Shown here: positions 1 to 64,000 of the stretch, piece after piece
Position numbering within the stretch: position 1 is the first letter of the stretch
Layout of the letters: every line of letters starts with the position of its first letter
DNA from: Bacteroidota bacterium
GTDB lineage: Bacteria; Bacteroidota; Bacteroidia; AKYH767-A; 2013-40CM-41-45
Direction: 5' to 3'
NCBI GenBank assembly: GCA_031417555.1
Contig: JANOVV010000028.1
Location: 77,984 to 141,983, forward strand
DNA: 64,000 nucleotides
Notes under the pieces: model-generated
Seen by the model: the letters and a program-made list of their open reading frames with translations, nothing else
Database searches by the model: none
What the model was told of the DNA's origin: nothing
Made by a program: the position numbers and the translations under genes

Positions 1-345
1 GCAGAACCTGTAGAAACAGATGCTATCATGTCTAGTCTTCAGATTACAGCTGGAAATGCTGAAGTTATTTCTCAGCAGCTTGCAGAGATAATGTTAAAAA
101 TAAATAGCGGTAATGGAACTCTTGGAAGATTAATCCAGGACTCAACCATCGCTGAGAATTTTAATCAGACAATGGTAAATCTTAAAAAAAGCACAAAAGG
201 TTTAAACGAGAATATGGAAGCCGCCAAGCATAATTTTCTTTTGAAAGGATATTTTAATAAGAAGGCTAAAGAATCTGAAAAGTTAAAGAAGGAAGCGGAA
301 GATAAAAAAGCAGAAGAGCAGAAATTAAAAGAAGAGAAAAAATAA
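1..345 (+). CDS. C-terminal part of an MlaD/MCE-family protein; the gene starts upstream of the window
   Basis: Frame is open from position 1. The segment ...GNGTLGRLIQDSTIAENFNQTMVNLKKST... followed by a Lys/Glu-rich charged tail is typical of the MlaD C-terminal region. Confidence 0.55.
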   Translation, partial: AEPVETDAIMSSLQITAGNAEVISQQLAEIMLKINSGNGTLGRLIQDSTIAENFNQTMVNLKKSTKGLNENMEAAKHNFLLKGYFNKKAKESEKLKKEAEDKKAEEQKLKEEKK

Positions 346-346
346 T

Positions 347-967
347 TTACTCGTCGGCTATTGGTAATGAAACTGATTTATGTTTTCTTACTTCTCTGAC
401 TTTTCCAATTGGTTTAAGGTAGTTTTGTTTCACGGTGTATAAATCAATTCTTCCTCCTAATCCAATAGATGGTGAATTAGAAATATAATCATAACCGGCA
501 AAAAGAGAAAATGCACCGAATCCTATAAACCCACCGGTGAAAATAGATGCAAGTTTTTTCAAACTAAAATCATTTTGTAATCCAATATCTGTTATTAACC
601 CAAAGAAAAACGTAGGATCAACGGTTATTTTATCATTTTCATTAAAAATGAAGTCGCCAAAAAACCAGGTATATCCATATCCTATACTAATTGTAGGTGA
701 AACTTCATATTTTCCATTCACATATTCTATTTTACTGAATGAAATTGGAATGGTTGGCGAGCCAAATAACTTTGCTTTATAAACGGTATTGTAATATAAT
801 GTATCCGGCCATTTTTTTAAACTATCCGGTATAATTTGATTATTTAATGTAGACTGGAATTGATAGCCTCTCATATTTAAAAATTTAACGATAGGACTTT
901 TTTCTACTTGGCCAAACGAAATAAGTGAAATTCCGAAAGTTAATAAACATAGAAAAATTGTTTTCAT
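347..967 (-). CDS. hypothetical secreted or outer-membrane protein with an N-terminal signal peptide (MKTIFLCLLTFGISLISFGQ); the ORF track extends it to 1009
   Basis: ORF 347..1009(-). The internal Met followed by a hydrophobic signal ending in GQ looks like the real start. Gly/Tyr/Phe-rich, beta-rich composition. Confidence 0.4.
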   Translation of the reverse strand: MKTIFLCLLTFGISLISFGQVEKSPIVKFLNMRGYQFQSTLNNQIIPDSLKKWPDTLYYNTVYKAKLFGSPTIPISFSKIEYVNGKYEVSPTISIGYGYTWFFGDFIFNENDKITVDPTFFFGLITDIGLQNDFSLKKLASIFTGGFIGFGAFSLFAGYDYISNSPSIGLGGRIDLYTVKQNYLKPIGKVREVRKHKSVSLPIADE

Positions 968-992
968 TTTATATATCATTAATAATCGATGT

Positions 993-1412
993 TTAAATTT
1001 GTTTGTCATTGTTTATTGACGTTCTTTTATTTTCAACAGTTTTAGCCATACCTGCTAGTTCAACATACTCTTTTGTAATCTCACTTAATTCATGTTCTGT
1101 CTTTTCTTCTATATTAATTATTTCATTATTGGCTTTTTCATGGGATGCAACTAATTCATTCAGCTTTATATGAAGGGAAATAGAAAGCCGGTTAAACGTT
1201 TTTTGGATGAAGAATAAACTTAAAAATGTAACTCCTAGAATTATTTCACCAATACTTTTATGAATGCTTTGATGATAAAATTCTTTACTTAAAAACCATG
1301 TAATAACAAGACAAAGTGCTGCGATAAACGTAATGGAATTACCAAGTATCGACATTACAAGGGTTGATAGCTTTTCAAACCTTGCTTCTAAATTTCTATA
1401 TCTACTTTTCAT
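993..1412 (-). CDS. low-affinity iron permease family small membrane protein (PF04120-like)
   Basis: 139 aa with two predicted TM helices, followed by the motif ...LSISLHIKLNELVASHEKA... (HLKLNELI-type) and an acidic C-terminal tail. Confidence 0.5.
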   Translation of the reverse strand: MKSRYRNLEARFEKLSTLVMSILGNSITFIAALCLVITWFLSKEFYHQSIHKSIGEIILGVTFLSLFFIQKTFNRLSISLHIKLNELVASHEKANNEIINIEEKTEHELSEITKEYVELAGMAKTVENKRTSINNDKQI

Positions 1413-1449
1413 TTGCGGCTTTTTAATTATGTATTGAATGGTTATTTTT

Positions 1450-1490
1450 AAAACAGAAAAGCTGCCGATTCACGGCAGCTTTTCTGTTTT
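1450..1490 (-). terminator. rho-independent terminator downstream of the OmpA gene; a symmetric hairpin that could work in both directions
   Basis: Perfect inverted repeat aaaacagaaaagctgccg-attca-cggcagcttttctgtttt with flanking T/A runs. Confidence 0.7.
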
Positions 1491-1513
1491 ATTAATTGAA
1501 AATTAAACAGGTA

Positions 1514-2968
1514 TTAAAATTCTGTCTTCAATTCTACTCTCCGATTTTTGGCTCTGCCCAATGATGTATTGTTATTATCAATTGGTCTTGTCTCACCGTA
1601 ACCGATTGCTGTTAAACGGGATTCAAATATTCCATTACTCATCAGATAATTTTTAACTGACTCTGTCCGTTTTTGTGACAATGTCATATTGTAAGCGTCT
1701 TCTCCCTGACTATCGGTATGACCTTCTATAATTAATTTTGCTGCTTCATATCGTTTCAAAATTGTAACAAGTTCATCCAATTGTGACAATGAAGCTACTT
1801 TTAATTTATCGCTGTTTGTTTCGAAGAATATTTTACTAGCAATTTGTGTAATTTTCTTTACGTCTTCTTTTGTAATTTCCGGGCAACCTTTATTTGCTAT
1901 TGTACCAACTACAGTAGGACAACGGTCAACATTATCAGCAATACCATCGCCATCTGTATCAGGACATCCTTTCATTGCTGACGTTCCTGCTAAATCCGGA
2001 CAAGCATCATCTTCATCAACAACACCATCTTTATCTTTATCCATTGGGCATCCGGTAATATCTACTTTGTAATTAGGTTTTGTATCCGGGCATTTATCAT
2101 TAACATCAGCCACACCATCTAAGTCAGAATCGGGACATCCTTTAAGGTTAGCCGGTCCTTTTGCATCCGGACAATCATCATTTTTATCAGCTAGGCCGTC
2201 ATTGTCTTTATCCGGGCAACCTTTTAGAGAAGCTAAACCGGAATCATTAGGACATTCATCGAGATAATCAGCGACTCCGTCACTGTCTTTATCTAAAGGA
2301 CATCCTTTAATGTCAACTTTTGCAGCTTTTGGAGTGTTGGCGCATTTGTCTTTTCTATCAGCGACACCATCACCATCAGCATCTTTTATGTTTCCAAAAT
2401 TAAATGTAAACCCAACGGTATGTTGAAGGAAAACATCATTAGATTTTAGCGATACGCCGTCTTTATCATCAGCTCCGGAATAAAGAAAAGTTTCCTGGAT
2501 TTGAAAAAATACGGATTCGCTTAGTTTAAAATTGAATCCGCCACCCGCAGAAGGAGCTACGAAATCAGATTTACTTTTTTCTGCAGTTGGATTAACTGAA
2601 AACATCATTAAACCACCTCCAATAAATACATAAGGACGAATAACTGCATCCGGGCCTGTCAGATTAAATCTAAAATTTAATGTTCCAGTTGTAATTCCTG
2701 AAAAGAAATTTCCTTCTTTACTTGAATGGCCAATTTCTCCTTTAGTAATTAACATGTTTATATCAAAGTGGGTTCCGATATAACGGGAAAATGATAGTCC
2801 GCCGAAACCATAAAATGCCTGATTAGTTCTGTAAAAATCATTTCCAAGATCACCATTGTATTGCATAGAACCACCATGCAAACCAATATTCCATTTTTTA
2901 TCAGCAGTTTGTCCGAATGAACATAAAGCTAAAATTAAACTAAAAGATAATAGTATTATTTTTTTCAT
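1514..2968 (-). CDS. OmpA-family outer membrane protein: N-terminal beta-barrel, central thrombospondin type 3 (Ca-binding) repeats, C-terminal OmpA peptidoglycan-binding domain
   Basis: Signal peptide MKKIILLSFSLILALCSFGQ. Repeated D-x-D-x-DG-V-x-D-x-x-D-x-CP units. C-terminus ...NSDKL...SQKRTESVKNYL...RRVE. Confidence 0.8.
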   Translation of the reverse strand: MKKIILLSFSLILALCSFGQTADKKWNIGLHGGSMQYNGDLGNDFYRTNQAFYGFGGLSFSRYIGTHFDINMLITKGEIGHSSKEGNFFSGITTGTLNFRFNLTGPDAVIRPYVFIGGGLMMFSVNPTAEKSKSDFVAPSAGGGFNFKLSESVFFQIQETFLYSGADDKDGVSLKSNDVFLQHTVGFTFNFGNIKDADGDGVADRKDKCANTPKAAKVDIKGCPLDKDSDGVADYLDECPNDSGLASLKGCPDKDNDGLADKNDDCPDAKGPANLKGCPDSDLDGVADVNDKCPDTKPNYKVDITGCPMDKDKDGVVDEDDACPDLAGTSAMKGCPDTDGDGIADNVDRCPTVVGTIANKGCPEITKEDVKKITQIASKIFFETNSDKLKVASLSQLDELVTILKRYEAAKLIIEGHTDSQGEDAYNMTLSQKRTESVKNYLMSNGIFESRLTAIGYGETRPIDNNNTSLGRAKNRRVELKTEF

Positions 2969-3382
2969 AGAATTGTTTAATTAAATTGTTAAATTATTGA
3001 GATATTTTATTTGTTTATAATGAAGCCAAATTTTAAATCCACTTTCTTTACTAATAACCCTAAATATTAATTTTTAGATAAGCTATACTTGAAACTTTAG
3101 ATTGCAAAGATGATTAAGAGTCAATATTTGTGAGTTACATAATATTGGTATTATGTTATATAATTTACATTAATTAAGTTTAAATGTAGTTTCTGTTCAA
3201 TTATAATAATTGTATGGATGATTTTTTCTTATCTGGTTGTATAATTCGATTGACATATATACTTACATGTCCTTTCAGAGTGTGAATTATGAAACATAAA
3301 AGGGAAATTGTGTAATTGAAATTTTGCCGAATACCCTCACATTTGTACAGTAATGATTCTGTTACAAATAATCAATTTAATA

Positions 3383-3571
3383 ATGCCCTACAAGAATGAA
3401 GAAAATGAAAGCTGGAACGAACAGAAAGCTGCACTTAAACAAAAATTTTTAATGCTAACTAATAATGATTTGTATTTAGAATCAGGAGCAAGGGAAGAAT
3501 GGTTAGAAAAAGCTCAGATAAAATTTGGCAAGACAAGAGAAGAATTGCTTCGACTCATTTCAAATATTTAA
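3383..3571 (+). CDS. CsbD-family general stress protein (small)
   Basis: The pattern W-x-KAALKQKF-LTNNDL-x-G-x-EEWL-KAQIKFGKTREEL matches the CsbD consensus (W..LKGK..E.WG.LTDDDL...G....L.GKiQErYG.skEE). Start chosen at the internal Met. Confidence 0.45.
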   Translation: MPYKNEENESWNEQKAALKQKFLMLTNNDLYLESGAREEWLEKAQIKFGKTREELLRLISNI

Positions 3572-3650
3572 TTTTATTTATTCAGTGATCTGTAAAATCA
3601 AATTAGGAACCAAAATATTTTTAGAATAACAAGAAATAAAAGAATTTAAA

Positions 3651-4112
3651 ATGAAAAATTCAACAATTAGAAGTTTAATAGCTATCTGTTTTTTAGGATC
3701 TACTCTAATAAACTGTAATTCTTCGACAAAAACTGTAATTAAAGAAGATGCCAATGATATATACATCAACAAGGATGTAATTACGTCTGAAAATGATATT
3801 GCTAAGGCTCAAAAAGATATTTATAGTGATTTCCAAAAATTTATTAAGGACGCTAATCTTAAATTAATTAAGAATTCAGAAAACATTTCCGATTTGAAAC
3901 AAATCTCTTTGACAGATGGGAATATTACAAATGTGACCTTTAATTCAAAGGTTGATGAATTGGAAAAAAGTAATAATGAATTTAAATCTGAACTGGATAA
4001 TTATGTAGCGAATGGTAGTGGTAATTGGAAAGAATTTCAAAACGATTTTGATACTAATCTGAATGAATTGGAAATAGCCTTTAATCAAGTAAAGATTGTA
4101 TGGCAGAATTAG
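3651..4112 (+). CDS. hypothetical lipoprotein (lipobox ...LINC), predicted coiled-coil
   Basis: Signal peptide followed by Cys (STLINCNSS). Rich in charged residues. Confidence 0.45.
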   Translation: MKNSTIRSLIAICFLGSTLINCNSSTKTVIKEDANDIYINKDVITSENDIAKAQKDIYSDFQKFIKDANLKLIKNSENISDLKQISLTDGNITNVTFNSKVDELEKSNNEFKSELDNYVANGSGNWKEFQNDFDTNLNELEIAFNQVKIVWQN

Positions 4113-4177
4113 TAAGTTTGATAACAGGAATTTAAATAATACCTAATTACCATGTAATAATAACTAAAAATGCTAAA

Positions 4178-4405
4178 ATGAAAAAAGTTACAAAGAACAG
4201 TACAACTTCTGCATTGAAAAATTTAGCGATAAATCAAAAATCTAATCAGGGAAAGATAGTTCAGCGATATAATATTTCTAAGGCTTTTCTTGAATCCTAT
4301 TTTATTCCTTCAAAGGAAGTAGATGCTTTTGAATTAGCCAGGTCTAAACAAGATTTAAATGCTCATTCAAAATATGGTATAGCAATTAGAAATTTGGTTA
4401 TTTAA
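4178..4405 (+). CDS. hypothetical small protein
   Basis: 75-aa ORF in a gene-sized gap. No recognisable motif. Confidence 0.25.
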   Translation: MKKVTKNSTTSALKNLAINQKSNQGKIVQRYNISKAFLESYFIPSKEVDAFELARSKQDLNAHSKYGIAIRNLVI

Positions 4406-4537
4406 CATTCTTCTGATATTTATTACCATTATTGAATTTTATGAAAAATATTTATAAAAAGAAGTTTAACGCATTTTTAATTTGTAATAGCTATTTTTTA
4501 TTTTAGTATCTTTAAAGGCATTCAAATAAAAAATATT

Positions 4538-5356
4538 ATGCAAGATGTTTATAATAACCTGAGCATTCAGGCAAACGGTATAGTTTTTAATTACGATGAT
4601 TCCGGTGTGGGAGATATACCTATAGTATTTATACATGGATTTCCATTTGATAAATCTATGTGGGAGCCTCAAATTAATTATTTCAAGTTGAATTATCGTG
4701 TCATATCATACGATATCAGAGGATATGGAAAAACTACATCGGATGAGAGAGTTCTAGATATGAATTTATTTGCGGATGATTTGATCAGTTTTTTAGATGC
4801 CTTGCATATAGATAGGGCAGTAGTTTGTGGTCTTTCTATGGGAGGATATATTTTATTGAATGCTTTGAACAGATATCCTGAGAAATTTACTGCAGTTATT
4901 TTGTCGGATACACAATGCATAGGAGATTCAGCTGAAACTAAAGAAAAAAGAAAGAAGTCAATTGCTAGTATCGAAGAAAAAGGTTTAACTGAATTTGCAT
5001 CAGCATTTGTAAAAAACGTTTTTTTTAAGGATTCTTATGAAGATAATTTGAAAATCATTAATAAAATTGAAGATGTTATTTTGTCAACTTCAAATCAAAC
5101 AGTTACCGGAACTTTAAATGCTTTGGCTCAACGAAGAGATATGTGTTTTTGTTTGAGTGAAATTTTAATTCCCGCTTTGATTATAGTAGGGGAAGAAGAT
5201 AGCGTAACTCCTCCCGCTCAGGCTCAGCAGTTGAAAGACAATATTCCCGGATCCAAATTATTTATTATCCCAAAAGCCGGACACATGTCAAATATAGAAC
5301 AACCGGAATTGTTTAATAAGTATGTAAATAATTTTCTTTCTGAAATATTTATTTAA
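4538..5356 (+). CDS. alpha/beta-fold hydrolase
   Basis: HGFPFD oxyanion-region motif, GLSMGG nucleophile elbow (GxSxG), and a C-terminal ...GH... catalytic His region. Confidence 0.75.
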   Translation: MQDVYNNLSIQANGIVFNYDDSGVGDIPIVFIHGFPFDKSMWEPQINYFKLNYRVISYDIRGYGKTTSDERVLDMNLFADDLISFLDALHIDRAVVCGLSMGGYILLNALNRYPEKFTAVILSDTQCIGDSAETKEKRKKSIASIEEKGLTEFASAFVKNVFFKDSYEDNLKIINKIEDVILSTSNQTVTGTLNALAQRRDMCFCLSEILIPALIIVGEEDSVTPPAQAQQLKDNIPGSKLFIIPKAGHMSNIEQPELFNKYVNNFLSEIFI

Positions 5357-5429
5357 TACAATTTTTCAATACTCGCTTTTACTCATTAATGCGGGATAAC
5401 AACAAAAATTATTTTAATAGATCAGACAA

Positions 5430-7271
5430 TTGCAAATGTTTTTTAGAATAATATTTATTTTTTTATTTAATATTATTTTCAATCAGGCATTGTTTGGACA
5501 GTCTGGAACTAATAAACAAATAGCTGATTCAGCCCAAGTGTATAAAAAAATTGAAACCTATTCTAAAAGAAGCGGATTTACAAAATTTTTATATGGTATT
5601 ATTTTCAAACCTGTTGAATCTACTCATATAAAATCATCCAGAGAAAGAAGGAAGAAATTGCAAAAATCATATAAATATTTTGAAGGGAAAATAATTCGAA
5701 ATATTGAAATTATAACATTAGACCCGTTTGGATATACAGTTAAGGATACAACTATTGTAGTTCAAAATAATTTATACAAAGCCGGCAATAGCTTACATAT
5801 TAAATCCAGGGAAATTGCAATTAAAAATTTATTACTAATTAAAAAAAATGATTCTTTCGATTCATTGTTGGTAAAAGAGTCTGAACGATTAATTCGAAGT
5901 CAAAAATATGTTCAGGAAGTTTCAATTTATGCAGTTAATGCCGGCATTCATTCGGATTCAGTGGATATTCGTATTCGTGTATTGGATTTGTGGAGCATTA
6001 TTCCGGATTTTTCAATTTCTCCCAGTAAGGTTTCATTTGGATTGGACGAAAGAAATTTTCTTGGATTAGGTCATGGTTTCAAAAATTCCTTTACATGGAA
6101 TCATTCAAACGGGAATAATGTATTTAATTCTAATTATTATATCCCAAATATTTATAATACATATTTAAATTCTACATTCCATTATGGAATGGATGAAAAT
6201 CAAAACTACATTAAAAGTATAAATGTGGACAGGCCTTTTTATTCTTCATTCGCAAAATGGGCCGGAGGAATGTACTTTGATCAGCAACAACGAATTGATA
6301 CTATTCATCAAAATGAACCTACTTATACTGCCAAAAGTTATACATTTAATACACAAGATTATTGGGGCGGATCTTCCAGCCAGTTATCTACAGGTAATTC
6401 TGAAAAAGAACGTACTACTAATTTAATATTTTCATTACGTTATTTGCGAATTCGGTTTATAAAAAAACCTGAAAATATTAATGACTCGTTACATTTTTAT
6501 TCTGATGAAGATTTTTACCTGGCCGGAATTGGAATATCTGCGCGAAAATATGTTCAGGATAAATATATTTTTAATTATGGTTTAATTGAAGATGTGCCTA
6601 TCGGGAAGGTGTATGGATTAACAGGTGGATACCAGGTAAGAAATAAAACCGGACGATATTATGTTGGAATGCGGTTTTCAAATGGTAATTATTTTGATTG
6701 GGGTTATTTGAGTTTAAATTTGGAATATGGTACTTTCTTACATTCATCACATTTTGAACAAAGTGTTTTTATAGCAGGATTTAATTATTTCACTGAATTG
6801 TTTGAAATTGGGAAATGGAAGTTTCGTCAATTTATAAAACCACGACTTACTTTGGGTTTTAACCGCTTGCAAACGGATAATTTAACGATCAATAATGATA
6901 AAGGAATTGCAGGATTCAAAAGCACATTATTATCAGGATCAAAAAAAATAGTTGTTACATTTCAAACTCAATCTTATGCACCATGGAATGTACTTGGATT
7001 TCGTTTCGGCCCATACCTTGTTTGTTCATTAGGGATGCTAGGAGATCATATACGAGGCTTTGAAAAAAGTAAAATTTATTCACAATTTGGTTTTGGGTTT
7101 TTAATAAAGAATGAATTTCTGGTTTTCAAAATTATTCAGATTTCATTTTCTTTTTATCCTTCAATTCCCGGCGAAGGTGATAATTTATTTAAATTAAATC
7201 AGAGAAAACCCAGCGATTTTGGATTTCAGGATTTTGAATTGGGTAAACCACTTCCGGTTATTTATCAATAA
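5430..7271 (+). CDS. outer-membrane protein, possibly Omp85/BamA-family-like (POTRA-like N-terminus plus beta-barrel)
   Basis: Signal peptide. The motif ...DERNFLGLGHGF... and alternating aromatic beta-strand patterns through to the C-terminus. Confidence 0.35.
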   Translation: MQMFFRIIFIFLFNIIFNQALFGQSGTNKQIADSAQVYKKIETYSKRSGFTKFLYGIIFKPVESTHIKSSRERRKKLQKSYKYFEGKIIRNIEIITLDPFGYTVKDTTIVVQNNLYKAGNSLHIKSREIAIKNLLLIKKNDSFDSLLVKESERLIRSQKYVQEVSIYAVNAGIHSDSVDIRIRVLDLWSIIPDFSISPSKVSFGLDERNFLGLGHGFKNSFTWNHSNGNNVFNSNYYIPNIYNTYLNSTFHYGMDENQNYIKSINVDRPFYSSFAKWAGGMYFDQQQRIDTIHQNEPTYTAKSYTFNTQDYWGGSSSQLSTGNSEKERTTNLIFSLRYLRIRFIKKPENINDSLHFYSDEDFYLAGIGISARKYVQDKYIFNYGLIEDVPIGKVYGLTGGYQVRNKTGRYYVGMRFSNGNYFDWGYLSLNLEYGTFLHSSHFEQSVFIAGFNYFTELFEIGKWKFRQFIKPRLTLGFNRLQTDNLTINNDKGIAGFKSTLLSGSKKIVVTFQTQSYAPWNVLGFRFGPYLVCSLGMLGDHIRGFEKSKIYSQFGFGFLIKNEFLVFKIIQISFSFYPSIPGEGDNLFKLNQRKPSDFGFQDFELGKPLPVIYQ

Positions 7272-7421
7272 GAATTAATTTGTTTTGAGTTTAATTTCTG
7301 CGTTTTACAGTGTATAATATTCAGTAAATTATGTAAATATTTTTGAAAATTTTGTAATTACCTAAATACTTGTTTTACTCATCTTTGTATTGTTAATTAA
7401 ATAGAATAAAAATTAATAGTT

Positions 7422-7613
7422 ATGAAAAAGTCATTTTACAAAAAACCCGGATCTGCAACTATTGACTTACTGGATTATAATCTTAAGACCAGATATCCTT
7501 TTCTATATAATAGTGTTGGTGGTGAATATATTCACAATCTTTTAATTGATTTATATGGAGTATCAAAAAAGACTTTAACTCAATCGAGAAGATCCATTGC
7601 TACCCAAATGTAA
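7422..7613 (+). CDS. hypothetical small protein
   Basis: 63-aa ORF followed by an intrinsic terminator. Confidence 0.25.
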   Translation: MKKSFYKKPGSATIDLLDYNLKTRYPFLYNSVGGEYIHNLLIDLYGVSKKTLTQSRRSIATQM

Positions 7614-7660
7614 TAATGACAATGTAAACAAGAATTTTATTTTCATGTGTGGTTTTGTTA

Positions 7661-7690
7661 AAAGTCCTCGTGGTGGAGGACTTTTTTTTG
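7661..7690 (+). terminator. rho-independent terminator
   Basis: agtcctc-gtggtg-gaggact followed by a T8 run. Confidence 0.65.
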
Positions 7691-7726
7691 TTCTTATAAA
7701 TTGACTATCATTTTCTTTCTATAAAT

Positions 7727-8659
7727 TTGATAAAATTATCTGAAATGAAATTAAATAGAATTAAAAAAATTGTGTGGAAGCTGTTGAAGGAATCACTAAA
7801 TGGATTTATAGATGATAATGCAATTAAATTAAGCGCATCACTTTCTTATTATACAATTTTTTCTCTGCCACCATTGCTAATTATTATAATTGGATTGGCA
7901 GGTATTTTTTTAGGAGAAGAAGCAGTAAAAGGGGAAATCTTCTGGCAAATTAATGGTCTTGTTGGAAATGATGCTGCACTGCAAATTCAGGATACGATAA
8001 AAAATGTAAAACTATCCAGCAGTAATGTTTTTGCCACAACAGTTGGAGTAATAATACTTCTGGTCGGTGCATCAGGTGTATTTGCTGAAATTCAGGATTC
8101 CATTAATTATATTTGGGGAATTAAGGCAAAACCAAAACGTGGTTTTATAAAATTCATTAAGAACCGCCTAATGTCTTTTTCTATGATTGGTTCTGTTGGT
8201 TTTCTTCTGCTGGTTGGATTGATTATAAATTCAATTATGGACGTACTAAACAAACGATTAGCAGTAAATTTCCCGGTTGATTCAATATATTTTTTCTATA
8301 TCACAAACATTATAATCGTTTTTATTATAATAACTATACTATTTACTATAATTTTTAAGACCTTGCCGGATGGTAATGTGGCAATAAAAGATTGTCTTAT
8401 CGGTTCTTCTTTTACCGCTGTATTATTTATGATTGGAAAATTTGCTATTGGCGCTTACCTTGGCAGTTCAGCAGTTGCTTCAATATATGGTGCTGCAGGG
8501 TCTGTTATATTGATTCTCGTCTGGGTATATTATTCAGCAATCATTCTTTATTTTGGCGCTGAATTTACAAAAGTATATGCGCTTGCACACGGTAAGAAAA
8601 TTATTCCAAACGAATATTCCGTGCAAATTATAAAAGAGATTATTGAAATTGATAAATAA
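7727..8659 (+). CDS. YihY/BrkB (virulence factor BrkB / tRNA-processing RNase BN-like) family inner-membrane protein
   Basis: N-terminal LSASLSYYTIFSLPPLL motif and six predicted TM helices, typical of this family. Confidence 0.7.
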   Translation: MIKLSEMKLNRIKKIVWKLLKESLNGFIDDNAIKLSASLSYYTIFSLPPLLIIIIGLAGIFLGEEAVKGEIFWQINGLVGNDAALQIQDTIKNVKLSSSNVFATTVGVIILLVGASGVFAEIQDSINYIWGIKAKPKRGFIKFIKNRLMSFSMIGSVGFLLLVGLIINSIMDVLNKRLAVNFPVDSIYFFYITNIIIVFIIITILFTIIFKTLPDGNVAIKDCLIGSSFTAVLFMIGKFAIGAYLGSSAVASIYGAAGSVILILVWVYYSAIILYFGAEFTKVYALAHGKKIIPNEYSVQIIKEIIEIDK

Positions 8660-8900
8660 ATCCTTCAATAATTTGTTTTAGAAATTTTATTATCTTGATT
8701 AATTAATTTGTTGTGCTTTATTTTCTGTATTAATATGATTTTTATCATATTTTATAATGTAACCTTTTATGCTCTTTTTGTTCAGTTTCAAATCTTTAAA
8801 TTGAAACAATGTGAATTGTGCAAAACATTGTATTAATTGTGTAATGCAAAATTAGTTGTGCTGGCTGATCTTTATATATAAATTATATATAATATCTGTC

Positions 8901-11882
8901 ATGAAAAAGTTATTCTCTTCATACGTAAGATTACTTCTTTGTTTCTTTTTTGCATTTGCAAGTGTCTATTCGGTGCATGGACAAACTCAAATAATAAATT
9001 CAACAGCAAGCTGGAAATATTTAGATAACGGGTCGAATCAGGATTCTAGTTGGAGGAGCAATGAATTTGATGATGGCTTATGGAAATCAGGAGCTGCCGA
9101 TCTGGGTTATGGCAATTCCCCGCTTACTGAATTAAAGCCGGATCTAATCGGATATTATTTTAGAAAAGCAATTACTATTACTGATATTTCCTTATTCTCT
9201 GATTTTATTCTTAAGGTTAGACGCGATGATGGAATTGTAGTATATGTGAACAATGTGGAAGTATATCGAAATAATATGCCGACAGGATTAATTAATTATA
9301 ACACAAAAGCGAAATCAACATGTTCAGATGATGGAAGAACTGTTTTTAGTTTAACTGTCTTAAATACTTTTTTCCAGACCGGCACTAATGTTATTTCAGC
9401 AGAAGTACATAATTATTCAACTTCATCAAGTGATTTAACTTTTGAATTGCAATTAATAGGAAATTTGCTCCCAATAGCTTCGTGCGGTAAGCCAAATTCT
9501 AATTTATTTGGTAATCGAAATGTTTTGTCGACTTCTGCAGAAGTATATTGGGTACCGGTATCAGGAGTTTCTTCATACAATGTGGAATATAGAATTAGAA
9601 ATGTTGGGGCTAATTATTCATTGCCTTTAACAATAAATGCTATTTCTTTGGTATTGAATAATTTGTTACCATCAACCAATTATGAATTTATTGTTCAATC
9701 CATTTGTCAAGGCGCAGAAACGAGTGCTTTTTCATCAAGCGGCTGGTTCACGACAATTCCTTCAACCGGCCCTCCGCCGCCATGTGGAATACCTGATGCA
9801 AATACATTTAATGGAAAAGATTTTACGCAAAACTCTGCAGTAATATTTTGGGAACCTGTTGATGGAGTTGTGTCTTATAATTTTTTTTATAAAGAATATG
9901 AAGCTCCGGTCAACGATTGGATTTTGGTCAATACAATGTCTGATTCTGTTTTTTTAAATAATTTAAGAAGCTCTACATTTTATGAATTTATAGTTCAATC
10001 TGTTTGCTCCGATAATATTTTGAGTCAATTTTCTCTGAATATGTATTTTGAAACTCTTGATAATATTCCACCAATTATTTGTGAAATACCTGATACTGCT
10101 TTGTCTTTTGCAGATAATATCACCTCAACATCAGCTAAACTTAACTGGACAACAGTTGCAGGTTCGCAATCTTATAATGTGGAGTACAGAATTTTTAATT
10201 CCGGTGATAATTATTCTCCGGCAACAAATACAACTTCAACTTCATTGGTTTTAAATAATTTGCTGTCGGCAACAAAGTATGAATATATAATTCAAACAGT
10301 TTGTAACGATTCAACATTCAGCATTTTTTCAGTTGGCAAAATATTTACAACACAATCTATCATCGGGTCAAATGCGATAATCTTAAGGGGCCCTTACATG
10401 ACAGTATCAACAAGTTCCGGAATTACTATTCAATGGAGAACAAATCTAGCAACTAATTCTCAGGTCAGATTTGGCCCTGATACAAACTTGCTTACCAATG
10501 TAATTAACAGTTCAATTGTTTCTACCGAGCATTCTATAACACTTGAGCAACTTTCTTCTAATACAAGATATTACTACTCTATTGGTCCAATCGGTTACAT
10601 ATTACAAGGAAACATTAATAATTATTTTTATACCGCACCGGATGCAGGTAATCTTCAGCCTGTAAAATTCTGGGTAACCGGTGATTTTGGGAATGGAAGT
10701 TCCGCTCAAGCCGCAGTTCGTAATTCTTTCACAAATTATACTTCAGGTGAAAAGATAAATGGTTGGTTGTGGCTGGGAGATAATGCATATAATTCTGGTT
10801 CAGATCAGGATTATCAATTAAAAGTGTTCGATGTTTATAATCCTATTTTTAAAAATATTCCTGTTTTTCCAGCACCGGGAAATCATGATTATGCTCAAAG
10901 CGGTTATCAGAGTGCTTCTTCACTCGGTGTAGATTTTCCGTATTTTAATATTTTTACATTACCATCAGCCGCAGGTACTGAGAAGTACTATTCTACCGAT
11001 TATGCAAATATTCATTTTATTTCTCTGGATAGTTATGGATCCTATAATACTTCTTCAAGTGCTATGTTTAATTGGTTGAACAACGATTTGGCGAATAATA
11101 CTCAACAATGGACGGTTGTATATTTTCATCATCCTCCATATTCGAAAGGGAGTCACAATTCCGATAATGAAGTGGAATTAATTGATATGAGAAATAATAT
11201 AATTCCATTATTAGAATCGTACGGTGTTGATTTAGTATTAAGCGGCCACAGTCACATTTATGAGAGAAGTTATTTCATGAAAGGTCATAAAGGCTTGGAA
11301 AATACTTTTAAATCATCATTATATCCGATAGGAAATATCGTCCAGGCAGGTAGTGGCCCGTACTTAAAGACTACAAGAACAGGTAATGGAACAGTGTATG
11401 TTGTTTGTGGTGTTTCCGGACAGAGTGTAGGAGCAACAACACCGGGATATCCGCATAATGCAATGTTTAAATCAAACAACACCAGTAATGGAAGTTTAAT
11501 GTTAGAGATAAGTGCAGGAAGTTTAACATGTAAGTATTTAACTTCTTTGGGAAATGTTGATGACCAATTTACAATACAAAAACCAAATAATACATTTCAA
11601 TTTGAACGTAAAGTTTCTAAACCGGATGAAGTGGAAATAATACCGGTTATTTACCCAAATCCAACCTTGGGAGATATAAATATTGATATTAATCCTGCAG
11701 TTGAAATTGTAGTTTCTATTTATAATGCAACCGGAAATATTTTTTATAAAAGAACATTTACGAAGGAAAGAAGCGGAAATATTCGAATTGATAAATTTGA
11801 ATCAAATTTGAGTTCCGGTGTTTATATAATTAATGTTTCCGGAGATGGTTTTAATATTTCAAACAAGTTGGTAATTTATTAA
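8901..11882 (+). CDS. T9SS-secreted multidomain protein: fibronectin type III repeats, a calcineurin-like/purple acid phosphatase metallophosphoesterase domain, and a C-terminal T9SS type-A sorting domain
   Basis: Signal peptide MKKLFSSYVRLLLCFFFAFASVYSVHGQ. Repeated ...SSYNVEYRI...STNYEF... FN3-like units. Metallophosphatase motifs GDFGNG, GDNAY, GNHD, GHSHIYERS. C-terminus ...YPNPTLGDINIDI...GVYIINV...KLVIY. Confidence 0.75.
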   Translation: MKKLFSSYVRLLLCFFFAFASVYSVHGQTQIINSTASWKYLDNGSNQDSSWRSNEFDDGLWKSGAADLGYGNSPLTELKPDLIGYYFRKAITITDISLFSDFILKVRRDDGIVVYVNNVEVYRNNMPTGLINYNTKAKSTCSDDGRTVFSLTVLNTFFQTGTNVISAEVHNYSTSSSDLTFELQLIGNLLPIASCGKPNSNLFGNRNVLSTSAEVYWVPVSGVSSYNVEYRIRNVGANYSLPLTINAISLVLNNLLPSTNYEFIVQSICQGAETSAFSSSGWFTTIPSTGPPPPCGIPDANTFNGKDFTQNSAVIFWEPVDGVVSYNFFYKEYEAPVNDWILVNTMSDSVFLNNLRSSTFYEFIVQSVCSDNILSQFSLNMYFETLDNIPPIICEIPDTALSFADNITSTSAKLNWTTVAGSQSYNVEYRIFNSGDNYSPATNTTSTSLVLNNLLSATKYEYIIQTVCNDSTFSIFSVGKIFTTQSIIGSNAIILRGPYMTVSTSSGITIQWRTNLATNSQVRFGPDTNLLTNVINSSIVSTEHSITLEQLSSNTRYYYSIGPIGYILQGNINNYFYTAPDAGNLQPVKFWVTGDFGNGSSAQAAVRNSFTNYTSGEKINGWLWLGDNAYNSGSDQDYQLKVFDVYNPIFKNIPVFPAPGNHDYAQSGYQSASSLGVDFPYFNIFTLPSAAGTEKYYSTDYANIHFISLDSYGSYNTSSSAMFNWLNNDLANNTQQWTVVYFHHPPYSKGSHNSDNEVELIDMRNNIIPLLESYGVDLVLSGHSHIYERSYFMKGHKGLENTFKSSLYPIGNIVQAGSGPYLKTTRTGNGTVYVVCGVSGQSVGATTPGYPHNAMFKSNNTSNGSLMLEISAGSLTCKYLTSLGNVDDQFTIQKPNNTFQFERKVSKPDEVEIIPVIYPNPTLGDINIDINPAVEIVVSIYNATGNIFYKRTFTKERSGNIRIDKFESNLSSGVYIINVSGDGFNISNKLVIY

Positions 11883-12034
11883 AGACAAAACTGATCGTAA
11901 ATAGGAAACATTAGAAATGCTATGTGTGAATTTTGCAAGTTTTATTAAATGTTATGTAATATTATCTAATTAGTCATTGCGAACTTTGGATGTAATTAAT
12001 AATTAAAATTTAACCAATTAAATAATTCTTTAAG

Positions 12035-12862
12035 ATGAAAAAAACAATTAAAATTGCAGTACTTACTATTATTGGAAGTATTGGCTTGTCAAATGCACAA
12101 ACACCTGCAGTTGTTTACAGCGATAAAACCGGATGGCATAAAATCGGTGAAACTACGGTTGATTTTAAAAGAGATCGTGATGAAATTAAGATTATTGGAG
12201 CAGATCGATTTGCTGCAATACAATTAAAAGTTGAAGATGCTCCAATTGATTTAATTTCATTGGAAGTGTTTTATGAGAGTGGCGATAAACAAGACATTGC
12301 GGTCCACTCTCCGATTCAAGCTCATGGGGAAAGCCGTATCATTGATTTAAACGGTGGAGAAAGAAGTCTGGACAAGATAGTGTTTGTTTATAAAACACTT
12401 CCAAACAGAAAAGATGAAAAAGCGGAGATCGAAATATGGGGATTAAAGACTAATACAAATGAAAAAATGGCATCTGGTAGTGAGAAAGAGGTTAACACAA
12501 GTTTGATGGTTAATGATCAAAAAGGATGGCATAAAATCGGTGAAAGGTCTGTTGATTTTGTAAAAGATCACGATGAATTTGTAGTAATAGGAGCCGATCG
12601 TTTTTCTGCTATTAAATTTCGCGTAACTGAAGCAGCGATTCAATTAATGAATTTAAAAGTTTACTACGAATCGGGAGATATGCAAAATATTCCTGTTAAT
12701 TCACCTGTTTTAGCTGGAACTGATAGTAAAGCTTTTGATTTGAATGGTGGAGAAAGAAATTTAAAGAAAATTGTATTTGAATATAAAACTCTTCCAAATC
12801 AGAAGGCTGAAAAGGCTTTTGTTGCTCTTTGGGGATTAAAAACAAATATGGTTGTGAGATAA
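12035..12862 (+). CDS. lipoprotein made of two tandem copies of a ~125-aa domain (possibly DUF2541/YaaI-like)
   Basis: Signal peptide. The segment GWHKIGE..VDF..D.DE...IGADRF.AI...V..A.I.L..L.V.YESGD.Q.I.V.SP......S...DLNGGER.L.KIVF.YKTLPN.K.EKA....WGLKTN occurs twice. Confidence 0.5.
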   Translation: MKKTIKIAVLTIIGSIGLSNAQTPAVVYSDKTGWHKIGETTVDFKRDRDEIKIIGADRFAAIQLKVEDAPIDLISLEVFYESGDKQDIAVHSPIQAHGESRIIDLNGGERSLDKIVFVYKTLPNRKDEKAEIEIWGLKTNTNEKMASGSEKEVNTSLMVNDQKGWHKIGERSVDFVKDHDEFVVIGADRFSAIKFRVTEAAIQLMNLKVYYESGDMQNIPVNSPVLAGTDSKAFDLNGGERNLKKIVFEYKTLPNQKAEKAFVALWGLKTNMVVR

Positions 12863-12871
12863 TAGAAAATG

Positions 12872-12909
12872 AAACCGTGCGGGAATAAAAAATCTTGCAC
12901 GGTTTTTTT
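12872..12909 (+). terminator. probable rho-independent terminator
   Basis: aaaccgtgc-(16-nt loop)-gcacggttt followed by a T7 run. Confidence 0.45.
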
Positions 12910-13282
12910 ATGAATTATTTAATAATGGGAATTCATTAGGTTCAGTTTTCTTCAAAAGTAAACAGCATTTTAAAGCCAAAAAACTATATAACTTTTTGAT
13001 ATTAAAATATAACACTATTTTTATTAAAGGAGGCATATTTGTTCAGCCTAATTATATAAAAATAATTTGTTATGAACAAAAACTCTAAGAAACAAAAAAT
13101 TACAAAAAAAATTAATCCGGATAAGAATCCGGAAATGAAAATTAGGCTAAACCTGAATGATGAAAATGATGAAGATTTCATTCAGCATCAGGAAAAAGTT
13201 TCAAGGCTTTTAAATAGATTGCAGGAAGCTAAAAGTACATTTCAATAGAGGACGATTAAATATTTAAAAATTTGAACTATTT

Positions 13283-13768
13283 ATGAAAAAAGATGAAGTG
13301 TCCGTTTTTAATACCGGAATAAAATCAGGTTTAATTATTAGCGTTATATTAATAATATATTTTTTGATTATGCGAAGCTTTCATCTAACAGGAAGTGCCC
13401 CTGCATGGGGATTTAACTTTATTATAATTCTTGCAGGAATTACTTTTACATATCGTTATTATAGAACTCAAACCAAACTTAATATCGAATACCTGCCTGG
13501 CCTGTTATTAGGAAGTTTAACAACTATTGTTTGCACTGTTTTATTTACCATTTTTGTTTACATATATTTTTCAATGATTGATCCTGTATCATTAAATTTT
13601 CTTAACAATAATATTCTTTTTATGAGTGGACAATTGACACCATTGAAAGCATCAGCGGCAACATTAATTGAAGGTATTTGTTCTGGCTTTATAATTTCTT
13701 TTATGATGATGCAGTATTACAAATCCGGATTTAAAAATCAATTGGGTGAGAAAAAAGCTCATGGCTGA
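13283..13768 (+). CDS. multi-pass membrane protein of unknown function (DUF4199-like)
   Basis: 161 aa with four predicted TM helices. Confidence 0.45.
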   Translation: MKKDEVSVFNTGIKSGLIISVILIIYFLIMRSFHLTGSAPAWGFNFIIILAGITFTYRYYRTQTKLNIEYLPGLLLGSLTTIVCTVLFTIFVYIYFSMIDPVSLNFLNNNILFMSGQLTPLKASAATLIEGICSGFIISFMMMQYYKSGFKNQLGEKKAHG

Positions 13769-14005
13769 AAGTTTTTTTTTCTTAATATAAATTTTCTCAG
13801 ACAATTATATAGAATTATTTTTTTTATTTCTAATTACTGAAGAACAATTAAATTGTTTGTTCATGATTCTAATTTTTAATATTTATTGGATAGGCCGGAT
13901 ATGCGTGAATATTGTAATTTTTAAGTGAGATTGTGTAACACCATCTTCTTTTTAGATTAAGATATTTGTACAATAAATTTATTTCATAGTTTAATACTAA
14001 AAGAT

Positions 14006-14242
14006 ATGACTGAAAATCAAAAAGACCAAGTGGTTCAAGACAACCAGAATGGTAAGCAAAGTAATGTTAACCCTAGCGCTCCCACAAAAGAGAACAATCC
14101 ATCCGAAAAAACAGCCGTTAAAGAAGATGAAAAAGTAAAACCAATTCCGGCTCAAGAGGAAAAAGAGCATGAGCCTCGCGAGCATCCTCATGAGGTTTCT
14201 ATTCCTGTTGCTTCTAATGGAACTACTAAAGGAAGTATTTAA
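14006..14242 (+). CDS. hypothetical low-complexity (Lys/Glu/Pro/Asn-rich) small protein
   Basis: ORF only; unusual composition. Confidence 0.2.
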   Translation: MTENQKDQVVQDNQNGKQSNVNPSAPTKENNPSEKTAVKEDEKVKPIPAQEEKEHEPREHPHEVSIPVASNGTTKGSI

Positions 14243-14882
14243 TTAAAAAATAGCACGGGTTTTATATATCGTTATTCAAAAATAGAATTGTTGTTATATA
14301 ATTCCCGTGTTTATTAAAACCTAAAACATGAAAAAGAATATCCCGGTTCAAAAAATTAGTTTGTCTAAAAAGATAAAAGTCAGATTAGATCACAAAACGC
14401 TGATCATTATAAATAAATTATCTTCCCTCGAAGTGTGGAAAAAACTTTATCCGGAAGCAAGGATAATACAGTAATGTATTTGAGGTCTATCTTATCTTTG
14501 GATAGGAATGATTGATAATTTATGTTGTATCCTCAAATAACCTTGAATCATGAGTGAATTATGTAACTATTTTTAATTTTATTGTAATTCACTTTGCTTT
14601 TTTGTTTACACCTTTATATAAAATAAATTTAATAAAGATTAACCAATATTAAAATTAAAAATTATGCAAACCGAGGAAATGAAAGAAACGATAAGAACAA
14701 AAAATGAACTTATCATCAATCAAACCAGAAGAATTAGTTTACTTGAAGATAAATTGTCGGAATTAAGAAAATTGTATTTTAATCTTAAACATGCTGATGT
14801 ATTAATACACTTAAAGTCGGCTATCTAAAGCTATATTTTATTTCAGCTTTAGTCTCAACACTGGTTTGTAATTAATTTTAAT

Positions 14883-15518
14883 TCAGGATATTTCTTTTAA
14901 ATAACATTCATTACTATCAATATTTATTTTTTTAAATTTCATAATTTTCAAAAATTGAATATGATTTTTATTAATTACTCCTTTGTAAACAATTTTTTTT
15001 ACACCTTTTGATTTTAAGTATTCATTTTCTTTGTCAAAAATAAATCTTCCAACTTTGTAATCACGGTATTTAGGCACTGTATAGTTTATTTTTACATAAG
15101 CAATTCCTTCCGAAGTATATTTTGCTACAAAAATGTTAGCGAAAGCTAAATCTCTTAATACAATAAATCGCAACTCATTTTCTTTATCCTGAAGAGAAAA
15201 ATCCGGAAAAAATGCATGTATGTCTTTTTGATAAAACGAATAATATTTTTGAATAAGAGGGTCGTTTGGAAGAAATTCAATTAAATCAAAATCTTCGTCC
15301 GTATTGTAAATTTTTATTAAATAATATATGTTAATGCATAAAAGAAAACTATTTGTTATAATTATAGGAAGAGCATCAATCATTAATCCGTATAAAATGA
15401 ATGAAAGTGATCCCAGGCTATTTAACCAGCGAAACCGGATTTCGTTATTAACTAAAAGTGAAACAGCTAAAAGAATAAAAGCAATATATCCAAGGATAAC
15501 AGGTAAAGTTTCTTTCAT
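14883..15518 (-). CDS. hypothetical membrane-anchored protein with a possible C-terminal GNAT-like fold
   Basis: Two N-terminal TM helices. C-terminal ...YTVPKYRDYKVGRFIF...EYLKSKGVKKIV resembles an acyl-CoA N-acyltransferase core. Confidence 0.3.
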   Translation of the reverse strand: MKETLPVILGYIAFILLAVSLLVNNEIRFRWLNSLGSLSFILYGLMIDALPIIITNSFLLCINIYYLIKIYNTDEDFDLIEFLPNDPLIQKYYSFYQKDIHAFFPDFSLQDKENELRFIVLRDLAFANIFVAKYTSEGIAYVKINYTVPKYRDYKVGRFIFDKENEYLKSKGVKKIVYKGVINKNHIQFLKIMKFKKINIDSNECYLKEIS

Positions 15519-15834
15519 CTCTATATTTTTATAATTGAAAATATTAAAACAAAATAATCAAAACGCATCAGCTGAAAAATGCGTGTCGCTAATGTTAGAA
15601 AAATTATTCATAAATCATAAAATTATTCAAAATTCAGCTTTTAACAAGTTATTCTTTAATTAATCAAAAATTTATCTTGACAATACTATTATTATAATCT
15701 ATATTGCATAATAATTAAACAATGAAACATTTAATCGCATATACGCTTTGCACATCTTGTTGTCGTTCCCACGAGAGTATCGTTGTGGTGGACAATGATA
15801 ATTGTGTTTAAGTTTAAAAACATATCTCTAAGAA

Positions 15835-15865
15835 GAGCTCCACCAACAGGTGGAGCTTTTTTTTT
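15835..15865 (+). terminator. strong intrinsic terminator inside the 5' leader of the cysM-like operon; candidate attenuator or riboswitch expression platform
   Basis: gagctccacc-aaca-ggtggagctc with a 9-bp GC-rich stem and a T9 run, 12 nt before the ATG at 15877. The upstream stretch gttgtggtgga can pair with the 5' arm, giving an alternative antiterminator. Confidence 0.6.
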
Positions 15866-15876
15866 GACCTAATATT

Positions 15877-16812
15877 ATGATAGACTCAAAATATATAATA
15901 GATACGACTTTGTTGCGGAAGGCAGAAGCTTTAAGCAAGCAAATTGGCAATACGCCTGTGCATCAGTTTCGGCATTGGAAAAATAGAAATATCAGGGTAT
16001 TGGCTAAGATGGAGTGGAAGCAATTATCGGGTAGTGTAAAGGCCAGAGCAGCGTATTCCATAATTTTAAGTGCCATTCGAGAAGGGAGATTAACACAAGG
16101 CAAGCATTTGTTAGATGCTACAAGCGGAAATACAGGTATTGCCTACGCTGTAATCTGTAAAAAATTAAACCTTAGAATTACCTTATGCCTACCGGAAAAT
16201 GCTTCACAAGAAAGGAAAGACATACTTAATGAGCTGGGAGTAGATATCGTTTTCACATCACCCTTTGAAGGAACAGATGGCGCTCAGGAAACTGCACTGG
16301 AATTATTCAATCAAAATCAGTCAAAGTATTTTTATGCAGATCAATACAAAAATCAACAAAATTGGAAAGCGCATTATTATACTACTGCACCTGAAATTTT
16401 AATGTCTGTGCCCGGTATTACCCATTTTGTTGCCGGACTTGGAACTACAGGAACATTTACAGGAACAGGAAGAAGACTCAAAGATTCAAATCAATCAATA
16501 AAACTCATTTCTCTACAACCCGATTATCCATTGCATGGCATGGAGGGTTGGAAACATTTAGAAACAGCTGTCGTTCCTGCTATTTATGATGCCGGATTAG
16601 CAGATGAAACGGAATTAATCAGTACCGAAGAAGCCTATTTAACTATTCGTACTATTTTTAAACAAGATGGTATTTTATTAAGTCCCTCTTCAGCAGCAAA
16701 TCTTGCCGGTGCTTTTCGTATTGCAGAAAAATCCGAAAATAATATAGTGGTAACTATTTTACCTGATAATGCAGATAAATATAAAGAAGTAATTAAATTT
16801 CTGAATTTATGA
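15877..16812 (+). CDS. cysM: PLP-dependent cysteine synthase family protein (CysM-like sulfhydrylase, presumably using the carrier thiocarboxylate as sulfur donor)
   Basis: Fold-type II PLP enzyme motifs (...KMEWKQLSGSVKARAA...; ...TSGNTGIAYA...; ...GTTGTF.GTG...). Forms an operon with the JAMM, MoaD-like and E1-like genes. Confidence 0.7.
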   Translation: MIDSKYIIDTTLLRKAEALSKQIGNTPVHQFRHWKNRNIRVLAKMEWKQLSGSVKARAAYSIILSAIREGRLTQGKHLLDATSGNTGIAYAVICKKLNLRITLCLPENASQERKDILNELGVDIVFTSPFEGTDGAQETALELFNQNQSKYFYADQYKNQQNWKAHYYTTAPEILMSVPGITHFVAGLGTTGTFTGTGRRLKDSNQSIKLISLQPDYPLHGMEGWKHLETAVVPAIYDAGLADETELISTEEAYLTIRTIFKQDGILLSPSSAANLAGAFRIAEKSENNIVVTILPDNADKYKEVIKFLNL

Positions 16813-17243
16813 TACACATAGAAGATGAAGCTTTAGAAGAAATGTTTGAAGATGCTTTACATGGCTTCCCATTTGAATGTTGCGGATTTTTATTCGGTGT
16901 TGCGGAAAATGATAATCGTTCGATCAAATTAATAAAGCGGGTAACCAATATTAGTAAAGAAGATCAGAGGAGGAGATTTTCAATCAGTTCAACCGATTAT
17001 ATTCTGGCTGAAAATTATGCCGAGGAAAACAATCTTTCATTACTAGGCATTTACCATTCACATCCAAATTATCCTGCTATTCCTTCCGAAACAGATCGAT
17101 TGTCTGCCCAGCCCTATTTCTCATATGTAATTATATCAATTTTAAATAAAAAGATTTCACATGTTCGGTCGTGGAGGTTAAATGATCAAAATCAATTCGA
17201 CGAAGAAATAATCAGACAAAGCATTTCATCAACAAAAAAATAA
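16809..17243 (+). CDS. JAMM/MPN+ (Mov34) family metalloprotease (Mec+/QbsD-like)
   Basis: Motifs E...HSHPNYPAIPSETD (HxHx7Sx2D). Overlaps cysM by 4 nt (ATGA). Confidence 0.75.
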   Translation: MIHIEDEALEEMFEDALHGFPFECCGFLFGVAENDNRSIKLIKRVTNISKEDQRRRFSISSTDYILAENYAEENNLSLLGIYHSHPNYPAIPSETDRLSAQPYFSYVIISILNKKISHVRSWRLNDQNQFDEEIIRQSISSTKK

Positions 17244-17252
17244 ATTATAAAA

Positions 17253-17534
17253 ATGGCAACTATTATTATCCCAACACCTCTACGAAAATTTACCAATAAC
17301 AGTAGTCGTCTTCAATTGAAGGCTAATTCCATTCAAGAAGCGGTAAGCGAACTTACTCTCAATTTTCCCGACCTGAAAAAGCATTTGCTTGATGAAAATG
17401 GAAAACTGAGAAGTTATATAAACGTTTTTGTTGGTAATGAAGATATCCGTAATCTTCAACAAGAGGAAACGGTGGTTCAACACGATTCTGTTATAAGTAT
17501 AATCCCTGCGATTGCAGGAGGTTTATTTATCTAA
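17253..17534 (+). CDS. cysO: MoaD/ThiS/CysO-family sulfur-carrier protein with a C-terminal extension (…AGG-LFI)
   Basis: 93-aa beta-grasp-sized protein ending ...IIPAIAGGLFI. The Gly-Gly sits 3 residues before the C-terminus. Confidence 0.65.
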   Translation: MATIIIPTPLRKFTNNSSRLQLKANSIQEAVSELTLNFPDLKKHLLDENGKLRSYINVFVGNEDIRNLQQEETVVQHDSVISIIPAIAGGLFI

Positions 17535-17556
17535 AATATTTTTAAAATTAAAAACT

Positions 17557-18720
17557 ATGAGTAATCAGAATATTCAATTTTCAAAAGATGAATTAGCCCG
17601 TTACAATCGACATATTATTATTCCTGATTTTGGAATTGAAGCACAGAGAAAATTGAAAGAGGCAAAGGTTTTAGTTATTGGCTCTGGTGGACTAGGCAGT
17701 CCGCTGCTACTATATCTTGCAGCTGCCGGTGTGGGTACACTTGGTATTGTTGATTTTGATGTTGTAGATGATAGCAATCTTCAACGTCAGGTATTGTTTG
17801 GTGTAGAAGATGTTGGGAAACCTAAAACAGAAGCGGCAAAGAAGCGCTTGCAATCTTTGAATCCATTTATAAAAATTAATACATATAACACTCGTATTAC
17901 CTCCGCTAATATTTTAGAAATTCTAAATGAGTATGATTTAGTAGCCGACGGTACGGATAATTTTCCGACGCGTTATTTAGTAAATGATGCAGCTGTGCTA
18001 TTGGGAAAGCCAAACGTGTATGCTTCAATCTTTCAGTTTGAAGGGCAGGTTTCTGTTTTTAACTACAAAGATGCAAATGGAAAATTAGGACCGAACTATC
18101 GCGACTTGTATCCATTGCCGCCACCTCCGGGATTAGTTCCCAATTGTGCTGAAGCAGGAGTTTTAGGCGTTTTGCCGGGTATCATTGGAAGTTTGCAAGG
18201 GCTTGAAGTTATTAAAGTAATCACAGGAATAGGGGAAACATTGAGCGGACGGTTTTTCACCTTTGATGCGCTCACTTTTGAAACAAGGACTTTTAATATA
18301 AACAGGAACCCTTCTAATCCTTTAAACGGAGAAAATCCGACAATTAAAACACTGATAGATTATGAAGCATTTTGCGGATTAAAAGGAGAAATAGAAAAAC
18401 CCCTGAAAGAAATTTCAGTGAATGAACTCTACGAATGGCAGGTGAGGGGCGATGATTATCAGTTGATCGATGTTCGTGAGCCTCATGAATTTGAAATTGC
18501 CAATATCGGAGGCGAACTATTTCCTTTGGCATCAATAGCAGCTGTTGCAGATAAAATTTCTCGTGAAAAGAAAGTTGTCATTCATTGCAAAATGGGTGGA
18601 AGAAGTGCCAAAGCTATTAGGCAATTACAGGATGAATTTGGTTTTGATAATTTGTACAATCTAAAAGGTGGAATAATTAAATGGATAGATGATATACAAC
18701 CTGAATTAAAAAAGTATTAA
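17557..18720 (+). CDS. moeZ: MoeZ/MoeB-type E1-like adenylyltransferase with a C-terminal rhodanese domain (activates the sulfur carrier by thiocarboxylation)
   Basis: ThiF nucleotide-binding GSGGLGS motif, a CxxC-less E1 core, and a C-terminal rhodanese ...HCKMGGRSAKA... with active Cys. Start chosen at the internal Met 17557 to avoid overlapping cysO. Confidence 0.75.
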   Translation: MSNQNIQFSKDELARYNRHIIIPDFGIEAQRKLKEAKVLVIGSGGLGSPLLLYLAAAGVGTLGIVDFDVVDDSNLQRQVLFGVEDVGKPKTEAAKKRLQSLNPFIKINTYNTRITSANILEILNEYDLVADGTDNFPTRYLVNDAAVLLGKPNVYASIFQFEGQVSVFNYKDANGKLGPNYRDLYPLPPPPGLVPNCAEAGVLGVLPGIIGSLQGLEVIKVITGIGETLSGRFFTFDALTFETRTFNINRNPSNPLNGENPTIKTLIDYEAFCGLKGEIEKPLKEISVNELYEWQVRGDDYQLIDVREPHEFEIANIGGELFPLASIAAVADKISREKKVVIHCKMGGRSAKAIRQLQDEFGFDNLYNLKGGIIKWIDDIQPELKKY

Positions 18721-18754
18721 AATATATTATTTCAATCGCATATATATAAAACTG

Positions 18755-19336
18755 ATGGAAATTTTTACTGATATAATACAAATACTAAAACAGCCATGGC
18801 CCTGGTATGTAGCTGGACCTATTATTGGTATTTGTGTGCCGCTTCTTTTATTAGCGGGTAACAAATCGTTAGGAATATCATCATCTTTAAGAGAAATTTG
18901 TGCTGCAATTATTCCTGGTAAAGTCGCTTTCTTAAAATTTAACTGGAAAGCTCAAAAGTGGAATCTTGTATTTATTTTAGGATTGGTTGTCAGCGGATTT
19001 GTTGGAGGCGTATTATTGAAAAATGATGAGCCTGTAAATATTGCAGCATCAACGAAAGCGATGCTTATTGAATATGGCATAACCGATCAAAGTGGCATTA
19101 TGCCTACATCGGTTTTCAATTTTGAATCATTGTTTAATGTTAGTGGGTTTATTCTTATCGTGATCGGAGGTTTCCTAGTTGGATTCGGAACCAGATGGGC
19201 TGGAGGGTGTACTTCCGGTCACGGTATTTTTGGATTGGCTACATTTCAAATACCATCACTCATTGCTACAATTACTTTTTTTGCTTTTGGCATTCTTACC
19301 AGCTGGTTTTTATTACCTGTCATTCTTAAGTTGTAA
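18755..19336 (+). CDS. YeeE/YedE-family sulfur-compound (thiosulfate) transporter, first half
   Basis: ...GTRWAGGCTSGHGIFG... motif and 4-5 TM helices. Confidence 0.65.
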   Translation: MEIFTDIIQILKQPWPWYVAGPIIGICVPLLLLAGNKSLGISSSLREICAAIIPGKVAFLKFNWKAQKWNLVFILGLVVSGFVGGVLLKNDEPVNIAASTKAMLIEYGITDQSGIMPTSVFNFESLFNVSGFILIVIGGFLVGFGTRWAGGCTSGHGIFGLATFQIPSLIATITFFAFGILTSWFLLPVILKL

Positions 19337-19357
19337 TACATCTAAAAAATATTTTCA

Positions 19358-19762
19358 ATGATCAGATATTTCTTTATTGGCTTATTATTTGGTCTGGCAT
19401 TAATTAAGGGAGAAGCAATTTCCTGGTATCGTATGCAAGAGATGTTTCATTTTCAGGGATTTCAGATTTTCGGTTTTTTCTTTACTGCTGTACCGACAGC
19501 TGCATTGTTACTTTTCCTGATCAAAAAATTTAATGTTAAGACAACAGGTAAAGAGGAATTGAAACCGAAGAAAAAATATTTTAACAAAGGAACGGTGTAT
19601 GGATCCGCACTTTTTGGGATCGGCTGGGGATTGACAGGTGCTTGTCCGGGACCCATATATGTTCAAATAGGAAGCGGATATTTTATTTCAATAGTCTTAT
19701 TGCTAAGTGCTCTGGCCGGAACCTGGGTATATGCTTTTTTCCGAGAGAAGCTGCCGCATTAA
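19358..19762 (+). CDS. YeeE/YedE-family transporter, second half
   Basis: ...GWGLTGACPGP... motif. Confidence 0.65.
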   Translation: MIRYFFIGLLFGLALIKGEAISWYRMQEMFHFQGFQIFGFFFTAVPTAALLLFLIKKFNVKTTGKEELKPKKKYFNKGTVYGSALFGIGWGLTGACPGPIYVQIGSGYFISIVLLLSALAGTWVYAFFREKLPH

Positions 19763-20345
19763 ATATTTAAGTTTGATTTTTTTAATCATTTAGATTGGAT
19801 TGATATTCCATTCTTGATTCTAGTATTTTATTCTTTTAATATAGTGAAAAAGTTTCATGTCATTTTTTGTTACTTTTTGCTAAATAGTTTTTGAATTCTA
19901 TCTGATAATCTTGTAATCAAGTCCGATCCCATCAATTATTTCTCAGAAGTTTAATGAAATATGATATTTGAATTAATGTTCAATTCTTTGAAACAATTTT
20001 TTCATCTTTTGTTGTTAAAATGAATTTTAAATTTCATTTACCAATCTAAACCATACGTTTACAAAATTTGCTATATTATTTTTTCCTCAATCGATCTGTA
20101 ATAATTTGATAAAAACGATCTTCGTTGCTTAAAATTCAAATATTGCAAATCCTTAAACCCCACTATTTAAAGGCCTTTTGACGATTTTATTTCCAAAAAC
20201 TCGATTAATTTAGTTAAAATATTTTTTTTTAAAAAATTATCCTTGATAATATACTTGCATACATATTAAACCAATTTTAGAAAAGTTGTGATAATTCCTC
20301 ACAACCATATTTAATAATTAAAATAAACAAATATAAAATATACCC

Positions 20346-23300
20346 ATGCAAAAAATCACTACTCAACTTTTGTTTTATTGTTGTGAAAAAAGATTAACTC
20401 GAACAATTCCTGTAATCTTACTCCTCATTAATTTTGCAATTAATGTACCGGAATCATTTGGTCAAAGCCAATCGATTAGTACACCTGGTGTATCAATCGG
20501 AGGTAGTTCTACTACCGGCTCAGTATCGGCCGGAATTCCAAATTGTGTTCCACCAATATGTACAATTTCAGGAAGTACTTCAATTTGTCCTGGAACGGCA
20601 ACCACATTATGTGCGCCAGTAGGCCTTGCAGCTTATTCGTGGAGCACCGGTTCTACAGCTCAGTGTATTTCCGTTACAACACCCGGCACTTACATTGTAA
20701 CTATTACAGCTGTAGGTGGGTGTACGAGTACATGTAACATTACTGTAACTACAGCAACAGCACCAATATCAGGTAGCGGTTCTATTTGCAGTGGTGGTTC
20801 TACGCAATTATGTTCTGTGGCAGGTGCAAGTTCATATTCCTGGAGCACAGGAGCTACGACACAATGTATTACGGTAACAACAGCCGGTACTTATTCAGTC
20901 ACTACATGTATTAACGGTTGTTATATCACAAGCAGTAAAACAGTAACAGTTGGTTCTGTTTCTTGCTCAATCACTGGTAATAGTACAATTTGCTCGGGTG
21001 GATCCACTTCTCTATGTGCACCCTCCGGACTCTCTTCATATTCCTGGAGTACAGGAGCAACAACAAAATGTATTACTGTAAGTTCAGCTGGTACATATAC
21101 AGTAACTGTGTCTAACGGTGGATGTACAAGTAGTTGTAGTAAGACAGTAACAGTTCGACCAGCTTTAAATTGTACAATTACCGGAGCATCTTCTTTTTGT
21201 CAGGGGGGCTCTACTCAGCTTTGTTTGCCTACGGGTTATCAATCTTATTCATGGAATACAGGTGCAACTACACGTTGCATTACAGTAACATCCGCAGGAA
21301 CATATTATGGAAACGTTAATGATGGTACATGTAATAAAACTTGCAGCAAGGCTGTAACCGTTACATCTGTCAATTGTTCGATTACGGGAAGCAGTTCTAT
21401 TTGTCCGGGTACAACAACACAATTATGCGGACCGGCTGGACAATCATCTTATTCATGGAGCACAGGTTCAACATCACAATGTATAACAGTTGGTTCAAGT
21501 GGTACATATACATTAACAGTCACCAATGGAGGTTGTACTAGTAGTTGTTCTAAAACAGTTACTGTAGGTGCAATAAGTTGCAGTATTACTGGAAGCAGTA
21601 CAATTTGTGCCGGAGGCTCAAATCAATTATGTGCACCTGATGGAATGGCAACTTATTCGTGGAGTACCGGAGCAACAACACAATGTATTATTGTAAACAA
21701 TTCAGGTAATTATTCTGTTACCATCACCAATGGCAGTGGTTGCAGCAGTTCGTGTAGTAAATCAGTTTCTCTTAATAATACTTTAAGTTGTAATATAACA
21801 GGTACAACAGCAATTTGTCCGGATGGTACGACACAACTTTGTGCACCAGCAGGAATGGCAACTTATTCATGGAGTACAGGAGCAACTACACAATGTATAT
21901 TTGTAAGCTCTGCATCAACATATACTGTAACAGTTACTGATGGAAGTGGATGCAACAGCACTTGTTCAAAATCGGTAACAATAATTAATACAGATGATGG
22001 CAATGCATGTACTATAGATGCTTGTAATCAGCAAACGGGCGGCGTAACACATACTGCAGTAAATACAGATGATGGTAATGCCTGCACAGTTGATGCCTGC
22101 AATATTCAAACCGGAGTAATAACTCATACTTATGCAAGCATTGATGATGGTAATCCGTGTACCATTGATGCTTGTAATTCATTAACGGGTGGTGTTACGC
22201 ATACAGCTGTTAATACAGATGATGGCAATGCTTGTACAATCGATGCTTGTAATATTCAGACGGGAGTAATAACTCATACAGCAGTAAATACAGATGATGG
22301 CAATCCATGTACCGTAGATGCTTGTAATGTACAAACAGGAGGAATTACTCATACAGCGGTAAATACTGATGATGGCAATCAATGTACTATTGATGCATGT
22401 AATTCGTTAACGGGAGGTATTACACATACAGCAGTAAATGTTGATGATGCAAATGCATGTACAATTGATGTATGTAATTCTATAACAGGCATTACTCATA
22501 CAGCTGTTTCAACTAACGATAATAATGCTTGTACATACGATGGTTGTGATCCTGTAACAGGTGTATTTCACAATACAATCAACTCAGATGATAACAATCC
22601 GTGTACAATAGACAATTGTAATTCATTAACAGGAATTACTCATACAGCAGTCAACCCTGACGATGGCAATGTTTGTACGACGGATGGTTGTAATACGGCG
22701 ACAGGAGTATTTCATATTTCGGTTTCTGTAAATGATAACAACCTGTGTACAATTGACGGTTGTGATCCAATTACCGGCATATTCCACATATTAAAAAATA
22801 CGGATGATGGAAATGCTTGTACAATAGATGCCTGTAATAGTGTTTCAGGAGCGATTACGCATGTGCCTGTAAATATAAACGACAACAATGCTTGTACCAC
22901 TGATGCTTGCGACCCGATAACCGGAATCATTACATATGTATTGGTTTCTACTGAAGACGGCAATGCTTGTACAATAGATGGTTGTAATTCGATAACGGGT
23001 GTAACTCATGTTCCGGTTTCTACCAATGATAATAATGCCTGTACGTTTGACGGTTGTGATCCTGTGCTTGGAGTATTTCATAATACAATAAGTTCTGACG
23101 ATAACAATCCATGTACTTTAGATAATTGTAATCCGGTAACAGGTATTTTCCATACGGCAGTTGATCCAAACGATGGTAATGTTTGTACAACAGATGGTTG
23201 TAATACTGCAACAGGAGTATACCATATTTCGGTTTCAGTTAATGATAATAATCTATGTACAATAGATGGTTGTGATCCTGTTAACGGAATATTCCATATC

Positions 23301-26300
23301 TTAAAAAATACTGATGATGGAAATGCATGTACAATTGATGCTTGTAATTCTCTTACAGGTGCAATTACACATGTTCCGGTAGTAATAAATGATAACAATG
23401 CTTGTACGACAGATGCTTGTGATCCTGCTACCGGAGTAGTCACACATATTCAGCTTTTAACAGATGATGGCAATGCCTGTACAATTGATGATTGTAATAT
23501 TTTTACAGGGGTTACACATGTACCGGTATCCACTAACGACAACAATGCTTGCACGTTTGATGGTTGTGATCCGGTTTTAGGTGTATTCCACAATACGATT
23601 AGTTCAGATGATAATAATCCTTGTACAATAGATAATTGCAATGTTTCAACAGGTGTATTCCACACTCCAGTTAATCCGGATGATGCTAATGTTTGTACTA
23701 CGGATGGTTGTAATTCAATTACAGGAGTATTCCATATTTCACTTTTGACCAATGATAATAACTACTGTACGATTGATGGCTGTGATCCGATAACAGGAAT
23801 TTTTCATACTCCGGTAAATGCGGATGACGGCAACTCTTGTACGGAAGATAATTGTATTCCGGCAAATGGTTCGATTACTCATGTTCCATTCAATGTAAAC
23901 GATAACAATCCGTGTACAATTGATGCATGTAATCCTGCTTTTGGAAACATTACACATGTTCCGGTAATTACTGATGATGGCAATCCTTGTACAATTGATG
24001 CTTGTAATTCTTTCTCAGGAGTAGTTACGCATTTAGCGGTTATTATAAACGATAACAATGCTTGTACAATGGACGCTTGTGATCCATTTAACGGGAATAT
24101 TACACACATGGCAGTATTTATAGATGACGCTAATGCTTGTACCAACGATTTTTGTAATTCTATTACAGGAGGTATAACTCATCCGGCAATTATAATTAAC
24201 GATAACAACGCTTGTACTGTTGATGCCTGTGATCCTGCAACCGGAAATATTACACATGCCCAAATAATTACCGACGACGGAAATAAATGTACCATTGATG
24301 CATGTAATTCCTCTACCGGTGCAATTACGCATGTTGTTATTAATCCAAATGATAATAATCCTTGTACAGTAGATGCTTGTGATCCTATTACCGGAAATAT
24401 TACAAATATTCCCGGAATTACGGATGATGGTAATGCTTGTACAATAGATGCATGTAATCCGGCAACAGGTGCAGTTACACATGTTGTAAAAGATGTTGAC
24501 GACAACAATGCATGTACGGTTGATGCTTGTAATCCTTCTACCGGAAATATTACTCATACACTTGTAATTACCGACGACAGCAATGCGTGTACAGTTGATG
24601 CTTGTAATTCTGCAACCGGCGCAATCAGCCATGTTGTTGTTGATCCAAACGATAATAACGCTTGTACGGTTGATGCATGTAATCCTTCAACGGGAAATAT
24701 TACACATATACAAACAATTACCGATGATGGTAATGCCTGTACAATTGATGCTTGTAATACTGAAACCGGTGCTGTTACACATGTTGTTAAAAATGTAAAT
24801 GATAATAATGCTTGCACGGTCGATGCTTGTAACCCTTCCGACGGAAATATAACTCATACACTTATAATTACAGATGATGGCAATAAATGCACAGTGGATG
24901 CTTGTAATTCTGCAACGGGTGCAGTTACCCATGTAGTTAAAGATGTCGACGATAATAATGCATGTACTTTAGATGCTTGTGATCCTTCCGACGGAAACAT
25001 TACACATACACTTGGAATTACTGATGATGGCAATGCTTGTACTGTTGATGCCTGTAACTCTGCCACCGGAGCAGTAACCCATGTAGTAATTGATGTTGAT
25101 GATAGTAACGCATGTACAGAGGATGCCTGTGATCCTTCCAACGGAAATATTACACACACACTTGGAATTACTGATGATGGTAATGCTTGTACTGTTGATG
25201 CTTGTAATACGGCCACAGGAGCCGTAACGCACATGGTAATAGGTGTAGATGATAAGAATGAATGTACGGTAGATGCTTGTGATCCTGCAAATGGAAATAT
25301 TTCGCACAATGCAGTCATTACCGATGATGGTAATGCTTGTACAATCGATGCTTGTAATTCAGCCACAGGAGCAATAACACATGTGGTTATAAATGCAAGT
25401 GATGACAATGCTTGTACAATAGATGCTTGTGATCCTGCTTCAGGTAATATCACTCATATTACATTTAATACAAATGATGGTAATGCGTGTACAATCGATG
25501 GTTGTAACCCATTAACAGGAGAATTTCATATTCCGGTATCAACGGAAGATAACAACCTTTGTACTTTTGATGGTTGTGATCCTGTCCTTGGTGTTTTCCA
25601 TAATGCAGTTAACTCAAATGATAATAACTTATGTACAGCAGATGGTTGTAATTCGCTTACAGGAATTTTCCATACTACAATAGATCCTAATGATAACAAT
25701 GTTTGTACAACTGATGGTTGTAACACTTTAACCGGTGTTTTCCATATTTCAGCCTTAACAAACGACAATAACGCATGTACAATCGATGGTTGTGATCCGA
25801 TAACTGGTATTTTCCATACTCTTAAAAATGCTGATGATGGTAATGCTTGTACAATTGATGCTTGTAATACAGCAACAGGAGCAATAACACACGTTGTTGT
25901 TGTTACAAACGATAACAATGCTTGTACAGTTGATGCTTGCGATCCGGCTACAGGATTTATTACTCATAATGCAATTAGTATTGATGATGGTAATGCTTGT
26001 ACAGCTGATGCATGTAATACAACTACAGGTGCTATTACACATGTTGTTGCAAATACTAACGATAACAATGCATGTACAATAGATGCTTGTGATCCTGCTA
26101 CCGGATTCATAACTCATGCATTTATTAATACCGATGATGGCAATGCTTGTACAACTGATGCTTGTAATTCAGTTACCGGTTCAATTACACACGTTCCCGT
26201 TAATATCAGTGATAACAATGTATGTACTACCGATGCTTGTGATCCATTAACTGGATTTATCTTACATACAACTTTAAATCCCGATGACGGCAATGTTTGT

Positions 26301-29300
26301 ACTATTGATGCTTGTAATTCAATTACCGGAATAACACATGTTCAGGTTTCTTCAAACGATAATAACGCATGTACCTTTGATGGATGTGATCCGATACTGG
26401 GCATATTCCACAATACCATCAGCTCGGATGATAACAACCCTTGTACAATCGATAATTGTAATTCAATAACAGGAATATCTCATACTACTGTTAATCCTGA
26501 TGATGGCAATGTTTGTACAATAGATGCTTGTAACACAATAACAGGAGTAACTCATACTTCAGTCGCAACTAACGATAACAATGCATGTACTATCGACGGT
26601 TGTGATCCTGTTACCGGAATATTCCATATAGCTAAAAATACCGATGATGGTAATGCTTGTACCGTTGATGCATGTAATACTTTAACAGGTGCTATTACAC
26701 ACATTGTTGTAAATACAAATGACAACAATGCTTGTACCGTTGATGCTTGTGACCCTTCTACAGGATTTATTACTCACACAGCTATCAGTATTAATGATGG
26801 TAACGCTTGTACTGTTGATGCTTGTAATTCATCTACTGGTGATATTACTCATGTTCTTGTAAATGTAAACGACGGCAATGCATGTACTCTGGATGCTTGT
26901 GATCCTGTTACTGGCTTCATAACTCATAATGCTATCAGTATAAATGACGGCAATGCTTGTACTGTTGATGCTTGTAATTCAGCAAACGGCGACATTACGC
27001 ATGTGCTTGTAAATGTAAATGATGGTAATGCTTGTACAGCCGATATTTGTGATCCGGCCACAGGGTTTATTACTCATCCGTTTATAAATACTGATGATGG
27101 TAATGCATGTACAGTTGATGCCTGTAATTCAACTACTGGAGCTATCACACATGTTGTTGTAAATACAAACGACAACAACGCATGTACAATAGATGCTTGT
27201 GATCCTGCTACAGGATTCATAACTCATACAGTTATTAATACAGATGATGGTAATGCTTGTACTATTGATGCTTGTAATTCAGCTACAGGTTCAATTACAC
27301 ATGTCCTTGTTAATATTAACGATAACAATGCATGTACAACTGATGCCTGTGATCCAGCGACAGGATTTATCACTCATACATTTTTAAATCCTGATGATGG
27401 TAATGTTTGTACCATTGATGCTTGTAATTCAATCACCGGAATAACGCATGTTCAGGTTTCTTCAAACGATAACAATGTTTGTACATTTGATGGTTGTGAC
27501 CCAATAACAGGTGTGTTCCACAATACAATCAGCTCTGATGATAACAACCCTTGTACAATCGATAATTGTAATTCAATAACAGGAATATCACATACTTCAG
27601 TTAACCCTGACGATGGCAATGTTTGTACAATAGATGCTTGTAACTCAATAACAGGAGTAACTCATACTTCAGTTGCAACTAATGATAACAATGCATGTAC
27701 GATCGACGGTTGTGATCCTGTTACCGGTGTTTTCCATATCGCTAAAAACATAGACGATGGTAATGCATGTACAGCCGATGCTTGTAATTCAGCCACTGGT
27801 GCGATCACTCATGTTTTTGTTAATACAAACGACAATAACGCATGTACTGTCGATGCTTGTGATCCTGTTACAGGAATAATTACCCATGTTGTCATAAGTA
27901 TTGATGATAATAATGCATGTACAGCGGATGCTTGTAATTCAATCACAGGATTGGTTACTCATACCAATGTCATTACTGATGATGGCAACCCTTGTACGAA
28001 TGATGTTTGTAATCCTTTTACAGGCATAATTACTCATACAGCTACTATTACAGATGATGGTAATCCTTGTACAATTGATGCTTGTAACTCAGTTACAGGA
28101 GGAGTTACCCATACAGCTGTAAATACGGATGATGGTAATGCTTGTACTACAGATGCTTGTAATCCTGCAACTGGCGCAATTACTCATACAGCAGTTAATA
28201 TCGACGACAGCAACCCTTGTACAATTGATGCATGTAATTCTGTAACAGGAGGCATAACTCATACAGCTGTAAATACGGATGATGGAAATGCTTGTACAAC
28301 GGATGCTTGTAATCCTTCTACAGGTGCTATCACTCACATAGCAGTAGTTACTGATGATGGTAATGCTTGTACGGTTGATGCTTGTAATTCAAGTACTGGT
28401 GTAATCACTCATACAGCTTTGAATACGGATGATGGAAATGCTTGTACAACGGATGCTTGTAATCCTTTAACAGGTGCTATCACTCATACAGCAGTTGTTA
28501 TAGATGATAATAATGCTTGTACAGTTGATGCCTGTAATTCAGTAACAGGTGTAATAACTCATATTGCAAATCAACCAACCACTTGTACAATAACTGGTAA
28601 TAGTGATATATGTTTTTCAGGAAATACAACTTTATCTGTCTCGAATGTGGGATCATATTTATGGAGTACAGGTCAAACTACTTCATCAATAACTGTTACT
28701 TCTGCAGGTTTATACTCTGTAATTGTTACTAGCAACAACGGTTGCAGCAGTACTTGTTCACTTACAGTAACTTCTCATAATTGTGGAATTACTCTTAGAA
28801 AAACGCCGGATAAGTGTGAATTTCCTGATGGCGTTCCAACTTTAGTAAATTTCGAATATGTTGTAAAGAATAATTTGACAAGTGGTTTCAGTGCGTCAGG
28901 TATCTTAACAGATGATAATGGTACTCCGTTAAATAAATTGGATGATGTATTAGTTTGTAATTGGGGACCAATTATTCCCGGAGACAGTACAATTTGTTAT
29001 AAAGCATTTACAATATCAAGTACCTATACAAATATTGCAATAGCTTCCGGAACTTCCGGAGGAGCATCGGTTTCAGCAATTGCTACTGCTACTGTAAAGG
29101 GCGTGAATTGCAATTGTAATCTTAACTACCCCGACAACTCAAATTTACCTCGCTCTGCTGTAATTTTTAACGAAAGTGAAATTTTGAGAACCTCAGAACC
29201 AGGTCCAACATCTTGTGCTACTTTAGGATCAAAGATTAAACTTTGGTATAATGATGAACATGCTATGTTACTTGGTATTAAATCGGTTAGCGTAAAAACT

Positions 29301-30806
29301 TCTGGAGGTACAATTACAACAAACTACAATGTTTCTCCATACTCCGGTTCCCCTGGTTGTATTAGTAATCCTTTAATGGGAGATACAATAACATCAGGAG
29401 ATCAGGCGGCAAACGATTTAGCAGACGGTGGCGGTCGTCCGATAAGACCATTAATTTTCTTAACCGATCTTACTGTTAATGGTGCAAATAGCAGAATTGG
29501 CGACTGGCAACAAGGCGGAATTGGTATTTCTCCGACCGGTATATGTGGTTCCTGGAAAAGTGCAACTAAGCTAATTGATAAAACTAAAAACCCGCCTCTT
29601 GTAACTATTACAACTGATCCGAATCCTGCTAAAAATAATTGGAATCTTGGAAGTGGATCTGATACACCTGCTGAAGGATTTGCAAGCTTGAAAAATGAAG
29701 GTTATGGAACCGAAGTTTCATGGGATATCAATAGCCTGGGATTAATTCCGGGTCATGATTATCGTGTAGTGTTTATGGTTCACGATGGTGATCAAAATAA
29801 AACCGGGGGAGATGTAGGTGAGACTTGTACTACAATTCATATTCCTGATGGATTGTGTAATACATTTAACACACCTCCGCCACCACCTCCGCCATCTGAA
29901 AAAGTTTGTTACAAAGGAACTGCAAATACCTATGTAAGAGCAAGCCAATCATGGACAATTAATACAACTACGAATCAAGCAACCATTCGAACTACATTTT
30001 CAAAGAATTTTGTAGATAACACGTATGGTACTAATGCTATAAGCTGGCCTTCAGGACATACTTTTAGTAATCTGGTTGGTTCTGATCATGTTCAAATGGC
30101 ATTGTATGATGGTAACAACGTTAAGAAAATGGAATTCAAAGTAGATTATATTACTTCAAATAGTTCTGTTGCTTCAGGTTACAAATGTCTTGGAGTGGTA
30201 GGCGGTGAGGGTAGCATGTTATTAGGAAATGCATCTGATGTTGTTAGTGCAACAACTTCAATTGACCAAAACTTAAATACTTTTGGTTATGTATTAACTA
30301 CTAATTCTCCTGCGACAAACAGCAGCTATACTCCAAATGCAACGTATCCTAACTGGATTTATGATGTATGGTACGAAGTAACTGTTAATCTATCTGCATT
30401 TGGACCGGCCGGTTTCGGAAGACCACTTATAACGGCCATTCATGCAAGCCCAAGTAAGACAGGTAACAATACAGAGGTTATGGTAGATACAATTTGTGTA
30501 AATCCTCGACTTGCTTCCACTTCAGAAATGATTAACGAAAATAATTTAATGGTAAATGCTTACCCGAATCCATTTAGCACAAGTGCTATTATAGAATTCC
30601 ATACAAATGATAAAGCATCTCAGATTGTTCTGGAAGTTTATACACTCACAGGTGAAATAGTTACAACTCTGTTCAATGGTATTGCTGAGCCAGGTATTAA
30701 ATACAAATCGGAATTTAAAGGTGAGAATCTTCCAAATGGAATTTACATCTACCGATTGGAAAACGAAGATGGCATTGTCAATGGTAAATTGATATTAATG
30801 AAATAA
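20346..30806 (+). CDS. giant (3486 aa) T9SS type-A sorted cell-surface protein: ten or more N-terminal ~64-aa Cys-rich Ig-like repeats, about 90 tandem 24-25-aa two-Cys repeats, a unique C-terminal region, and a T9SS C-terminal domain
   Basis: N-terminal repeats C.ITG.S.IC.GG.T.LCAP.G...YSWSTGATTQCITV.S.GTYTVTV.NG.GC.S.CSK.VTV. Core repeats DDGNACTxDACNxxTGxxTHxxVNT. PPPPPPP linker. C-terminus ...YPNPFSTSAIIEF...NGIYIYRLENEDGIVNGKLILMK (Por_Secre_tail-like). Confidence 0.85.
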   Translation: MQKITTQLLFYCCEKRLTRTIPVILLLINFAINVPESFGQSQSISTPGVSIGGSSTTGSVSAGIPNCVPPICTISGSTSICPGTATTLCAPVGLAAYSWSTGSTAQCISVTTPGTYIVTITAVGGCTSTCNITVTTATAPISGSGSICSGGSTQLCSVAGASSYSWSTGATTQCITVTTAGTYSVTTCINGCYITSSKTVTVGSVSCSITGNSTICSGGSTSLCAPSGLSSYSWSTGATTKCITVSSAGTYTVTVSNGGCTSSCSKTVTVRPALNCTITGASSFCQGGSTQLCLPTGYQSYSWNTGATTRCITVTSAGTYYGNVNDGTCNKTCSKAVTVTSVNCSITGSSSICPGTTTQLCGPAGQSSYSWSTGSTSQCITVGSSGTYTLTVTNGGCTSSCSKTVTVGAISCSITGSSTICAGGSNQLCAPDGMATYSWSTGATTQCIIVNNSGNYSVTITNGSGCSSSCSKSVSLNNTLSCNITGTTAICPDGTTQLCAPAGMATYSWSTGATTQCIFVSSASTYTVTVTDGSGCNSTCSKSVTIINTDDGNACTIDACNQQTGGVTHTAVNTDDGNACTVDACNIQTGVITHTYASIDDGNPCTIDACNSLTGGVTHTAVNTDDGNACTIDACNIQTGVITHTAVNTDDGNPCTVDACNVQTGGITHTAVNTDDGNQCTIDACNSLTGGITHTAVNVDDANACTIDVCNSITGITHTAVSTNDNNACTYDGCDPVTGVFHNTINSDDNNPCTIDNCNSLTGITHTAVNPDDGNVCTTDGCNTATGVFHISVSVNDNNLCTIDGCDPITGIFHILKNTDDGNACTIDACNSVSGAITHVPVNINDNNACTTDACDPITGIITYVLVSTEDGNACTIDGCNSITGVTHVPVSTNDNNACTFDGCDPVLGVFHNTISSDDNNPCTLDNCNPVTGIFHTAVDPNDGNVCTTDGCNTATGVYHISVSVNDNNLCTIDGCDPVNGIFHILKNTDDGNACTIDACNSLTGAITHVPVVINDNNACTTDACDPATGVVTHIQLLTDDGNACTIDDCNIFTGVTHVPVSTNDNNACTFDGCDPVLGVFHNTISSDDNNPCTIDNCNVSTGVFHTPVNPDDANVCTTDGCNSITGVFHISLLTNDNNYCTIDGCDPITGIFHTPVNADDGNSCTEDNCIPANGSITHVPFNVNDNNPCTIDACNPAFGNITHVPVITDDGNPCTIDACNSFSGVVTHLAVIINDNNACTMDACDPFNGNITHMAVFIDDANACTNDFCNSITGGITHPAIIINDNNACTVDACDPATGNITHAQIITDDGNKCTIDACNSSTGAITHVVINPNDNNPCTVDACDPITGNITNIPGITDDGNACTIDACNPATGAVTHVVKDVDDNNACTVDACNPSTGNITHTLVITDDSNACTVDACNSATGAISHVVVDPNDNNACTVDACNPSTGNITHIQTITDDGNACTIDACNTETGAVTHVVKNVNDNNACTVDACNPSDGNITHTLIITDDGNKCTVDACNSATGAVTHVVKDVDDNNACTLDACDPSDGNITHTLGITDDGNACTVDACNSATGAVTHVVIDVDDSNACTEDACDPSNGNITHTLGITDDGNACTVDACNTATGAVTHMVIGVDDKNECTVDACDPANGNISHNAVITDDGNACTIDACNSATGAITHVVINASDDNACTIDACDPASGNITHITFNTNDGNACTIDGCNPLTGEFHIPVSTEDNNLCTFDGCDPVLGVFHNAVNSNDNNLCTADGCNSLTGIFHTTIDPNDNNVCTTDGCNTLTGVFHISALTNDNNACTIDGCDPITGIFHTLKNADDGNACTIDACNTATGAITHVVVVTNDNNACTVDACDPATGFITHNAISIDDGNACTADACNTTTGAITHVVANTNDNNACTIDACDPATGFITHAFINTDDGNACTTDACNSVTGSITHVPVNISDNNVCTTDACDPLTGFILHTTLNPDDGNVCTIDACNSITGITHVQVSSNDNNACTFDGCDPILGIFHNTISSDDNNPCTIDNCNSITGISHTTVNPDDGNVCTIDACNTITGVTHTSVATNDNNACTIDGCDPVTGIFHIAKNTDDGNACTVDACNTLTGAITHIVVNTNDNNACTVDACDPSTGFITHTAISINDGNACTVDACNSSTGDITHVLVNVNDGNACTLDACDPVTGFITHNAISINDGNACTVDACNSANGDITHVLVNVNDGNACTADICDPATGFITHPFINTDDGNACTVDACNSTTGAITHVVVNTNDNNACTIDACDPATGFITHTVINTDDGNACTIDACNSATGSITHVLVNINDNNACTTDACDPATGFITHTFLNPDDGNVCTIDACNSITGITHVQVSSNDNNVCTFDGCDPITGVFHNTISSDDNNPCTIDNCNSITGISHTSVNPDDGNVCTIDACNSITGVTHTSVATNDNNACTIDGCDPVTGVFHIAKNIDDGNACTADACNSATGAITHVFVNTNDNNACTVDACDPVTGIITHVVISIDDNNACTADACNSITGLVTHTNVITDDGNPCTNDVCNPFTGIITHTATITDDGNPCTIDACNSVTGGVTHTAVNTDDGNACTTDACNPATGAITHTAVNIDDSNPCTIDACNSVTGGITHTAVNTDDGNACTTDACNPSTGAITHIAVVTDDGNACTVDACNSSTGVITHTALNTDDGNACTTDACNPLTGAITHTAVVIDDNNACTVDACNSVTGVITHIANQPTTCTITGNSDICFSGNTTLSVSNVGSYLWSTGQTTSSITVTSAGLYSVIVTSNNGCSSTCSLTVTSHNCGITLRKTPDKCEFPDGVPTLVNFEYVVKNNLTSGFSASGILTDDNGTPLNKLDDVLVCNWGPIIPGDSTICYKAFTISSTYTNIAIASGTSGGASVSAIATATVKGVNCNCNLNYPDNSNLPRSAVIFNESEILRTSEPGPTSCATLGSKIKLWYNDEHAMLLGIKSVSVKTSGGTITTNYNVSPYSGSPGCISNPLMGDTITSGDQAANDLADGGGRPIRPLIFLTDLTVNGANSRIGDWQQGGIGISPTGICGSWKSATKLIDKTKNPPLVTITTDPNPAKNNWNLGSGSDTPAEGFASLKNEGYGTEVSWDINSLGLIPGHDYRVVFMVHDGDQNKTGGDVGETCTTIHIPDGLCNTFNTPPPPPPPSEKVCYKGTANTYVRASQSWTINTTTNQATIRTTFSKNFVDNTYGTNAISWPSGHTFSNLVGSDHVQMALYDGNNVKKMEFKVDYITSNSSVASGYKCLGVVGGEGSMLLGNASDVVSATTSIDQNLNTFGYVLTTNSPATNSSYTPNATYPNWIYDVWYEVTVNLSAFGPAGFGRPLITAIHASPSKTGNNTEVMVDTICVNPRLASTSEMINENNLMVNAYPNPFSTSAIIEFHTNDKASQIVLEVYTLTGEIVTTLFNGIAEPGIKYKSEFKGENLPNGIYIYRLENEDGIVNGKLILMK
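21990..28570 (+). repeat. ~6.6 kb of in-frame tandem 72-75-nt repeats (about 90 copies) encoding the DDGNxCTxDxC(N/D)xxTGxxTH unit
   Basis: Direct reading. Repeated ...gatgatggtaatgcttgtac...gatgcttgtaat... units. Neighbouring copies are often more than 85% identical. Confidence 0.9.
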
Positions 30807-30822
30807 CAACCATGAAACCCTG

Positions 30823-30857
30823 AAAAAATGCCTCCAATTTCGGAGGCATTTTTTTTG
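30823..30857 (+). terminator. rho-independent terminator of the giant gene
   Basis: aatgcctcc-aatttc-ggaggcatt followed by a T8 run. Confidence 0.8.
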
Positions 30858-32137
30858 TGGTATCTAGAATATGGCTGCGAGATTAAAACCGAAAAGTTCT
30901 CTAACAAGATGACAATTTCAAATGCTTATAGAGGGATGAGAATGTAATGCTAAAAGATGCTATGCATTTTTCAGAATGAAACTTTTAGCTTTACTTTTTT
31001 CCCTTCTTTTTTTAAACAACGGTCATCTCTTTAGAGAGCTTTTCGGTCAATTGTTAATGTCTTTTTAGCTTAATAATTTTTCAACTATTTTTGTTCAAAT
31101 AGTCTTTTTGTATTGTGTAGAATATTACTGCGAGATTAAAACCGAAAAGTTCTCTGGCGAGATGACAATTTCGTATGCTTATAGGGGGATGAGAATGTAA
31201 TGCTAAAAGATGCTATGCATTTTTCAGAATGAAACTTTTAGCTTTACCTTTATCCCCTTCTTTTTTTAAACAACGGTCATCTCTTTAGAGAACTTTTCGG
31301 TTAATTCGAAATGTCTCTTTAGCTTAATAATTTTGCAACTATTTTTGTTCACAATACCTTTTTTGTATTGTGTAGAATATTACTGCGAAATTAAAAACCG
31401 AAAGGTTTTCTGGCGAGATGACAATTTTGTAGACTTATTGGGGGATGAGAATGTAATGCTAAAAGATGCTATGCATTATTCAGAATGAAACTTTTAGCTT
31501 TACTTTTTTCCCTTCTTTTTTTAAACAACGGTCATCTCTTTAGAGAGCTTTTCGGTCAATTGGTAATGTCTTTTTAGCTTAATAATTTTTCAACTGTTTT
31601 TGTTCAAATAGTCTTTTTGTATTGTGTAGAATATTACTGCGAGATTAAAAACTTAAAGGTTCTCTGGCGAGCAATGTCATTAAGTTAAGCTACGGGTCAT
31701 GTTTTTTTTGCCACAAAAACACAAAAACACTAAAAAAAACAAAAATTAAATACCAACAATTTTGTGTCTTAGTGTTTTTGTGGCATTAGATCCTTAACTT
31801 AATGACATTGCTCTGGCGAGATGACAATTTCGTATGCTTATAGGGGGATGTGAGTGTAATGCTAAAAGATGCTAAGCATGTTTCAGAATGAAACTTTTAG
31901 CTTTACCTATTGCCCTCTTCTTTTTCTAAACATGGGTCATCTCTTTAGAGAGCTTTTCGGTTAATTAGAAATGTCTCTTAAGCTTAATAATTTTTCAACT
32001 ATTTTTGTCCACATTGCCTTTTTTGTATTGTATAGAATATTACTGCGAGATTAAAACCGAAAAGTTCTCTGGCGAGATGACAATTTTGTAGACTTATTGG
32101 GGGATGAGAATGTAATGCTAAAAGATGCTATGCATTA
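30858..32137. repeat. intergenic tandem array of five ~254-bp non-coding structured repeat units (period 253-257 bp, ~90% identity); the last unit is truncated and unit 4 is interrupted by a MITE
   Basis: Unit starts (tgcgagattaaaacc...) at 30876, 31129, 31384, 31638 and 32044. Each unit has a long-range inverted repeat ccgaaaagttctct..gagatgac /~140 nt/ gtcatctc..agagagcttttcgg and an inner hairpin gctaaaag...cttttagc. No ORF of 60 aa or more on either strand. Confidence 0.85.
31672..31810. mobile_element. 139-bp miniature inverted-repeat element (MITE) inserted into repeat unit 4
   Basis: Perfect 18-19-bp terminal inverted repeats (caatgtcattaagttaag ... cttaacttaatgacattg). Internal 13-bp hairpin (gccacaaaaacac/gtgtttttgtggc). 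Flanked by a 10-bp direct duplication ctctggcgag (31662-31671 and 31811-31820) that is present only once in uninterrupted units. Confidence 0.8.
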
Positions 32138-32154
32138 TACCCGATACTCGACTC

Positions 32155-32796
32155 TCACTTAAACCTCCCTTTAAACTCTCTTTTAAATTCCAGAAAATCC
32201 GGTATTGAAACATTTTTAACATAGGAATTGTCGGGATGATTTAAAATGTATTCCTGGTGGTAATCTTCTGCCGGATAAAATTTTGAAAAAGATTTTACCT
32301 CTGTAACAATTTTATCTGAATATTTTTTAGATTCTGATAAGCGTTTAATTTCAGATTCGATAATTTCTTTTTCTTTTTCATTGCGATAGAAAGCAACAGA
32401 ACGGTATTGTGTACCACGGTCGTTGCCTTGTCTGTTAAGTGTGGTAGGATCCATACTCGTAAAAAATGCAGAGACTAAGGTCGCATAAGTGATTTTTGAA
32501 GGATCGTAATATACCTGTACAACTTCAGCATGTCCCGTATTTCCATTGCATACATTTTCATAATTCGGATTAGGATCTGTTCCTCCTGAATAACCCGATA
32601 CGGCATCTCTTACACCTTCTAGGCTTTGAAAAACAATTTCCGAATGCCAGAAACACCCTTCACCAAAAGTTGCTATTGCTTCCTTAGAACCGGGATTGCC
32701 CTTGATGCCTGCTGGAATAGTTTCATTCTTAGTATGAGTTTGTGCACACGAATAAAAAGTGGCAAATGAAATTAATACTATCAATATACTTTTCAT
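32155..32796 (-). CDS. msrA: peptide-methionine (S)-S-oxide reductase MsrA with a signal peptide (periplasmic)
   Basis: GCFWHSE active-site motif (GCFW..E) and ...GYSGG.... N-terminal signal MKSILIVLISFATFYSCAQ. Confidence 0.85.
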   Translation of the reverse strand: MKSILIVLISFATFYSCAQTHTKNETIPAGIKGNPGSKEAIATFGEGCFWHSEIVFQSLEGVRDAVSGYSGGTDPNPNYENVCNGNTGHAEVVQVYYDPSKITYATLVSAFFTSMDPTTLNRQGNDRGTQYRSVAFYRNEKEKEIIESEIKRLSESKKYSDKIVTEVKSFSKFYPAEDYHQEYILNHPDNSYVKNVSIPDFLEFKREFKGRFK

Positions 32797-32821
32797 AATC
32801 TTAATTTTTTAAAATTGGTTT

Positions 32822-33358
32822 TTATTTAGAACTAACCGGAGGTTTTCCTCCTTCGGGAACAAAAATAAGTGCATCCGAATTCATGCAATATCTTTTACCG
32901 GTAGGAGCCGGGCCATCATCGAAAACATGACCGAGGTGTGAGCCGCTTTTACTGTCTACAACTTCTATACGTTCCATGCCTATACTCCCGTCTTTTATCA
33001 AACGAACTGCATCAGGGTTTATAGGTGAATAAAAACTTGGCCAACCTGTACCCGAATTAAATTTAGCTTCTGAACTGAATAATGGCTGCAAAGTAGCCGC
33101 TGAATAGTAGGTTCCTTTTTCGTAAAAGTGGTCGTATTTTCCTGTGCCCGGTCTTTCCGTTCCTTTATTCCTTAGTATATAATATTGTTTGTCTGTAAGT
33201 CTTGCTTTCCATTCAGCATCACTCATTTGCATCGGATAAATGGTTGTTTTTTCAGCAAGAGGAGGATCCGGATATTTTGCATTTTTAGATTGTGAAAATG
33301 AACAACTGTTATTTAGAAAAATAAATGCTGTTAAGAGAATGGATGTCAGTGTTTTCAT
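32822..33358 (-). CDS. msrB: peptide-methionine (R)-S-oxide reductase MsrB with a signal peptide
   Basis: ...GTGWPSF... and HLGHVFDDGP...RYCMNS motifs (catalytic Cys in RYCxN). Signal peptide. Confidence 0.85.
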   Translation of the reverse strand: MKTLTSILLTAFIFLNNSCSFSQSKNAKYPDPPLAEKTTIYPMQMSDAEWKARLTDKQYYILRNKGTERPGTGKYDHFYEKGTYYSAATLQPLFSSEAKFNSGTGWPSFYSPINPDAVRLIKDGSIGMERIEVVDSKSGSHLGHVFDDGPAPTGKRYCMNSDALIFVPEGGKPPVSSK

Positions 33359-33445
33359 TTGTTTTAGTTAGATGTACGAAGTAACGGAAAATCCGGTTTT
33401 TAATTTGTCGGCCAGCTTACTTATTTTCTGTATGATGGAATTGAA

Positions 33446-33524
33446 TACGGATTTTACGGATTTTACAGGTTTGCACGGATTTATCGGTGTAAACCCGTCT
33501 AATCTGTTAAATCCGTGTTCCATT
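33446..33524 (+). promoter_or_regulatory. cluster of ACGGAT/ATCCGT hexamer repeats ending in a 30-nt element (ccgtctaatctgttaaatccgtgttccatt) that recurs upstream of the tnaA-like gene
   Basis: tacggattttacggattttac...gcacggattt...ccgtctaatctgttaaatccgtgttccatt. 26/30 nt identical to 59857-59886. Confidence 0.4.
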
Positions 33525-34268
33525 AAACCAATACATAGCAAAAACAACCCTTTTTTAAAAAAATCCAGGATTCAGTTTTCCCTAAATTTTCATTATCGTT
33601 TGAATTAATTTTAATTTTCAGTCATTCAAAAAGAATTTTTCAAAAACTGTTTGAGTAGATCGTTTTTCGACAATTCATATAAAAGTAAATGTTAGAAAAT
33701 TATATTATTTGAAAGTATTGTGAAAGGATATGGCTACAAAAACTTTTCTTTTTACTTATTAATTGGAATTTGAAACTGTAATAAATTTAAAAAAATGCAA
33801 ATCACTTTTTTGCCTTTTTAAATCTCTGAAGATGTATTAAAGTGTAAGAAATGTAAAGCTTAGTGATATTTTCTGTGAGAATGGAAATATTTTATCGAAT
33901 AAAAACTGCTTTTAGTTTTCACGACAGCCTTGTTTAGTGTTAAATGGCTTAAATAGACTTCCAATTCTATTTTTCTACATGGTTCTATATTAGAAATTAC
34001 GTTTGTAATAAATGGCTTTTAATCGAGTTTTTAGGTTGCATCATTTGTCAGATACTGGCGTACATATCGATGAATTAGTGTTTTTTGAATGGACATACAT
34101 CCAAAATAAGGGACCATCTAAATAGCATTAATCGAAAGATAATAATAGAAAGTACTCTTCGCCGAAAACGAGAGAGTTATAAAGATTAAGGACATTATGC
34201 CCGAATCATTACATACATCAGTCAGACATTTATGTCAGGACATTAAAAGAAAGGCCTTCGTCGTCAAG

Positions 34269-37200
34269 ATGAAAAAGTTTTTCCTTTATTTTTCTGCCAT
34301 ACTTATGTTACTTTCTTTTGATGCAAAAGCAGCCAATGAAACATTTACTTCAGGTGCTTTTATTATCAACATGGGAGTAACACCTCAAACCGTTGCAAAT
34401 GGTTTGAAGCCTTATGGATTAATTTACGACCTGATTAAAAACAATGATGTACCTATTAAGTGGGTCATCGGACAATCAAAAGTTAAAGATGGAGTCGATT
34501 TTACATACAATGGTAATAGTTACCGCGGTGGTACATTTATTATTAACTCTGAATATAGAAGTGCTGCCGTAAATGCAAAGATCGCAGCATGGCAGGCAAA
34601 GGGCGTTGTTGGAGTTACAACTATAAGCCCAATGACATTAAATGTTACAGTTACATTACAGGCTGTTCCAAATTGGGCCATGGATGCTCAGAACGGAAAA
34701 ATAGCTATTGATTTTTTAATTGCAGCGGAAATTCCGGCATCTGCTTATTACTTTCGAACTCCTGCAACTCTTAATGCTTGTGATAATCTTTATGTAATGC
34801 CTCATGCAGATCCGAAGTGGTCAACTCACAGTAACCTTTATTTCTGGAATAAAAATAACAGAGGTGCTATCTGGGGCGGATGCCATGCAGTAAGTGTTAT
34901 GGAAGGTCCGAGTTGTGTCAACCCGGCGAATCCAACTCAGAATCTGAAATTTCTTACGACCGGTGGAATGGTTCCATTTGGTTCCCATGCAAATGGTACA
35001 CCGCCCTACAGCTATTCGAATTTAAGTGATCCGGTTTTTCAGTTTATGGGTTCTGAAGATGCGGCACACCAGGGCGGTTCTGAGCAAATTTACCTTCCAT
35101 TAAAAGCAGGAAGTACATGGAATCCAAGTGTGAAAATTGGTTGTTATGATCCGACACAATTTGATGTGCCTGCGAAATCTAATGGACCTGCAGTTCTAAC
35201 CGCATATGGATATGCATTTAATGATACTACACGTGGTGTGGTAATGTATGAAAGCGGACACAACATTGGTGGGACAGCACCGGAAAATGTGGCAGCACAA
35301 CGAATATTCTTTAACTGGTCATTTATCGGAGCTTCTAATAAAGAACCACGGGTAACATATTCGAATATTCCAACAAAGATGAATAGTAATGTACTGTATC
35401 CCAATTTTACGGCATCGGCAACTTCGCCGGTTGGATTAAGTGTATTCACCTATAAGTGGAGTTCTACCATTGGTGGTGTTTTTACTGCACCAACAAGTGC
35501 AGTTACAAATTATACAGCACCTGCAGTCGGTACGCCAACTATTGCAAAAATCATTTGTAAGGTTACCGATAATTGTGGGCGATATGCATTAACAGAGTTT
35601 AGTGTATTATTCATGCCGCCGCCTGCAGCTCCTGTTGCAGTTAATGATACAATTAGATTTCCAAATCTTTGCAGTGCATCCACACAAACTATTAATGTTC
35701 TTACGAATGATAATGACATTAATCTGGATATGACCACAACAATTTCTTTTTTGGGCGGTGGTAATCATGGAACTTTTACTAACAATGGAGGAGGAAGTGT
35801 TACATATACTCCGGGATGGCTCTTCCAGGGATCTGATACAATGAGGTACCAGGTATGTGATAGTACAGCACTTTGTCACCAGGCGACTATTGTTGTAACT
35901 ACAGGTTATACAGGGCCGTGTGCGATGACAACGTATCAAAGAACGGATACAGCACGGGCTGATACTGTACAATTTCAGCAAGGTATTGCAGGTCCAAATA
36001 GTTCACTTGGATATCCTGATGCAATCAACGGTAGTAATTCAAATACTGCAAGATGGGGAAGTGACAATGATTCATTAATATTAAGACTCGATAATCAGAT
36101 CAGTACCGGTGATACGGTTCAGTTCCGAATGGCCGCTGATAATAACAACTGTATTGATTTTACTCTAATGGGTTCACTTACCTCTGGTGGTTTTGTACCC
36201 GGTGTAAATTCATTAAATGGCACGATAGCTTCCAGTACCCAAAAAATATACAATTGGTATAATTTCATTGTTACCGGAAATACACGCTATGTAAAAATAC
36301 TTGTCAGGAATACAGCCTGTGACAATAAAATTGACCTTGATGCCATTCGTGCAAATTACCGTTACTGCACAAGTAATGTTCCTGTTGCAAATAAAGACAA
36401 TGCAACAACAGCAGCAAATGTTGCTATTACAACAAATGTAAAAACCAATGATACAGACCCTGCCGGTGGTGCACTTTCAGTAACAATTGTTGATGGTCCA
36501 AATAATGGAACTGCCGGTGTTAATGGAGCAGGAAATATTGTTTATACTCCGGACTCTGCTTTTTTCGGAGCGGATACCTTAATTTATAAGGTATGTAATT
36601 CAAGTTGCCTTTGTGATACTGCCTATGTAATTTATGATGTACAAACCCATCCACCTTGTGGAGCAGGAGTTCCTTCCTATTATAGAAATGGGAATGCAAC
36701 AAGTGTTCCTTCAAGTTTAGGCGTGACCAATCCAAACGGAGCAATTGGAATTCCTGACCAGGTTGACGGAGGTAATGGACAATCTGCAAAGATTAATAAT
36801 GTTGTCAATGATTATATCGTAATGGATCTCACAGATACTGTTTACTCCGGCGATACTGTTGTTGTTCGTATTGCTCCTGATAACAACAGTGCAAATACAA
36901 TAAGAGTACAGGCAAATCTAACTAATGCCTGGGGTTCACCTTCGACAAGTACAGATTTTAATTTACCTGCAGCTAATGGAAAAATTTATTCAAATTATAA
37001 TTTAATACTGACCGGCAATGCAAGATATATAAGAGTTATACAAATAACCACGACTAATAACGTAGATGTAGATGCGGTGAGTTACGATTACTGGTACTGT
37101 GGTATTATGCCAAATAATCCGCCCGTAGCCATAGATGATTCTGTAACTACAAATGTCAATAGAGCGGTGTTTAATAATGTAAAAGCAAATGATTCGGATC

Positions 37201-40200
37201 CCGACGGGAATTCAATAACTCAAAGTATTATAAGTCCTGCTGCATCAAACGGTACAGCGGTAGTTTCCGGAACAGGTATTGTATATACTCCAAATTTTGG
37301 ATTCATCGGTAAAGACACAGTAACTTATAAAATTTGTGACGGTGGTACACCTACATTATGTGATACAGCAATTTTAATTATTACGATCAATGCCGGTCCA
37401 CCTGTGGCAATAGTTAATAACAGCACCGTTAATTCAAATTCGTTTATAAATGTAAACGTACAGGCAAACGATACCTTAGCGGTAACGAGCTATTCTTATA
37501 CTACATCGCTAATGCCGTTAATACTTCCGCCATCAAATGGAACGGCAATATTAGTCGGTAACAACATTCAATATACTCCAAATGCAAATTTCACAGGTGT
37601 TGATTCGCTTGTTTACCAATTATGTGACAATGGAAGTCCGGTCGCCTGCGATACTGCTATAATGTACATTACAGTTACAAACCAACCACCGGTTGCAAAC
37701 AGGGATACAGTAACAACGAGTGCTTGTAACGCTATAATAGTTAGTGCAGTGAACAACGATACAGATCCTGAAAGTGGCACATTGACAATCACGGCTGTTT
37801 CAGTTCCTATTCATGGTACTGCAGTAATATCAAATAACAAAGTAGTATACACACCAACTTCATCACCTGTTTATACCGGTCTCGATTCACTTACTTATAC
37901 AATTTGCGATAATGGAAATCCGTCTCAATGTGTGGCTACAGGTAAAATTGTAATCACAATAAATTCTGTTAATCCGCCAAGTAATCCGCCGAATGCAGTA
38001 GACGATATTGATAGTACGTATATAAACCAGGATATATACCTCACTGTTTTAGCCAACGATTCCGATCCTGATCTTGATTCTATCCAGGTAGATTCAACTG
38101 CAACCGGACTTGTTTTACCATTACATGGAACAATTCACTATCAGCCAGGCAACCAGATTCGTTATGTGCCAAATACAGGCATAGCATTGCCTGATAGTTT
38201 TGAATATAAGGTTTGCGATATGCACAACAATGGAGCAGGGTGTATTAATATTATCGACGCATGTTCTGTAGCCATGGTCTATGTTAACACTTTAAATCGT
38301 CGACCTGCATCAAATGATAATTATGCTTATACAATTAATACTGTCGCTATCAGCAACCAGGTTGGACAAAACGATTATGAACCAGATGGCCAGCCAATGA
38401 CATATACAGCTCTCAATGGACCTTCATTCGGAGGAATAGTTTTTAATTCCGATGGAACATATACTTATACGCCGGATGGATTTTCTACGGGATTAATTAC
38501 GATTGATTATACCGTGTGTGATGATGCTGCAATAACTTTATGTGATACATCCACATTATATATAACAGTGGACATAACAAATGTACCGCCGAACTTAGAG
38601 CAGGATACAGTGTATTGTGCCGGTATTACTCCGACCAATGGAGATGTATCAACCAATGACATGGATCCGAACGGTAATCTGGATCCGAACGGATTTACAT
38701 TGCTGAGTGGTCCGAATAATGGTAGTATGACATTTAATACTGACGGAACTTTTACCTTCACTGCTGACACTGGATTTTTCGGAATTGATTATGTCTTTTA
38801 TGAAGCATGTGATTTAGGTACTCCTTCTATGTGTTCTTCTTCAATGCTTGTTATTTATGTAATAAAAACAGCTCCGATAACTGTTAATGAAAATGTGACT
38901 GTTTTTGAAGATAGCGTATTAACCGTTCCTGCTGTCACCGGTATTTTATCGAATGGAGATTTTGATCCTAATGGATTGAGTCTGTTTGTTGATATTTCAC
39001 TTACTTTAAATCCAGTAAACGGAAATGCAGTAGTTTGGGATGACGGAAGGTTTACCTATACACCGTTCCCGGGTTTTAACGGTTCTGATTTCTTTATCGT
39101 TGATGTATGCGATGATAGTTCATCACTTGCTTCTATTTGTTCTGTTGATACAATTTTTGTTACCGTTACCCCTTTTAACGATCCTCCGATTCTTGATAAT
39201 GAAAATATTTCAGTCAGTGAAGATACACCGTTCAACGGTGACTTAACCGACGCAGGTGATTCCGATCCTGATACGACAGCACTTACTGCCAATACGGTTC
39301 CTGTTGTTGATGTATCAAATGGTACACTTCTCGTTAATGCAAACGGAACATACACGTATACACCAGATCCCGATTACAATGGAAGCGATTTGGCTGTGAT
39401 AAATATTTGCGATGCAGGTACACCAATGCCGGCTAAGTGTAAAAATGATACTATATTCATTACGGTAACTCCATTTAATGATCCGCCGGTTATTGATAAT
39501 GAAACGATATCCACCAATGAAGACACATCGGTCAACGGTGATCTTACTGATGCAGGTGACTCTGATCCTGATGGAACTGCTCTTACTGCGAATACAGTTC
39601 CCGTAGTTGCACCAACGAATGGTTCTATTATCCTGAATGCAAACGGTACTTATACATATACGCCAAATCTAAATTTTAATGGTACAGATATAGTTGTAGT
39701 TAGCATTTGTGATGCAGGTACACCGATGCCGGCCAAATGTGTAAACGATACCATCTTCATCACCGTCGATCCAATAAATGATACACCTGTAATCGATAAT
39801 GAAACGATCTATGTTGATGAGAATACAGTATTCAATGGTGATCTTACCAATGCAGGTGATTCCGATCCGGATACAACTGCTCTTATTGCAAATACAGTCC
39901 CGGTAATTGATGTAACAAATGGTGTCCTGGTTGTAAATGCAAATGGTTCATATACATATACACCAAATCTAAATTATAATGGCCCTGATACTGCCGTAAT
40001 AAACATCTGTGATGCAGGTACACCAATGCCGGCGATTTGTGTGAATGATACAATATTCATAACAGTAGCTCCATTTAATGATCCGCCAGTAATTGATAAC
40101 GAAAATATTTCAACGAACGAAGATACACCTGTTAACGGTGATTTGACCGATGCCGGAGATTTTGATCCTGATACTACTGCTCTAACAGCTAATACTGTTC

Positions 40201-43200
40201 CTGTTCTTGCACCAACCAATGGTTCTATCATTGTAAATTCAGACGGAACATATACCTATACACCAAATCTGAATTTCAACGGTTCTGATATAGTAATTGT
40301 AAATATTTGTGATGGCGGTACTCCTGCACCGGATAGTTGTAAGAACGATACAATCTTCATTACCGTAAATCCTGTAAACGATGCACCGGTATTAGATAAT
40401 GAAACGATTTCTACCAATGAAGATACACCGGTTAATGGTGATTTGACCGATGCAGGTGATGCAGATATCGACACGACTGCCCTTACAGCGAATGTTATTC
40501 CTGTTCTTGCACCTGTAAACGGTATCCTGGTCATTAATGCAAACGGAACCTACACGTATACACCGAACTCAGACTTCAACGGACTCGATACTGCAATAGT
40601 AAGCATCTGTGATGCAGGTACACCTTTGCCGGCTGCTTGTACTAATGATACCATATTCATTACCGTAAATCCTGTAAATGATGCACCGGTATTAGATAAT
40701 GAAACGGTTTCTACCAATGAAGATACACCGGTTAATGGTGATTTGACGGATGCCGGAGATATTGATCCCGATTCAACATCTCTTACTGCCAATACAGTTC
40801 CTGTCGTTGCACCAACCAATGGTTCCATCATCGTGAATGCGAACGGAACTTACACCTATACACCGAATTTAAATTTCAATGGTGCAGACATCGTTGTAAT
40901 AAGTATCTGTGACGCAGGCACACCTTTACCGGCTGCTTGTACAAACGATACCATCTTCATTACAGTAGATCCCGTGAATGATGCACCTGTACCGGACAAT
41001 GAAACGATTTCTACCAATGAAGATATTCCTGTCAGTGGCGACCTTACTGATGCAGGCGATATCGATCCGGATACAACGGCGCTTACTGCCAATACAGTTC
41101 CTGTCGTTGCACCTACCAACGGTTCTATCATCGTAAATGCAAACGGAACATATACTTATACACCGAATCTTGATTTCAACGGTACGGATATCGTTGTAGT
41201 AAGTATCTGTGATGCAGGTACACCTCTGCCTGCTGCTTGTACTAACGATACCATATTCATTACCGTAAATCCTGTGAACGATGCACCGGTATTAGATAAT
41301 GAAACGATTTCTACCAATGAAGATACACCGTTTAATGGTGATTTGACTGATGCTGGTGACATCGATCCCGATTCAACAGCACTTACTGCCAATACAGTTC
41401 CTGTCGTTGCACCAACCAATGGTTCAATCATCGTGAATGCGAACGGAACTTACACCTATACACCGAATTTAAATTTCAATGGTGCAGACATCGTTGTAAT
41501 AAGTATCTGTGACGCAGGTACCCCTTTACCGGCGGCATGTACAAATGATACCATTAACATAACAGTTACTCCTGTAAATGATACTTCTGTAATTGTGAAC
41601 GATACACTAGCAATGGTTCAAAACACTACATTTAATGGAAGTGTAATTAATGCTGATGATTTCGACCCTGATACTACTGCCTTAACAGCCAATACCGTCG
41701 CTGTTTTAAATCCGAATCACGGTGCTATTACAATTAATATCAATGGAACATATTCATATACTCCTGTATTAAATTATTTTGGACCAGATACTGCAATAAT
41801 CTCTGTATGTGATTCAGGAAATCCTTTGCCGTCAATATGTGTAAATGATACACTATTTATGCAAATCTATCCATTTAATACTCCTCCTGTAATTGTGAAC
41901 GATACAATTACCGTTATTGAAGACATTGCATATAGCGGAACAATATTAACAGCCGGAGATTACGATCCTGACAGTTTGGCTTTAATGGTTAATACAACTC
42001 CTGTTGTAGCGGCTACAAACGGTACGATTGTAATGAATGTGAATGGTACTTATACCTATACTCCAAATACAAATTTTAATGGAAGCGATATTGCAGTGTA
42101 TAATGTTTGCGATGCAGGTGCTCCTTTCCCTGAATGTGTGAATGATACTTTATTCATTACAGTTACTGCTGTAAATGATACTACTGTAATTGCTAATGAT
42201 TTTATTAGTGTTAATGAAGATGATTCCGTAAGCTCTACTATATTAACTGCAGCTGATTTTGATCCTGATACTACTGTGATTACTGTAAATATCGTTCCTC
42301 TTTCCGGTCCTTCAAACGGTTTGATTGTAATGAACGGAAACGGTAGTTATACTTATACACCTAATGCCGGATTTAATGGCCAGGAAATTATTGTCTTTAA
42401 TGTCTGTGATGCCGGTAATCCGTTACCTTCTATCTGTGTAAATGATACATTATTCATCACAGTTAATCCGGTTAATGATCCTCCTGTAATTTCGAACGAT
42501 ACAATCTCCACCGATGAAGATAACATCATTAGCGGAACAATTCTCACGGCAGGCGATTTCGACCCTGACTCAACAGCACTCACTGTAAGTACAATTCCAC
42601 TTTCAGGACCGGATAATGGAACCATCGTAATATTTGGAAATGGAACGTTTACTTACACTCCGGATCCTGAGTTCAATGGTATCGATACAATCGTCATTCA
42701 GGTTTGTGATGCTGGAAATCCATTGCCTTCCCTTTGTGTAAATGACACATTGATTGTTACTGTAAATGCAATTAACGATGCACCGGTAGCAGTAAATGAT
42801 AATGCAGCTGTTTGTTCGGGATCTACTATTCAAATCAATGCTCTTGTTAATGACAGCGATGTAGATTTGGATTCAATATTTATTTCTTCAATAGTTCAGC
42901 CTGCAAACGGTACTGCAACTACAGATGGTTTAACAATATCCTACAATCCAAATCCGGGTTATCACGGAGCAGATTCTCTGGTATATACTGTTTGCGATAA
43001 TTCACTTCCTCAAGGATGTTCTTCTGCAACCATTTATATTTCTGTCAATGGACCCGTTAGTTCCGGCATAATTGCCAATGAAGTATTATGCTTTGGAGAC
43101 AGTACAGGTTCTGTTACAACGTCAGCCTTCTTATTAGCGACATTTACATATCTATGGAATACCGGTGATGTGACTCCAAGCATCTTTAATGTTCCTGCAG

Positions 43201-44687
43201 GATTTTATTCTGTAACTATTACTGATTCACTTGGATGTTCTATCGTTGATACTGCTACAGTTTATCAACCACAATTATTAGTTGTTACTGGCAGTACAAC
43301 GAATGCGCTTTGTTATAGTGATAGTTCCGGTTCTGTTAATATCAATGTTAACGGAGGAAGCCCGGCATTTACTTACCTATGGAGCAATGGTGATACAACA
43401 CAAAATCTGAATTCGGTTAATGCAAATACATATAATGTTACTGTTACCGATAATAACGGATGTACTTCCACCTACTCAGGAGTTGTTGCTCAGCCTTCCT
43501 CCGGTTTAAGTGCAAATGCAATAATCGGTACAGCTAATTGCCTCAACAATGTTCTTGGAAATATTGATCTGACTGTCAGCGGAGGAACCACAGGATATAC
43601 ATATTCATGGAATAATGGTCCGACAACTGAAGATATATCTGCTGCAACCGGTTCTTACACCGTCGTAGTTACGGATGCTAATTCTTGTACGAATTCTTCA
43701 ACATTTATTATTAATGATAATTCAACATTAATCATTACACCGCTCGATTCTGTCAATTTCTGTCAGGGTGATAGTAGCCGGTTAAGTTCAGCAATTACTA
43801 CAGGAACTTTCCAATGGCTTGCTAACGGAATAAATATTCCGGGGGCAAACGATAGTATTTATGTTGCATATCAAAGTGCTTCTTATACTATGACTCTTAA
43901 CAATGCTTGTGGAATTTATACATCTAATGCCATTGACGTTGCAGCAAATGCCAAGCCGATTATGAGCATTAATGGTGGAATGGTAATTTGTGAAGGCTCT
44001 ACTACACAACTTAATGCTTCAGGAGCTAATACATATTCCTGGTTGCCGTCATCAGGTTTAGATGATGCGTCTATTGGTAATCCTTTGGCTTCTCCGGTTC
44101 TTACAACAGATTATACTGTTACAGGAAATATTGCGGGTTGTGCATCTGATACGATTGTAACTGTCACCGTTAATCCATTACCGGTAATTACTATTACATC
44201 AACTCCATTCGATTGCGAGAACGGTACGAATTTGCAGGCAACCGGTGGTGTCAGCTATAGTTGGTTGCCAAATGTTAAATTAGATAATAATACTATTTCA
44301 TCACCTGTTGCAGCTCCTATAAGAACAACTACCTATACAGTTACTGTAATCGATAGTTTATCATGCTCTAATACAGCTTCCATTACTATTGATTCTGATT
44401 GTGATGGTTTGACAATTCCAAATGGGATTACGCCTGATGGTGATGGTGTAAACGACTTTTTCCAAATCCTCGGATTGAGAAACTATGAAAATAATTCACT
44501 TCAAGTCTTTAACCGTTGGGGAAATCTGGTATACAAATCTAAACCATACCATAATGATTGGGATGGAAAATGTCTCGAAAAAGGAGTTGTATCAGGAGAT
44601 AAACTGCCGGATGGAACCTACTATTATATACTAGAACTTGGCGATGGATTTGAAGGACGATCAGGATTTGTTGAAATCAGAAGATAA
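34269..44687 (+). CDS. giant (~3472 aa) T9SS type-B sorted adhesin-like protein: N-terminal globular region, two discoidin/CBM-like domains, Ig/cadherin-like units, twelve 100-aa tandem-95-type repeats, SprB repeats, and a gliding-motility-associated C-terminal domain
   Basis: Start at MKKFFLYFSAILMLLSFDAKA (the ORF track begins upstream at 34197). Repeats NDxPVxDNExIxxxEDTxxNGDLTDAGDxDPDxTALTANTV...NANGTYTYTPNxNFNGxD...ICDAGTP.P..C.NDTIFITV. SprB-type ...C.GDS.GS....V.GG.P.YTY.W.NG. C-terminus ...PNGITPDGDGVNDFF...VFNRWGNLVY...DGTYYY. Confidence 0.85.
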   Translation: MKKFFLYFSAILMLLSFDAKAANETFTSGAFIINMGVTPQTVANGLKPYGLIYDLIKNNDVPIKWVIGQSKVKDGVDFTYNGNSYRGGTFIINSEYRSAAVNAKIAAWQAKGVVGVTTISPMTLNVTVTLQAVPNWAMDAQNGKIAIDFLIAAEIPASAYYFRTPATLNACDNLYVMPHADPKWSTHSNLYFWNKNNRGAIWGGCHAVSVMEGPSCVNPANPTQNLKFLTTGGMVPFGSHANGTPPYSYSNLSDPVFQFMGSEDAAHQGGSEQIYLPLKAGSTWNPSVKIGCYDPTQFDVPAKSNGPAVLTAYGYAFNDTTRGVVMYESGHNIGGTAPENVAAQRIFFNWSFIGASNKEPRVTYSNIPTKMNSNVLYPNFTASATSPVGLSVFTYKWSSTIGGVFTAPTSAVTNYTAPAVGTPTIAKIICKVTDNCGRYALTEFSVLFMPPPAAPVAVNDTIRFPNLCSASTQTINVLTNDNDINLDMTTTISFLGGGNHGTFTNNGGGSVTYTPGWLFQGSDTMRYQVCDSTALCHQATIVVTTGYTGPCAMTTYQRTDTARADTVQFQQGIAGPNSSLGYPDAINGSNSNTARWGSDNDSLILRLDNQISTGDTVQFRMAADNNNCIDFTLMGSLTSGGFVPGVNSLNGTIASSTQKIYNWYNFIVTGNTRYVKILVRNTACDNKIDLDAIRANYRYCTSNVPVANKDNATTAANVAITTNVKTNDTDPAGGALSVTIVDGPNNGTAGVNGAGNIVYTPDSAFFGADTLIYKVCNSSCLCDTAYVIYDVQTHPPCGAGVPSYYRNGNATSVPSSLGVTNPNGAIGIPDQVDGGNGQSAKINNVVNDYIVMDLTDTVYSGDTVVVRIAPDNNSANTIRVQANLTNAWGSPSTSTDFNLPAANGKIYSNYNLILTGNARYIRVIQITTTNNVDVDAVSYDYWYCGIMPNNPPVAIDDSVTTNVNRAVFNNVKANDSDPDGNSITQSIISPAASNGTAVVSGTGIVYTPNFGFIGKDTVTYKICDGGTPTLCDTAILIITINAGPPVAIVNNSTVNSNSFINVNVQANDTLAVTSYSYTTSLMPLILPPSNGTAILVGNNIQYTPNANFTGVDSLVYQLCDNGSPVACDTAIMYITVTNQPPVANRDTVTTSACNAIIVSAVNNDTDPESGTLTITAVSVPIHGTAVISNNKVVYTPTSSPVYTGLDSLTYTICDNGNPSQCVATGKIVITINSVNPPSNPPNAVDDIDSTYINQDIYLTVLANDSDPDLDSIQVDSTATGLVLPLHGTIHYQPGNQIRYVPNTGIALPDSFEYKVCDMHNNGAGCINIIDACSVAMVYVNTLNRRPASNDNYAYTINTVAISNQVGQNDYEPDGQPMTYTALNGPSFGGIVFNSDGTYTYTPDGFSTGLITIDYTVCDDAAITLCDTSTLYITVDITNVPPNLEQDTVYCAGITPTNGDVSTNDMDPNGNLDPNGFTLLSGPNNGSMTFNTDGTFTFTADTGFFGIDYVFYEACDLGTPSMCSSSMLVIYVIKTAPITVNENVTVFEDSVLTVPAVTGILSNGDFDPNGLSLFVDISLTLNPVNGNAVVWDDGRFTYTPFPGFNGSDFFIVDVCDDSSSLASICSVDTIFVTVTPFNDPPILDNENISVSEDTPFNGDLTDAGDSDPDTTALTANTVPVVDVSNGTLLVNANGTYTYTPDPDYNGSDLAVINICDAGTPMPAKCKNDTIFITVTPFNDPPVIDNETISTNEDTSVNGDLTDAGDSDPDGTALTANTVPVVAPTNGSIILNANGTYTYTPNLNFNGTDIVVVSICDAGTPMPAKCVNDTIFITVDPINDTPVIDNETIYVDENTVFNGDLTNAGDSDPDTTALIANTVPVIDVTNGVLVVNANGSYTYTPNLNYNGPDTAVINICDAGTPMPAICVNDTIFITVAPFNDPPVIDNENISTNEDTPVNGDLTDAGDFDPDTTALTANTVPVLAPTNGSIIVNSDGTYTYTPNLNFNGSDIVIVNICDGGTPAPDSCKNDTIFITVNPVNDAPVLDNETISTNEDTPVNGDLTDAGDADIDTTALTANVIPVLAPVNGILVINANGTYTYTPNSDFNGLDTAIVSICDAGTPLPAACTNDTIFITVNPVNDAPVLDNETVSTNEDTPVNGDLTDAGDIDPDSTSLTANTVPVVAPTNGSIIVNANGTYTYTPNLNFNGADIVVISICDAGTPLPAACTNDTIFITVDPVNDAPVPDNETISTNEDIPVSGDLTDAGDIDPDTTALTANTVPVVAPTNGSIIVNANGTYTYTPNLDFNGTDIVVVSICDAGTPLPAACTNDTIFITVNPVNDAPVLDNETISTNEDTPFNGDLTDAGDIDPDSTALTANTVPVVAPTNGSIIVNANGTYTYTPNLNFNGADIVVISICDAGTPLPAACTNDTINITVTPVNDTSVIVNDTLAMVQNTTFNGSVINADDFDPDTTALTANTVAVLNPNHGAITININGTYSYTPVLNYFGPDTAIISVCDSGNPLPSICVNDTLFMQIYPFNTPPVIVNDTITVIEDIAYSGTILTAGDYDPDSLALMVNTTPVVAATNGTIVMNVNGTYTYTPNTNFNGSDIAVYNVCDAGAPFPECVNDTLFITVTAVNDTTVIANDFISVNEDDSVSSTILTAADFDPDTTVITVNIVPLSGPSNGLIVMNGNGSYTYTPNAGFNGQEIIVFNVCDAGNPLPSICVNDTLFITVNPVNDPPVISNDTISTDEDNIISGTILTAGDFDPDSTALTVSTIPLSGPDNGTIVIFGNGTFTYTPDPEFNGIDTIVIQVCDAGNPLPSLCVNDTLIVTVNAINDAPVAVNDNAAVCSGSTIQINALVNDSDVDLDSIFISSIVQPANGTATTDGLTISYNPNPGYHGADSLVYTVCDNSLPQGCSSATIYISVNGPVSSGIIANEVLCFGDSTGSVTTSAFLLATFTYLWNTGDVTPSIFNVPAGFYSVTITDSLGCSIVDTATVYQPQLLVVTGSTTNALCYSDSSGSVNINVNGGSPAFTYLWSNGDTTQNLNSVNANTYNVTVTDNNGCTSTYSGVVAQPSSGLSANAIIGTANCLNNVLGNIDLTVSGGTTGYTYSWNNGPTTEDISAATGSYTVVVTDANSCTNSSTFIINDNSTLIITPLDSVNFCQGDSSRLSSAITTGTFQWLANGINIPGANDSIYVAYQSASYTMTLNNACGIYTSNAIDVAANAKPIMSINGGMVICEGSTTQLNASGANTYSWLPSSGLDDASIGNPLASPVLTTDYTVTGNIAGCASDTIVTVTVNPLPVITITSTPFDCENGTNLQATGGVSYSWLPNVKLDNNTISSPVAAPIRTTTYTVTVIDSLSCSNTASITIDSDCDGLTIPNGITPDGDGVNDFFQILGLRNYENNSLQVFNRWGNLVYKSKPYHNDWDGKCLEKGVVSGDKLPDGTYYYILELGDGFEGRSGFVEIRR
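39172..42772 (+). repeat. twelve in-frame tandem repeats of exactly 300 nt (100 aa); several copies are near-identical
   Basis: Unit starts at 39172, 39472, 39772, ... 42472. The copies at 40372, 40672 and 41272 are almost identical over more than 60 nt stretches. Confidence 0.85.
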
Positions 44688-44732
44688 TTAAATTAATTTT
44701 TGAATAATACAGTTGAAATAAACAATAAGAAA

Positions 44733-45680
44733 ATGAATAAGGTTCAAATAAAAAAAGTAAGAGGGAAAATGGCCGTAAGCCTTTTTGCTTTCATGCTCGT
44801 GCTAAGCCTCAAGGCTAATGCGCAGTTCGACCCTATGTTCACGCAGTACATGAATAATGAAATGTTTATTAATCCCGCATATGCAGGAACCAGAAAAGTA
44901 CTCGCTACTACATTATTATACCGCAATCAGTGGGTAGGAATTACAGGATCTCCAAAAACACAAACATTTTCTTTGCATTCTCCTTTCGGTAAAAAAAATG
45001 GTATCGGAGTTTCTGTAATGAATGAAAGCATTGGAATAACAAATATCTTAAGATTTAATGGCGATTACTCTTATAGGATCAGAACAAGTTCAAGAGGACA
45101 ATTATCATTCGGCTTATCGGGTGGTTTAATTCAATACCATCAGAATTACAATGAATTAGTATTAATTAATCCAAATGATCATCTCTTTAATTCGAACATT
45201 CCGAATGCCATTGCTCCAAATGCCGGCTTTGGTATGTTTTATTATACAAATAAATTCTATGTCGGTTTTTCTATACCACGTATGATAAAGAATTCATTCA
45301 AGTCGGATGGTATAAAAAATTCTGCATCGCCAAATGATTGGCATTATTTTCTGACATCAGCAGTTGTATTGGATGTTTCAAGAGATGTAAAATTGAAACC
45401 TTCTATACAAATTAAGCAGGTGGCAGGCGCGCCATTACAAGGGGAGCTTGCTATTCATTCATTGTTCAGTAATGTTTGGTGGTTAGGTGTTTCCTATCGT
45501 AGCGGAGATGCAATATCTGTGATAACGGGATTTCAGTTTTCAAATCAATTACGGATTTTCTATTCTTACGATTATGCACTTACGACACTCCAAAATTATT
45601 CAACAGGTTCTCACGAAATAGTATTAAGCTATGATTTTGTATATAGAAAAAACAGAATTTCATCACCTCGATTATTTTAA
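44733..45680 (+). CDS. type IX secretion system membrane protein PorP/SprF family
   Basis: Signal peptide then QFDPMFTQYMNNEMFINPAYAG (the hallmark PorP/SprF N-terminal motif). Lies immediately downstream of a type-B CTD protein. Confidence 0.85.
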   Translation: MNKVQIKKVRGKMAVSLFAFMLVLSLKANAQFDPMFTQYMNNEMFINPAYAGTRKVLATTLLYRNQWVGITGSPKTQTFSLHSPFGKKNGIGVSVMNESIGITNILRFNGDYSYRIRTSSRGQLSFGLSGGLIQYHQNYNELVLINPNDHLFNSNIPNAIAPNAGFGMFYYTNKFYVGFSIPRMIKNSFKSDGIKNSASPNDWHYFLTSAVVLDVSRDVKLKPSIQIKQVAGAPLQGELAIHSLFSNVWWLGVSYRSGDAISVITGFQFSNQLRIFYSYDYALTTLQNYSTGSHEIVLSYDFVYRKNRISSPRLF

Positions 45681-45697
45681 ATTAATCCAACAATAAT

Positions 45698-47881
45698 ATG
45701 AAGAAGTTTATATTCATATCCATTCGGTCAATAACGTTGATAATCCTTATTCCGGTGTTTTGTCAGGCGCAAATGCACCTGAAAAAAGCAAATCGGTTTT
45801 ACGATAATCTTGCTTTTGCTGAGGCTGCTCCTGAGTATGAAAAAGCGTTAAAATCAGATTCAACGAATTCTGATGCTATATTCCGTATCGCTCATTGTTA
45901 CAGACTTATCAATAATATGCAGGAGGCAGAAAAGTGGTATGGAAAGGCTGTTCAATTAAAAGAGGCAAGACCTTCACATTTTATTTATTATACAGAAGCA
46001 TTAATGAGCAATGGAAAATATTCAGATGCTGAATACTGGATAATGAAATACAGAGAAGTTGCCGGCGCAGATAGCCGCACGGATAAAATCGTAGAATCAC
46101 TTCATAATATAGGTTGGCTAATCCAGGATAGTTTAAATTTTGTTATTAATAAACTATCCATCAACAGCGAAAATGCTGATTGTGCTCCTGTAATCTATAA
46201 TAATGGAATTGTATTTTCTTCTTCAAGAAAAAGAGGTGAAATAATACAAAGGGTACATGAATGGACTGATCTTCCTTTTTTTACATTGTATTATTCTAAA
46301 GGGAAAGGTGATAAATTAGCCGAACCGGAACTTTTTGCTCCATCGATTACAACAAAATTTAATAATGCAACTATATGCTTTAATAAAAAAGGCGATGAAT
46401 TATATATTACTAGAAATAATATTACAGAAGGTGATATAAAAAGAAGTGATAGTGGTGTTGTAAAATTAAGCATCTATCGTTTTAAAAAATCAGGTTCAAA
46501 ATGGATTGATGAATCTTCTTTCCAATATAACAGTGATCAGTATAACTGCGCTCATCCTTGCTTAAGTGCTGATGGCAGTAAATTATTTTTTACTTCTGAC
46601 ATGCCGGGAGGATTCGGAGGATTGGATCTTTATGTAAGTTCTAAAAAAGGAAAAGACTGGGGAAAACCGGAAAACCTGGGTCCTAATATTAATACTACTG
46701 GTAACGACTGCTTTCCATTTGTAGATGATAAAGACGGACTTTTTTATGCAACCAATGGACGGGGAGGACTCGGTGGTCATGATATCTTTTATTGTGCAAA
46801 ATCTTTTGATGGTTATTCAGATCCCGAAAATTTAGGATACCCGATTAATTCACCCGGCGATGATTTCGGATGGACACAAAACGAAACAGGTAATTCCGGG
46901 TACTTCTCTTCCAACAGAGAAGGCCGTGGCCAAAACGATGATATATATTCTTTCAATCGGGCATCTTATCCTCTTAATCTTTTAGTAATAGACTCAAAAA
47001 CTAAAATGCCATTGACTGCTTCCAGAGTGAAAGTAATGGAATCAGGAAGGCAAAAACGAGTATTGACGACATCCGATGATGGTTCGCTTTATATGTTTAT
47101 TACTCCGGGTAAAAATTATAGCTTTATTACGGAAAAAGAAAAATATGCTACTGATTCAACCGGCCTTGAATGGAAGTCTTTATCTATGGCTTCATTAAAC
47201 AATTTATCAATCGCTCTGCGTAAAGAAGTGTCGAATGTTTTTGTCGAAGGAAAGCTTTTCAATAACAGCTCGGATAAAAAAGCAATTGCTAATGCAAAAG
47301 TCATTCTCACCGATAAGGAAACAGGCAAAGAAATTTCTACTGTTTCTGGAGAAGACGGATCTTATAAATTTGAAAATCTCACATTAGATAGCCGGTATAG
47401 CCTGGAAGCCAAAATGAAAAATGGCGTTTCTTATCCGATAGAGATCTCAATAGATGATATTGCAGATAACAGAACTGTCAACAGAGATATTGTCATTAAT
47501 AATATTATGGATGTTGTTAAAATTGAAAACATATTTTACGACCTAAACAAATACAATGTTAGACCTGATGCTGCCAATATACTGGACGGATTAGTTGACA
47601 TGATGAAATCTAATGCAGAAATGAAAATTGAAATTCGTTCTCATACAGATTGTCGTCAAGACGATAATTACAATATGAAATTATCAGAAAGACGCGCAAA
47701 AGCTGTTGTAGCTTACTTAGCCAAACATGGCATTTCCTCTAAAAGGCTTGTTGCTAAAGGATACGGAGAAACCATGCTGATTAATCACTGTGAATGTGAA
47801 GGAGGCAGTATAAAGCCTTGCTCTGAAGAAGAACAACAGTTAAACAGGCGGACAGAATTTAAGATACTTTCATTGGAGTAA
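45698..47881 (+). CDS. OmpA-family protein with an N-terminal TPR region, PD40/TolB-like beta-propeller repeats, a carboxypeptidase-regulatory-like domain and a C-terminal OmpA domain
   Basis: TPR-like helices (...AIFRIAHCYRLINNMQEAEKWYGKAV...). Repeated ...P.L..DG..L.FTSD..GG.GG.D.Y... units. C-terminal NIFYDLNKYNVRPDA...LSERRAKAVVAYL...GYGET OmpA motif. Confidence 0.75.
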   Translation: MKKFIFISIRSITLIILIPVFCQAQMHLKKANRFYDNLAFAEAAPEYEKALKSDSTNSDAIFRIAHCYRLINNMQEAEKWYGKAVQLKEARPSHFIYYTEALMSNGKYSDAEYWIMKYREVAGADSRTDKIVESLHNIGWLIQDSLNFVINKLSINSENADCAPVIYNNGIVFSSSRKRGEIIQRVHEWTDLPFFTLYYSKGKGDKLAEPELFAPSITTKFNNATICFNKKGDELYITRNNITEGDIKRSDSGVVKLSIYRFKKSGSKWIDESSFQYNSDQYNCAHPCLSADGSKLFFTSDMPGGFGGLDLYVSSKKGKDWGKPENLGPNINTTGNDCFPFVDDKDGLFYATNGRGGLGGHDIFYCAKSFDGYSDPENLGYPINSPGDDFGWTQNETGNSGYFSSNREGRGQNDDIYSFNRASYPLNLLVIDSKTKMPLTASRVKVMESGRQKRVLTTSDDGSLYMFITPGKNYSFITEKEKYATDSTGLEWKSLSMASLNNLSIALRKEVSNVFVEGKLFNNSSDKKAIANAKVILTDKETGKEISTVSGEDGSYKFENLTLDSRYSLEAKMKNGVSYPIEISIDDIADNRTVNRDIVINNIMDVVKIENIFYDLNKYNVRPDAANILDGLVDMMKSNAEMKIEIRSHTDCRQDDNYNMKLSERRAKAVVAYLAKHGISSKRLVAKGYGETMLINHCECEGGSIKPCSEEEQQLNRRTEFKILSLE

Positions 47882-47947
47882 AAAGAAAAGCTATTAACGA
47901 GATTTAACAATGGAGCACTTTTCATGAAACACAATTTGTGAAAATTA

Positions 47948-47980
47948 AGGCGGAGACATTCTAAATGTCTCCGCTTTTTT
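47948..47980. terminator. bidirectional rho-independent terminator between the convergent OmpA-family and tauE genes
   Basis: ggcggagacat-tctaa-atgtctccgc followed by a T7 run. Confidence 0.75.
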
Positions 47981-48035
47981 TGTTGCAGGATTAATACTAA
48001 TAGCTTATTTATTATTTGAATTAATTTATCAAATT

Positions 48036-48728
48036 TTATTTAGCAGAACATTCTTTATCCTGATGATTACAACATTGGGAGCTTTCAATAGAGCCTCTTT
48101 GAATTAGCAATACAGCAAGAGCAATTGCAATAATCGGAGAAGCTTTTTTGATAAATTTTTGAAATCGAAAACCGATAAGATGCCCCGCCAGTGAAATAGT
48201 AAGCATGGCCGGCAAAGTTCCTAACCCAAACATTGCCATGTACAGCATGCCGTCGATATAATTACCTGTTGCCAATGCTCCAGCCAGAGCCAGATATACA
48301 AAGCCGCAAGGAAGCAAGCCGTTTAGTAAGCCTATTGAAAATAAAAACCATGGCGATCCCTTAGTAAATAGCTTTTTAAATTGTTTTTTTAAATTAAAAG
48401 TCAGACTACTTATTATTTTTGAAAACCTGATCAAAAACTTATTTACATACGATAAAATTACAATAAGCACAATTAAAATACCCGAAAATATACTCAACTC
48501 ACTCTGAAAACCTTTTATTGAAAAAGAATACCCGGCAAGCCCCGCAATAAGACCCATGATTGAATAAGTTACTATACGACCTATATTGTAAAGAATTCTA
48601 CCACTTGCAATTTCTTTTTTTGAACCATCTCCTTTAGGCAAAGAAACTGCAATTGGTCCGCACATACCAATGCAATGGAAGCTGCCAAGAAAGCCTACTG
48701 CTAATGCTGATAATATAAATGTATTCAT
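48036..48728 (-). CDS. sulfite exporter TauE/SafE-family membrane protein (common last gene of Bacteroidota cbb3 clusters)
   Basis: Multi-pass membrane protein with ...GSFHCIGMCGPIA... Cys motif. Position after fixH. Confidence 0.6.
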   Translation of the reverse strand: MNTFILSALAVGFLGSFHCIGMCGPIAVSLPKGDGSKKEIASGRILYNIGRIVTYSIMGLIAGLAGYSFSIKGFQSELSIFSGILIVLIVILSYVNKFLIRFSKIISSLTFNLKKQFKKLFTKGSPWFLFSIGLLNGLLPCGFVYLALAGALATGNYIDGMLYMAMFGLGTLPAMLTISLAGHLIGFRFQKFIKKASPIIAIALAVLLIQRGSIESSQCCNHQDKECSAK

Positions 48729-48729
48729 A

Positions 48730-49179
48730 TTAATTGATAAAAATATTTTCTTCCTGATAATACGATTTGTTATTGACCGTCCAATTGGTTTTTAATTTCC
48801 AATTGCCATGGGATAATTTATTTGCCTGAATTTTCTGAATATTATTTTCGTTTAATTCAATATTAACTGAGAAATCAAGATTTGCATTATCGGGCTTAAA
48901 AAAAAATAATGTTCCTTTTATTTGTGCATTAGTAAAATTACCCGGAAATTTTATTTCAACTACATTCTCATTTTTATAAAAACGGGAGACAGGTTTATCT
49001 GCTAAAGCCTCCGTATTTTGTATATTATTTATTTGATTTTGATACTTTACTGCTTTATCATAATAGTCTTCGCTCACAAGGTCGAATTTTTGATTCGTAC
49101 TTTTATAAACAAGCATACCTATCATTATCATGAATAACAGATAAAGTAAAAATATTTTATGCCCCCAGTTAAATTTCAT
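48730..49179 (-). CDS. fixH: FixH-family protein (cbb3 oxidase assembly)
   Basis: 149 aa with an N-terminal TM helix (MKFNWGHKIFLLYLLFMIMIGMLVY). Position between ccoG and tauE. Confidence 0.65.
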   Translation of the reverse strand: MKFNWGHKIFLLYLLFMIMIGMLVYKSTNQKFDLVSEDYYDKAVKYQNQINNIQNTEALADKPVSRFYKNENVVEIKFPGNFTNAQIKGTLFFFKPDNANLDFSVNIELNENNIQKIQANKLSHGNWKLKTNWTVNNKSYYQEENIFIN

Positions 49180-49192
49180 TTTTTAATTATTT

Positions 49193-50602
49193 TTAATTAT
49201 TGGGTCCCAGGAATGAACTTTTCGCATAATCTGCAATTTTATCATCACAAATAACCTGAATGGTAACAGGCGTCTTTGTTTTTTTTATCTCCTTTTGGTC
49301 GACTACAATAAAAAATTCACCTTCAGCAATTCCGTCTTCACTTAAATTATCTATTCCATTTCCAATCCATTTTATTTCGCCGGTTGGTTCAATCATTTTT
49401 AATCTGACTTTCATTTTTTGAAATGTCTTATTTACTATTTTAATGTTGTATAAATTACTGATTTTATTGTTTTCTAATTTCTGAAAAAGTAATCCCGGCG
49501 TCCGCAATACAGTTGTCTCTACATCTTCTCTTAATATTAATAATGATGTAAGTGTAGTTAGCAGAATCAACAGGATAACGGAATACCCAATAATTCGAGC
49601 TGTAATTTTATATTTTTCTTTTTTAATTATACTGTTTTCGCTGGTATAACGAATTAAGCCTCTTGGCTTATTTATTCTGTCCATAATTGTGTTGCATTCG
49701 TCAATACAAGCATTGCAGTTCACGCATTCTAATTGTGTTCCATTTCTTATATCAATTCCTGTTGGACATACATGAACACATTGATGACAGTCAATGCAGT
49801 CTCCTATTTTTCTTTCTTCATCTTTGTGAAGTTTCCCTCTGGGTTCTCCACGCTTATAATCATAAGCAATTACTACAGAATTAGGATCCAATAAAACACC
49901 TTGCAACCGACCATACGGACAAACTACCAAACAAACCTGTTCTCTGAATCTTGCGAATACACCATAAAATACTCCGGTGAATGCAAAAATGGCGACTAAA
50001 CCAATAGTATGATTAGATGGATCATCCAGAATTATTTTTTCTAATTCATCAACACCGATAATATATGCGAGAAAAGTGTTGGCTATTATAAAGGAAATCA
50101 GAAAAAAGATTCCATGCTTTAATAGTTTTTTTTTTATTTTTTCAGCTGTCAGCGGTGATTTATGCAACGTTTTCTGTTGCATGTAATCTCCTTCTATTAA
50201 GTATTCTATTTTTCGGAATACCATTTCCAGAAATATTGTTTGCGGACAAGCCCATCCGCACCATAAACGTCCGAATAAAGCAGTGAATAAAATAATAAAA
50301 ACTGCAAATGTCAGCATGGCCAACACAAATAGGAAAAAATCCTGTGGCCAAAATGCTATTCCAAAAATAATAAACTTCCGTTCCAGCACATTGAGCAGCA
50401 TAAACGGATGACCATTTATTTTAATGAATGGCTGAACAAACATTATAACCAATAAAACAATGGTAACTAATGTTCTTGCATTGTAAAGTTTTCCTTTTGG
50501 TTTTTTAGGATAAATCCATTGTCTCTTACCTTCTTTGCTGATGGTAGAAATACTATCCCTGAAACTTTCCTGGGTAAGAGGTTTATCTTTAGCTTCAATC
50601 AT
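49193..50602 (-). CDS. ccoG: cytochrome c oxidase accessory protein CcoG (membrane polyferredoxin)
   Basis: TM helices plus two 4Fe-4S motifs ...CIDCHQCVHVCPTGIDIR...CVNCNACIDEC.... Confidence 0.85.
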   Translation of the reverse strand: MIEAKDKPLTQESFRDSISTISKEGKRQWIYPKKPKGKLYNARTLVTIVLLVIMFVQPFIKINGHPFMLLNVLERKFIIFGIAFWPQDFFLFVLAMLTFAVFIILFTALFGRLWCGWACPQTIFLEMVFRKIEYLIEGDYMQQKTLHKSPLTAEKIKKKLLKHGIFFLISFIIANTFLAYIIGVDELEKIILDDPSNHTIGLVAIFAFTGVFYGVFARFREQVCLVVCPYGRLQGVLLDPNSVVIAYDYKRGEPRGKLHKDEERKIGDCIDCHQCVHVCPTGIDIRNGTQLECVNCNACIDECNTIMDRINKPRGLIRYTSENSIIKKEKYKITARIIGYSVILLILLTTLTSLLILREDVETTVLRTPGLLFQKLENNKISNLYNIKIVNKTFQKMKVRLKMIEPTGEIKWIGNGIDNLSEDGIAEGEFFIVVDQKEIKKTKTPVTIQVICDDKIADYAKSSFLGPNN

Positions 50603-50603
50603 T

Positions 50604-51614
50604 CTATTTTTTCAGTGAGCTGCCTGCAACGACCGTTGCTGAAGTATCTGTTGTTTGGTTCAAGGTTTCAACCCATTTATCACCTTGCGGTTCTTTTGCA
50701 ACTAAAGGTTTTGTTCCGTGAAGAGTGAGAATAAAACTGGCTACTTGTTGCATTTGTTTCGGTGTAAGTTGTGTTTTCCAGGAAATCATTCCTTTGGCAG
50801 GTACGCCATTCGTAATAGTAGCATATACATTCTTAATTCCTCCGCCATGTATCCAGAAATCATCTGTTAAATTAGGACCAACTTGTCCGCCACCATCTGC
50901 CAGGTGACAAGCAACGCAATTTTTATCGAAAATATTTTTTCCTTCAGTAAGTCCGTTCACATCTGTTAGCGCAATTACATTTTCTTCATTTACATTTTCT
51001 CCTGAAATTTTTATTCTTTCTTCTTTTGCAATTTGTGCTTGTGTTAATTCATCTTTATATTCCTGCAGTTGTAATTTACCGGTTCCCGAAACATGATAAG
51101 AAATCATATATACAACTGCAAAAAAAATTGTAAAGATAAATCCCCATTTCCACCATGGAGGAAGACTATTATCCAATTCACGAATACCATCGTAATTATG
51201 ATCAAGCATTATATCTGCTTCTTTTTCAATCGGAATTGCACGTGTCAAAAATTTTCGATCAAATTTTGCCCAAACACCTTCTTTATCTTCAATTTTTTTT
51301 CTGTGAATTGGTAAATTCTTTTCAGGTGAACTTTCGGCCGGGCCATAGTGCCGCATGATAGCTTTTAAAGACGAATACAATGCAAATATTGTAATAGTCA
51401 TTATAAAGAATAGTAATATTAACAACCATGTCGAGGCATCGTAATCGAATATTTTTGTAAATCCGGCTCTGGCACCGCGATTTATGGGAGCAGTAGTTTG
51501 TGCATTTGTCTGTAGCGAAAGTAAAAATGCAGATACTACGGTTAAGTAAGATTTATTTTTGAAATTAATTTTATTATTCATACGTGATGAGTTATTGTTT
51601 ATTGAATTCATCAT
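50604..51614 (-). CDS. ccoP: cbb3-type cytochrome c oxidase subunit III (CcoP), apparently monoheme
   Basis: FixO/CcoP N-terminal domain (DHNYDGIRELDNSLPPWW), a TM helix, and a single CxxCH (NCVACH). The true start is probably an internal Met. Confidence 0.75.
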   Translation of the reverse strand: MMNSINNNSSRMNNKINFKNKSYLTVVSAFLLSLQTNAQTTAPINRGARAGFTKIFDYDASTWLLILLFFIMTITIFALYSSLKAIMRHYGPAESSPEKNLPIHRKKIEDKEGVWAKFDRKFLTRAIPIEKEADIMLDHNYDGIRELDNSLPPWWKWGFIFTIFFAVVYMISYHVSGTGKLQLQEYKDELTQAQIAKEERIKISGENVNEENVIALTDVNGLTEGKNIFDKNCVACHLADGGGQVGPNLTDDFWIHGGGIKNVYATITNGVPAKGMISWKTQLTPKQMQQVASFILTLHGTKPLVAKEPQGDKWVETLNQTTDTSATVVAGSSLKK

Positions 51615-51771
51615 TATTAGTTAATGGTGCATGACTCATTTCTTCAAGATGTTTTTTGTCAGCTTTTATTACCCATATAAACATTCCGATAAAGAAAATA
51701 AAGAATACTAGCAATGAAAACATAGGATAAATTCCAATTCCATCAATTTTTTCTAAAGTGTTCTTAAACAT
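51592..51771 (-). CDS. ccoQ: small CcoQ/FixQ-like membrane protein (59 aa) that is missing from the ORF track
   Basis: Manual translation: MFKNTLEKIDGIGIYPMFSLLVFFIFFIGMFIWVIKADKKHLEEMSHAPLTNNDEFNKQ. One TM helix. Lies between ccoNO and ccoP. Confidence 0.5.
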   Translation of the reverse strand: MFKNTLEKIDGIGIYPMFSLLVFFIFFIGMFIWVIKADKKHLEEMSHAPLTNNDEFNKQ

Positions 51772-51787
51772 TTTTTATTTTTTATTA

Positions 51788-53920
51788 TTATTTATTAAAA
51801 TCGCTTGTTGTTTTATTTCCTTTTATATCGGTACCTAATCGTTGCAGGTAAGCGGTAATTGCAACAATTTCTTTAAGTGCGTCTACTTTTATTCCATCTT
51901 TTTTTAGATTTTCGGAAATTTTATTTGCCTGTTTCATTAAATCTTTATTGGCTGATAAATCATAGTTACTTTCATACGGAACACCTAGCGTAATCATTGC
52001 CCTGATTTTCGCCGCTGTTGTAGATGTATCTAAATTCTGCTCAATCATAAATTCATAAGCCGGCATGATTGAACCCGGCGACATTGTTGTAGGATCCATC
52101 ATATGATTGTAATGCCAAGAATCAGGATATTTACCACCTTCACGATGTAAATCAGGCCCGGTTCTTTTTGAACCCCATTGGAATGGATGATCATAAACAA
52201 ATTCACCTGCTTTTGAGTATTCTCCATAGCGCTCAGTTTCTGAACGAAACGGACGTATCATTTGAGAATGGCATGTGTAACATCCTTCTCTGACATAAAT
52301 ATCACGACCTTGTAATTCAAGAGGCGTATAGGGTTTTACACTCGCTATCGTCGGTATATTTGATTTAATCATGAACGTCGGTATCATTTCAACAACACCG
52401 CCGATAAGAATTACAATTAAACTCCATAACAACATTGTAATTGGTCTGCGTTCTATCCATCGATGCCAGTGTCCTCCTTTATTTGCAACATAAACTTTCT
52501 CAAGCGCCGGAGCTTCTGCCGGTTCATCTGCAACCAGTTTTCCGGCCCGCATTGTCAAAACCAGATTGTAAACCATCGCCAGTGCACCAATTAGGTAAAG
52601 ACTACCACCAACAGATCTCAGAGCATACATTGGTTTTATTTGCACAACCGTTTCTAAAAAATTCGGATAACGTAGAATTCCGTCAGCCGTAAACTCTTTC
52701 CACATCAGGCTTTGCGTAAATCCTGCCCAATACATTGGAATAGTATAGAATAAAATTCCTAAAGTGCCAATCCAGAAATGAAATCCCGCAAGTTTTTTCG
52801 AGTAAAGTGGTGTATTGAATATTCTCGGTATTATCCAGTATAATATTCCAAAAGTCAGAAAACCATTCCATCCTAAAGCCCCGACATGCACATGTGCTAT
52901 TGTCCAATCTGTAAAATGAGAAATTGCATTTACACTTTTTAATGAAAGCATCGGGCCTTCAAAAGTTGCCATACCATAAGCGGTTACAGCTACTACCATA
53001 AATTTTAAAACAACATCATCGCGTACTCTATCCCAGGCACCTCTTAATGTTAATAAACCATTTATCATTCCTCCCCACGATGGTGCAATAAGCATTATTG
53101 AAAATACAACACCAAGTGATTGTGCCCAATCTGGTAAAGCTGTGTATAAAAGATGATGGGGCCCTGCCCATATGTATAAAAATATTAATGCCCAGAAATG
53201 GATGATTGACAAACGGTAAGAGTAAACCGGGCGATTGGCAGCCTTCGGTAAAAAATAATACATCAATCCGAGATAAGGCGTAGTCAAAAAGAAAGCTACT
53301 GCATTGTGTCCATACCACCATTGAACCAATGCATCCTGAACACCGGCATAAACAGGATAACTCTTTGTTAAACTAATAGGTATTTCCATTGAGTTAACAA
53401 TGTGTAGAACAGCAACGGTTATAACTGTGGCTATATAAAACCAAATGGCTACGTAAAGATGCCTTTCTCTCCTCTTAATGATGGTCCCAAACATATTGAT
53501 TGCAAAAATCACCCAGACAAGTGCAATTAAAATATCAATAGGCCATTCAAGTTCTGCATATTCTTTACTCGTTGTAATTCCTAGAGGTAATGTAACAGCT
53601 GCTAATACAATTATTGATTGCCAACCCCAGAAATGTACTTTACTTAATACATCACTGAACATCCTTGCCTTACATAATCGCTGAAGAGAATAATACAACC
53701 CCATAAAAATTCCATTTCCAACAAAAGCAAAAATTACAGCATTCGTATGCAACGGCCGAATTCGGCCGAATGAAGCATGTGGATCAAAATTTAAACCGGG
53801 GTAGGTGAGTTGTAAGGCCGCAAAAAGACCTACCAACATACCTACTATTCCCCAAACCATTGTTGCAATTGCAAAGTTTTTTACGATACGATTATCGTAA
53901 CTGAATTTTTCAATAGTCAT
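51788..53920 (-). CDS. ccoNO: cbb3-type cytochrome c oxidase subunits I and II fused (CcoNO)
   Basis: CcoN motifs (...RIRPLHTNAVIF..., WWYGHNAV, GPHHLLY, HVHVGALG). A C-terminal CcoO-like monoheme domain (EGCYTCHSQMIRPF...). Confidence 0.9.
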   Translation of the reverse strand: MTIEKFSYDNRIVKNFAIATMVWGIVGMLVGLFAALQLTYPGLNFDPHASFGRIRPLHTNAVIFAFVGNGIFMGLYYSLQRLCKARMFSDVLSKVHFWGWQSIIVLAAVTLPLGITTSKEYAELEWPIDILIALVWVIFAINMFGTIIKRRERHLYVAIWFYIATVITVAVLHIVNSMEIPISLTKSYPVYAGVQDALVQWWYGHNAVAFFLTTPYLGLMYYFLPKAANRPVYSYRLSIIHFWALIFLYIWAGPHHLLYTALPDWAQSLGVVFSIMLIAPSWGGMINGLLTLRGAWDRVRDDVVLKFMVVAVTAYGMATFEGPMLSLKSVNAISHFTDWTIAHVHVGALGWNGFLTFGILYWIIPRIFNTPLYSKKLAGFHFWIGTLGILFYTIPMYWAGFTQSLMWKEFTADGILRYPNFLETVVQIKPMYALRSVGGSLYLIGALAMVYNLVLTMRAGKLVADEPAEAPALEKVYVANKGGHWHRWIERRPITMLLWSLIVILIGGVVEMIPTFMIKSNIPTIASVKPYTPLELQGRDIYVREGCYTCHSQMIRPFRSETERYGEYSKAGEFVYDHPFQWGSKRTGPDLHREGGKYPDSWHYNHMMDPTTMSPGSIMPAYEFMIEQNLDTSTTAAKIRAMITLGVPYESNYDLSANKDLMKQANKISENLKKDGIKVDALKEIVAITAYLQRLGTDIKGNKTTSDFNK

Positions 53921-53923
53921 AAC

Positions 53924-54121
53924 CTAGTCTGATGTTTTTTGAAGTGTAGTTTTTGTTTCTTTATTTTCAATATCTTTTTTTAATTCGTCATCAAAAAGCA
54001 TTCTTACCGATGGTGTATAATCGTCTTCGTACTGACCATTTTTAATAGACCAAATAAATGCTATTAAAAATCCGGTCGCAACAAGTAAACTAATCGCGAT
54101 AAGAATGAAAATGACGCTCAA
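53924..54121 (-). CDS. ccoS: cbb3 oxidase maturation protein CcoS/FixS
   Basis: 65 aa with one TM helix, then ...WSIKNGQYEDDYTPSVRMLFDDE (CcoS signature GQ[FY]DD). Confidence 0.7.
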   Translation of the reverse strand: MSVIFILIAISLLVATGFLIAFIWSIKNGQYEDDYTPSVRMLFDDELKKDIENKETKTTLQKTSD

Positions 54122-54210
54122 TTTTAATTTAAATTATTTTTTTTGGATCAGACAAACATATTTAGGTCTAAACATTATTAGCATGAGGTTTATTATTTTT
54201 AAACATGATA

Positions 54211-56628
54211 TTAATCAGTTTTATTAAAAGATAATTTTCTCCCTGCTAAAGAACTTGCAATTAATGTGAAAAAAACAAGTGATAAAGTACTTACCGGCAT
54301 CAATATCGCTGCTATAACCGGCGAAAGTGTTCCCTGAACTGCAAATGATAATCCAATAAAGTTATATACTAAAGAAATAAAAAAACTCCATTTAATAATT
54401 TTAATTGCGGATTTAGAATATTGTAGCAAAGAAAAAATATTCAGAAATTGAGAAGAGTCAATTATTCCATCACTGGCGGGTGAAAAATTATTGATATCAT
54501 CCGAAACCGATAATCCGACATCGCTTTGAATTAATGCACCTGCATCGTTTAATCCATCGCCAATCATCATTACTTTATTTCCTTTCGACTGAAGATATTT
54601 GATGTAATTTGATTTATCCTCCGGAAATTGATTGAAAAGTAATTCAGTTTTTATGCCAAATAAATTCTTTAAAACATTTTCTTCCGAATTATTATCACCC
54701 GACAATACCGATAATTTGTAATTTTTATTCTTAAGAAAGTGAATTAATTTGGAAATGGAAGGTCGATATTCATTTCCAAAACCAAAATAACCATAAAAGA
54801 TTCCATCAATTGAAAGGTATACTTTTGTAATTTTAGTATCGAGGTCATTAATTTCACAATTGTTTTCTACGAATTTACGTTGCCCTAATTTTACTTCCCT
54901 TCCGGCAACACTGCCACTAATGCCTTTTCCGGGATATTCTTTAAAATTTAGTATTGTTACCGGCTTTAGGGTTAATAATGATTTACTTATACGCTGACTC
55001 AAAGGATGAGACGATTGCCTCGCCAACGAAAAAATTAATTTCTTCTCTTCTAAAGTTAAAAATTTTCCTTCATAAGTGATTTTTGAATTGTTGTTAACTG
55101 TCAGAGTTCCTGTTTTGTCAAAAACTATCGTGTCAATATCTGCCAGTTTACTTATAATGGAATTGTTTTTTAAGTAAATTTTATTTTTTCCAAGAATTCT
55201 TAAAATATTTCCAAATGTAAATGGGCCGGCTAATGCAAAGGCGCATGGACAAGCAATTATCAGGACTGCGGTAAATGCATTTAAAGCCCTGTGAACATCA
55301 CTTCTTATCCAATATAGTCCGGCAGCGGTAGCAATAAATAACGTAAGCAGAATAAACCATCTGCTAAATGCATTCACATATTTTTGAAATCTATTTTCAC
55401 CGGTTATTGTTTTATGTCTATTCCATAATTGAGTAAGGTGTGATTGCGAGACTTCTTTAATTACCTTTAATTCTATAATACCTCCGATTTGTTTACCTCC
55501 GGCAAAAATTACTTCTCCATGATTAATTTTGCAAGGCTTCGATTCGCCTGTAGCAAAACTGTAATCAATATTGGCAATTCCGTTTATTAAAATTGAATCA
55601 ACAGGAATAATCTCATTGCTTCTAACTAAAAATTTGTCGTCAACTTTTAAATTATAAACAGATACTGTTTTTTCAATTCCATTTTTTATAATACTTACAG
55701 CAATTGGAAAATAAGATTTATAATCTCGCTCGAAAGAAAGAGAGTCAAATGTATAATCTTGAAATTTCCTGCCAACCAACATGAAAAATACAAGTCCCGA
55801 CATACTGTCAAAGTATCCGGCTCCTGTATGACTGATTATCTCATAGCTGCTGCGTAAAAACATGGCTAATATGCCTAATGAAATAGGAATATCTATACTT
55901 ATCGTTTTTTGCTTTATCCCTCTCCAGGCATTAATGAAAAATTCAGAAGAACAAAAGAAAAATACCGGCAAAGCAAGAAATAAGATCAGGTTGCTGAAAA
56001 ATATTTTAAGACCCGGTTCTATTATATTCCCTCCTGAAAAATATTCCGGAAAACTTAACATCATTATATTTCCCAAACAAAAGCCTGCAACACCAATCCG
56101 GTAAATCCGGCTTTTATCATTAACCTTAATTTTCTTTTTATCGAGCGAATCAAGGTTTATTAATGGTTCATATCCTATTTTCGAAAGTTGTTCTACAATT
56201 TCTTTCAAATTGGTTTTATCATCATCGAAAATAACACTCAGTTCTTTTTTTAAAAAATCAACACGCGATGAAATTACACCTGTGTTAATGCGTTGCATAT
56301 TTTCCAATAACCAAATACAACTGCTACAATGCATTCGGGGAATATGAAATGTAATATAGTTGTTGTTTTTATCTTTAAAGCTGATAAGTTTTTGCTTAAT
56401 AATCGGATCTTCCAGAAATGTGAACCGTGTTGAACCTATAGAATCAGGTTGTTTAATTCCCGGTGTATTATTTAAAGAATAAAAAGTGCATAAATTATTA
56501 TCTACTAAAATTTCATACACCAGCTTACAACCTTCACAACAGAAAAGATTTTCTTCTGAACGGATTAATTCATTCGGACATGGATCTCCGCAATGGTAAC
56601 AAATAAGCTTCGTACTGACTTCTGCCAT
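54211..56628 (-). CDS. ccoI: copper-translocating P1B-type ATPase CcoI/FixI
   Basis: N-terminal metal-binding cysteines (CYHCGDPC...CEGC). CPC motif (IIACPCAFALA), DKTGTLT and GDGLNDAGAL. Confidence 0.9.
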   Translation of the reverse strand: MAEVSTKLICYHCGDPCPNELIRSEENLFCCEGCKLVYEILVDNNLCTFYSLNNTPGIKQPDSIGSTRFTFLEDPIIKQKLISFKDKNNNYITFHIPRMHCSSCIWLLENMQRINTGVISSRVDFLKKELSVIFDDDKTNLKEIVEQLSKIGYEPLINLDSLDKKKIKVNDKSRIYRIGVAGFCLGNIMMLSFPEYFSGGNIIEPGLKIFFSNLILFLALPVFFFCSSEFFINAWRGIKQKTISIDIPISLGILAMFLRSSYEIISHTGAGYFDSMSGLVFFMLVGRKFQDYTFDSLSFERDYKSYFPIAVSIIKNGIEKTVSVYNLKVDDKFLVRSNEIIPVDSILINGIANIDYSFATGESKPCKINHGEVIFAGGKQIGGIIELKVIKEVSQSHLTQLWNRHKTITGENRFQKYVNAFSRWFILLTLFIATAAGLYWIRSDVHRALNAFTAVLIIACPCAFALAGPFTFGNILRILGKNKIYLKNNSIISKLADIDTIVFDKTGTLTVNNNSKITYEGKFLTLEEKKLIFSLARQSSHPLSQRISKSLLTLKPVTILNFKEYPGKGISGSVAGREVKLGQRKFVENNCEINDLDTKITKVYLSIDGIFYGYFGFGNEYRPSISKLIHFLKNKNYKLSVLSGDNNSEENVLKNLFGIKTELLFNQFPEDKSNYIKYLQSKGNKVMMIGDGLNDAGALIQSDVGLSVSDDINNFSPASDGIIDSSQFLNIFSLLQYSKSAIKIIKWSFFISLVYNFIGLSFAVQGTLSPVIAAILMPVSTLSLVFFTLIASSLAGRKLSFNKTD

Positions 56629-56811
56629 TAAAATATTTTAATCAGTGCAATTATAATAATTTTAATAATTTAAGTCATGTTTCATGGAAAGTATCATAAT
56701 TCAATATGATCGATGTCAGTTTTTTAAAAAAGAATATTATGAATTATTGAAAAATGATTAAAATCATATTTGTATTCTTCAAAGAAAATAATATTTGTAT
56801 AAAATTTATTC

Positions 56812-57234
56812 ATGAGTAAAGCAATTTATATCGTAGTCGATGAATCTCAAACTATTGAAAGTGTTCAAAAAAAATTCAATAGTGCTTTCCCGTTTTTAAA
56901 AATCGAATTTTTTAAAGATTCTCATATTATAGGCTCCGGAAGTAAGAAAAAGAGGATGTATGAATCAGCTTCTATTAAATTAATCAATCTAAATAAAAAT
57001 TTTAAACGGGGAAGGATTTCAATAGAAGCCAATCAGACTGTCGCAAATTTAGAATCGGATTTTCAAAAGCAATTTGGTTTAAGTATTCAGGTGTTTCGTA
57101 AATCCGGAAAAGTTTGGTTAGAAACTTCAGTCACTGATTCATGGACATTGGATGAGCAAAATAAAGAAGGACTCAGATTCAGTAAAGAAATTAAAGCAGA
57201 AAAAGAAGATTTTAACGATCATGATATTTGGTAA
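56812..57234 (+). CDS. hypothetical protein
   Basis: 140-aa ORF with no recognisable motif. Confidence 0.3.
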   Translation: MSKAIYIVVDESQTIESVQKKFNSAFPFLKIEFFKDSHIIGSGSKKKRMYESASIKLINLNKNFKRGRISIEANQTVANLESDFQKQFGLSIQVFRKSGKVWLETSVTDSWTLDEQNKEGLRFSKEIKAEKEDFNDHDIW

Positions 57235-57246
57235 AAAATAAAAATT

Positions 57247-57984
57247 ATGGAAGAATTTGAAAAATTAACACTTGCAAAAATAGTGTCACTGAAACCCGAA
57301 GCGGCATCACTGTTTGAAAAACATCATCTGGATTTTTGTTGTAAAGGTAATCAAACCTTGGCTGAAGCATTAATTAATGATGAACAAAAAAAGAATGAAG
57401 TTACAAAAGTTTTAAAGGACATCTTCAATGAAAAGGATGCTAAGCTGGGAATAAAATTCGATGACCTTGCATTATGTAAATTAATTGATTATATCATTGA
57501 AATTCATCATCGTTATGTTAAAGAAACAGGCGCCGTAATATTAAATCATTTAGACAAAGTGGTTTCAAAACACAGCGAACGGCACCTTGAACTTATTAAA
57601 ATTAAAGATTTATTTTCTGAAGTTAAACGGGAATTGGAACAACATATGATGAAAGAAGAGGTAATCCTGTTTCCTAGAATAAAAGAAATGGAATTAATGG
57701 ATAATAATAATGTTAAAGAAAGTCAATTAGTCTTTATTGATGCCCCTATTCATGTTATGGAAATTGAACATGAAAAAGCAGCAAACCTTCTTAATGAGAT
57801 CAATGGGTTAACAAATGATTTTACCGTTCCTGCTGATGCTTGCACAACTTTTCGCTTAACCTATGATGAATTAAAAATGTTTGAACATGATTTACACAAA
57901 CATGTTCATCTTGAAAATAATTTACTTTTTCCTAAAGCATTGTTATTGCAAAATAAATTGGAAAAAATAGTTTCGGCTAATTAA
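57247..57984 (+). CDS. ric: iron-sulfur cluster repair di-iron protein (RIC/ScdA/YtfE family; hemerythrin-like)
   Basis: N-terminal ScdA_N-like ...DFCCKGNQTLAEA.... Hemerythrin-type H...E / HxxxE...H...E motifs (EIHHRYVKE..., HMMKEEVILFP, HVMEIEHEK, HLENNLLFP). Confidence 0.75.
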   Translation: MEEFEKLTLAKIVSLKPEAASLFEKHHLDFCCKGNQTLAEALINDEQKKNEVTKVLKDIFNEKDAKLGIKFDDLALCKLIDYIIEIHHRYVKETGAVILNHLDKVVSKHSERHLELIKIKDLFSEVKRELEQHMMKEEVILFPRIKEMELMDNNNVKESQLVFIDAPIHVMEIEHEKAANLLNEINGLTNDFTVPADACTTFRLTYDELKMFEHDLHKHVHLENNLLFPKALLLQNKLEKIVSAN

Positions 57985-57991
57985 TTAAAAA

Positions 57992-59753
<1,762 letters not shown>

Positions 59754-59856
59754 TTAGTGTATATAATAATCACGACAATTTTGAATGGAAAAATAAAATC
59801 TGAATAATTTATAAAATAAGTACCGGTAAAAAATAACAAAATAAATCCGTGAAAAT

Positions 59857-59886
59857 CCGTTTAATCTGTTTCATCCGTGTTCTATT
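59857..59886 (+). promoter_or_regulatory. 30-nt conserved element (ccgtttaatctgtttcatccgtgttctatt) ~60 nt upstream of the tnaA-like start, preceded by further AATCCGT repeats spaced ~11 nt apart (59843-59856)
   Basis: 26/30 identity with 33495-33524. Direct repeats aaatccgtgaaaatccgttt. Confidence 0.4.
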
Positions 59887-59943
59887 TTTAAAAAAAACTA
59901 TTGAGTTAATATAAATATAGATTAACATTTAAATCATTCGAAA

Positions 59944-61323
59944 ATGAATTTTAAAACTATCATTGAACCATTTCGCATTAAGACTGTTGAATCTATTGTT
60001 ATGAGTACCATGGAACAAAGAATAAAGTTTCTGGAAGATGCTTATTACAATCCTTTTTTTCTAAAATCCGATCAGGTAATTATTGATTTTTTGACGGATA
60101 GCGGTACATCTGCAATGAGCAATAATCAATGGGCCGCCATGATGCAAGGCGATGAATCATATGCAGGTGCCAAAAGCTGGGAACGTTTTGAAAAGGCCGT
60201 ACATGATCTGACCGGAATGCCTTATATACTTCCAACGCACCAGGGACGAGCCGCCGAAAGAATTTTATACAGCCATTTGGGAGGTAATGGAAAGTATTTT
60301 TTAAGTAACACTCATTTTGACACTACTCGCGCAAATATAGAGTACAGCGGAGCAACAGCTCTTGACATTCCAATTCCCGAATCAAAAGATTATTTTTCAT
60401 CTTACCCTTTCAAAGGGAATCTCGATATTAAAAAACTTGTCCAAATAATAACTGATTTTGGAGCTGAAAATATTGCTGCTGTAATTCTAACGGTGACAAA
60501 TAACAGCGGCGGCGGACAACCGGTCAGTATGGAGAATGCCAAAGATGTTGGAAAAATTTGTAAGCAATACAATATATTATTTATTCTTGACTGTTGCCGT
60601 ATAGCTGAGAACAGCTATTTTATTCATGATCGTGAGAAAGGATATGACGAGAAAACATACAGAGAAATTGCCCAGGAAATGTTTTCATTAGCCGATGCTT
60701 GTATTATGAGTGCAAAAAAAGATGCCCTTGTAAATATGGGAGGATTTCTTGCTCTCAGAAACACTGAACTCGCTGACGCTTGTACTCAAATGTTGATTAT
60801 AACGGAAGGCTTTACTACCTATGGAGGTTTATCCGGAAGAGACATGGAAGCTATCGCCGTTGGCCTGGTCGAGGTATTCGAAGCCGACTATTTGAAATAC
60901 AGGATTAAAAGCACTCAATATCTTGGAGAAAATATTTTGAAAAAAGGAATACCTATAATTTATCCTGTCGGAGGACATGCAGTTTACATCGATGCAAAAA
61001 AATTGTATCCGTTAATTTCTGTAAACCAATATCCCGGTCAGGCCCTGGTTTGTGAATTGTACCGAATAGGAGGAATACGAAGTGTTGAAATAGGTTCTGT
61101 CATGTTCGGAAAATATGATAATCATGGAATTTTAATTGCCGCTCCTATGGAATTGGTCCGACTCGCCATTCCTAGACGTGTTTATACCCAATCACATATT
61201 GATTATGTTATCGAAGTATTTGATGAAATCATAAAAACAAGAAACAATGTTAAAGGAATGCGTATAACAAAAGAACCAAAATATTTAAGACATTTTACTG
61301 CGCATTTTGAAAAAATTAATTAG
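59944..61323 (+). CDS. tnaA: beta-eliminating lyase, tryptophanase-like paralog
   Basis: [68 protein letters not shown] (TnaA-type C-terminus). Confidence 0.7.
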   Translation: MNFKTIIEPFRIKTVESIVMSTMEQRIKFLEDAYYNPFFLKSDQVIIDFLTDSGTSAMSNNQWAAMMQGDESYAGAKSWERFEKAVHDLTGMPYILPTHQGRAAERILYSHLGGNGKYFLSNTHFDTTRANIEYSGATALDIPIPESKDYFSSYPFKGNLDIKKLVQIITDFGAENIAAVILTVTNNSGGGQPVSMENAKDVGKICKQYNILFILDCCRIAENSYFIHDREKGYDEKTYREIAQEMFSLADACIMSAKKDALVNMGGFLALRNTELADACTQMLIITEGFTTYGGLSGRDMEAIAVGLVEVFEADYLKYRIKSTQYLGENILKKGIPIIYPVGGHAVYIDAKKLYPLISVNQYPGQALVCELYRIGGIRSVEIGSVMFGKYDNHGILIAAPMELVRLAIPRRVYTQSHIDYVIEVFDEIIKTRNNVKGMRITKEPKYLRHFTAHFEKIN

Positions 61324-61379
61324 AATTTATTTTGATTTCGCAAAAATCAAAGTCACTTATCTCAATAATATTTCAATTC

Positions 61380-61916
61380 CTAAATTTTCTCTTTTTCCCA
61401 AAACGGATCATTCCATAAAACACATTCTTTCAATTCGCTTTCATTTGGCCGCATTGTTTTCAGAACTTCTTCAGAAAAATCATTTTGTATTCTCGGAAAA
61501 AACACTCTTTCTTCAAGCCTGATATGTTTTTCCAACTTGTCGGCTATTTCTGAAAGTAATTCCTTTTTATTGGTGGTTGAATCATTTAATTTTTTGAAAA
61601 GTTCTCTTATCGTTTGGTGCTGAATTAATATTTCTTTTTTGTCGACATCGTCATTAGCCAGCTTTGAAAGAATATATTTTTCTTCTCTTTCCATATGTTT
61701 TGAGAGCATCTCATTAAAATGAAAAATACAGTAATCAATAATCCGATTATTTGAAATGTTTTTCTTTAACCCTTCATTTATTTTCCACACTAATAAAAGT
61801 TCGTCGTGATGCTCTCTTGAATAATCTTGTAACGCTTCATGTCTTTTTAATGCCATACCATATTTTATTAAACAAAGATAAGTTTTTGGAATTTGAAATG
61901 GATAAATATCATCCAA
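61380..61916 (-). CDS. hemerythrin-like metal-binding domain protein
   Basis: H..E / H...E...FP motifs (HHDELLL, HMEREEKYI, HIRLEERVFFP). The real start may be the internal Met at MALKRHEAL. Confidence 0.45.
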   Translation of the reverse strand: MDDIYPFQIPKTYLCLIKYGMALKRHEALQDYSREHHDELLLVWKINEGLKKNISNNRIIDYCIFHFNEMLSKHMEREEKYILSKLANDDVDKKEILIQHQTIRELFKKLNDSTTNKKELLSEIADKLEKHIRLEERVFFPRIQNDFSEEVLKTMRPNESELKECVLWNDPFWEKEKI

Positions 61917-62002
61917 TTTAACACAAAAAAAATATTCCTGCCCTATATTTAAAGAGCAGGAATAATTAATTTACTAAATAAAAAAACAAATTATTATATA
62001 AC

Positions 62003-62587
62003 TCAATTTGCAGGCGGAAGAATAACTTTATCAATAACATGCACGATTCCGTTTGAAGCCGGAACAGATCCTACAATCGTTGCATCATTGATCATGTATT
62101 TCCCGTCTTTAATGTGAATTGTAGCATTGCTGCCATTTACCATTCCAATCACCTGACCATCTTGTAAATTTTCTGTATTCAAAACACCAACAAACACATG
62201 GTATTGCAAAATATCAGCAAGTGCTTCTTTCTTTTCCGGTTTCAATAAACCTTCAACTGTTCCCGCAGGCAATGCATCAAAAGCTGCATTTGTCGGTGCA
62301 AAAACCGTAAATGGTCCATTGTTCGATAAAGCATTTACTAAATCCGCTGCTTGAACCGCAGCAACCAGTGTTGTATGGTCTTTCGAACCGATAGCAACTT
62401 TTACAACATTCGGTTTTGAAATATCGTCATTGATATCTGCCTGTTTTGCAGTGGAACCGGCCGATGCACTTGGGGATGTATTATTTTGTTCGCTTGAATT
62501 TTGATTTCCGGTATTGCTATTCGAACACGATAATAAAAACCCCAAACTGAATCCAAGAATGGAATTGATAAAGAATTTTGTTTTCAT
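62003..62587 (-). CDS. fasciclin (FAS1) domain lipoprotein
   Basis: Lipobox LLSCSN, a low-complexity linker, then FAS1 motifs ...TLVAAVQAADLVNALSNNGPFTVFAPTNAAFDAL.... Confidence 0.8.
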   Translation of the reverse strand: MKTKFFINSILGFSLGFLLSCSNSNTGNQNSSEQNNTSPSASAGSTAKQADINDDISKPNVVKVAIGSKDHTTLVAAVQAADLVNALSNNGPFTVFAPTNAAFDALPAGTVEGLLKPEKKEALADILQYHVFVGVLNTENLQDGQVIGMVNGSNATIHIKDGKYMINDATIVGSVPASNGIVHVIDKVILPPAN

Positions 62588-62769
62588 AAATTTTATTTTG
62601 TGGTTTTAGAATGACAATGTTACTGACTCTTAACTAAAGTAAAAATGATAAATATCATTTTTATGGCAAATTTTTATTACTCTTTTTGTATGCAATATTG
62701 ATTTTTTTTCGAAAAAAGGTTTTAACTCCGAACATAAGGAGTTTTATTGATACGATTTAATTATGTAAT

Positions 62770-64000
62770 ATGAAAAATGGAAATATTCCTTTTTATTTCA
62801 TTGCTGCTGCTTTGATATCACTTTTAATTGGATTGTTATTTGGCGTAGTAGGCGGTATTCAATATATCTTACCCGATTTTTTAAATCTTTTTTTCCGTTT
62901 TATAAAATAAGACCTCTTCATGTTACATTGGTAATTACATGGATATTTACCGGAGCAATCGGTAGCATCTATTACTTCCTTCAAAAATTAAATAAGGGAA
63001 AGCTTTACTCTCCCAAACTAGCTATTCTTCATCTTATTATTTTTATTCTTACAGGCCTTGCAATAATTATATGTTATTTCCTTGGCTATTTCGGTGGAAG
63101 AGAATATTTGGAATTCCCACCTGTTCTTGCTTTACCGATGCTCACTACCTGGATATTATTTTCAATTAATTATTTTATGACAATAAAAGTAAATATCCGC
63201 CAATGGCCGGTTTATTATTGGATGTGGACTTCAGGAGTTATTTTTTTTCTGATAACTTTTGGTGAAGCTTATTTATGGTCATTCCCTTATTTCCAAAATA
63301 ACATCGTCCGCGATATGACTGTCCAGTGGAAAGCAATGGGATCAATGGTTGGTTCATGGAATATGTTAATTTATGGAACCGGGTTTTATGTAATGGAAAA
63401 AATCAGTGGGAATCGTAAATTTTCAAATTCTAAAATGACTTTCTTTTTTTATTTTCTCGGATTAACAAATCTAATGTTCAATTGGGGACACCATACGTAT
63501 ATTGTTCCTGCCGAAAGCTGGATTAAAAATGTTTCATACATAATCAGCATGACCGAGCTATTAATACTCGGTAATATAATTTGGAGTTGGAGAAGAACAA
63601 TTTCTTCAGCAAGAAAAAATGCTCACATCATCGCTTATCATTTTATCGTTGCTGCCGACGTCTGGATATTTTTAAATCTGATTCTCGCTTTAATTATTTC
63701 TATTCCATCTATTAATTTTTATACTCATGGTACACATATTACAGTCGCTCATTCTATGGGTGCTACCATTGGTATTAATACAATGATTTTATTGTCTGCG
63801 CTTTTATATATCCGTGAAACTAAAGACAACTCAAAGATGAAAAAAATAATAAAAACCGGATTTTGGATTACCAATATTTCTTTATTGATATTTTGGATTT
63901 CGCTCATCGGATCTGGAGTTATCAAAGCTCTTGAACTTAACAAAGGTGCTGCTTTTCAACAAATCATGTTTAAATTATCTCCTTGGTTTCATGGCTTTTC
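62770..64000 (+). CDS. heme-copper oxidase superfamily subunit I-like membrane protein (NorB/CcoN-like); the reading frame is broken by an apparent 1-nt deletion near a T7 run (62888-62894) and the gene runs off the window end
   Basis: Frame A (ATG at 62770) encodes a TM helix aligning with the CcoN N-terminus, then stops at 62908. The +2 frame carries on with ...FYKIRPLHVTLVITWIF..., matching the CcoN FGRIRPLHTNAVIF motif. Downstream are WGHHTY and HGTHITVAH His pairs. The frame stays open to 64000. Confidence 0.5.

Follow-up and report, generated by a model that had tools for sequence, protein, structure and literature searches.

Sequence evidence for a Bacteroidota operon of probable thiocarboxylate-dependent cysteine synthesis behind a putative cysteine attenuator

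Six genes of a Bacteroidota bacterium quite probably form a single operon for cysteine synthesis via a protein thiocarboxylate, switched on by cysteine starvation, as judged from their sequences and from related loci. The window analysed was a stretch of 64,000 nt (assembly GCA_031417555.1, contig JANOVV010000028.1, positions 77,984-141,983), and gene positions below follow the window numbering. The operon type has been known since 2006; its leader switch, probably an undescribed regulatory element, had been overlooked until now. The Cys-codon leader provides an independent argument for cysteine as the product.

Gene content and order of the operon

Six open reading frames, all on the plus strand, were found at the coordinates of the initial annotation, whose gene content and order were borne out.

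15877-16812, plus strand: cysM-like PLP-dependent sulfhydrylase, 311 aa (PALP domain, E 7e-55)
16809-17243, plus strand: JAMM/MPN+ metalloprotease, 144 aa (Prok-JAB, E 8e-23)
17253-17534, plus strand: CysO-like ThiS/MoaD-fold sulfur carrier precursor, 93 aa (ThiS/MoaD family match)
17557-18720, plus strand: moeZ-like E1 adenylyltransferase with C-terminal rhodanese, 387 aa (ThiF, E 1e-79; rhodanese, E 3e-11)
18755-19336, plus strand: YedE1/PmpA-like half-transporter, 193 aa (Sulf_transp; C-terminal part of full-length YeeE/TsuA)
19358-19762, plus strand: YedE2/PmpB-like half-transporter (DUF6691), 134 aa (Sulf_transp; N-terminal part of YeeE/TsuA)

That description of six genes stands, but it missed the leader switch, the carrier tail and the transporter type. 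The transcription unit begins about 200 nt upstream of position 15877, where it had been made to start, and the segment 15677-15865 holds a promoter-like site, a leader ORF and a terminator.

Among 63 species-level loci, essentially all of those of sufficient length keep the cysM-JAMM-cysO-moeZ order, five short or contig-end loci being cut off. The related loci are mostly from Bacteroidota, and the order spans Chitinophagales, Saprospiraceae, Flavobacteriales, Cyclobacteriaceae and Balneolales as well as five Thermoplasmatales. Since it recurs in essentially all 63 loci, the four-gene arrangement is not due to chance. The pathway had been presented as one not usually discussed for Bacteroidota; in fact, this operon type was catalogued in 2006, with Salinibacter ruber included (PMC1779556), and is common in Bacteroidota.

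Protein features and the pathway assignment

Every NCBIfam match of the operon proteins falls under the curated equivalog cutoff. The PLP enzyme is a CysK/CysM family member that comes closest to CysM (top model TIGR01138 cysM, 277 bits, cutoff 394; cysK, 228 bits); it is not close to CBS (170 bits) or threonine synthase (36 bits), and SbnA scored 161 bits. Its motifs comprise PLP Lys55, a TSGNTG loop (82-87), GLGTTGT (187-193) and the clade motif HGMEGWKHLET (220-230). Kinship with M. tuberculosis CysM is not close (33% identity, 147 bits): among solved homologues E. coli CysM comes nearest (37% identity, 191 bits), Lys226 stands where the mycobacterial enzyme has the O-phosphoserine determinant Arg220, and the C-terminal tail of the latter is absent. 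Because the enzyme is nearer E. coli CysM and has Lys for Arg220, we infer its acceptance of a protein thiocarboxylate solely from the operon context.

The JAMM reading frame overlaps cysM by ATGA and carries the motif Glu23, H83-S-H85, x7, S93, xx, D96; the best match of known structure is 2kcq_A (Mov34/MPN/PAD-1 family, E 3e-22), presumably a Salinibacter ruber protein. The carrier, a small ubiquitin-like protein, is CysO-like as annotated, its nearest solved relative being M. tuberculosis CysO (3dwg_C, E 2e-10). It ends in Gly89-Gly90 (codons 17517-17522) followed by a Leu-Phe-Ile tail. A tail or in-frame E1 fusion follows the Gly-Gly in 54 of 59 relatives' carriers (39 short tails, 15 fusions; the other 5 stop at GG). 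QbsD and HcyD are JAMM proteases that expose the carrier Gly-Gly in their own systems. Since the Gly-Gly of the carrier is followed by a tail or fusion, the JAMM protease must, by analogy, also mature the carrier by exposing it, on top of any Mec+-like role in releasing cysteine.

The E1-rhodanese protein contains GSGGLG (42-47) and Cys197, and the rhodanese catalytic cysteine, on which the initial annotation had made the assignment depend, is present as Cys344 in a CKMGGR loop. It scored 465 bits with the MoeZ model and 478 bits with the MoeB PRK07411 model, each under its cutoff. ATG 17557 was preferred to TTG 17512 as its start, since alignments with relatives begin at the first residue encoded from that ATG.

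The E. coli-like character of the PLP enzyme, with its Lys226 and missing tail, speaks for an alternative that we consider unlikely: an ordinary O-acetylserine sulfhydrylase B acting on free sulfide or imported thiosulfate (giving S-sulfocysteine, as in E. coli), with carrier, E1 and JAMM serving tRNA thiolation, molybdopterin or SAMP/Urm1-like conjugation. The top NCBIfam names of the JAMM protein (desampylase) and carrier (SAMP1), and SAMP-activating E1 among those of the E1, are in line with it, and the MoeZR of M. tuberculosis also serves molybdenum cofactor synthesis (PMC3227635). However, the four genes lie side by side in an unchanged order, often with translational coupling, from Bacteroidota to archaea, which is hard to reconcile with unrelated functions. 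MoaE, ThiG and tRNA-thiolation genes were not found as recurrent neighbours among the loci, most operons have no transporter, and one putative Cys-sensing attenuator precedes the whole unit, carrier and E1 included. The assignment to a thiocarboxylate pathway to cysteine is supported; the earlier interpretation needs correcting on the relation to mycobacterial CysM, on the carrier as a precursor, on the transporter with its thiosulfate inference, and on the standing of the operon type in Bacteroidota.

The YeeE/YedE pair

The conserved cysteines of the two halves are Cys152 in GGCTSGHG of the first and Cys96 in TGACPG of the second. The two halves had been described as a split YeeE/YedE transporter. 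By sequence, the pair is of the established two-subunit PmpAB/YedE1E2 class (PMC11582611) and not a broken gene; a fresh split would have left the halves in the opposite order to the one seen, C-half-like then N-half-like. YedE1E2 imports zero-valent sulfur, the sole tested substrate of the class, and a long TsuA-type protein was inactive in the same assay (PMC10812762). The pair accompanies 8 of 64 operons and is absent from 56; in locus L027 it lies behind its own poly-Cys leader and terminator. Since the tested substrate is zero-valent sulfur and the pair occurs in 8/64 operons, the proposal of thiosulfate as the sulfur source is weak and not well founded. The substrate of the pair itself would follow from distant proteobacterial homologues.

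The leader region

The leader ORF and an intrinsic terminator span 155 to 12 nt upstream of cysM. The following parts were recognized.

15677-15705, plus strand: promoter-like site 5' of the leader ORF, TTGACA, 17 nt spacer, TATATT (11/12 consensus positions)
15722-15811, plus strand: leader ORF MKHLIAYTLCTSCCRSHESIVVVDNDNCV, aligning column for column with relatives' poly-Cys leaders (CCCCCC)
15745-15813, plus strand: hairpin 1:2 (anti-antiterminator), forming in the minimum-free-energy fold
15784-15848, plus strand: antiterminator, 15784-15792 (UGUGGUGGA) pairing with 15839-15848, the terminator 5' arm and loop
15830-15865, plus strand: intrinsic terminator, GC-rich core AGCUCCACC / GGUGGAGCU at 15836-15857, nine-U run at 15857-15865

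The promoter-like site, a predicted promoter by its consensus match, belongs to a sequence block kept in loci L001 and L002. The regulatory Cys codons of the leader ORF are C10 (15749-51), C13-C14 (15758-63) and C28 (15803-05); this C-x2-CC arrangement with one late Cys is far weaker than the CCCCCC of relatives. In mycobacteria, two consecutive Cys codons are enough for cysteine-responsive attenuation (bioRxiv 10.1101/834739).

The computed folding energy of the leader region is -46.2 kcal/mol, with z = -5.07 relative to 200 shuffled sequences. Hairpin 1:2 has the Cys13-Cys14 codons within its 5' arm and GUGGUGGAC within its 3' arm. When the RNA up to about 15774 was masked in folding, as it would be under a ribosome halted at the Cys codons, the antiterminator formed instead (duplex -12.5 kcal/mol). 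The alternative folds of the window thus behave as predicted for an attenuator. The terminator ends 11 nt before the cysM ATG.

In 45 relatives, a leader with runs of up to 8 Cys codons precedes a terminator together with a complementary antiterminator segment, the hairpin and T-run lying 21-46 nt past the leader stop. In 44 of 60 relatives' upstream regions, an ORF contained three or more Cys codons in a row (3 to 8). Runs of at least 4 TGY codons numbered 43 in 26 kb of sense upstream DNA versus 17 in the remaining ~1.3 Mb, counted on both strands, and several of those 17 are further leaders. Antiterminator complementarity exceeded that of dinucleotide shuffles (mean z = -1.67, Wilcoxon p = 3e-9, 45 loci), and the terminator helix was 100% paired in 35 aligned relatives with compensatory changes at 7/9 pairs. 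A search of the window with model R1 gave a single match, 15722-15864, at 120 bits. No matching family was found in Rfam 15, and a literature search found no description of a cysteine leader-peptide attenuator of Bacteroidota. The leaders of L011, L055, L057 and L058 mix Met and Cys codons; that of L021 has Met codons only.

The element appears to be a classical attenuator that turns the operon on at low cysteine. Because it precedes the operon, cysteine is the expected end product; the earlier caveat that the carrier could equally belong to a siderophore or molybdopterin system is answered by the Cys-codon attenuator, which points specifically to cysteine. A thiocarboxylate route to another product, be it homocysteine/methionine (HcyS type), a thio-siderophore (Qbs/Pdt type) or a thio-cofactor, is very improbable, although the Met-containing leaders would suit it and Wolinella methionine synthesis uses the same carrier, E1-rhodanese and JAMM trio. 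Thioquinolobactin and PDTC synthesis use this trio too (PMC1779556, row 4a). Against such a product, the PLP enzyme scores best with CysM/CysK and not as MetY or a siderophore enzyme, no neighbouring AMP-ligase, CoA-transferase or O-acetylhomoserine sulfhydrylase was found among the loci, and Cys is overwhelmingly the regulatory codon. Least probable of all is that the Cys-rich ORF encodes a functional peptide (metal-binding or a RiPP precursor) and the hairpin merely terminates its gene: poly-Cys peptides could bind metals and the C-terminal part IVVVDNDxC is kept in L001-L003, but conservation of the peptide between lineages is limited to the Cys run while the nucleotide blocks of the alternative helices are conserved, the terminator keeps its fixed distance past the stop codon and lies on the cysM strand directly in front of that gene, covariation links the upstream segment to the terminator arm, tandem leader copies occur as in other attenuators, and modification enzymes were not found near the loci.

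Proposed mechanism

For the preferred reading, a cysteine operon under attenuation, the regulatory steps follow from sequence and comparison and the chemistry from family membership and M. tuberculosis precedent. Transcription starting near 15712 would first yield the 29-codon leader ORF. With Cys-tRNA(Cys) plentiful, the ribosome would reach the stop codon of the leader; hairpin 1:2 and the terminator would then form, and transcription would stop short of cysM. With Cys-tRNA(Cys) scarce, the ribosome would stall at Cys13-Cys14, leaving GUGGUGGA free to pair with the terminator 5' arm, and RNA polymerase would read through.

The JAMM protease would then cut off Leu-Phe-Ile and expose the carrier Gly-Gly; the E1 domain would adenylate the terminal glycine, which the Cys344 persulfide of the rhodanese would turn into carrier-COSH. 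The CysM-like enzyme would convert O-acetyl- or O-phosphoserine to the PLP aminoacrylate, to which the thiocarboxylate adds, and an S-to-N acyl shift followed by JAMM hydrolysis of carrier-Cys would give cysteine and regenerated carrier. The YedE1E2/PmpAB-type proteins may form a heterodimeric importer, probably of sulfane (zero-valent) sulfur and possibly of thiosulfate, that loads the rhodanese; as an accessory the pair occurs only in this lineage and a few others. The mycobacterial precedent was reportedly set by Burns et al. 2005. It is also treated in PMC3227635.

Comparison with known systems

Gene content is identical to that of type 4c of Iyer, Burroughs and Aravind 2006 (ThiS/MoaD, E1-rhodanese, JAB and cysteine synthase; PMC1779556), whose Table 1 species list includes Salinibacter ruber of the Bacteroidetes/Chlorobi group. 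That work labels the type "uncharacterized" and gives no leader regulation, carrier tails or fusions, or transporter or peroxiredoxin accessories (PMC1779556).

The CysO/CysM/Mec+/MoeZ system of M. tuberculosis has the four protein types in common with the window operon, and Cys-codon leader ORFs are linked to both (10.1101/834739; PMC1262725). The four genes are contiguous in the window, whereas M. tuberculosis has moeZ at a separate site and, within the operon, genes for ClpS and a helical protein (PMC1779556, row 4d). Mycobacterial CysO ends in GG, while the window carrier is a GG-LFI precursor. The window leader has an intrinsic terminator and antiterminator, unlike the mycobacterial leaders, which are without terminators and act via SD sequestration or an unknown route.

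In QbsC/D/E (thioquinolobactin) and HcyS/D/F (Wolinella methionine), the carrier has residues past its Gly-Gly that JAMM must remove before activation, as proposed for the window. Those systems feed a siderophore or homocysteine, with an AMP ligase or MetY as acceptor enzyme; the window carrier is instead partnered with a CysM-family enzyme behind a Cys attenuator.

The transporter pair resembles PmpA/PmpB (Serratia) and YedE1/YedE2 (Cupriavidus, Sinorhizobium) in consisting of adjacent genes, each one YeeE half with a conserved motif Cys (PMC11582611, PMC10812762), with 35-40% identity to the Cupriavidus and Sinorhizobium matches over 48-65% of the query. The first subunit differs from those of about 130 aa in having 193 aa with an inserted loop. 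A pair annotated YeeE/YedE and DUF6691 is found on Runella and Hymenobacter plasmids; the Hymenobacter pair lies in a persulfide-stress cluster (ArsR/rhodanese/TauE), that of the window in a biosynthetic cysteine operon. The Sulf_transp (PF04143) superfamily is common to the pair and the E. coli and Spirochaeta YeeE (TsuA)-YeeD system (PMC7449682, PMC11073785). TsuA, however, is one YeeD-dependent polypeptide of ~330-350 aa with nine helices and three conserved Cys, while the window has two short proteins, scoring 29 and 17 bits with the TsuA model (cutoff 400), and no YeeD/TusA-like gene was found in its operon.

With the classical attenuators (trp, his, leu; the Bacteroid-trp motif) and the actinobacterial poly-Cys leaders, the window leader has in common an ORF rich in end-product codons, with antiterminator and terminator helices after it that exclude one another; it differs from the classical ones in that its regulatory codon is cysteine and its host a member of Bacteroidota.

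Organization and distribution of the operon

The six ORFs that the initial annotation had recognized, head to tail on the + strand, are all present in the window. They are preceded by a predicted leader ORF and terminator, as follows.

Features of the operon and its leader (window positions)
15722–15811, + strand: leader ORF of 29 codons, MKHLIAYTLCTSCCRSHESIVVVDNDNCV
15830–15865, + strand: intrinsic terminator, a 15-bp hairpin with the core AGCUCCACC / GGUGGAGCU, followed by nine U
15877–16812, + strand: ORF 1, cysM-like fold-type II PLP enzyme, 311 aa (PALP, E 7e-55)
16809–17243, + strand: ORF 2, prokaryotic JAB/MPN+ (JAMM) protease, 144 aa (Prok-JAB, E 8e-23), with an ATGA overlap with ORF 1
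17253–17534, + strand: ORF 3, ThiS/MoaD-family (cysO-like) carrier, 93 aa, best PDB match M. tuberculosis (Mtb) CysO
17557–18720, + strand: ORF 4, ThiF-type E1 (E 1e-79) with a C-terminal rhodanese domain (E 3e-11), moeZ-like, 387 aa from the ATG
Following ORF 4, + strand: ORFs 5 and 6, Sulf_transp proteins of 193 aa and 134 aa

The core genes are contiguous on a single strand, with gaps of −4, 9 and 22 nt. An alternative TTG start of moeZ at 17512 was dropped, the ATG at 17557 being preferred. All components of the type 4c operon of Iyer and co-workers (ThiS/MoaD, E1-rhodanese, JAB and cysteine synthase in one predicted operon) are found in the window.

A single scan of species-representative genomes with the window CysM-like protein as a query yielded 63 related loci (L numbers). 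The cysM-JAMM-cysO-moeZ order is kept in essentially all of them that are long enough; L001, L017, L025, L032 and L062 are incomplete (short or at a contig end), and no JAMM match was found in L031. Bacterial hosts belong to Chitinophagaceae, Saprospiraceae, Lewinellaceae, Flavobacteriales, Cryomorphaceae, Cyclobacteriaceae, Flammeovirgaceae and Balneolales, the nearest relatives being unclassified Bacteroidota MAGs (87, 73 and 69% identity). The archaeal hosts are five Thermoplasmatales, with CysM identity of 40–43%. Genes for cysK, cysE, serC and sulfate assimilation or reduction were found neither in the window nor as recurrent neighbours of the related loci. In L036 (Paraflavitalea speifideaquila) and L060 (Puia sp. 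P3), both complete genomes, cysM, carrier and moeZ (6000–9000) are broken into several frame-shifted pieces, which are either pseudogenes or assembly indel errors.

A predicted cysteine attenuator precedes the operon

A small ORF with 3–8 consecutive Cys codons, ranging from CCC to CCCCCCCC, is present in 44 of the 60 upstream regions (MNQAFAHTACCCCCCRQAMVIMVEDVLL and ...SCCCCCCCC are examples). Upstream DNA (26 kb, sense strand) contains 43 runs of at least four TGY codons, against 17 in the other ~1.3 Mb (both strands), and several of these 17 are additional leaders, located before a peroxiredoxin gene or a transporter pair. At 45 loci, a hairpin with a T-run lies 21–46 nt past the leader stop codon. 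As judged from sequence, the arrangement is that of a classical attenuator with cysteine as the regulatory amino acid. Thermoplasmatales have the operon without the leader.

A covariance model of the leader element was trained on 16 sequences. The model matches upstream of cysM in many loci outside the training set, also before inserted peroxiredoxin or transporter genes, and once in the window. An alignment of 35 examples shows 100% pairing of the terminator helix, 7 of whose 9 pairs have undergone compensatory changes; none of 500 shuffles attains this covariation. The alignment was fitted to the covariance model and is therefore biased towards that terminator structure. For the antiterminator, column counting was replaced by a duplex-versus-shuffle test, because the model-based alignment does not bring region 2 (the upstream complement of the terminator arm) of different lineages into register. 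Across the 45 loci, complementarity of the terminator 5′ arm to the segment following the Cys run is higher than that to dinucleotide shuffles of this segment (mean z −1.67; Wilcoxon p = 3e-9, the loci being phylogenetically non-independent), with individual p < 0.05 at 18 of them. Lineages with differing terminator arms (GCUCCACC, GCCUUUCC, GCCCUUCGG) have matching upstream complements, region 2 changing along with the arm. The folds modelled for the window sequence are those expected of a mutually exclusive antiterminator that would be favoured by a stalled ribosome.

The window leader contains four Cys among its 29 codons, a CC pair included, and its terminator ends 11 nt before the cysM ATG. 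The leader region folds with −46.2 kcal/mol (z = −5.1 relative to shuffles). A ribosome stalled on Cys13-Cys14 would disrupt the anti-antiterminator hairpin 1:2 (15745–15813), and the freed segment 15784–15792 (UGUGGUGGA) could then pair with 15839–15848, which comprises the terminator 5′ arm and loop. This duplex is calculated at −12.5 kcal/mol, and the alternative folds appear in constrained folding of the window sequence. The window leader can be aligned with the poly-Cys leaders column by column and has in common with them the invariant blocks GUGG(U/G)GG and GCUCCACC...GUGG(A/G)GCUUUUUU; it is a degenerate member of the poly-Cys leader family. A second leader candidate, a minus-strand run of five Cys codons at 36416, was rejected as antisense within an ORF of 3496 aa.

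Several variations on the leader were observed among the relatives. Tandem poly-Cys leader ORFs, each apparently with its own hairpin, are located within 450 nt upstream of cysM in L023, L024, L035, L039, L043, L044, L049, L055 and L057, and look like tandem attenuators. Mixed Met/Cys leaders such as MMCCCC and MCFCCMMCCC lie upstream of cysM in L011, L055, L057 and L058, and in L021 (5868–5987) the RNA helices are kept around a leader that has Met codons and no Cys run; these leaders suggest shifts in the sulfur amino acid sensed. In L025 (180–860), a poly-Cys leader and terminator precede a beta-carbonic-anhydrase-like gene (Pro_CA), whose product might conceivably hydrolyse COS or CS2.

Searches of the whole window and 10 loci against Rfam at the gathering threshold gave no match. 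In E-value mode only sub-threshold, terminator-driven matches were obtained, such as Phe_leader with 21 bits against a cutoff of 55.

The end product and the CysM-like enzyme

Since the whole unit, including carrier and E1, lies behind a leader predicted to respond to Cys-tRNA, the end product should be cysteine. Clustering of flanking ORFs revealed no MoaE, ThiG, AMP-ligase or MetY among the neighbours, which points in the same direction. The possibility, raised in the initial annotation, that the carrier serves a siderophore or molybdopterin system is disfavoured by the Cys leader. The proposed CysO-type pathway is supported and better founded than before; the equivalence of its components to the Mtb enzymes is looser than had been implied.

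ORF 1 was expected to be a CysM-type sulfhydrylase and does fall into the CysK/CysM family, nearest to cysM, and not with threonine synthase or cystathionine beta-synthase. Its NCBIfam scores decrease from cysM (TIGR01138, 277 bits) through cysK (228), cystathionine beta-synthase (170) and SbnA (161) to threonine synthase (36), the best of them being below the curated equivalog cutoff of TIGR01138 (394) and the scores lying under the cutoffs of all cysM/cysK models. In an alignment with E. coli CysM and with Mtb CysM, whose sequence was checked beforehand against PDB 3dwg_A, the catalytic Lys55, the substrate loop TSGNTG (82–87) and the Gly-rich phosphate loop GLGTTGT (187–193) are invariant. 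With Mtb CysM, ORF 1 shares 33% identity and a HMMER score of 147 bits; with E. coli CysM, the values are 37% and 191 bits. The positive charge of the O-phosphoserine determinant Arg220 of Mtb is retained as Lys226, which also aligns with E. coli Arg210; the acceptor may be either O-acetylserine or O-phosphoserine. This lysine is part of HGMEGWKHLET (LHGMEGWKHLETA), a motif that does not vary between Bacteroidota and Thermoplasmatales and that neither Mtb nor E. coli CysM contains. The C-terminal tail of Mtb CysM is missing. By pairwise scores, the enzyme appears to be CysM-like without being an ortholog of Mtb CysM. We infer from the invariant operon, rather than from a sequence signature, that it uses a protein thiocarboxylate.

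Carrier tails, carrier–E1 fusions and a predicted role of the JAMM protease

The best solved homologue of the carrier is Mtb CysO (3dwg_C, E 2e-10), followed by the Amycolatopsis CysO-like protein (4n6e_B). Its C-terminus reads ...AIAGG-LFI, so that Gly89-Gly90 is present but not terminal. Of the 59 relatives in which the carrier C-terminus is readable, 39 have a tail of 1–7 residues after Gly-Gly, 15 are fused in frame to E1, and 5 end with Gly-Gly and a stop codon. The fusions, such as AIAGG-APDEITFTPEELARYNRH, have a short linker after Gly-Gly and are found in L004, L008, L011, L018, L019, L020, L024 and L054–L061 (about 7370–8870 in each); the five archaeal loci in which the carrier C-terminus could be read all have such a fusion. 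In L051, the tail after Gly-Gly is Cys-Cys-Cys (about 8117).

A free Gly-Gly carboxylate is required for adenylation, as established for ThiS, MoaD and CysO. Since this carboxylate is blocked here by a tail or a fusion, the co-encoded JAMM protein would have to expose it. The protein contains the JAMM motif E...HxHx7SxxD, with Glu23, His83-Ser-His85, Ser93 and Asp96. Exposure of Gly-Gly by a JAMM protease is the way in which QbsD matures QbsE and HcyD matures HcyS. By analogy, ORF 2 may mature the carrier in addition to a Mec+-type hydrolysis of carrier-Cys. At the fused loci, this would imply that JAMM frees the carrier from a carrier–E1 polyprotein.

In the E1, the nucleotide loop reads GSGGLG, Cys197 lies within NCAEAG, and the rhodanese loop is CKMGGR; Cys344 in this loop is the rhodanese catalytic Cys, on whose presence the earlier pathway proposal had depended. 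All four zinc-ligand Cys are missing from the Bacteroidota E1: when the window protein (17557–18720) was compared with those of the archaeal loci L054, L056 and L059 and with E. coli MoeB, the latter two groups had CxxC...CxxC, replaced in Bacteroidota by PNYRDL and NPSNP.

Accessory genes and the candidate sulfur donor

The transporter was initially described as a split YeeE/YedE. ORF 5 covers positions 257–306 of the 310-position Sulf_transp profile (the C-terminal end), and ORF 6 covers positions 10–103 (the N-terminal part) and DUF6691. Each protein has one conserved Cys, Cys152 in GGCTSGHG (ORF 5) and Cys96 in TGACPG (ORF 6). PmpA/PmpB and YedE1/YedE2 are adjacent short pairs in which each protein is half of full-length YeeE and has one conserved Cys (PMC11582611). 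By these sequence features, the window pair fits this established two-subunit class; the order, C-half-like and then N-half-like, is the reverse of that expected from a recent gene split.

The pair is present in 8 of the 64 operons, downstream in the window, L002 and L003 and upstream in L027, L030, L031 (a partial copy), L032 and L034, and is accessory, outside the core. It also occurs on Runella and Hymenobacter plasmids, as seen at the protein level (a DNA-level search gave one weak Runella match); its Hymenobacter neighbours are an ArsR-family regulator, TauE and a rhodanese. In the window, moeZ and ORF 5 are separated by 34 nt with no terminator between them, and in L027 (4440–4600) the pair lies behind its own poly-Cys leader (MNQFQAGCCCCFFD) and terminator. 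Predicted co-transcription in the window lineage and the separate leader in L027 would tie the pair functionally to the operon.

The YedE1E2 proteins of Cupriavidus and Sinorhizobium speed up the uptake of polysulfide and elemental (zero-valent) sulfur, and long E. coli and Cupriavidus proteins were inactive in this assay (PMC10812762). Import of sulfane sulfur, which might load the rhodanese Cys344 directly, is therefore, by analogy, a better-supported guess than thiosulfate, the source originally proposed. For thiosulfate speaks the thiosulfate sulfurtransferase activity of Mtb MoeZR, with a Km termed unphysiological by the authors, for whom the physiological sulfur donor of the Mtb pathway is open (PMC3227635). 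The long transporter TsuA imports thiosulfate and requires YeeD (PMC7449682, PMC11073785). TsuA is a single polypeptide (~330–350 aa, nine helices, three conserved Cys), in contrast to the two window proteins of 193 and 134 aa, which score 29 and 17 bits with the TsuA model against a cutoff of 400. A YeeD/TsuB (TusA-like) partner was not found, there being no further + strand ORF of at least 50 aa in 19762–20346 or inside the operon. We consider thiosulfate the less supported alternative to sulfane sulfur.

The sole other recurrent accessory revealed by clustering of all flanking ORFs is a 1-Cys peroxiredoxin (AhpC-TSA and 1-cysPrx_C), present in nine loci.

Peroxiredoxin genes at the related loci (locus positions)
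Between leader and cysM: L019, 5132–5773; L029, 5179–5856; L045, 1389–2045; L046, 5287–5940
Directly after moeZ: L011, 9080–9718; L055, 8914–9552; L057, 8859–9497; L058, 8817–9506
Downstream, opposite (−) strand: L027, 9095–9742

This placement fits a link of the cysteine route to oxidative stress.

Surroundings of the operon in the window

Upstream of the operon, 12035–12862 (+) encodes a secreted protein that consists of two DUF2541-like domains in tandem. The divergent gene 14883–15518 codes for a membrane protein with weak YgjV/SemiSWEET similarity, and a terminator-like hairpin with a T-run is located in its 5′ region (15563–15584, −).

Downstream, two giant proteins are encoded on the + strand, at 20346–30806 (3486 aa) and 34197–44687 (3496 aa). 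The former contains 6.9% Cys (240 residues), dozens of ~27-aa repeats of the DDGNACTxDACN type and, by eye, what looks like a type IX secretion C-terminal sorting domain; a functional tie of this Cys-rich protein to the operon was considered and rejected, as synteny of the two is not kept in L002 or L003. The latter is followed by PorP/SprF and OmpA-family genes (44700–45680 and 45698–47881). Adjoining methionine sulfoxide reductase genes, msrA (PMSR) and msrB (SelR), lie at 32155–33358 (−). A cbb3-type cytochrome oxidase cluster (48036–56628, −) comprises fused CcoN/CcoO, CcoP, a FixG-like ferredoxin, FixH, a DsbD_2-family membrane protein and a copper-type P-ATPase, and indicates an aerobic or microaerobic lifestyle. 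The region 57247–61916 encodes a ScdA/RIC-type di-iron protein, a cytochrome c, a second hemerythrin-domain protein and two tandem beta-eliminating lyase paralogues of 476 and 459 aa.

Comparison with known systems

The window and its 63 relatives represent a conserved version of the CysO route across Bacteroidota. Taken together, the data raise the possibility, to which as a whole we assign somewhat less than an even chance, of a self-contained module in Bacteroidota, with Thermoplasmatales having the operon but not the leader, that converts imported sulfane sulfur to cysteine with no free sulfide involved. In Bacteroidota it would be controlled by an undescribed class of poly-Cys attenuator with a true terminator/antiterminator switch, and it would use a carrier precursor cut by JAMM, fused to E1 in 15 lineages. 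The cysteine-sensing leader would provide regulatory evidence for the product that is independent of homology. Operons that have recruited YedE1E2, one of them with its own Cys leader, make sulfane sulfur a concrete donor candidate. If this is true, the YedE1E2 and 1-Cys peroxiredoxin accessories would point to the physiological sulfur donor and an oxidative-stress role of the pathway, and JAMM cutting of carrier–E1 fusions would be a prokaryotic parallel to the processing of ubiquitin fusion precursors by deubiquitinases.

The chemistry of the M. tuberculosis CysO pathway was reportedly reconstituted by Burns et al. in 2005. Its reconstitution is also described in later work (PMC3227635). No new principle is involved in the Bacteroidota operon, the type being on record since 2006: Iyer, Burroughs and Aravind list it as row 4c of their Table 1, “uncharacterized” and with Salinibacter ruber included, and the M. 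tuberculosis operon as row 4d (PMC1779556). A 2022 review states that mycobacterial CysM is “found only in actinobacteria” (PMC9547175). The operon is nevertheless widespread in Bacteroidota, and we conclude that its distribution has been under-appreciated, without being new in principle.

What is new here is, probably, the poly-Cys terminator/antiterminator leader, to which the widespread carrier tails and the carrier–E1 fusions add. A literature search of incomplete coverage yielded no paper that describes a Bacteroidota Cys leader, and we regard this one as probably undescribed. It would bring cysteine into the set of amino acids under classical attenuation and could serve as a simple marker for cysteine-regulated genes in Bacteroidota. 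The known counterparts are the two-Cys-codon uORF and terminator that precede cysS in Rhodobacterales (PMC8632094) and the poly-Cys leaders of M. smegmatis, which are cysteine-responsive attenuators and for which two consecutive Cys codons are enough (bioRxiv 10.1101/834739). In Actinobacteria, poly-Cys leader ORFs stand before cys operons without terminators (PMC1262725), whereas the Bacteroidota leader combines its Cys codons with a predicted terminator and antiterminator.

Follow-up and report, generated by a model that had tools for sequence, protein, structure and literature searches.

Within the window, by which we mean the whole stretch of 64,000 nucleotides analysed here, free of N bases, an open reading frame at positions 20346-30806 of the forward strand runs uninterrupted for 10.4 kb. 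According to the open reading frame list and its translation, it encodes a protein of 3486 amino acids, whose mature form has a mass of approximately 352 kDa and a computed pI of approximately 4. The gene encodes a giant acidic type IX secretion system (T9SS) cargo of an uncultured low-GC Bacteroidota bacterium; the closest species genomes are only 64-69% identical, and all of them are uncultured Bacteroidota or Flavobacteriales MAGs. Exact matching of the 3486-aa protein and of six proteins encoded nearby found none of them in the collections searched. Its features, with their evidence in brackets, are as follows.

20346..30806, + strand: whole gene, 3486-aa protein (ORF list, translation, mass and pI)
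20346..20465, + strand: probable signal peptide, residues 1 to ~40 (read from the translation)
20535..21992, + strand: seven tandem Cys/Thr/Ser-rich modules of ~68 aa each (motif positions)
21993..28574, + strand: 89 Dicty_CTDC (PF00526) units of a two-Cys subtype (TRF, Pfam, unit anchoring, AF2)
28575..28769, + strand: one more Cys module of the N-terminal type, after the array, with four Cys and not six (translation, motif positions)
28770..29111, + strand: beta-sandwich domain (AF2 strands at pLDDT 76-91; no Pfam match)
29112..29858, + strand: conserved module A (sequence comparison; AF2 pLDDT 90-98)
29874..29894, + strand: seven-proline linker joining modules A and B (sequence; AF2 pLDDT below 50 there)
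29901..30530, + strand: conserved module B (sequence comparison, AF2; no Pfam match)
30561..30794, + strand: T9SS type-A C-terminal sorting domain (PF18962, TIGR04183)
30821..30856, + strand: terminator-like hairpin followed by a T-run, just past the stop codon (sequence reading)

Read by eye from the translation, the N-terminus passes from a K/R-rich start through the hydrophobic core IPVILLLINFAINV to SFG/Q. At the opposite end, residues 3406-3483 of 3486 matched Por_Secre_tail PF18962 (29.0 bits against a curated cut-off of 27) and TIGR04183 (29.1 against 23), and by these matches the protein is a T9SS type-A cargo, as a previous sequence-only reading of this DNA had claimed. A PorP/SprF gene, adjoining a cargo with a CHU_C tail, lies in the window at 44700-45680, and the T9SS core genes porK/L/M/N, sov and porU/V lie outside it. 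Scanning the gene together with its flanks against Rfam gave nothing credible.

The seven N-terminal modules share the motif C.ITG...C.G..T.LC.P.G..YSWSTGATT.CI.V..G.Y.V.V...GC.S.C and are probably Ig/PKD-like beta-sandwiches; their Pfam matches, to K319L-like PKD, Big_3 and PKD, were all sub-threshold (E 0.02-0.08). Module A, with the signature NYPDNSNLPRS..WYNDEHA..GDWQQGG..FMVHDGDQNKTGGDVGETC, had no model in the Pfam and NCBIfam copies used and was found at 45-65% identity across many phyla and architectures, including TadG-like pilins; module B is marked by SQSWTI..TFSKNFVDNTYG..WPSGH..IHASPSK. A Foldseek search of the C-terminal model against the PDB yielded generic tandem beta-sandwiches (RbmA, transglutaminase barrels, integrin calf domains) with TM-scores below 0.2, and since these are generic fold matches alone, they assign no function to the C-terminal region.

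Between these flanks, the repeat array spans residues 550-2743, and its 2194 residues make up 62.9% of the protein, close to the two thirds estimated earlier. Anchoring on C-T-x-D-x-C delimited 89 units that follow one another directly, of which 58 are 25 aa long and 31 are 24 aa long, in agreement with the roughly 90 tandem two-cysteine units of 24-25 aa that had been claimed. The array contains 178 Cys and 87 His (about 180 and 90 in the previous estimate), 272 Asp and 11 Lys, with neither Arg nor Trp. Positions D2, N4, C6, T7, D9, C11 and G16 are invariant, H20 is present in 86 of the 89 units and T15 in 73. The 'invariant D-D-G-N' reported before is really x-D-x-N, as position 1 is D in 52 units and N in 33, and position 3 is G in 43 and N in 38. 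In runs of 25-aa units, column 13 alternates between P and S and column 12 between D and N; together with TRF periods of 75, 150, 225 and 450 nt, this alternation agrees with the two subtypes and two-unit super-repeat proposed earlier. A third subtype, a block of five 24-aa units (GCDP..G[VI]FH) that occurs six times, had not been separated in that reading.

The array matched the Pfam family Dicty_CTDC (PF00526) with 1720.4 bits against a cut-off of 27 (E=0, 89 stretches); with TRF scores reaching 1367, it is far beyond chance. The unit, for which novelty had been claimed, is thus already catalogued in Pfam. The tandem period of approximately 24 aa, the signal-peptide-like N-terminus and the T9SS tail agree with Dicty_CTDC in secreted proteins, and the four-cysteine pattern C-x5-C-x4-C-x5-C is reduced to its central C-x4-C in all 89 units, so that two cysteines, rather than the one suspected at first, are absent relative to the canonical unit. 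An exhaustive phmmer search retrieved 5004 related proteins among the representatives, and of these 553 had E<=1e-30. Homolog units were four-Cys, two-Cys or mixed in 384, 330 and 11 instances (330/725 two-Cys), and in 2616, 760 and 54 instances in a larger count (760/3430 two-Cys). Given that units are either four- or two-Cys and few are mixed, the outer cysteine pair is gained or lost together around an invariant central C..C. By these counts the two-Cys form is common in bacteria and, because two-Cys units are common among family homologs, we place the array, on sequence grounds, as a subtype inside Dicty_CTDC and not outside the family. Among the two-Cys arrays of the top 150 database representatives, 89 units is the largest number, followed by 52 and 35.

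PDB sequence searches with a 270-aa fragment and with the N-terminal and C-terminal regions found only T9SS tails, and PDB profile searches with two alignments found nothing beyond them; as late as 2021, Dicty_CTDC appeared in a list of repeat families whose structure was unknown (PMC8078820). By the previous reading, a match to a well-characterised repeat family of known structure would take away the novelty of the repeat, and half of this applies: the family is catalogued, so that the unit is not a new repeat, but for no member could a solved structure be detected by sequence. Our literature search found no paper giving Dicty_CTDC a function in bacteria. The 3486-aa protein is a very long addition to an already catalogued, uncharacterised kind of repeat.

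An AF2 run on an eight-unit fragment gave a mean pLDDT of 90.9. It placed strands at positions 7-11 and 18-22 in each unit and no helix anywhere, and so predicts a beta-hairpin for each 24- or 25-aa unit, in which strand 1 would be T7-x-D9-x-C11 and strand 2 would carry H20. The extended, fibre-like fold claimed before is therefore plausible, with one hairpin per unit at a pLDDT of 91. The pTM of this model was only 0.49, which leaves the between-unit geometry, and hence the stiffness and length of any rod, uncertain. Among solved folds, Foldseek placed the heavy chain of the Entamoeba lectin closest (9gjc_H and 9gjg_H; E 1.4e-5, probability 0.99-1.0), but with TM-scores of 0.18-0.24 and 12-15% identity. 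In that chain, each pseudo-domain of 20-35 aa has its first Cys bonded to its fourth, and its second and third Cys form two disulfides to other domains; these bonds between domains make the elongated arm rigid (PMC12948311).

In the AF2 model, C6 and C11 sit at opposite ends of one five-residue beta-strand, an estimated 16 Å or so apart, and could not bond with each other, and a C6-C11 bond inside one unit was ruled out on this basis. Judging from the strand positions, the analogy with the Entamoeba lectin and cysteine counting, each cysteine would pair with a cysteine of a neighbouring unit, thereby chaining all units covalently, as in the arm that the heavy chain of the Entamoeba Gal/GalNAc lectin forms; on model and analogy, the units are probably chained by between-unit disulfides. 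Homolog arrays are bordered at each end by exactly one extra cysteine (P0150; P0123 and P0144, with C-terminal 'NCP'), and these capping cysteines all pair locally only under the chain model, which supports it. Conversely, the flanks of the 3486-aa protein hold even numbers of cysteines, 42 N-terminal and 18 C-terminal, so that under the chain model neither the first C6 nor the last C11 has an evident partner. We also considered a 'ladder' pairing (C3-C4 and C2-C1'), which fits pure four-Cys arrays; it was rejected because in mixed arrays, P0144 for example, some cysteines would stay unpaired. Extended to the whole subtype, the proposal would be that two-Cys Dicty_CTDC arrays are a distinct bacterial fibre that has dropped the within-unit disulfide and forms a rod of ~150 nm through ~88 between-unit disulfides, a generalisation that we put forward tentatively and regard as rather doubtful.

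For the protein as a whole, the best explanation, and one that the model and the analogy make reasonably probable, is that a stiff, acidic, disulfide-chained rod serves as the stalk in a surface protein. The chained hairpins would form a stiff, strongly negative rod of very roughly 100-200 nm acting as a spacer, and the T9SS tail would direct the protein out of the cell and probably onto its surface. Nearest the cell would then be modules A and B, with the seven N-terminal Ig-like Cys modules held far out; both the stalk or adhesin role and this orientation on the cell are what we infer from the architecture.

Alternatively, the protein could be a released extracellular-matrix or biofilm scaffold, secreted by the T9SS into a polysaccharide matrix where the repeat surface would bind polymer, much as EcmA and EcmB become part of the Dictyostelium slime sheath and stalk tube. 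Type-A T9SS cargos are in many cases soluble, released rather than anchored, and the conserved hairpin face of T7, D9 and H20 in the model would offer 89 identical putative binding sites. In dictyostelids, moreover, Dicty_CTDC marks the matrix proteins ecmA, ecmB, pdiA and psiA (PMC4931340; PMC9117722), and slime-mould spore-coat proteins with C-x4-C motifs join the cellulose layer through disulfides (PMC3068167), a likeness of motif spacing. Nevertheless, Pfam detected no carbohydrate-binding module, a net charge of roughly -270 disfavours self-association without cations, and the distinct terminal domains are more to be expected of a stalk whose ends have functions than of a uniform polymer of the matrix. 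We consider the scaffold unlikely, though the strongest competitor of the stalk.

Much less probable is a metal-binding array, in which Zn2+ or another ion would be bound by Cys, His and Asp of one unit or of adjacent ones, with the cysteines free of disulfides. Each unit does offer two invariant Cys, a near-invariant His and invariant Asp residues, and Pfam zf-TAZ matched the array at 1.6e-52 over 18 stretches. zf-TAZ is a helical zinc-binding domain, however, whereas the AF2 model is all-beta without helices, and the same match recurs on other Dicty_CTDC arrays and looks like an artefact of Cys/His periodicity; we rejected membership of PF02135 (176 bits over 18 weak stretches) on these two counts, and zf-TAZ matches on Dicty_CTDC arrays should be treated as false positives in annotation. 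The estimated separation of C6 and C11 would make chelation of the same ion impossible, which renders the metal stabilisation by one unit's Cys pair suggested earlier unlikely, and the cysteines of an exported protein are expected to be oxidised.

We next consider whether the length or order of the array could be an assembly artefact, through collapse, expansion or chimerism. Repeats of 72-75 nt fill the 6.6 kb of the array, and Dicty_CTDC arrays are places where short-read assemblies tend to break. The scaffold of a syntenic relative, L001, has a 100-N gap within its own array, so that the assembly problem raised by the sequence-only reading does arise in practice. Nothing in the window suggests collapse, however, and because the DNA units are diverged and the longest exact internal repeat is merely 50-59 nt, collapse here is unlikely. 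The frame remains open over the full 10.4 kb, and L001, an independent assembly, has the same unit-type order and, to either side of its gap, units that correspond one to one as orthologs, with 84-100% identity per unit. Synonymous divergence is accompanied by a dN/dS against the L001 ortholog of 0.063 in the array and approximately 0.11 in the flanks; the array is under strong purifying selection, as in a genuine gene. An artefact is accordingly highly improbable. Alignment with L001 further revealed five two-unit gaps, indels occurring only as unit pairs, and the array may lengthen and shorten by recombination in steps of the two-unit super-repeat (150 nt). Of the slipped-strand or recombinational length variation proposed before, the change in number over evolutionary time holds, but the similarity of the units at the DNA level was overstated, given TRF matches of 61-80% and the short exact repeats.

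Finally, membership of the myxobacterial myxo_disulf_rpt (TIGR02232), a likeness raised in the same reading, is barely credible: Polyangiaceae (myxobacteria) proteins do bear the same two-Cys units, but they carry PF00526 annotation themselves, the match to Dicty_CTDC is clean, and an NCBIfam scan of the whole protein at E<=1 found the T9SS tail TIGR04183 alone and no myxo_disulf_rpt.

The stalk reading makes a specific prediction, namely that a between-unit disulfide chain produces a stiff acidic nanorod. For Dicty_CTDC, a large family (5004 representative clusters) in which sequence searches detect no solved structure, this gene offers a clear natural case to study, with 89 diverged yet strictly conserved units and an ortholog that displays purifying selection and two-unit length steps. 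If the chain were confirmed, it would explain how very long surface fibres are built from 24-aa units in Bacteroidota and would provide a structural model for dictyostelid matrix proteins too. Among amoebozoans, Dicty_CTDC has been counted in dictyostelids and Physarum, and not in Acanthamoeba (PMC4931340); this pattern, together with thousands of bacterial representatives, would fit the dictyostelid matrix repeats having come from bacteria by horizontal transfer.

Among known systems, the array shares with Dictyostelium Dicty_CTDC (IPR001673; EcmA, EcmB) the 24-aa period, the core D-x-N-x-C-T-x-D-x-C...G..H and long tandem arrays in secreted proteins; it differs in the absence of the first and last of the four canonical cysteines, in its bacterial host and in T9SS export. 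The bacterial T9SS cargos P0242-P0245 have the same two-Cys subtype, Ig/PKD-like modules, Por_Secre_tail and spurious zf-TAZ match, but 25-52 units rather than 89, and PKD_6 or HYR_4C instead of modules A and B. In giant repeat adhesins (Marinomonas MpIBP, Salmonella SiiE, Flavobacterium SprB), dozens of tandem repeats project terminal domains from the cell; their extenders are Ig-like, ~100 aa long and Ca2+-stabilised, in contrast to the 24-aa disulfide hairpins predicted here, and MpIBP- and SiiE-type adhesins use the type I secretion system, whereas SprB has a T9SS type-B tail. Avian CREMP and slime-mould spore-coat C4C modules are likewise tandem, disulfide-rich, extracellular and structural (PMC3068167), but they have four Cys per module and other intervening residues, and the likeness is one of C-x4-C spacing. 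The Entamoeba lectin heavy chain, a eukaryotic membrane protein of roughly twelve modules with four Cys in each, would resemble the modelled array in its tandem small beta-strand modules, a putative likeness of local fold at 12-15% identity.

The repeats lie within a single uninterrupted open reading frame, as the ORF list and its translation indicated, and the array was delimited by anchoring each unit on C-T-x-D-x-C.

20346-30806, + strand: giant open reading frame, 3486 aa
21993-28574 (residues 550-2743), + strand: repeat array, 89 consecutive units, 63% of the protein

Units of 25 aa account for 58 of the 89, and the other 31 are 24 aa long. Column statistics across the 89 units identified seven unvarying columns (D2, N4, C6, T7, D9, C11 and G16), and H20 was present in 86 units. 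The coordinates, counts and motif reported in an earlier sequence-only reading were thereby confirmed; its invariant DDGN held at D2 and N4, but positions 1 and 3 vary, making x-D-x-N the true form. The array comprises 178 Cys, 87 His, 272 Asp and 11 Lys residues, with no Arg or Trp, and its computed pI is approximately 4. Within runs of 25-aa units, columns 12-13 switch between N-S/T and D-P; this alternation, together with TRF periods of 75, 150, 225 and 450 nt, bore out the proposal of two alternating subtypes forming a two-unit super-repeat. Furthermore, a block of five 24-aa units, absent from that reading, was found six times. Several antisense ORFs of 100-199 aa on the minus strand within the array (window 23078-26117) are most simply a by-product of its repetitive codon content and are without independent support.

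[quoted passage not shown] Membership in myxo_disulf_rpt, the family suggested earlier, is unlikely, as the NCBIfam scan of the giant protein returned the T9SS tail TIGR04183 as its sole match. A Pfam zf-TAZ match (1.6e-52, 18 weak stretches) was rejected as an artefact because the predicted fold contains no helices and other Dicty_CTDC arrays give the same match. A word-indexed search retrieved 450 homologous proteins, and exhaustive phmmer against 1.84 billion representatives retrieved 5004 at E<=1e-3, of which 553 reached E<=1e-30, with named sources including Polyangiaceae, Acidobacteria, Methanothrix and candidate-phylum bacteria. Homologous units fall into two classes, a four-Cys form (C-DDGN-x-C-T-x-D-x-C-DP-x-TG-C-x-H) and a two-Cys form without the first and last Cys. 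Four-Cys, two-Cys and mixed units numbered 384, 330 and 11 in the word-indexed set, and 2616, 760 and 54 in the top 150 phmmer representatives. The window unit accordingly lacks two cysteines relative to the four-Cys units, not one as had been claimed, and its two-Cys form is a subtype of Dicty_CTDC that is common in bacteria. Since this is a known Pfam family in a common bacterial form, the unit itself is not novel. Arrays of 25-52 two-Cys units also occur in other T9SS cargos, alongside a Por_Secre_tail and domains of the PKD_6 or HYR_4C type. Among the top representatives listed, only one protein contains more units (P0241, 5357 aa, 98 four-Cys units); the next largest two-Cys arrays there comprise 52 and 35 units, and the 89-unit array, whose length is its outstanding feature, is the longest of the two-Cys type among them. 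In a related Bacteroidota MAG locus (L016, 10628-11437), two-Cys and four-Cys units occur together in one array with a mean of 3.6 Cys per unit, a mixture that could help explain how the subtypes interconvert.

The ortholog evidence for the array was unusually clean. An ortholog of the giant gene lies on L001, a syntenic scaffold from an ENA metagenome; the C-terminal region of this ortholog is 84% identical in the search alignment and 92% identical over 600 aligned codons. The order of 25-aa and 24-aa units is the same in both arrays, and unit-level alignment showed one-to-one orthology, mostly at 84-100% identity, with gaps only at unit pairs (window units 28-29, 33-34, 43-44, 84-85 and 87-88). 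Individual units thus retain their identity over this divergence, and the predicted length variation does occur, but only in two-unit gaps, that is, in 150-nt super-repeat steps. The dN/dS ratio was 0.063 (dS 0.39) for array units 1-27, compared with 0.109 and 0.106 for the N- and C-terminal regions. Unit orthology and low dN/dS together indicate that the array is genuine, strongly constrained coding sequence, and an assembly artefact as its source is unlikely. The suspected risk of assembly collapse is real for short-read metagenomes, as L001 carries a 100-N scaffold gap within its array (8990-9089 of ENA ERZ28573536 scaffold_46, approximately window units 60-71), but it is not evident in the window, which contains 0 N bases and whose longest exact DNA repeat within the array is 50-59 nt. 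The public gene call at the L001 gap is a 796-aa fragment, illustrating that short-read metagenome assemblies break such arrays and leave them under-annotated.

Outside the array, the translated N-terminus resembles a signal peptide. Seven Cys-rich modules of approximately 68 aa each come next, for which Pfam gave only sub-threshold PKD or Ig hints. C-terminal of the array, an eighth Cys module is followed by a beta-sandwich, the strongly conserved module A, a seven-proline linker, the conserved module B and the T9SS tail. Modules A and B matched no Pfam (2025 copy) or NCBIfam model, and a fold search of the C-terminal region returned generic beta-sandwich matches only, with no specific PDB match.

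29112-29858 (residues ~2923-3171), + strand: module A, ~250 aa, WYNDEHA..GDWQxGG..FMVHDGDQNKxGGDxGExC, AF2 pLDDT 90-98

Module A recurs at 45-65% identity in at least six phyla, among them Chloroflexota, Verrucomicrobiota, Actinomycetota, Acidobacteriota and Bacteroidota, and its fusion partners are TadG-like pilin heads, SdrD_B domains, HYR domains and cadherin-like arrays. Such strong conservation suggests that it may have a specific binding or catalytic role.

The window has a GC content of approximately 33%; the nearest matches among species genomes, at 64-69% identity, are MAGs of uncultured Bacteroidota and Flavobacteriales. The following features neighbour the giant gene.

15877-19762: sulfur-carrier cluster upstream (PALP enzyme, JAB, ThiS as annotated in L001, ThiF-rhodanese, two sulfur-transport proteins)
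30865-32140: non-coding tandem repeat block, ~254-nt unit
32155-33358: msrA and msrB, downstream
within 34197-47881: second giant gene, 3496 aa, ~20 Big_9 / Cadherin_4 / Cadherin_5 repeats, SprB repeats, CHU_C (type-B) T9SS tail
44700-45680: PorP/SprF gene, downstream of the second giant gene
45698-47881: OmpA + TPR + PD40 gene, after the PorP/SprF gene

The last three appear to form a type-B T9SS cargo cluster. Sulfur-related genes flank the 240-Cys giant gene on both sides, in L001 as in the window, which may be a coincidence. The non-coding block consists of 3.2 copies at 91% identity (30865-31671), a separate inverted-repeat element (~31672-31815) and approximately 1.3 further copies; every 254-nt unit forms a long hairpin (-80 kcal/mol, z = -8). 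L001 lacks the entire 1.3-kb block, and a spacer of 134 nt separates the gene from msrA there. The repeat had no Rfam match and no other copy in the window or the fetched loci, and could represent an element of the MITE-like or structured-RNA kind.

PDB searches with a single fragment and with a profile detected no solved structure for the array by sequence. In a 2021 survey, Dicty_CTDC is one of the repeat families listed as having no known structure (PMC8078820). The family still lacks an experimental structure or a bacterial function. We modelled eight units (residues 1460-1659) with AlphaFold2, using an alignment of in-register array windows and 30 homologs (mean pLDDT 90.9, pTM 0.49). Two strands were predicted in every unit, at positions 7-11 (T-x-D-x-C) and 18-22 (including H20), and no helices. 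C6 and C11 would sit at either end of the five-residue strand, approximately 16 A apart by standard geometry, and the model is incompatible both with a disulfide between them and with a single metal ion held by the pair within one unit.

By analogy with those type-A cargos that become attached to the surface once the tail is cleaved, the C-terminal end of the giant protein would be nearest the cell and its N-terminal modules distal. On balance, the array is best read as a stalk, long, stiff and highly acidic, within a surface protein that the T9SS exports. The main rival, a released matrix or biofilm scaffold, follows what Dicty_CTDC proteins do in dictyostelids, where they act in the extracellular matrix (PMC4931340, PMC9117722). 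A metal-binding module is unlikely given the C6-C11 strand geometry. The earlier observation was confirmed, and its interpretation as an extended disulfide- or metal-stabilised surface fibre or adhesin was supported in part.

Cysteine distribution in homologs agrees with a disulfide chain in which C6 and C11 would bond to neighbouring units. Across homologous units the outer cysteines C1 and C4 come and go together, with few mixed units (11 and 54 in the two sets), which is most simply read as one disulfide. P0150 has nine four-Cys units with exactly one extra Cys directly before the array and one directly after. P0123 and P0144, the latter with a Polyangiaceae protein as the named member of its cluster, begin with a five-Cys unit, continue with several two-Cys units, end with a four-Cys unit and carry a single conserved Cys at the protein C-terminus ('NCP'). 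By sequence, only the chain model would pair all cysteines locally in these three proteins. Under the same model, the first C6 and last C11 of the giant protein have no obvious partner. Drawing on the predicted geometry, on analogy and on these cysteine counts, we consider an inter-unit disulfide chain about evenly balanced in probability.

The fold search with the eight-unit model gave the Entamoeba lectin heavy chain (9gjc_H, 9gjg_H) as its best structural match (E 1.4e-5, probability 0.99-1.0, TM-score just 0.18-0.24). The arm of this lectin is built from pseudo-domains of 20-35 aa with four Cys each, in which Cys 1 and 4 form a disulfide inside the domain, Cys 2 and 3 bond neighbouring domains, and the inter-domain disulfides make the elongated arm rigid (PMC12948311). 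If C1 and C4 are paired with each other in Dicty_CTDC units, the invariant central Cys pair would link one unit to the next, in the manner of the lectin arm.

Follow-up and report, generated by a model that had tools for sequence, protein, structure and literature searches.

The locus described here raises the question of what a run of repeated, hairpin-forming DNA lying between two convergent genes represents. In the window, the whole 64,000-nucleotide stretch of DNA that was analyzed, the gap from the terminator of a giant Por_Secre_tail gene (30829-30858) to the msrA stop codon (32155) is filled, as the preliminary description had stated, by an intergenic array of approximately 1.3 kb, built of 4.4 copies of a 254-bp unit that can form a hairpin. 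The favored explanation, to which a probability of roughly 60% is given, is a bacterial minisatellite (VNTR), an intergenic tandem repeat of long period that is young and specific to one uncultured Chitinophagaceae lineage, and the array looks like an ordinary young minisatellite, not a conserved RNA gene array. A tandem period of 254 bp was found with TRF (30865-31671, 91% matches, score 1354), a repeat search returned five in-register copies at spacings of 253, 256, 403 and 256 bp, and nhmmer profile matches to the copies had E-values from 1e-87 to 4e-33. The head-to-tail arrangement and period initially proposed for five units were thus reproduced but the copy number was not, as there are four full units (253, 255, 254 and 257 bp with a MITE excised) and a fifth truncated to 104 nt; similarly, the identity first put at about 90% proved to range from 86 to 93% in pairwise comparison of the full units. 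Each 254-bp unit consists of a palindrome of approximately 163 nt and a spacer of approximately 91 nt. The features of the locus are as follows.

30829-30858, no strand assigned: bidirectional intrinsic terminator (A-run, TGCCTCC/GGAGGCA stem, T8), read from sequence, serving the giant T9SS-cargo gene and, ancestrally, msrA
30865-31117, plus strand: unit 1, 253 bp, with the hairpin core at 30887-31048
31118-31372, plus strand: unit 2, 255 bp, with the hairpin core at 31140-31302
31373-31626, plus strand: unit 3, 254 bp, with the hairpin core at 31396-31557
31627-32032, plus strand: unit 4, 257 bp without 31672-31820, its 5' arm interrupted
31662-31671, no strand assigned: left copy of the target-site duplication CTCTGGCGAG
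31672-31810, no strand assigned: 139-bp MITE of an IS4-family insertion sequence, with perfect 18-bp termini CAATGTCATTAAGTTAAG / CTTAACTTAATGACATTG
31709-31785: internal hairpin of the MITE
31811-31820, no strand assigned: right copy of the target-site duplication CTCTGGCGAG
32033-32136, plus strand: unit 5, first 104 nt only, comprising the 5' arm and apical part without the 3' arm
32137-32154, no strand assigned: unique 18-nt spacer from the array to the msrA stop codon
32155-32796, minus strand: msrA (PF01625 family), convergent with the giant gene and now separated from the terminator by the array

The array displays the properties by which tandem repeats are recognized, namely a constant period, non-coding content, a locus that varies between conserved flanks, a truncated end copy and a period-2 pattern of variants. 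This last pattern comprises 13 sites, nine of which split the full units 13|24 and four of which are common to units 3 and 5; the alternative splits 12|34 and 14|23 are represented by two sites and none, respectively. Because the copies carry this period-2 pattern, the array has grown by at least one duplication of a two-unit block of approximately 509 bp, and one copy took up an IS4-family MITE at a later stage. Unit 4 has diverged furthest and carries 18 changes of its own. Hardly any variation between copies is seen in the apical 51 nt or the 3' arm, and this could reflect constraint instead of recent homogenization. At 31.8%, the GC content of the array exceeds that of most other intergenic regions of the window (20-29%), which is slightly unusual for junk spacer DNA. 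It is very improbable that the array is a repeat collapsed or over-expanded during assembly: short-read assemblies do break at the array and the copy number is taken from the assembly alone, but the copies differ from one another by 7-14% at fixed positions and in a coherent period-2 pattern, one of them holds a MITE with a clean target-site duplication, and two independent runs show the same junction with msrA. These two other sequencing runs of the same species (L001 and L002, with identical MsrA) yielded contigs that end 28 nt into unit 5, a break that would be expected if at least two copies were present in those samples too. The breakage of short-read assemblies is the practical side of the locus, which would also serve as a strain-typing (VNTR) marker for the lineage.

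Comparison with related loci bears on the age of the array. In L058/L059 (MsrA 87% identical) 6 nt lie between msrA and the same terminator with the giant-gene C-terminus, and in L057 (MsrA 93%) 22 nt lie between msrA and a terminator 96% identical to that of the window, where the distance is now approximately 1.29 kb. A more distant locus (L030, MsrA 77%) has a gap of 91 bp holding an unrelated hairpin. The presence and size of the array therefore differ among close relatives while the flanks are kept, and homology between the window and its relatives stops at 32152-32159. No copy of the unit was detected in L057, L058/L059 or L030 with nhmmer at E<=10, and a covariance model built from the hairpin and applied to the window, L001, L028, L030 and L032 matched nothing beyond the array. 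Judged from these sequences, the comparison demonstrates an ancestral state in which msrA and the convergent giant gene had a bidirectional terminator in common, located within 6-22 nt of the msrA stop codon. As it stands, the finding has little weight beyond the source genome, and what it provides is a clean, datable case in which a bacterial minisatellite has arisen in the space from a gene to its terminator, while sister lineages still have the ancestral site without it.

In the scenario that we infer for the minisatellite, a single foldback-containing sequence, possibly a MITE-like element, would have arrived or arisen beside the T-run of the terminator, and slipped-strand mispairing or unequal recombination would then have multiplied this seed. 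Stalling of replication at the long hairpin could favor such slippage, and the TTTTTTGT stretch, which occurs at the terminator tail and at the end of each unit, could supply microhomology.

In agreement with the claim that the array lacks an ORF, the longest reading frame with a start codon is 51 aa, and all frames are broken and differ from unit to unit. Pseudogene fragments were rejected on the same grounds, every frame being broken and none conserved between units. The view that the array is not CRISPR-like was likewise upheld, since the entire 254-bp period repeats without unique spacers and no Cas domains were present in the ten neighboring proteins scanned. This set of ten proteins also contained no integrase and no reverse transcriptase, the latter arguing against a retron ncRNA; for an integron attC array, the core sites were found on inspection not to fit RYYYAAC/GTTRRRY. 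An invertible promoter was discarded as the interior is itself palindromic and not merely flanked by inverted repeats. A scan for tRNA and tmRNA genes gave none.

The fold of the unit was largely as first described. The outer stems form by pairing of CCGAAAAGTTCTCT and GAGATGAC with GTCATCTC and AGAGAGCTTTTCGG, and the further hairpin said to lie within them is present (GCTAAAAG/CTTTTAGC), although the outer stems enclose approximately 110 nt and not the 140 nt originally given. The inverted arms of the unit are 26-27 nt long, 85-93% complementary and 108-109 nt apart. Folding is far beyond chance, with -80.5 kcal/mol for plus-strand RNA (z -8.5 against shuffles), -74.7 kcal/mol for minus-strand RNA (z -7.9) and z -9.4 when DNA parameters are used; the hairpin is a nested palindrome with about equal folding ability on both strands. 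A structured DNA element, one of the identities suggested at the outset, would be compatible with the unit, given folds that are equally extreme on either strand and with DNA parameters, but no function is indicated.

The same structure had been taken to hint at selection, on account of a difference between units that preserves pairing. That difference is real (alignment columns 34:177 read U-G in units 1, 3 and 4 and U-A in unit 2) but one-sided, and the hint does not survive wider comparison: among 70 hairpin pairs compared across units, one is compensatory and 11 are broken, and covariation in the array units is no greater than chance, with 247 of 500 shuffles scoring as high. One-sided pair changes on the plus strand favor G-U over A-C by 8:4 (p=0.39). 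Variability in the stems is not significantly below that of loops or spacer, a within-array comparison of 4.4 copies that has little power, and the 91-nt non-palindromic spacer is conserved to the same degree as the palindrome. Selection on the structure of the units is thus undetectable by tests to which 4.4 copies lend little power. A caution follows for similar loci: any palindromic repeat of recent origin will show a striking predicted fold (z near -8) and a few differences compatible with G-U pairing, and these are not evidence of an RNA gene.

In tandem multicopy sRNA genes such as LhrC1-5 of Listeria, PrrF1/2 of Pseudomonas and OmrA/B of Escherichia coli, each unit has a recognizable promoter and intrinsic terminator, and conservation extends across species. 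The array resembles them in that a single intergenic region contains several adjacent, structured, non-coding units that are alike, and differs in that a promoter and terminator are not demonstrable for each unit and that the nearest relatives lack the unit. Searches of Rfam gave nothing at the gathering score across the whole 64-kb window and only chance-level matches for 30000-33000 at E<=10. Sigma-70-like promoter sites are rarer in the array than expected by chance (2 against 5.7), and a consensus scan for terminator-like sites, which also missed the terminator at 30829-30858, returned none on either strand of the array. The initial suggestion of a multicopy sRNA array of the LhrC/Qrr type therefore found no backing in Rfam matches, covariation, per-unit terminators or homologues in the relatives and collections searched.

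A version of this idea in which the units are young orphan sRNA genes on the plus strand, each with its own promoter and producing a long-hairpin RNA of approximately 200 nt, is unlikely. A Bacteroidota -7-like box TATTTTTG (TAnnTTTG) does occur at an equal position in units 1, 2 and 4, approximately 45 nt upstream of the next hairpin, but it is mutated in unit 3, is not accompanied by a -33 TTTG element at the proper spacing, and belongs to a motif estimated to arise by chance about 0.2 times per unit per strand. The slightly better fold of the plus strand (-80.5 compared with -74.7 kcal/mol), the excess of G-U over A-C changes on that strand and the nearly invariant apical region would all suit such genes; against them stand the p-value of that 8:4 ratio, the lack of covariation, the scarcity of sigma-70-like sites, the missing terminator-like sites and Rfam match, a plus-strand sequence after the hairpin that reads UCAAUUG or UUAAUUC and not a U-run, and the absence of the unit from relatives whose MsrA is 87-93% identical. 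It is also quite unlikely that the units are a family of long-hairpin sRNAs of approximately 200 nt, or a mobile foldback element, newly born within the last species-level divergence of the Chitinophagaceae lineage and now being amplified; were the sRNA form of this true, the locus would give a rare view of a multicopy ncRNA locus coming into being at a terminator. If unit-length transcripts existed, the locus would exemplify the de novo origin of multicopy sRNAs.

With msrA now cut off from its terminator, transcription of the msrB-msrA message probably continues passively into the array, whose minus strand would form a 3' extension. The array lies directly 3' of msrA, 18 nt past the stop codon and exactly where the relatives have a terminator, and each complete hairpin is followed on this strand by 4-5 U and then AAUCU or AAUUU. 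These observations would fit a terminator-like or 3'-UTR element in which the hairpin and UUUU(U)AAUCU terminate or stabilize the msrB-msrA transcript, and repeats that act at the RNA level have precedents in SPRITE, BOX and REP (PMC3184786). One hairpin would be enough for this purpose, however, leaving 4.4 copies unexplained, and unit 5, the nearest to msrA, has no 3' arm and forms no hairpin alone; given also the short U-run and the failure of the consensus scan to find a terminator-like site, such a role for the array is improbable.

Whether the unit occurs elsewhere bears on its earlier interpretation as a Correia/ERIC-like repeat amplified in place. No second copy was found in the rest of the window by nhmmer or with the covariance model. 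A degenerate pattern over both arms gave 25 single matches in 185,579 GTDB species genomes, all to the 23-mer only and in unrelated taxa, which is chance level (approximately 17 matches expected by estimate). In JGI metagenomes the 25-mer of the 3' arm had no matches and the apical 19-mer matched five loci over only 20-28 nt, IMG/VR pattern scans for the unit gave no matches and no partner IS with the ends of the unit, and blastn in distant mode against plasmids and phages gave no match. Exact look-up of eight short array ORFs and a protein search with a 72-aa open frame, used as a proxy for DNA homology, also returned nothing. Across the window, the loci of relatives and the collections searched, the unit is therefore known from this tandem locus only. 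Amplification in place is the part of the earlier interpretation closest to the evidence, to which the 26-27-nt inverted arms conform; membership of a dispersed family is not borne out, with no dispersed copy and no partner IS found.

These searches also weigh on a related possibility, that the 163-bp palindrome belongs to a mobile foldback or MITE family with further copies dispersed in the source genome, and that repeated insertion, or amplification of one insertion, formed the cluster at this locus. Its inverted arms of 26-27 nt with 85-93% complementarity, a size typical of MITEs and its presence at a site that is empty in relatives would agree with this, and tandem arrays in eukaryotes are known to start from TE dimers (PMC5932611). 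The palindrome is flanked by ...ATTAAAA|CCG...CGG|TTAATT in units 2 and 4 or by TCAATT on the right in units 1 and 3, and the TTAA at both sides could be a target-site duplication or part of the palindrome; a clear duplication is absent. As the 91-nt non-palindromic spacer is equally conserved and lies inside the period, the amplified unit is more than the palindrome alone. Together with the lack of a second copy in 64 kb, the chance-level occurrence of the arms among the 185,579 species genomes and the absence of a partner IS from IMG/VR, this leaves a dispersed mobile family only a small chance.

The closest counterparts of the minisatellite are the intergenic VNTRs of Wolbachia, which have periods of 105-141 bp, internal hairpins and x.3 copy numbers, and for which hairpin-triggered slipped-strand mispairing is assumed and concerted evolution suggested as a second process (PMC3287509). 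Like VNTR-141 and VNTR-105, the array is non-coding, intergenic and head-to-tail, with a period of at least 100 bp, fractional copies, a palindromic hairpin per period and a presence or size that varies between close relatives (PMC3287509). It differs in its 254-bp unit, about two-thirds of which is one nested palindrome compared with their 23-bp hairpin, and in its 86-93% identity between copies compared with 98-99% (PMC3287509). Correia (NEMIS), ERIC/IRU and RUP elements similarly lie in intergenic regions as imperfect palindromes, 100-160 bp long and bounded by terminal inverted repeats, that are able to fold as RNA or DNA, but they are dispersed and non-tandem in tens to hundreds of copies (PMC3184786), whereas one tandem locus is known here, a clear target-site duplication is absent and the period takes in a non-palindromic spacer. 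BOX of Streptococcus pneumoniae (boxA-boxB(n)-boxC) and SPRITE share with the array a tandemly iterated intergenic module and a predicted stable RNA, and SPRITE resembles a Rho-independent terminator (PMC3184786), as the minus strand of the unit does weakly. BOX has modules of approximately 45-60 bp, and copies of the composite element are scattered over the whole genome (PMC3184786), unlike the array, for which neither sequence similarity to these elements nor evidence of dispersal was found.

The insertion in unit 4 has a clearer pedigree than the repeat it interrupts, and the claim that one unit had been struck by a MITE was substantiated. The 139-bp insertion is a genuine MITE of an IS4-family element. 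The termini recur in 19 IMG/VR contigs, and inverted pairs of them lie 1622-1653 bp apart in three (L042, L044 and L055); in L044 the ORF between the termini encodes 461 aa and matches NF033592 at 171.7 bits (cutoff 115) and also PF01609. The 18-bp termini of the MITE are thus identical to those of 1.62-1.65-kb copies with an IS4-family DDE transposase. Copies of a 210-bp MITE in IMG/VR contigs have only the termini in common with it, the 139-bp interior being unrelated. The target-site duplication measures 10 bp for the copy in the window, compared with 9 bp for four others. IS10 has a symmetric target hotspot, and the 9-10-bp duplications associated with the MITE are likewise centered on a short palindrome.

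The array fills the gap between the terminator of a giant T9SS-cargo gene and the convergent msrA gene, in a source that, judging from the relatives of its MsrA, appears to be an uncultured Chitinophagaceae (Ferruginibacter-like) bacterium. Unit boundaries in the following list are our own cuts.

20346-30806, plus strand: giant gene, its protein carrying a Por_Secre_tail domain (domain match)
30829-30858: canonical terminator closing the giant gene (read from sequence)
30865-31117: U1, first array unit
31118-31372: U2
31373-31626: U3
31627-32032: U4, 257 bp with its insertion excised
31672-31810: inserted element in U4, 139 bp, ending in perfect 18-bp termini and flanked by a 10-bp duplication, CTCTGGCGAG
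32033-32136: U5, truncated, 104 nt
32155-32796, minus strand: msrA; the giant gene converges on msrA and msrB

Analysis with TRF gave a period of 254 bp with 91% matches, and full units were 86-93% identical to one another. The preliminary description was right about a tandem array, but its five units become 4.4 copies by the unit cuts. Its statement that the array contains no ORF was confirmed, no frame being either open or conserved in all units, and scans of the array found no tRNA or tmRNA genes and no match to Rfam families. We consider, with a probability of roughly 0.6, that the array is a young intergenic tandem repeat of long period, specific to its lineage and with no demonstrated function, derived from a foldback seed next to the terminator and amplified by slippage or unequal recombination. 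The msrAB genes are flanked by two giant genes of near-equal size (20346-30806, 3486 aa; 34197-44687, 3496 aa), the first matching Dicty_CTDC repeats in its C-terminal part and ending in the Por_Secre_tail domain, the second followed by PorP/SprF and OmpA-family genes (44700-47881). Two 199-aa ORFs antisense to the first giant gene (24033-24632 and 24854-25453, minus strand, 821 bp apart) are probably not genes but by-products of the tandem repeats inside it.

The msrA loci of relatives compared with the window as follows.

Window: MsrA as query; about 1.29 kb between msrA and terminator, holding the array
L058/L059: MsrA 87%; 6 nt to terminator; same terminator and giant-gene C-terminal coding region, the segment beside msrA being 72% identical to window 30006-30857
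L057: MsrA 93%; 22 nt to terminator; same terminator and last ~27 nt of the giant ORF, this segment being 96% identical to window 30780-30859, with sulfur-transporter genes next
L030: MsrA 77%; 91-bp gap to the next gene, a convergent T9SS-tailed gene; unrelated A/T-rich hairpin in the gap
L028 and L032: MsrA 84% and 93%; gap not comparable, other genes after msrA

The unit was present in none of these relatives' loci. Ancestrally, therefore, a shared bidirectional terminator came directly after msrA, and the array was gained in the lineage of the window. The origin of the array is neatly resolved. It is an ordinary kind of element, a young palindromic minisatellite, at a new place. An assembly artefact is very unlikely, as differences between the copies are coherent, a MITE with a clean duplication sits in one of them, and independent runs contain the junction as well. 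Contigs with an identical MsrA from two other runs stop 28 nt into U5, reproducing the msrA-array junction; such a break is what would be expected of a de Bruijn assembler if the following k-mer is common to two or more copies. The 91-bp gap of L030 (10643-10733) is a palindrome of simple repeats, (AAAAATC)n ... (GATTTTT)n, a different solution to a shared bidirectional terminator. In L057 (700-781, against window 19763-30859) the terminator and last ~27 nt of the giant gene are joined straight to the sulfur-transporter gene (window 19358-19762), indicating that the L057 lineage has lost ~11 kb (window 19764-30779), with the whole 3486-aa gene, by deletion. This giant, adhesin-like gene is a presence/absence polymorphism. 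A PALP / JAB / ThiS / ThiF-rhodanese / sulfur-transporter cluster (window 15877-19762; L028 5266-9213) is syntenic beside msrAB in relatives. The segment between this cluster and msrA differs in all relatives examined (L028, L030, L032, L057, L058), suggesting that genes are gained and lost at a hotspot downstream of msrA.

In every unit ~163 nt form a single long nested palindrome, with an outer helix of 25 pairs (AACCGAAAAGTTCTCT-GGC-GAGATGAC with GTCATCTC-TTT-AGAGARCTTTTCGGTT) and, inward of this, a symmetric internal loop, a 24-pair inner helix and two small apical hairpins. Folded as RNA, U2 (255 nt) gave -80.5 kcal/mol (z -8.5) on the plus strand and -74.7 kcal/mol (z -7.9) on the minus strand, and the 170-nt hairpin core gave -38.6 kcal/mol (z -9.4) with DNA parameters. 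Since the unit folds on both strands and as DNA, and its nhmmer profile matches its own reverse complement, the structure belongs to the DNA sequence itself and gives no pointer to one transcribed strand. An inverted-repeat search showed that arms of adjacent units can pair equally well across the 92-nt spacer. The RNAalifold covariation term was +0.44, a double change was seen in 1 of 70 pairs, and 11 pairs were broken in at least one copy. In a formal count, paired cells made up 96% of the real alignment and 42-54% with partners slid; no covariation beyond chance was detected, the covariation score of this count being reached by 247 of 500 shuffles. The proportion of variable columns was 15.5% in stems, 26% in internal loops and 21% in the spacer, with no significant difference, and one-sided changes on the plus strand gave G-U 8 times and A-C 4 times (p=0.39). 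The structure-keeping G-U difference pointed out previously (columns 34:177) does exist, but is one of these one-sided changes and carries no statistical weight. The selection tests, which with 4.4 young copies are low in power, yield no positive evidence of constraint on structure.

Signals for expression bear on two further explanations. A plus-strand array of newborn orphan sRNAs is unlikely. The Bacteroidota -7 motif has the consensus TAnnTTTG, and a box of this type, TATTTTTG, occurs at one position in U1, U2 and U4 and is mutated in U3; no -33 TTTG partners it, and by our estimate chance alone would supply ~0.2 such motifs per unit per strand. Sigma-70-like promoter sites were fewer in the array than in shuffles, and the plus-strand tail after the hairpin is UCAAUUG or UUAAUUC. 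A terminator or 3'-UTR role for msrBA on the minus strand is similarly unlikely. The tail there, UUUU(U)AAUCU, is weakly terminator-like in the msrA direction, and a consensus scan scored no terminator-like sites in 30700-32300, a negative to be read with care as the scan also missed the terminator at 30829-30858. That terminator (TGCCTCC-AATTTC-GGAGGCA then T8) looks textbook intrinsic. Because the array parts msrA from its terminator, read-through by itself should give RNA-seq signal on the minus strand, and such signal would not, on its own, indicate an sRNA. The preliminary description was largely correct in observation, its ncRNA interpretation being unsupported.

The third alternative, that the locus is a cluster belonging to a mobile foldback family with copies dispersed in the genome outside the window, is improbable. 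Searches of the rest of the window with an exact pattern, with nhmmer and with a hairpin covariance model gave no further copy. In 185,579 species genomes a degenerate pattern spanning both arms matched nothing but single 23-mers at chance level, two scans of JGI metagenomes gave no genuine match and no unit was found in IMG/VR, plasmids or phages, although exact-pattern scans overlook diverged copies. The array's short ORFs and an open frame of 72 aa, serving as a proxy, were absent from a 15-billion-protein collection. In form the unit resembles the palindromic repeats Correia, ERIC, RUP, BOX and SPRITE (PMC3184786); these are defined by dispersal, which for the array unit was tested and not found.

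Under the preferred reading of a locally amplified tandem repeat, a foldback-containing sequence would have appeared beside the terminator and then been amplified via slippage or unequal recombination. The left end of the array runs into the terminator T-run, with TTTTTTTTGTGGTATC-TAGAATAT at the terminator and CTTTTTTGTATTGTG-TAGAATAT at unit ends, and this TAGAATAT microhomology may have mediated the first duplication. Nine informative sites pair U1 with U3 and U2 with U4, and at four others U3 goes with U5; adjacent units are grouped at only two sites, and U1 and U4 at none. This period-2 pattern indicates that the array expanded at least once by two units (~509 bp) at a time. Divergence is greatest in U4, which has 18 private changes. 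Among documented systems, the nearest analogues are intergenic VNTRs of Wolbachia that contain hairpins, with 105-141 bp periods and x.3 copy numbers, for which palindrome-triggered slipped-strand mispairing is assumed and concerted evolution suggested as a second process (PMC3287509). Transposable-element dimers are documented as seeds of satellites in Drosophila (PMC5932611), and such seeding is a possible origin of the array.

The earlier proposal of a MITE in one copy was borne out by the termini and 10-bp duplication of the U4 insertion and by same-ended IS4-family elements. Its 18-bp termini also occur in 19 IMG/VR contigs, where they bound 210-bp MITEs and 1622-1653-bp elements with 9-bp duplications. 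A full-length copy on contig L044 codes for a 461-aa DDE transposase (PF01609 by Pfam) scoring 171.7 bits on the NCBIfam IS4-family model (cutoff 115). Sites of the element are:

Window: 31662-31820
L040: 5648-5857
L042: 877-2529
L044: 1545-3166
L055: 10627-12248

At the only four independent sites seen, the 9-10-bp duplication apparently has a short palindrome or the loop of a terminator hairpin at its centre, examples being tTCTC-TGGC-GAGAt in the window, AAAAGAGCC-TTTG-AGGCTCTTTT in L040 and AAAAGCAGGC-TTAGC-GGCCTGCTTTT in L044. IS10 has the symmetric hotspot NGCTNAGCN, which the L044 duplication, GGCTTAGCG, fits.

Follow-up and report, generated by a model that had tools for sequence, protein, structure and literature searches.

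The insert at positions 31672-31810 of the DNA studied here, a stretch of 64,000 nucleotides referred to as the window, is very probably an IS4-family MITE with ends of the IS1675/ISSsu2 type that has transposed into one unit of a tandem array. A preliminary description of the window had placed a 139-bp MITE at exactly these coordinates. We find the same boundaries, and the MITE reading is borne out by the size of the insert, by its lack of a gene, by its terminal inverted repeats (TIRs), by a target-site duplication with an empty paralogous site, and by ends that are those of autonomous insertion sequences.

The insert sits in unit 4 of an array with a 254-bp unit. The features of the array and of the insert are listed in Table 1. 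When an intact unit was aligned with unit 4 by BLAST, unit positions 1-43 reached window position 31671 and unit positions 34-253 resumed at 31811. Both alignments include unit positions 34-43, which are the duplicated 10 bp. This 10-mer, or a close variant of it, is present once in every intact unit. Once the insert and one copy of the repeat are taken out, unit 4 is identical to unit 2 at 234 of 257 positions, a value within the range of the intact units. Excision of the insert together with one duplication copy therefore leaves a normal array unit, the empty site being provided by the paralogous units and not by the orthologue of another strain. The 10-bp target-site duplication claimed previously is in this way confirmed by the 100% direct repeat, by the single copy in the intact units and by the restoration of the unit on removal of the insert.

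Table 1. Positions of the array units, of the parts of the inserted element and of the IS1675 ends used for comparison. Positions refer to the window except in the last line.
Feature	Position	Strand	Basis or remark
Tandem array, 254-bp unit, about 5.4 copies, about 91% alike	30866-32136		repeat search and BLAST
Array unit 1	30866-31117		BLAST of intact unit against window
Array unit 2	31119-31372		BLAST of intact unit against window
Uninterrupted target example, dyad TCTC-TGGC-GAGA with CTCTGGCGAG at its centre	31151-31162		intact unit 2
Array unit 3	31374-31626		BLAST of intact unit against window
Array unit 4, carrying the insert	31628-31671 and 31811-32031 (whole unit 31628-32033)		BLAST of intact unit against window
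Left copy of the target-site duplication, CTCTGGCGAG, 10 bp	31662-31671		repeat search and BLAST; single copy in intact units
Left TIR, CAATGTCATTAAGTTAAG	31672-31689	+	identical to the ends of IS1675, ISSsu2 and 12 full-length IS4-family elements
Interior, 103 bp, AT-rich, non-coding	31690-31792		similar to no fetched locus
Right TIR, CTTAACTTAATGACATTG on the + strand	31793-31810	-	repeat search and pattern scan
Right copy of the target-site duplication, CTCTGGCGAG, 10 bp	31811-31820		repeat search and BLAST
Array partial last unit	32034-32136		BLAST of intact unit against window
IS1675 ends in L. lactis pAH1-2 (L222)	301 and about 1904 of L222		

Several properties of the array and of its surroundings were recorded. 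Each unit contains a long predicted hairpin of about 175 nt, with RNA z-scores of -8.0 on one strand and -8.5 on the other. The unit had no match in Rfam, in plasmids, in phages or in the fetched loci. The array is located between the convergent 3' ends of msrA and of a gene for a 3486-aa type IX secretion substrate. Type IX secretion C-terminal domains were recognized in two giant ORFs, 20346-30806 (3486 aa) and 34197-44687 (3496 aa), namely Por_Secre_tail, and CHU_C with SprB, cadherin-like and Big_9 repeats. Most of the 3486-aa ORF is made up of 81 stretches that match the 'Dictyostelium repeat' model, and the 3496-aa ORF is followed by a PorP/SprF gene and an OmpA-family gene. The G+C content of the window is 34%, and its source belongs to the Bacteroidota. 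Exact-protein look-ups gave two Logan contigs, of 1.2 and 2.3 kb, for msrA and msrB and none for PorP/SprF.

At the left junction, ggttCTCTGGCGAG is directly followed by CAATGTCATTAAGTTAAG, and at the right junction CTTAACTTAATGACATTG is directly followed by CTCTGGCGAGatgac. Read more widely, the window runs from aaaggttCTCTGGCGAG into CAATGTCATTAAGTTAAG on the left and from CTTAACTTAATGACATTG into CTCTGGCGAGatgacaattt on the right. The repeat search returned the direct repeat CTCTGGCGAG (10 nt, 100% identity) and inverted arms of 21 nt, also at 100%, of which 18 nt belong to the element. The three extra nucleotides appear in the arms because the duplicated 10-mer begins with CTC and ends with GAG. 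Within the TIRs all bases are complementary (18/18). Since position 19 is C at one end and G at the other, the TIR is 18 bp long; of the perfect TIR of 18-19 bp described at first, the 18-bp length stands and the 19-bp length does not. When up to three mismatches were allowed, the 18-mer occurred within the 64-kb window at the two TIR sites only, versus 0.21 sites expected. In mononucleotide shuffles of the window, the number of perfect 14-mer inverted pairs within 400 bp was 0 to 3. The structure made of inverted repeats and duplication is no chance feature.

The absence of coding capacity was also confirmed, the longest ORFs overlapping the insert being of 23 and 20 aa. On the other hand, the internal palindrome of 13 bp described previously proved to be a split inverted repeat. 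Its arms are perfect over 14 nt (31709-31722 and 31772-31785) and extend to 26 nt at 88% (31709-31734 and 31760-31785). In DNA folding, the whole 139-bp element is predicted to form one long hairpin (-31.6 kcal/mol, z -7.7). Sub-threshold Rfam matches to plant microRNA precursors were rejected as reflecting the hairpin. A scan of the region for promoters and terminators gave nothing above the level of shuffled sequences, and a check by eye for the Bacteroidota -7 box (TAnnTTTG) inside the element gave no exact match.

The preliminary description had proposed that the TIR could point to an IS family. This turned out to be correct, as the exact 18-mer forms the ends of full-length IS4-family elements, of IS1675 and of ISSsu2. 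A scan for the exact 18-mer, with one genome per species, yielded at least 120 genome stretches. In metagenomes, a second scan for paired perfect ends lying 124-154 bp apart, a spacing chosen to suit MITEs, yielded 43 stretches. The genome matches listed belong to many Flavobacterium species, to other Bacteroidota, to Chloroflexota and to several Gammaproteobacteria, and those listed from Bacillota belong to Clostridia, Lachnospiraceae, Erysipelotrichaceae, Lactobacillus, Streptococcus and Paenibacillus. Also among the matches listed are a single cyanobacterium and a MAG labelled Nanoarchaeota. The exact 18-mer was further found in 54 viral-contig stretches (IMG/VR, L168-L221), and the clade also resides in phage or prophage DNA.

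Among the listed genome and metagenome loci, 103 paired elements were delimited, 12 of them measuring 1433-1697 bp and 91 measuring 72-346 bp. A single ORF of about 400-460 aa is kept in 10 of the 12 long elements, and the frame is disrupted in the other two (L048 and L074). In Flavobacterium rhamnosiphilum, a 1440-bp contig (L061) corresponds to exactly one element and encodes a 416-aa protein. Two transposases, that of the F. rhamnosiphilum element and that of a Lutibacter MAG, were tested against the NCBIfam model NF033592 ('IS4 family transposase', cut-off 115) and scored 176.6 and 134 bits, respectively. The F. rhamnosiphilum transposase also matches Pfam DDE_Tnp_1. In an alignment of the transposases of ten full-length elements with those of E. 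coli IS4, IS1675 and ISPa1635, no variation is seen at the DDE residues or in the family-defining Y(2)R(3)E(6)K motif, which appear as DG, D(R/K)G and Y..RW.(I/V)E......K. Near the N-terminus, within the first 60 aa, a DF(T/S)RxR(K)L motif (in L061, L092, L015 and others) is almost invariant in proteins that are otherwise about 25% identical. This motif is a candidate for the part of the protein that reads the conserved 18-bp end.

The best annotated plasmid match of the Bacteroidota transposases was ISPa1635, with 33% identity, and that of the Bacillota transposases was IS1675, with 47% identity. Transposases of the two phyla are 24-27% identical to one another, yet they share a common 18-bp end, and it should be kept in mind that sampling by exact ends inflates the impression of one end across diverged transposases.

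Within the IS4 family, the IS4 subgroup is characterized by ends of the form -AATR--------WTW----, by a length of 1400-1650 bp and by duplications of 10-13 bp (De Palmenaer et al. 2008; PMC2266710 Table 1). In CAATGTCATTAAGTTAAG, positions 2-5 read AATG and positions 14-16 read TTA, in keeping with this end signature. To judge from sequence, the ends, the size and the duplication appear to fit the IS4 subgroup. The IS231 subgroup, found almost exclusively in the Bacillus cereus group, has CAT-------AA--TAA--- ends and a duplication of 10-12 bp (PMC2266710). In a comparison of ends, CAATGTCATTAAGTTAAG agrees with IS231 for AA at positions 11-12 and TAA at positions 15-17 and has A instead of T at position 3. 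The ISPepr1 subgroup, with 5'-CT ends and a 7-8 bp duplication (PMC2266710), was rejected, the ends of the element starting with CA and its duplication being of 10 bp. We also considered the Porphyromonas BrickBuilt MITE as a precedent in Bacteroidota; it was rejected, its ends being IS5-like and unrelated.

The behaviour of the elements with these ends was then examined. At 48 unique sites with a perfect duplication, the length was 9 bp in 13 cases, 10 bp in 27 and 11 bp in 8, all within the 8-13 bp, or about one turn of the helix, that characterizes the IS4 family. The 10 bp of the window element is thus the commonest duplication length among elements with identical ends. The duplicated sequences show a marked dyad symmetry, as in CCCTTCGGG, CCCTTTAGGG, AGCAATTGCT and GGCTAAGGCC. 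All three outer pairs are complementary at 10 of the 48 sites, versus 1.9% of control k-mers taken from the element flanks (P = 2e-8). Elements with these ends favour dyad-symmetric targets. The duplication of the window, CTCTGGCGAG, has complementary outer triplets and is centred in TCTC-TGGC-GAGA. A preference of the same sort, for the dyad-symmetric target GGG(N)5CCC, has reportedly been observed with IS231A.

Short derivatives of 72-346 bp are widespread across several phyla and their interiors are mostly unrelated. By interior similarity, 97 short elements fell into 56 clusters. In several of these clusters, copies occupy different sites, sometimes on one contig (L126/L151) or in one genome (L070/L084), and carry different duplications. 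The occurrence of single lineages at sites with different duplications shows that short elements of this class have moved in trans. Some individual loci may be mentioned. The viral contigs contain full-length copies (1605-1653 bp) as well as MITEs (210-215 bp) with 9-10-bp duplications. In L143 (4099-4658), three copies of a 144-bp MITE are spaced by 208 bp within a tandem duplication. In L207 (1002-1664), again within a tandem duplication, two copies of a 215-bp MITE with the same flanking 10-mer are spaced by 448 bp. On the contig binned as Nanoarchaeota (L096, 2772-2945), a 174-bp element with these ends is flanked by a 10-bp duplication in which one base is mismatched.

Relatives of the interior of the window element were searched for in the same material. 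BLAST of the 103-bp interior against 120 listed genome loci, 43 metagenome loci and 54 viral loci gave chance-level matches only. No second copy of the interior was found within the 64-kb window, and none of the 43 metagenome MITEs of similar size has this interior. In the clustering by interior, the window element is a singleton. A plasmid search with the whole element returned two trivial partial matches. Finally, no IS4-like transposase was detected in the 64-kb window by tblastn with 13 IS4-type transposases (best E = 0.4).

These results bear on the possibility that the 139 bp never moved as such. A full-length element of about 1.4 kb of the IS4 family would have inserted in the array, made the 10-bp duplication and later lost its interior in place. 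Such a remnant would have the same ends and duplication as those observed, and the single known copy with this interior among the loci searched is compatible with it. So is the GGAT sequence found just inside the right TIR, since the same bases occur sub-terminally in E. coli IS4 and in several full-length copies. However, the 103-bp interior is unlike that of any of the 12 full-length elements, and it is built on its own 26-nt inverted repeat, as is typical of short lineages, rather than on joined sub-termini of an IS. Moreover, in the sampled loci, 43 of which were selected for MITE size, short elements with these ends, which are demonstrably mobile, outnumber full-length ones about eightfold. 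We therefore consider a deletion in place to be unlikely, and transposition of the 139-bp element itself to be the better account.

A second possibility is that of a local palindromic insertion, or of a replication or repair artefact, produced without any transposition. The element is indeed a strong hairpin inside a hairpin-rich array. However, named IS4-family elements, and hundreds of elements in other genomes, have exactly the same 18-bp ends, and slippage yields no such ends; nor would slippage make a duplication of the 10 bp typical of the family. The identity of the ends with those of IS4-family elements in effect refutes this explanation, which we regard as extremely improbable. An assembly artefact or chimera placing repeat-end sequence in the array is hardly credible either: tandem arrays are hard to assemble and two msrA Logan contigs (1.2 and 2.3 kb) stop at the array edge, but a chimeric join would come without a precise 10-bp duplication flanking complete ends, and the unit would not return to normal once the insert is taken out.

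The biochemistry of IS4-family DDE transposases is established from Tn5 and Tn10. By analogy, transposition of the MITE into the array would proceed as follows. A transposase supplied by a full-length relative would bind both 18-bp ends and excise the 139-bp element. The 3' ends of the element would be joined to a target cleaved with a stagger of 10 bp, and repair of the two gaps would give the CTCTGGCGAG duplication. The target would have been the small dyad TCTC-TGGC-GAGA in the stem of one 254-bp hairpin unit, which would fit the preference of the clade. A matching transposase presumably is, or was, present in the source genome. The insertion would be later than the amplification of the array, because one unit of five carries the insert. 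The units have diverged by about 9%, but the ends and the duplication show no mismatch, which suggests that the insertion is fairly recent. For the host, the most likely consequence is a neutral disruption of one repeat unit; an effect of the insert on the role of the array is pure conjecture.

For the source lineage, the insert is a sign that a transposase of the IS4 family, of the IS1675/ISSsu2 type, is active now or was so recently. For the annotation of the source genome, it means that a mobile element splits one of the units of an intergenic array. More generally, the exact 18-bp end is a cheap marker for full-length elements and for a large set of short derivatives, mostly unannotated, that extends across phyla and into viral DNA. 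The preference for small dyad targets could explain the clustering of such elements in hairpin-rich intergenic DNA.

A broader picture can be drawn from these observations, which we regard as possible but somewhat doubtful as a whole. The CAATGTCATTAAGTTAAG end would define an IS4 clade spread over Bacteroidota, Bacillota, Chloroflexota, Gammaproteobacteria, a cyanobacterium and viral contigs, in which the ends stay constant and the transposases diverge to about 25% identity. Unrelated hairpin MITE lineages would repeatedly be born from it and home to dyad hairpin targets. The window copy would then represent a previously unseen lineage lodged in an array stem, where it might alter the role of the array. 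The class-level pattern was seen in data selected by exact TIRs and may already be familiar to the curators of ISfinder. One end shared by diverged transposases and by many unrelated short lineages is noteworthy at the class level, and unsurprising. The current understanding of transposition is unchanged, the window element being a real but ordinary example. By its sequence, this element is a new lineage of a kind, the IS4-family MITE with IS1675/ISSsu2 ends, that is already known.

Comparison with named systems places the element more precisely. IS1675, an IS4-family element of Lactococcus lactis plasmids, has its terminal 18 bp identical to those of the window element, within a 26-bp TIR. 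On L. lactis pAH1-2, both ends read CAATGTCATTAAGTTAAGGAAAACAG in the record, and the 10-bp duplication, GAGTATACTC, is a perfect palindrome. Unlike the window element, which has 139 bp, no gene and an unrelated interior, IS1675 is autonomous, with a length of about 1.6 kb and a gene for a 439-aa transposase. The two hosts belong to different phyla. In ISSsu2 of Streptococcus suis ('IS4-like ISSsu2 family'), compared through its published TIR, CAATGTCATTAAGTTAA (PMC10886379), 17 of 17 bases match the window end. ISSsu2 too is an autonomous IS; it gives composite transposons and circular intermediates in S. suis.

Two further members of the family with IS4-type ends, IS4 of E. coli and ISPa1635 of Pseudomonas, were also compared. 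The IS4 end, TAATGCCGATCAGTTAAGGATC, matches the window end at 13 of 18 bases and its duplication is of 12 bp; ISPa1635 has the end CAATGTCATCAACCTAAG and a 10-bp duplication. Both share the -AATR--------WTW signature and the DDE/YREK residues with the elements having the exact TIR, but their ends are not identical to those of the window element, and their transposases are 20-33% identical to the exact-TIR transposases. The MIC231 cassettes mobilized by IS231 in the Bacillus cereus group resemble the window element in principle, as they have IS4-family ends without a transposase and are moved in trans. In contrast to the window element, they carry passenger genes, and the IS231 ends, CAT-------AA--TAA, and host range are different (PMC2266710). 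Finally, full-length elements such as L061, L004, L043, L088 and L092 come from Bacteroidota, the phylum of the window. Their 18-bp TIR is identical to that of the window element and their duplications are of 9-10 bp. They are 1433-1467 bp long, with transposases of 397-452 aa and interiors unlike that of the window MITE. Elements of this kind are the most plausible source of transposase for the MITE of the window.
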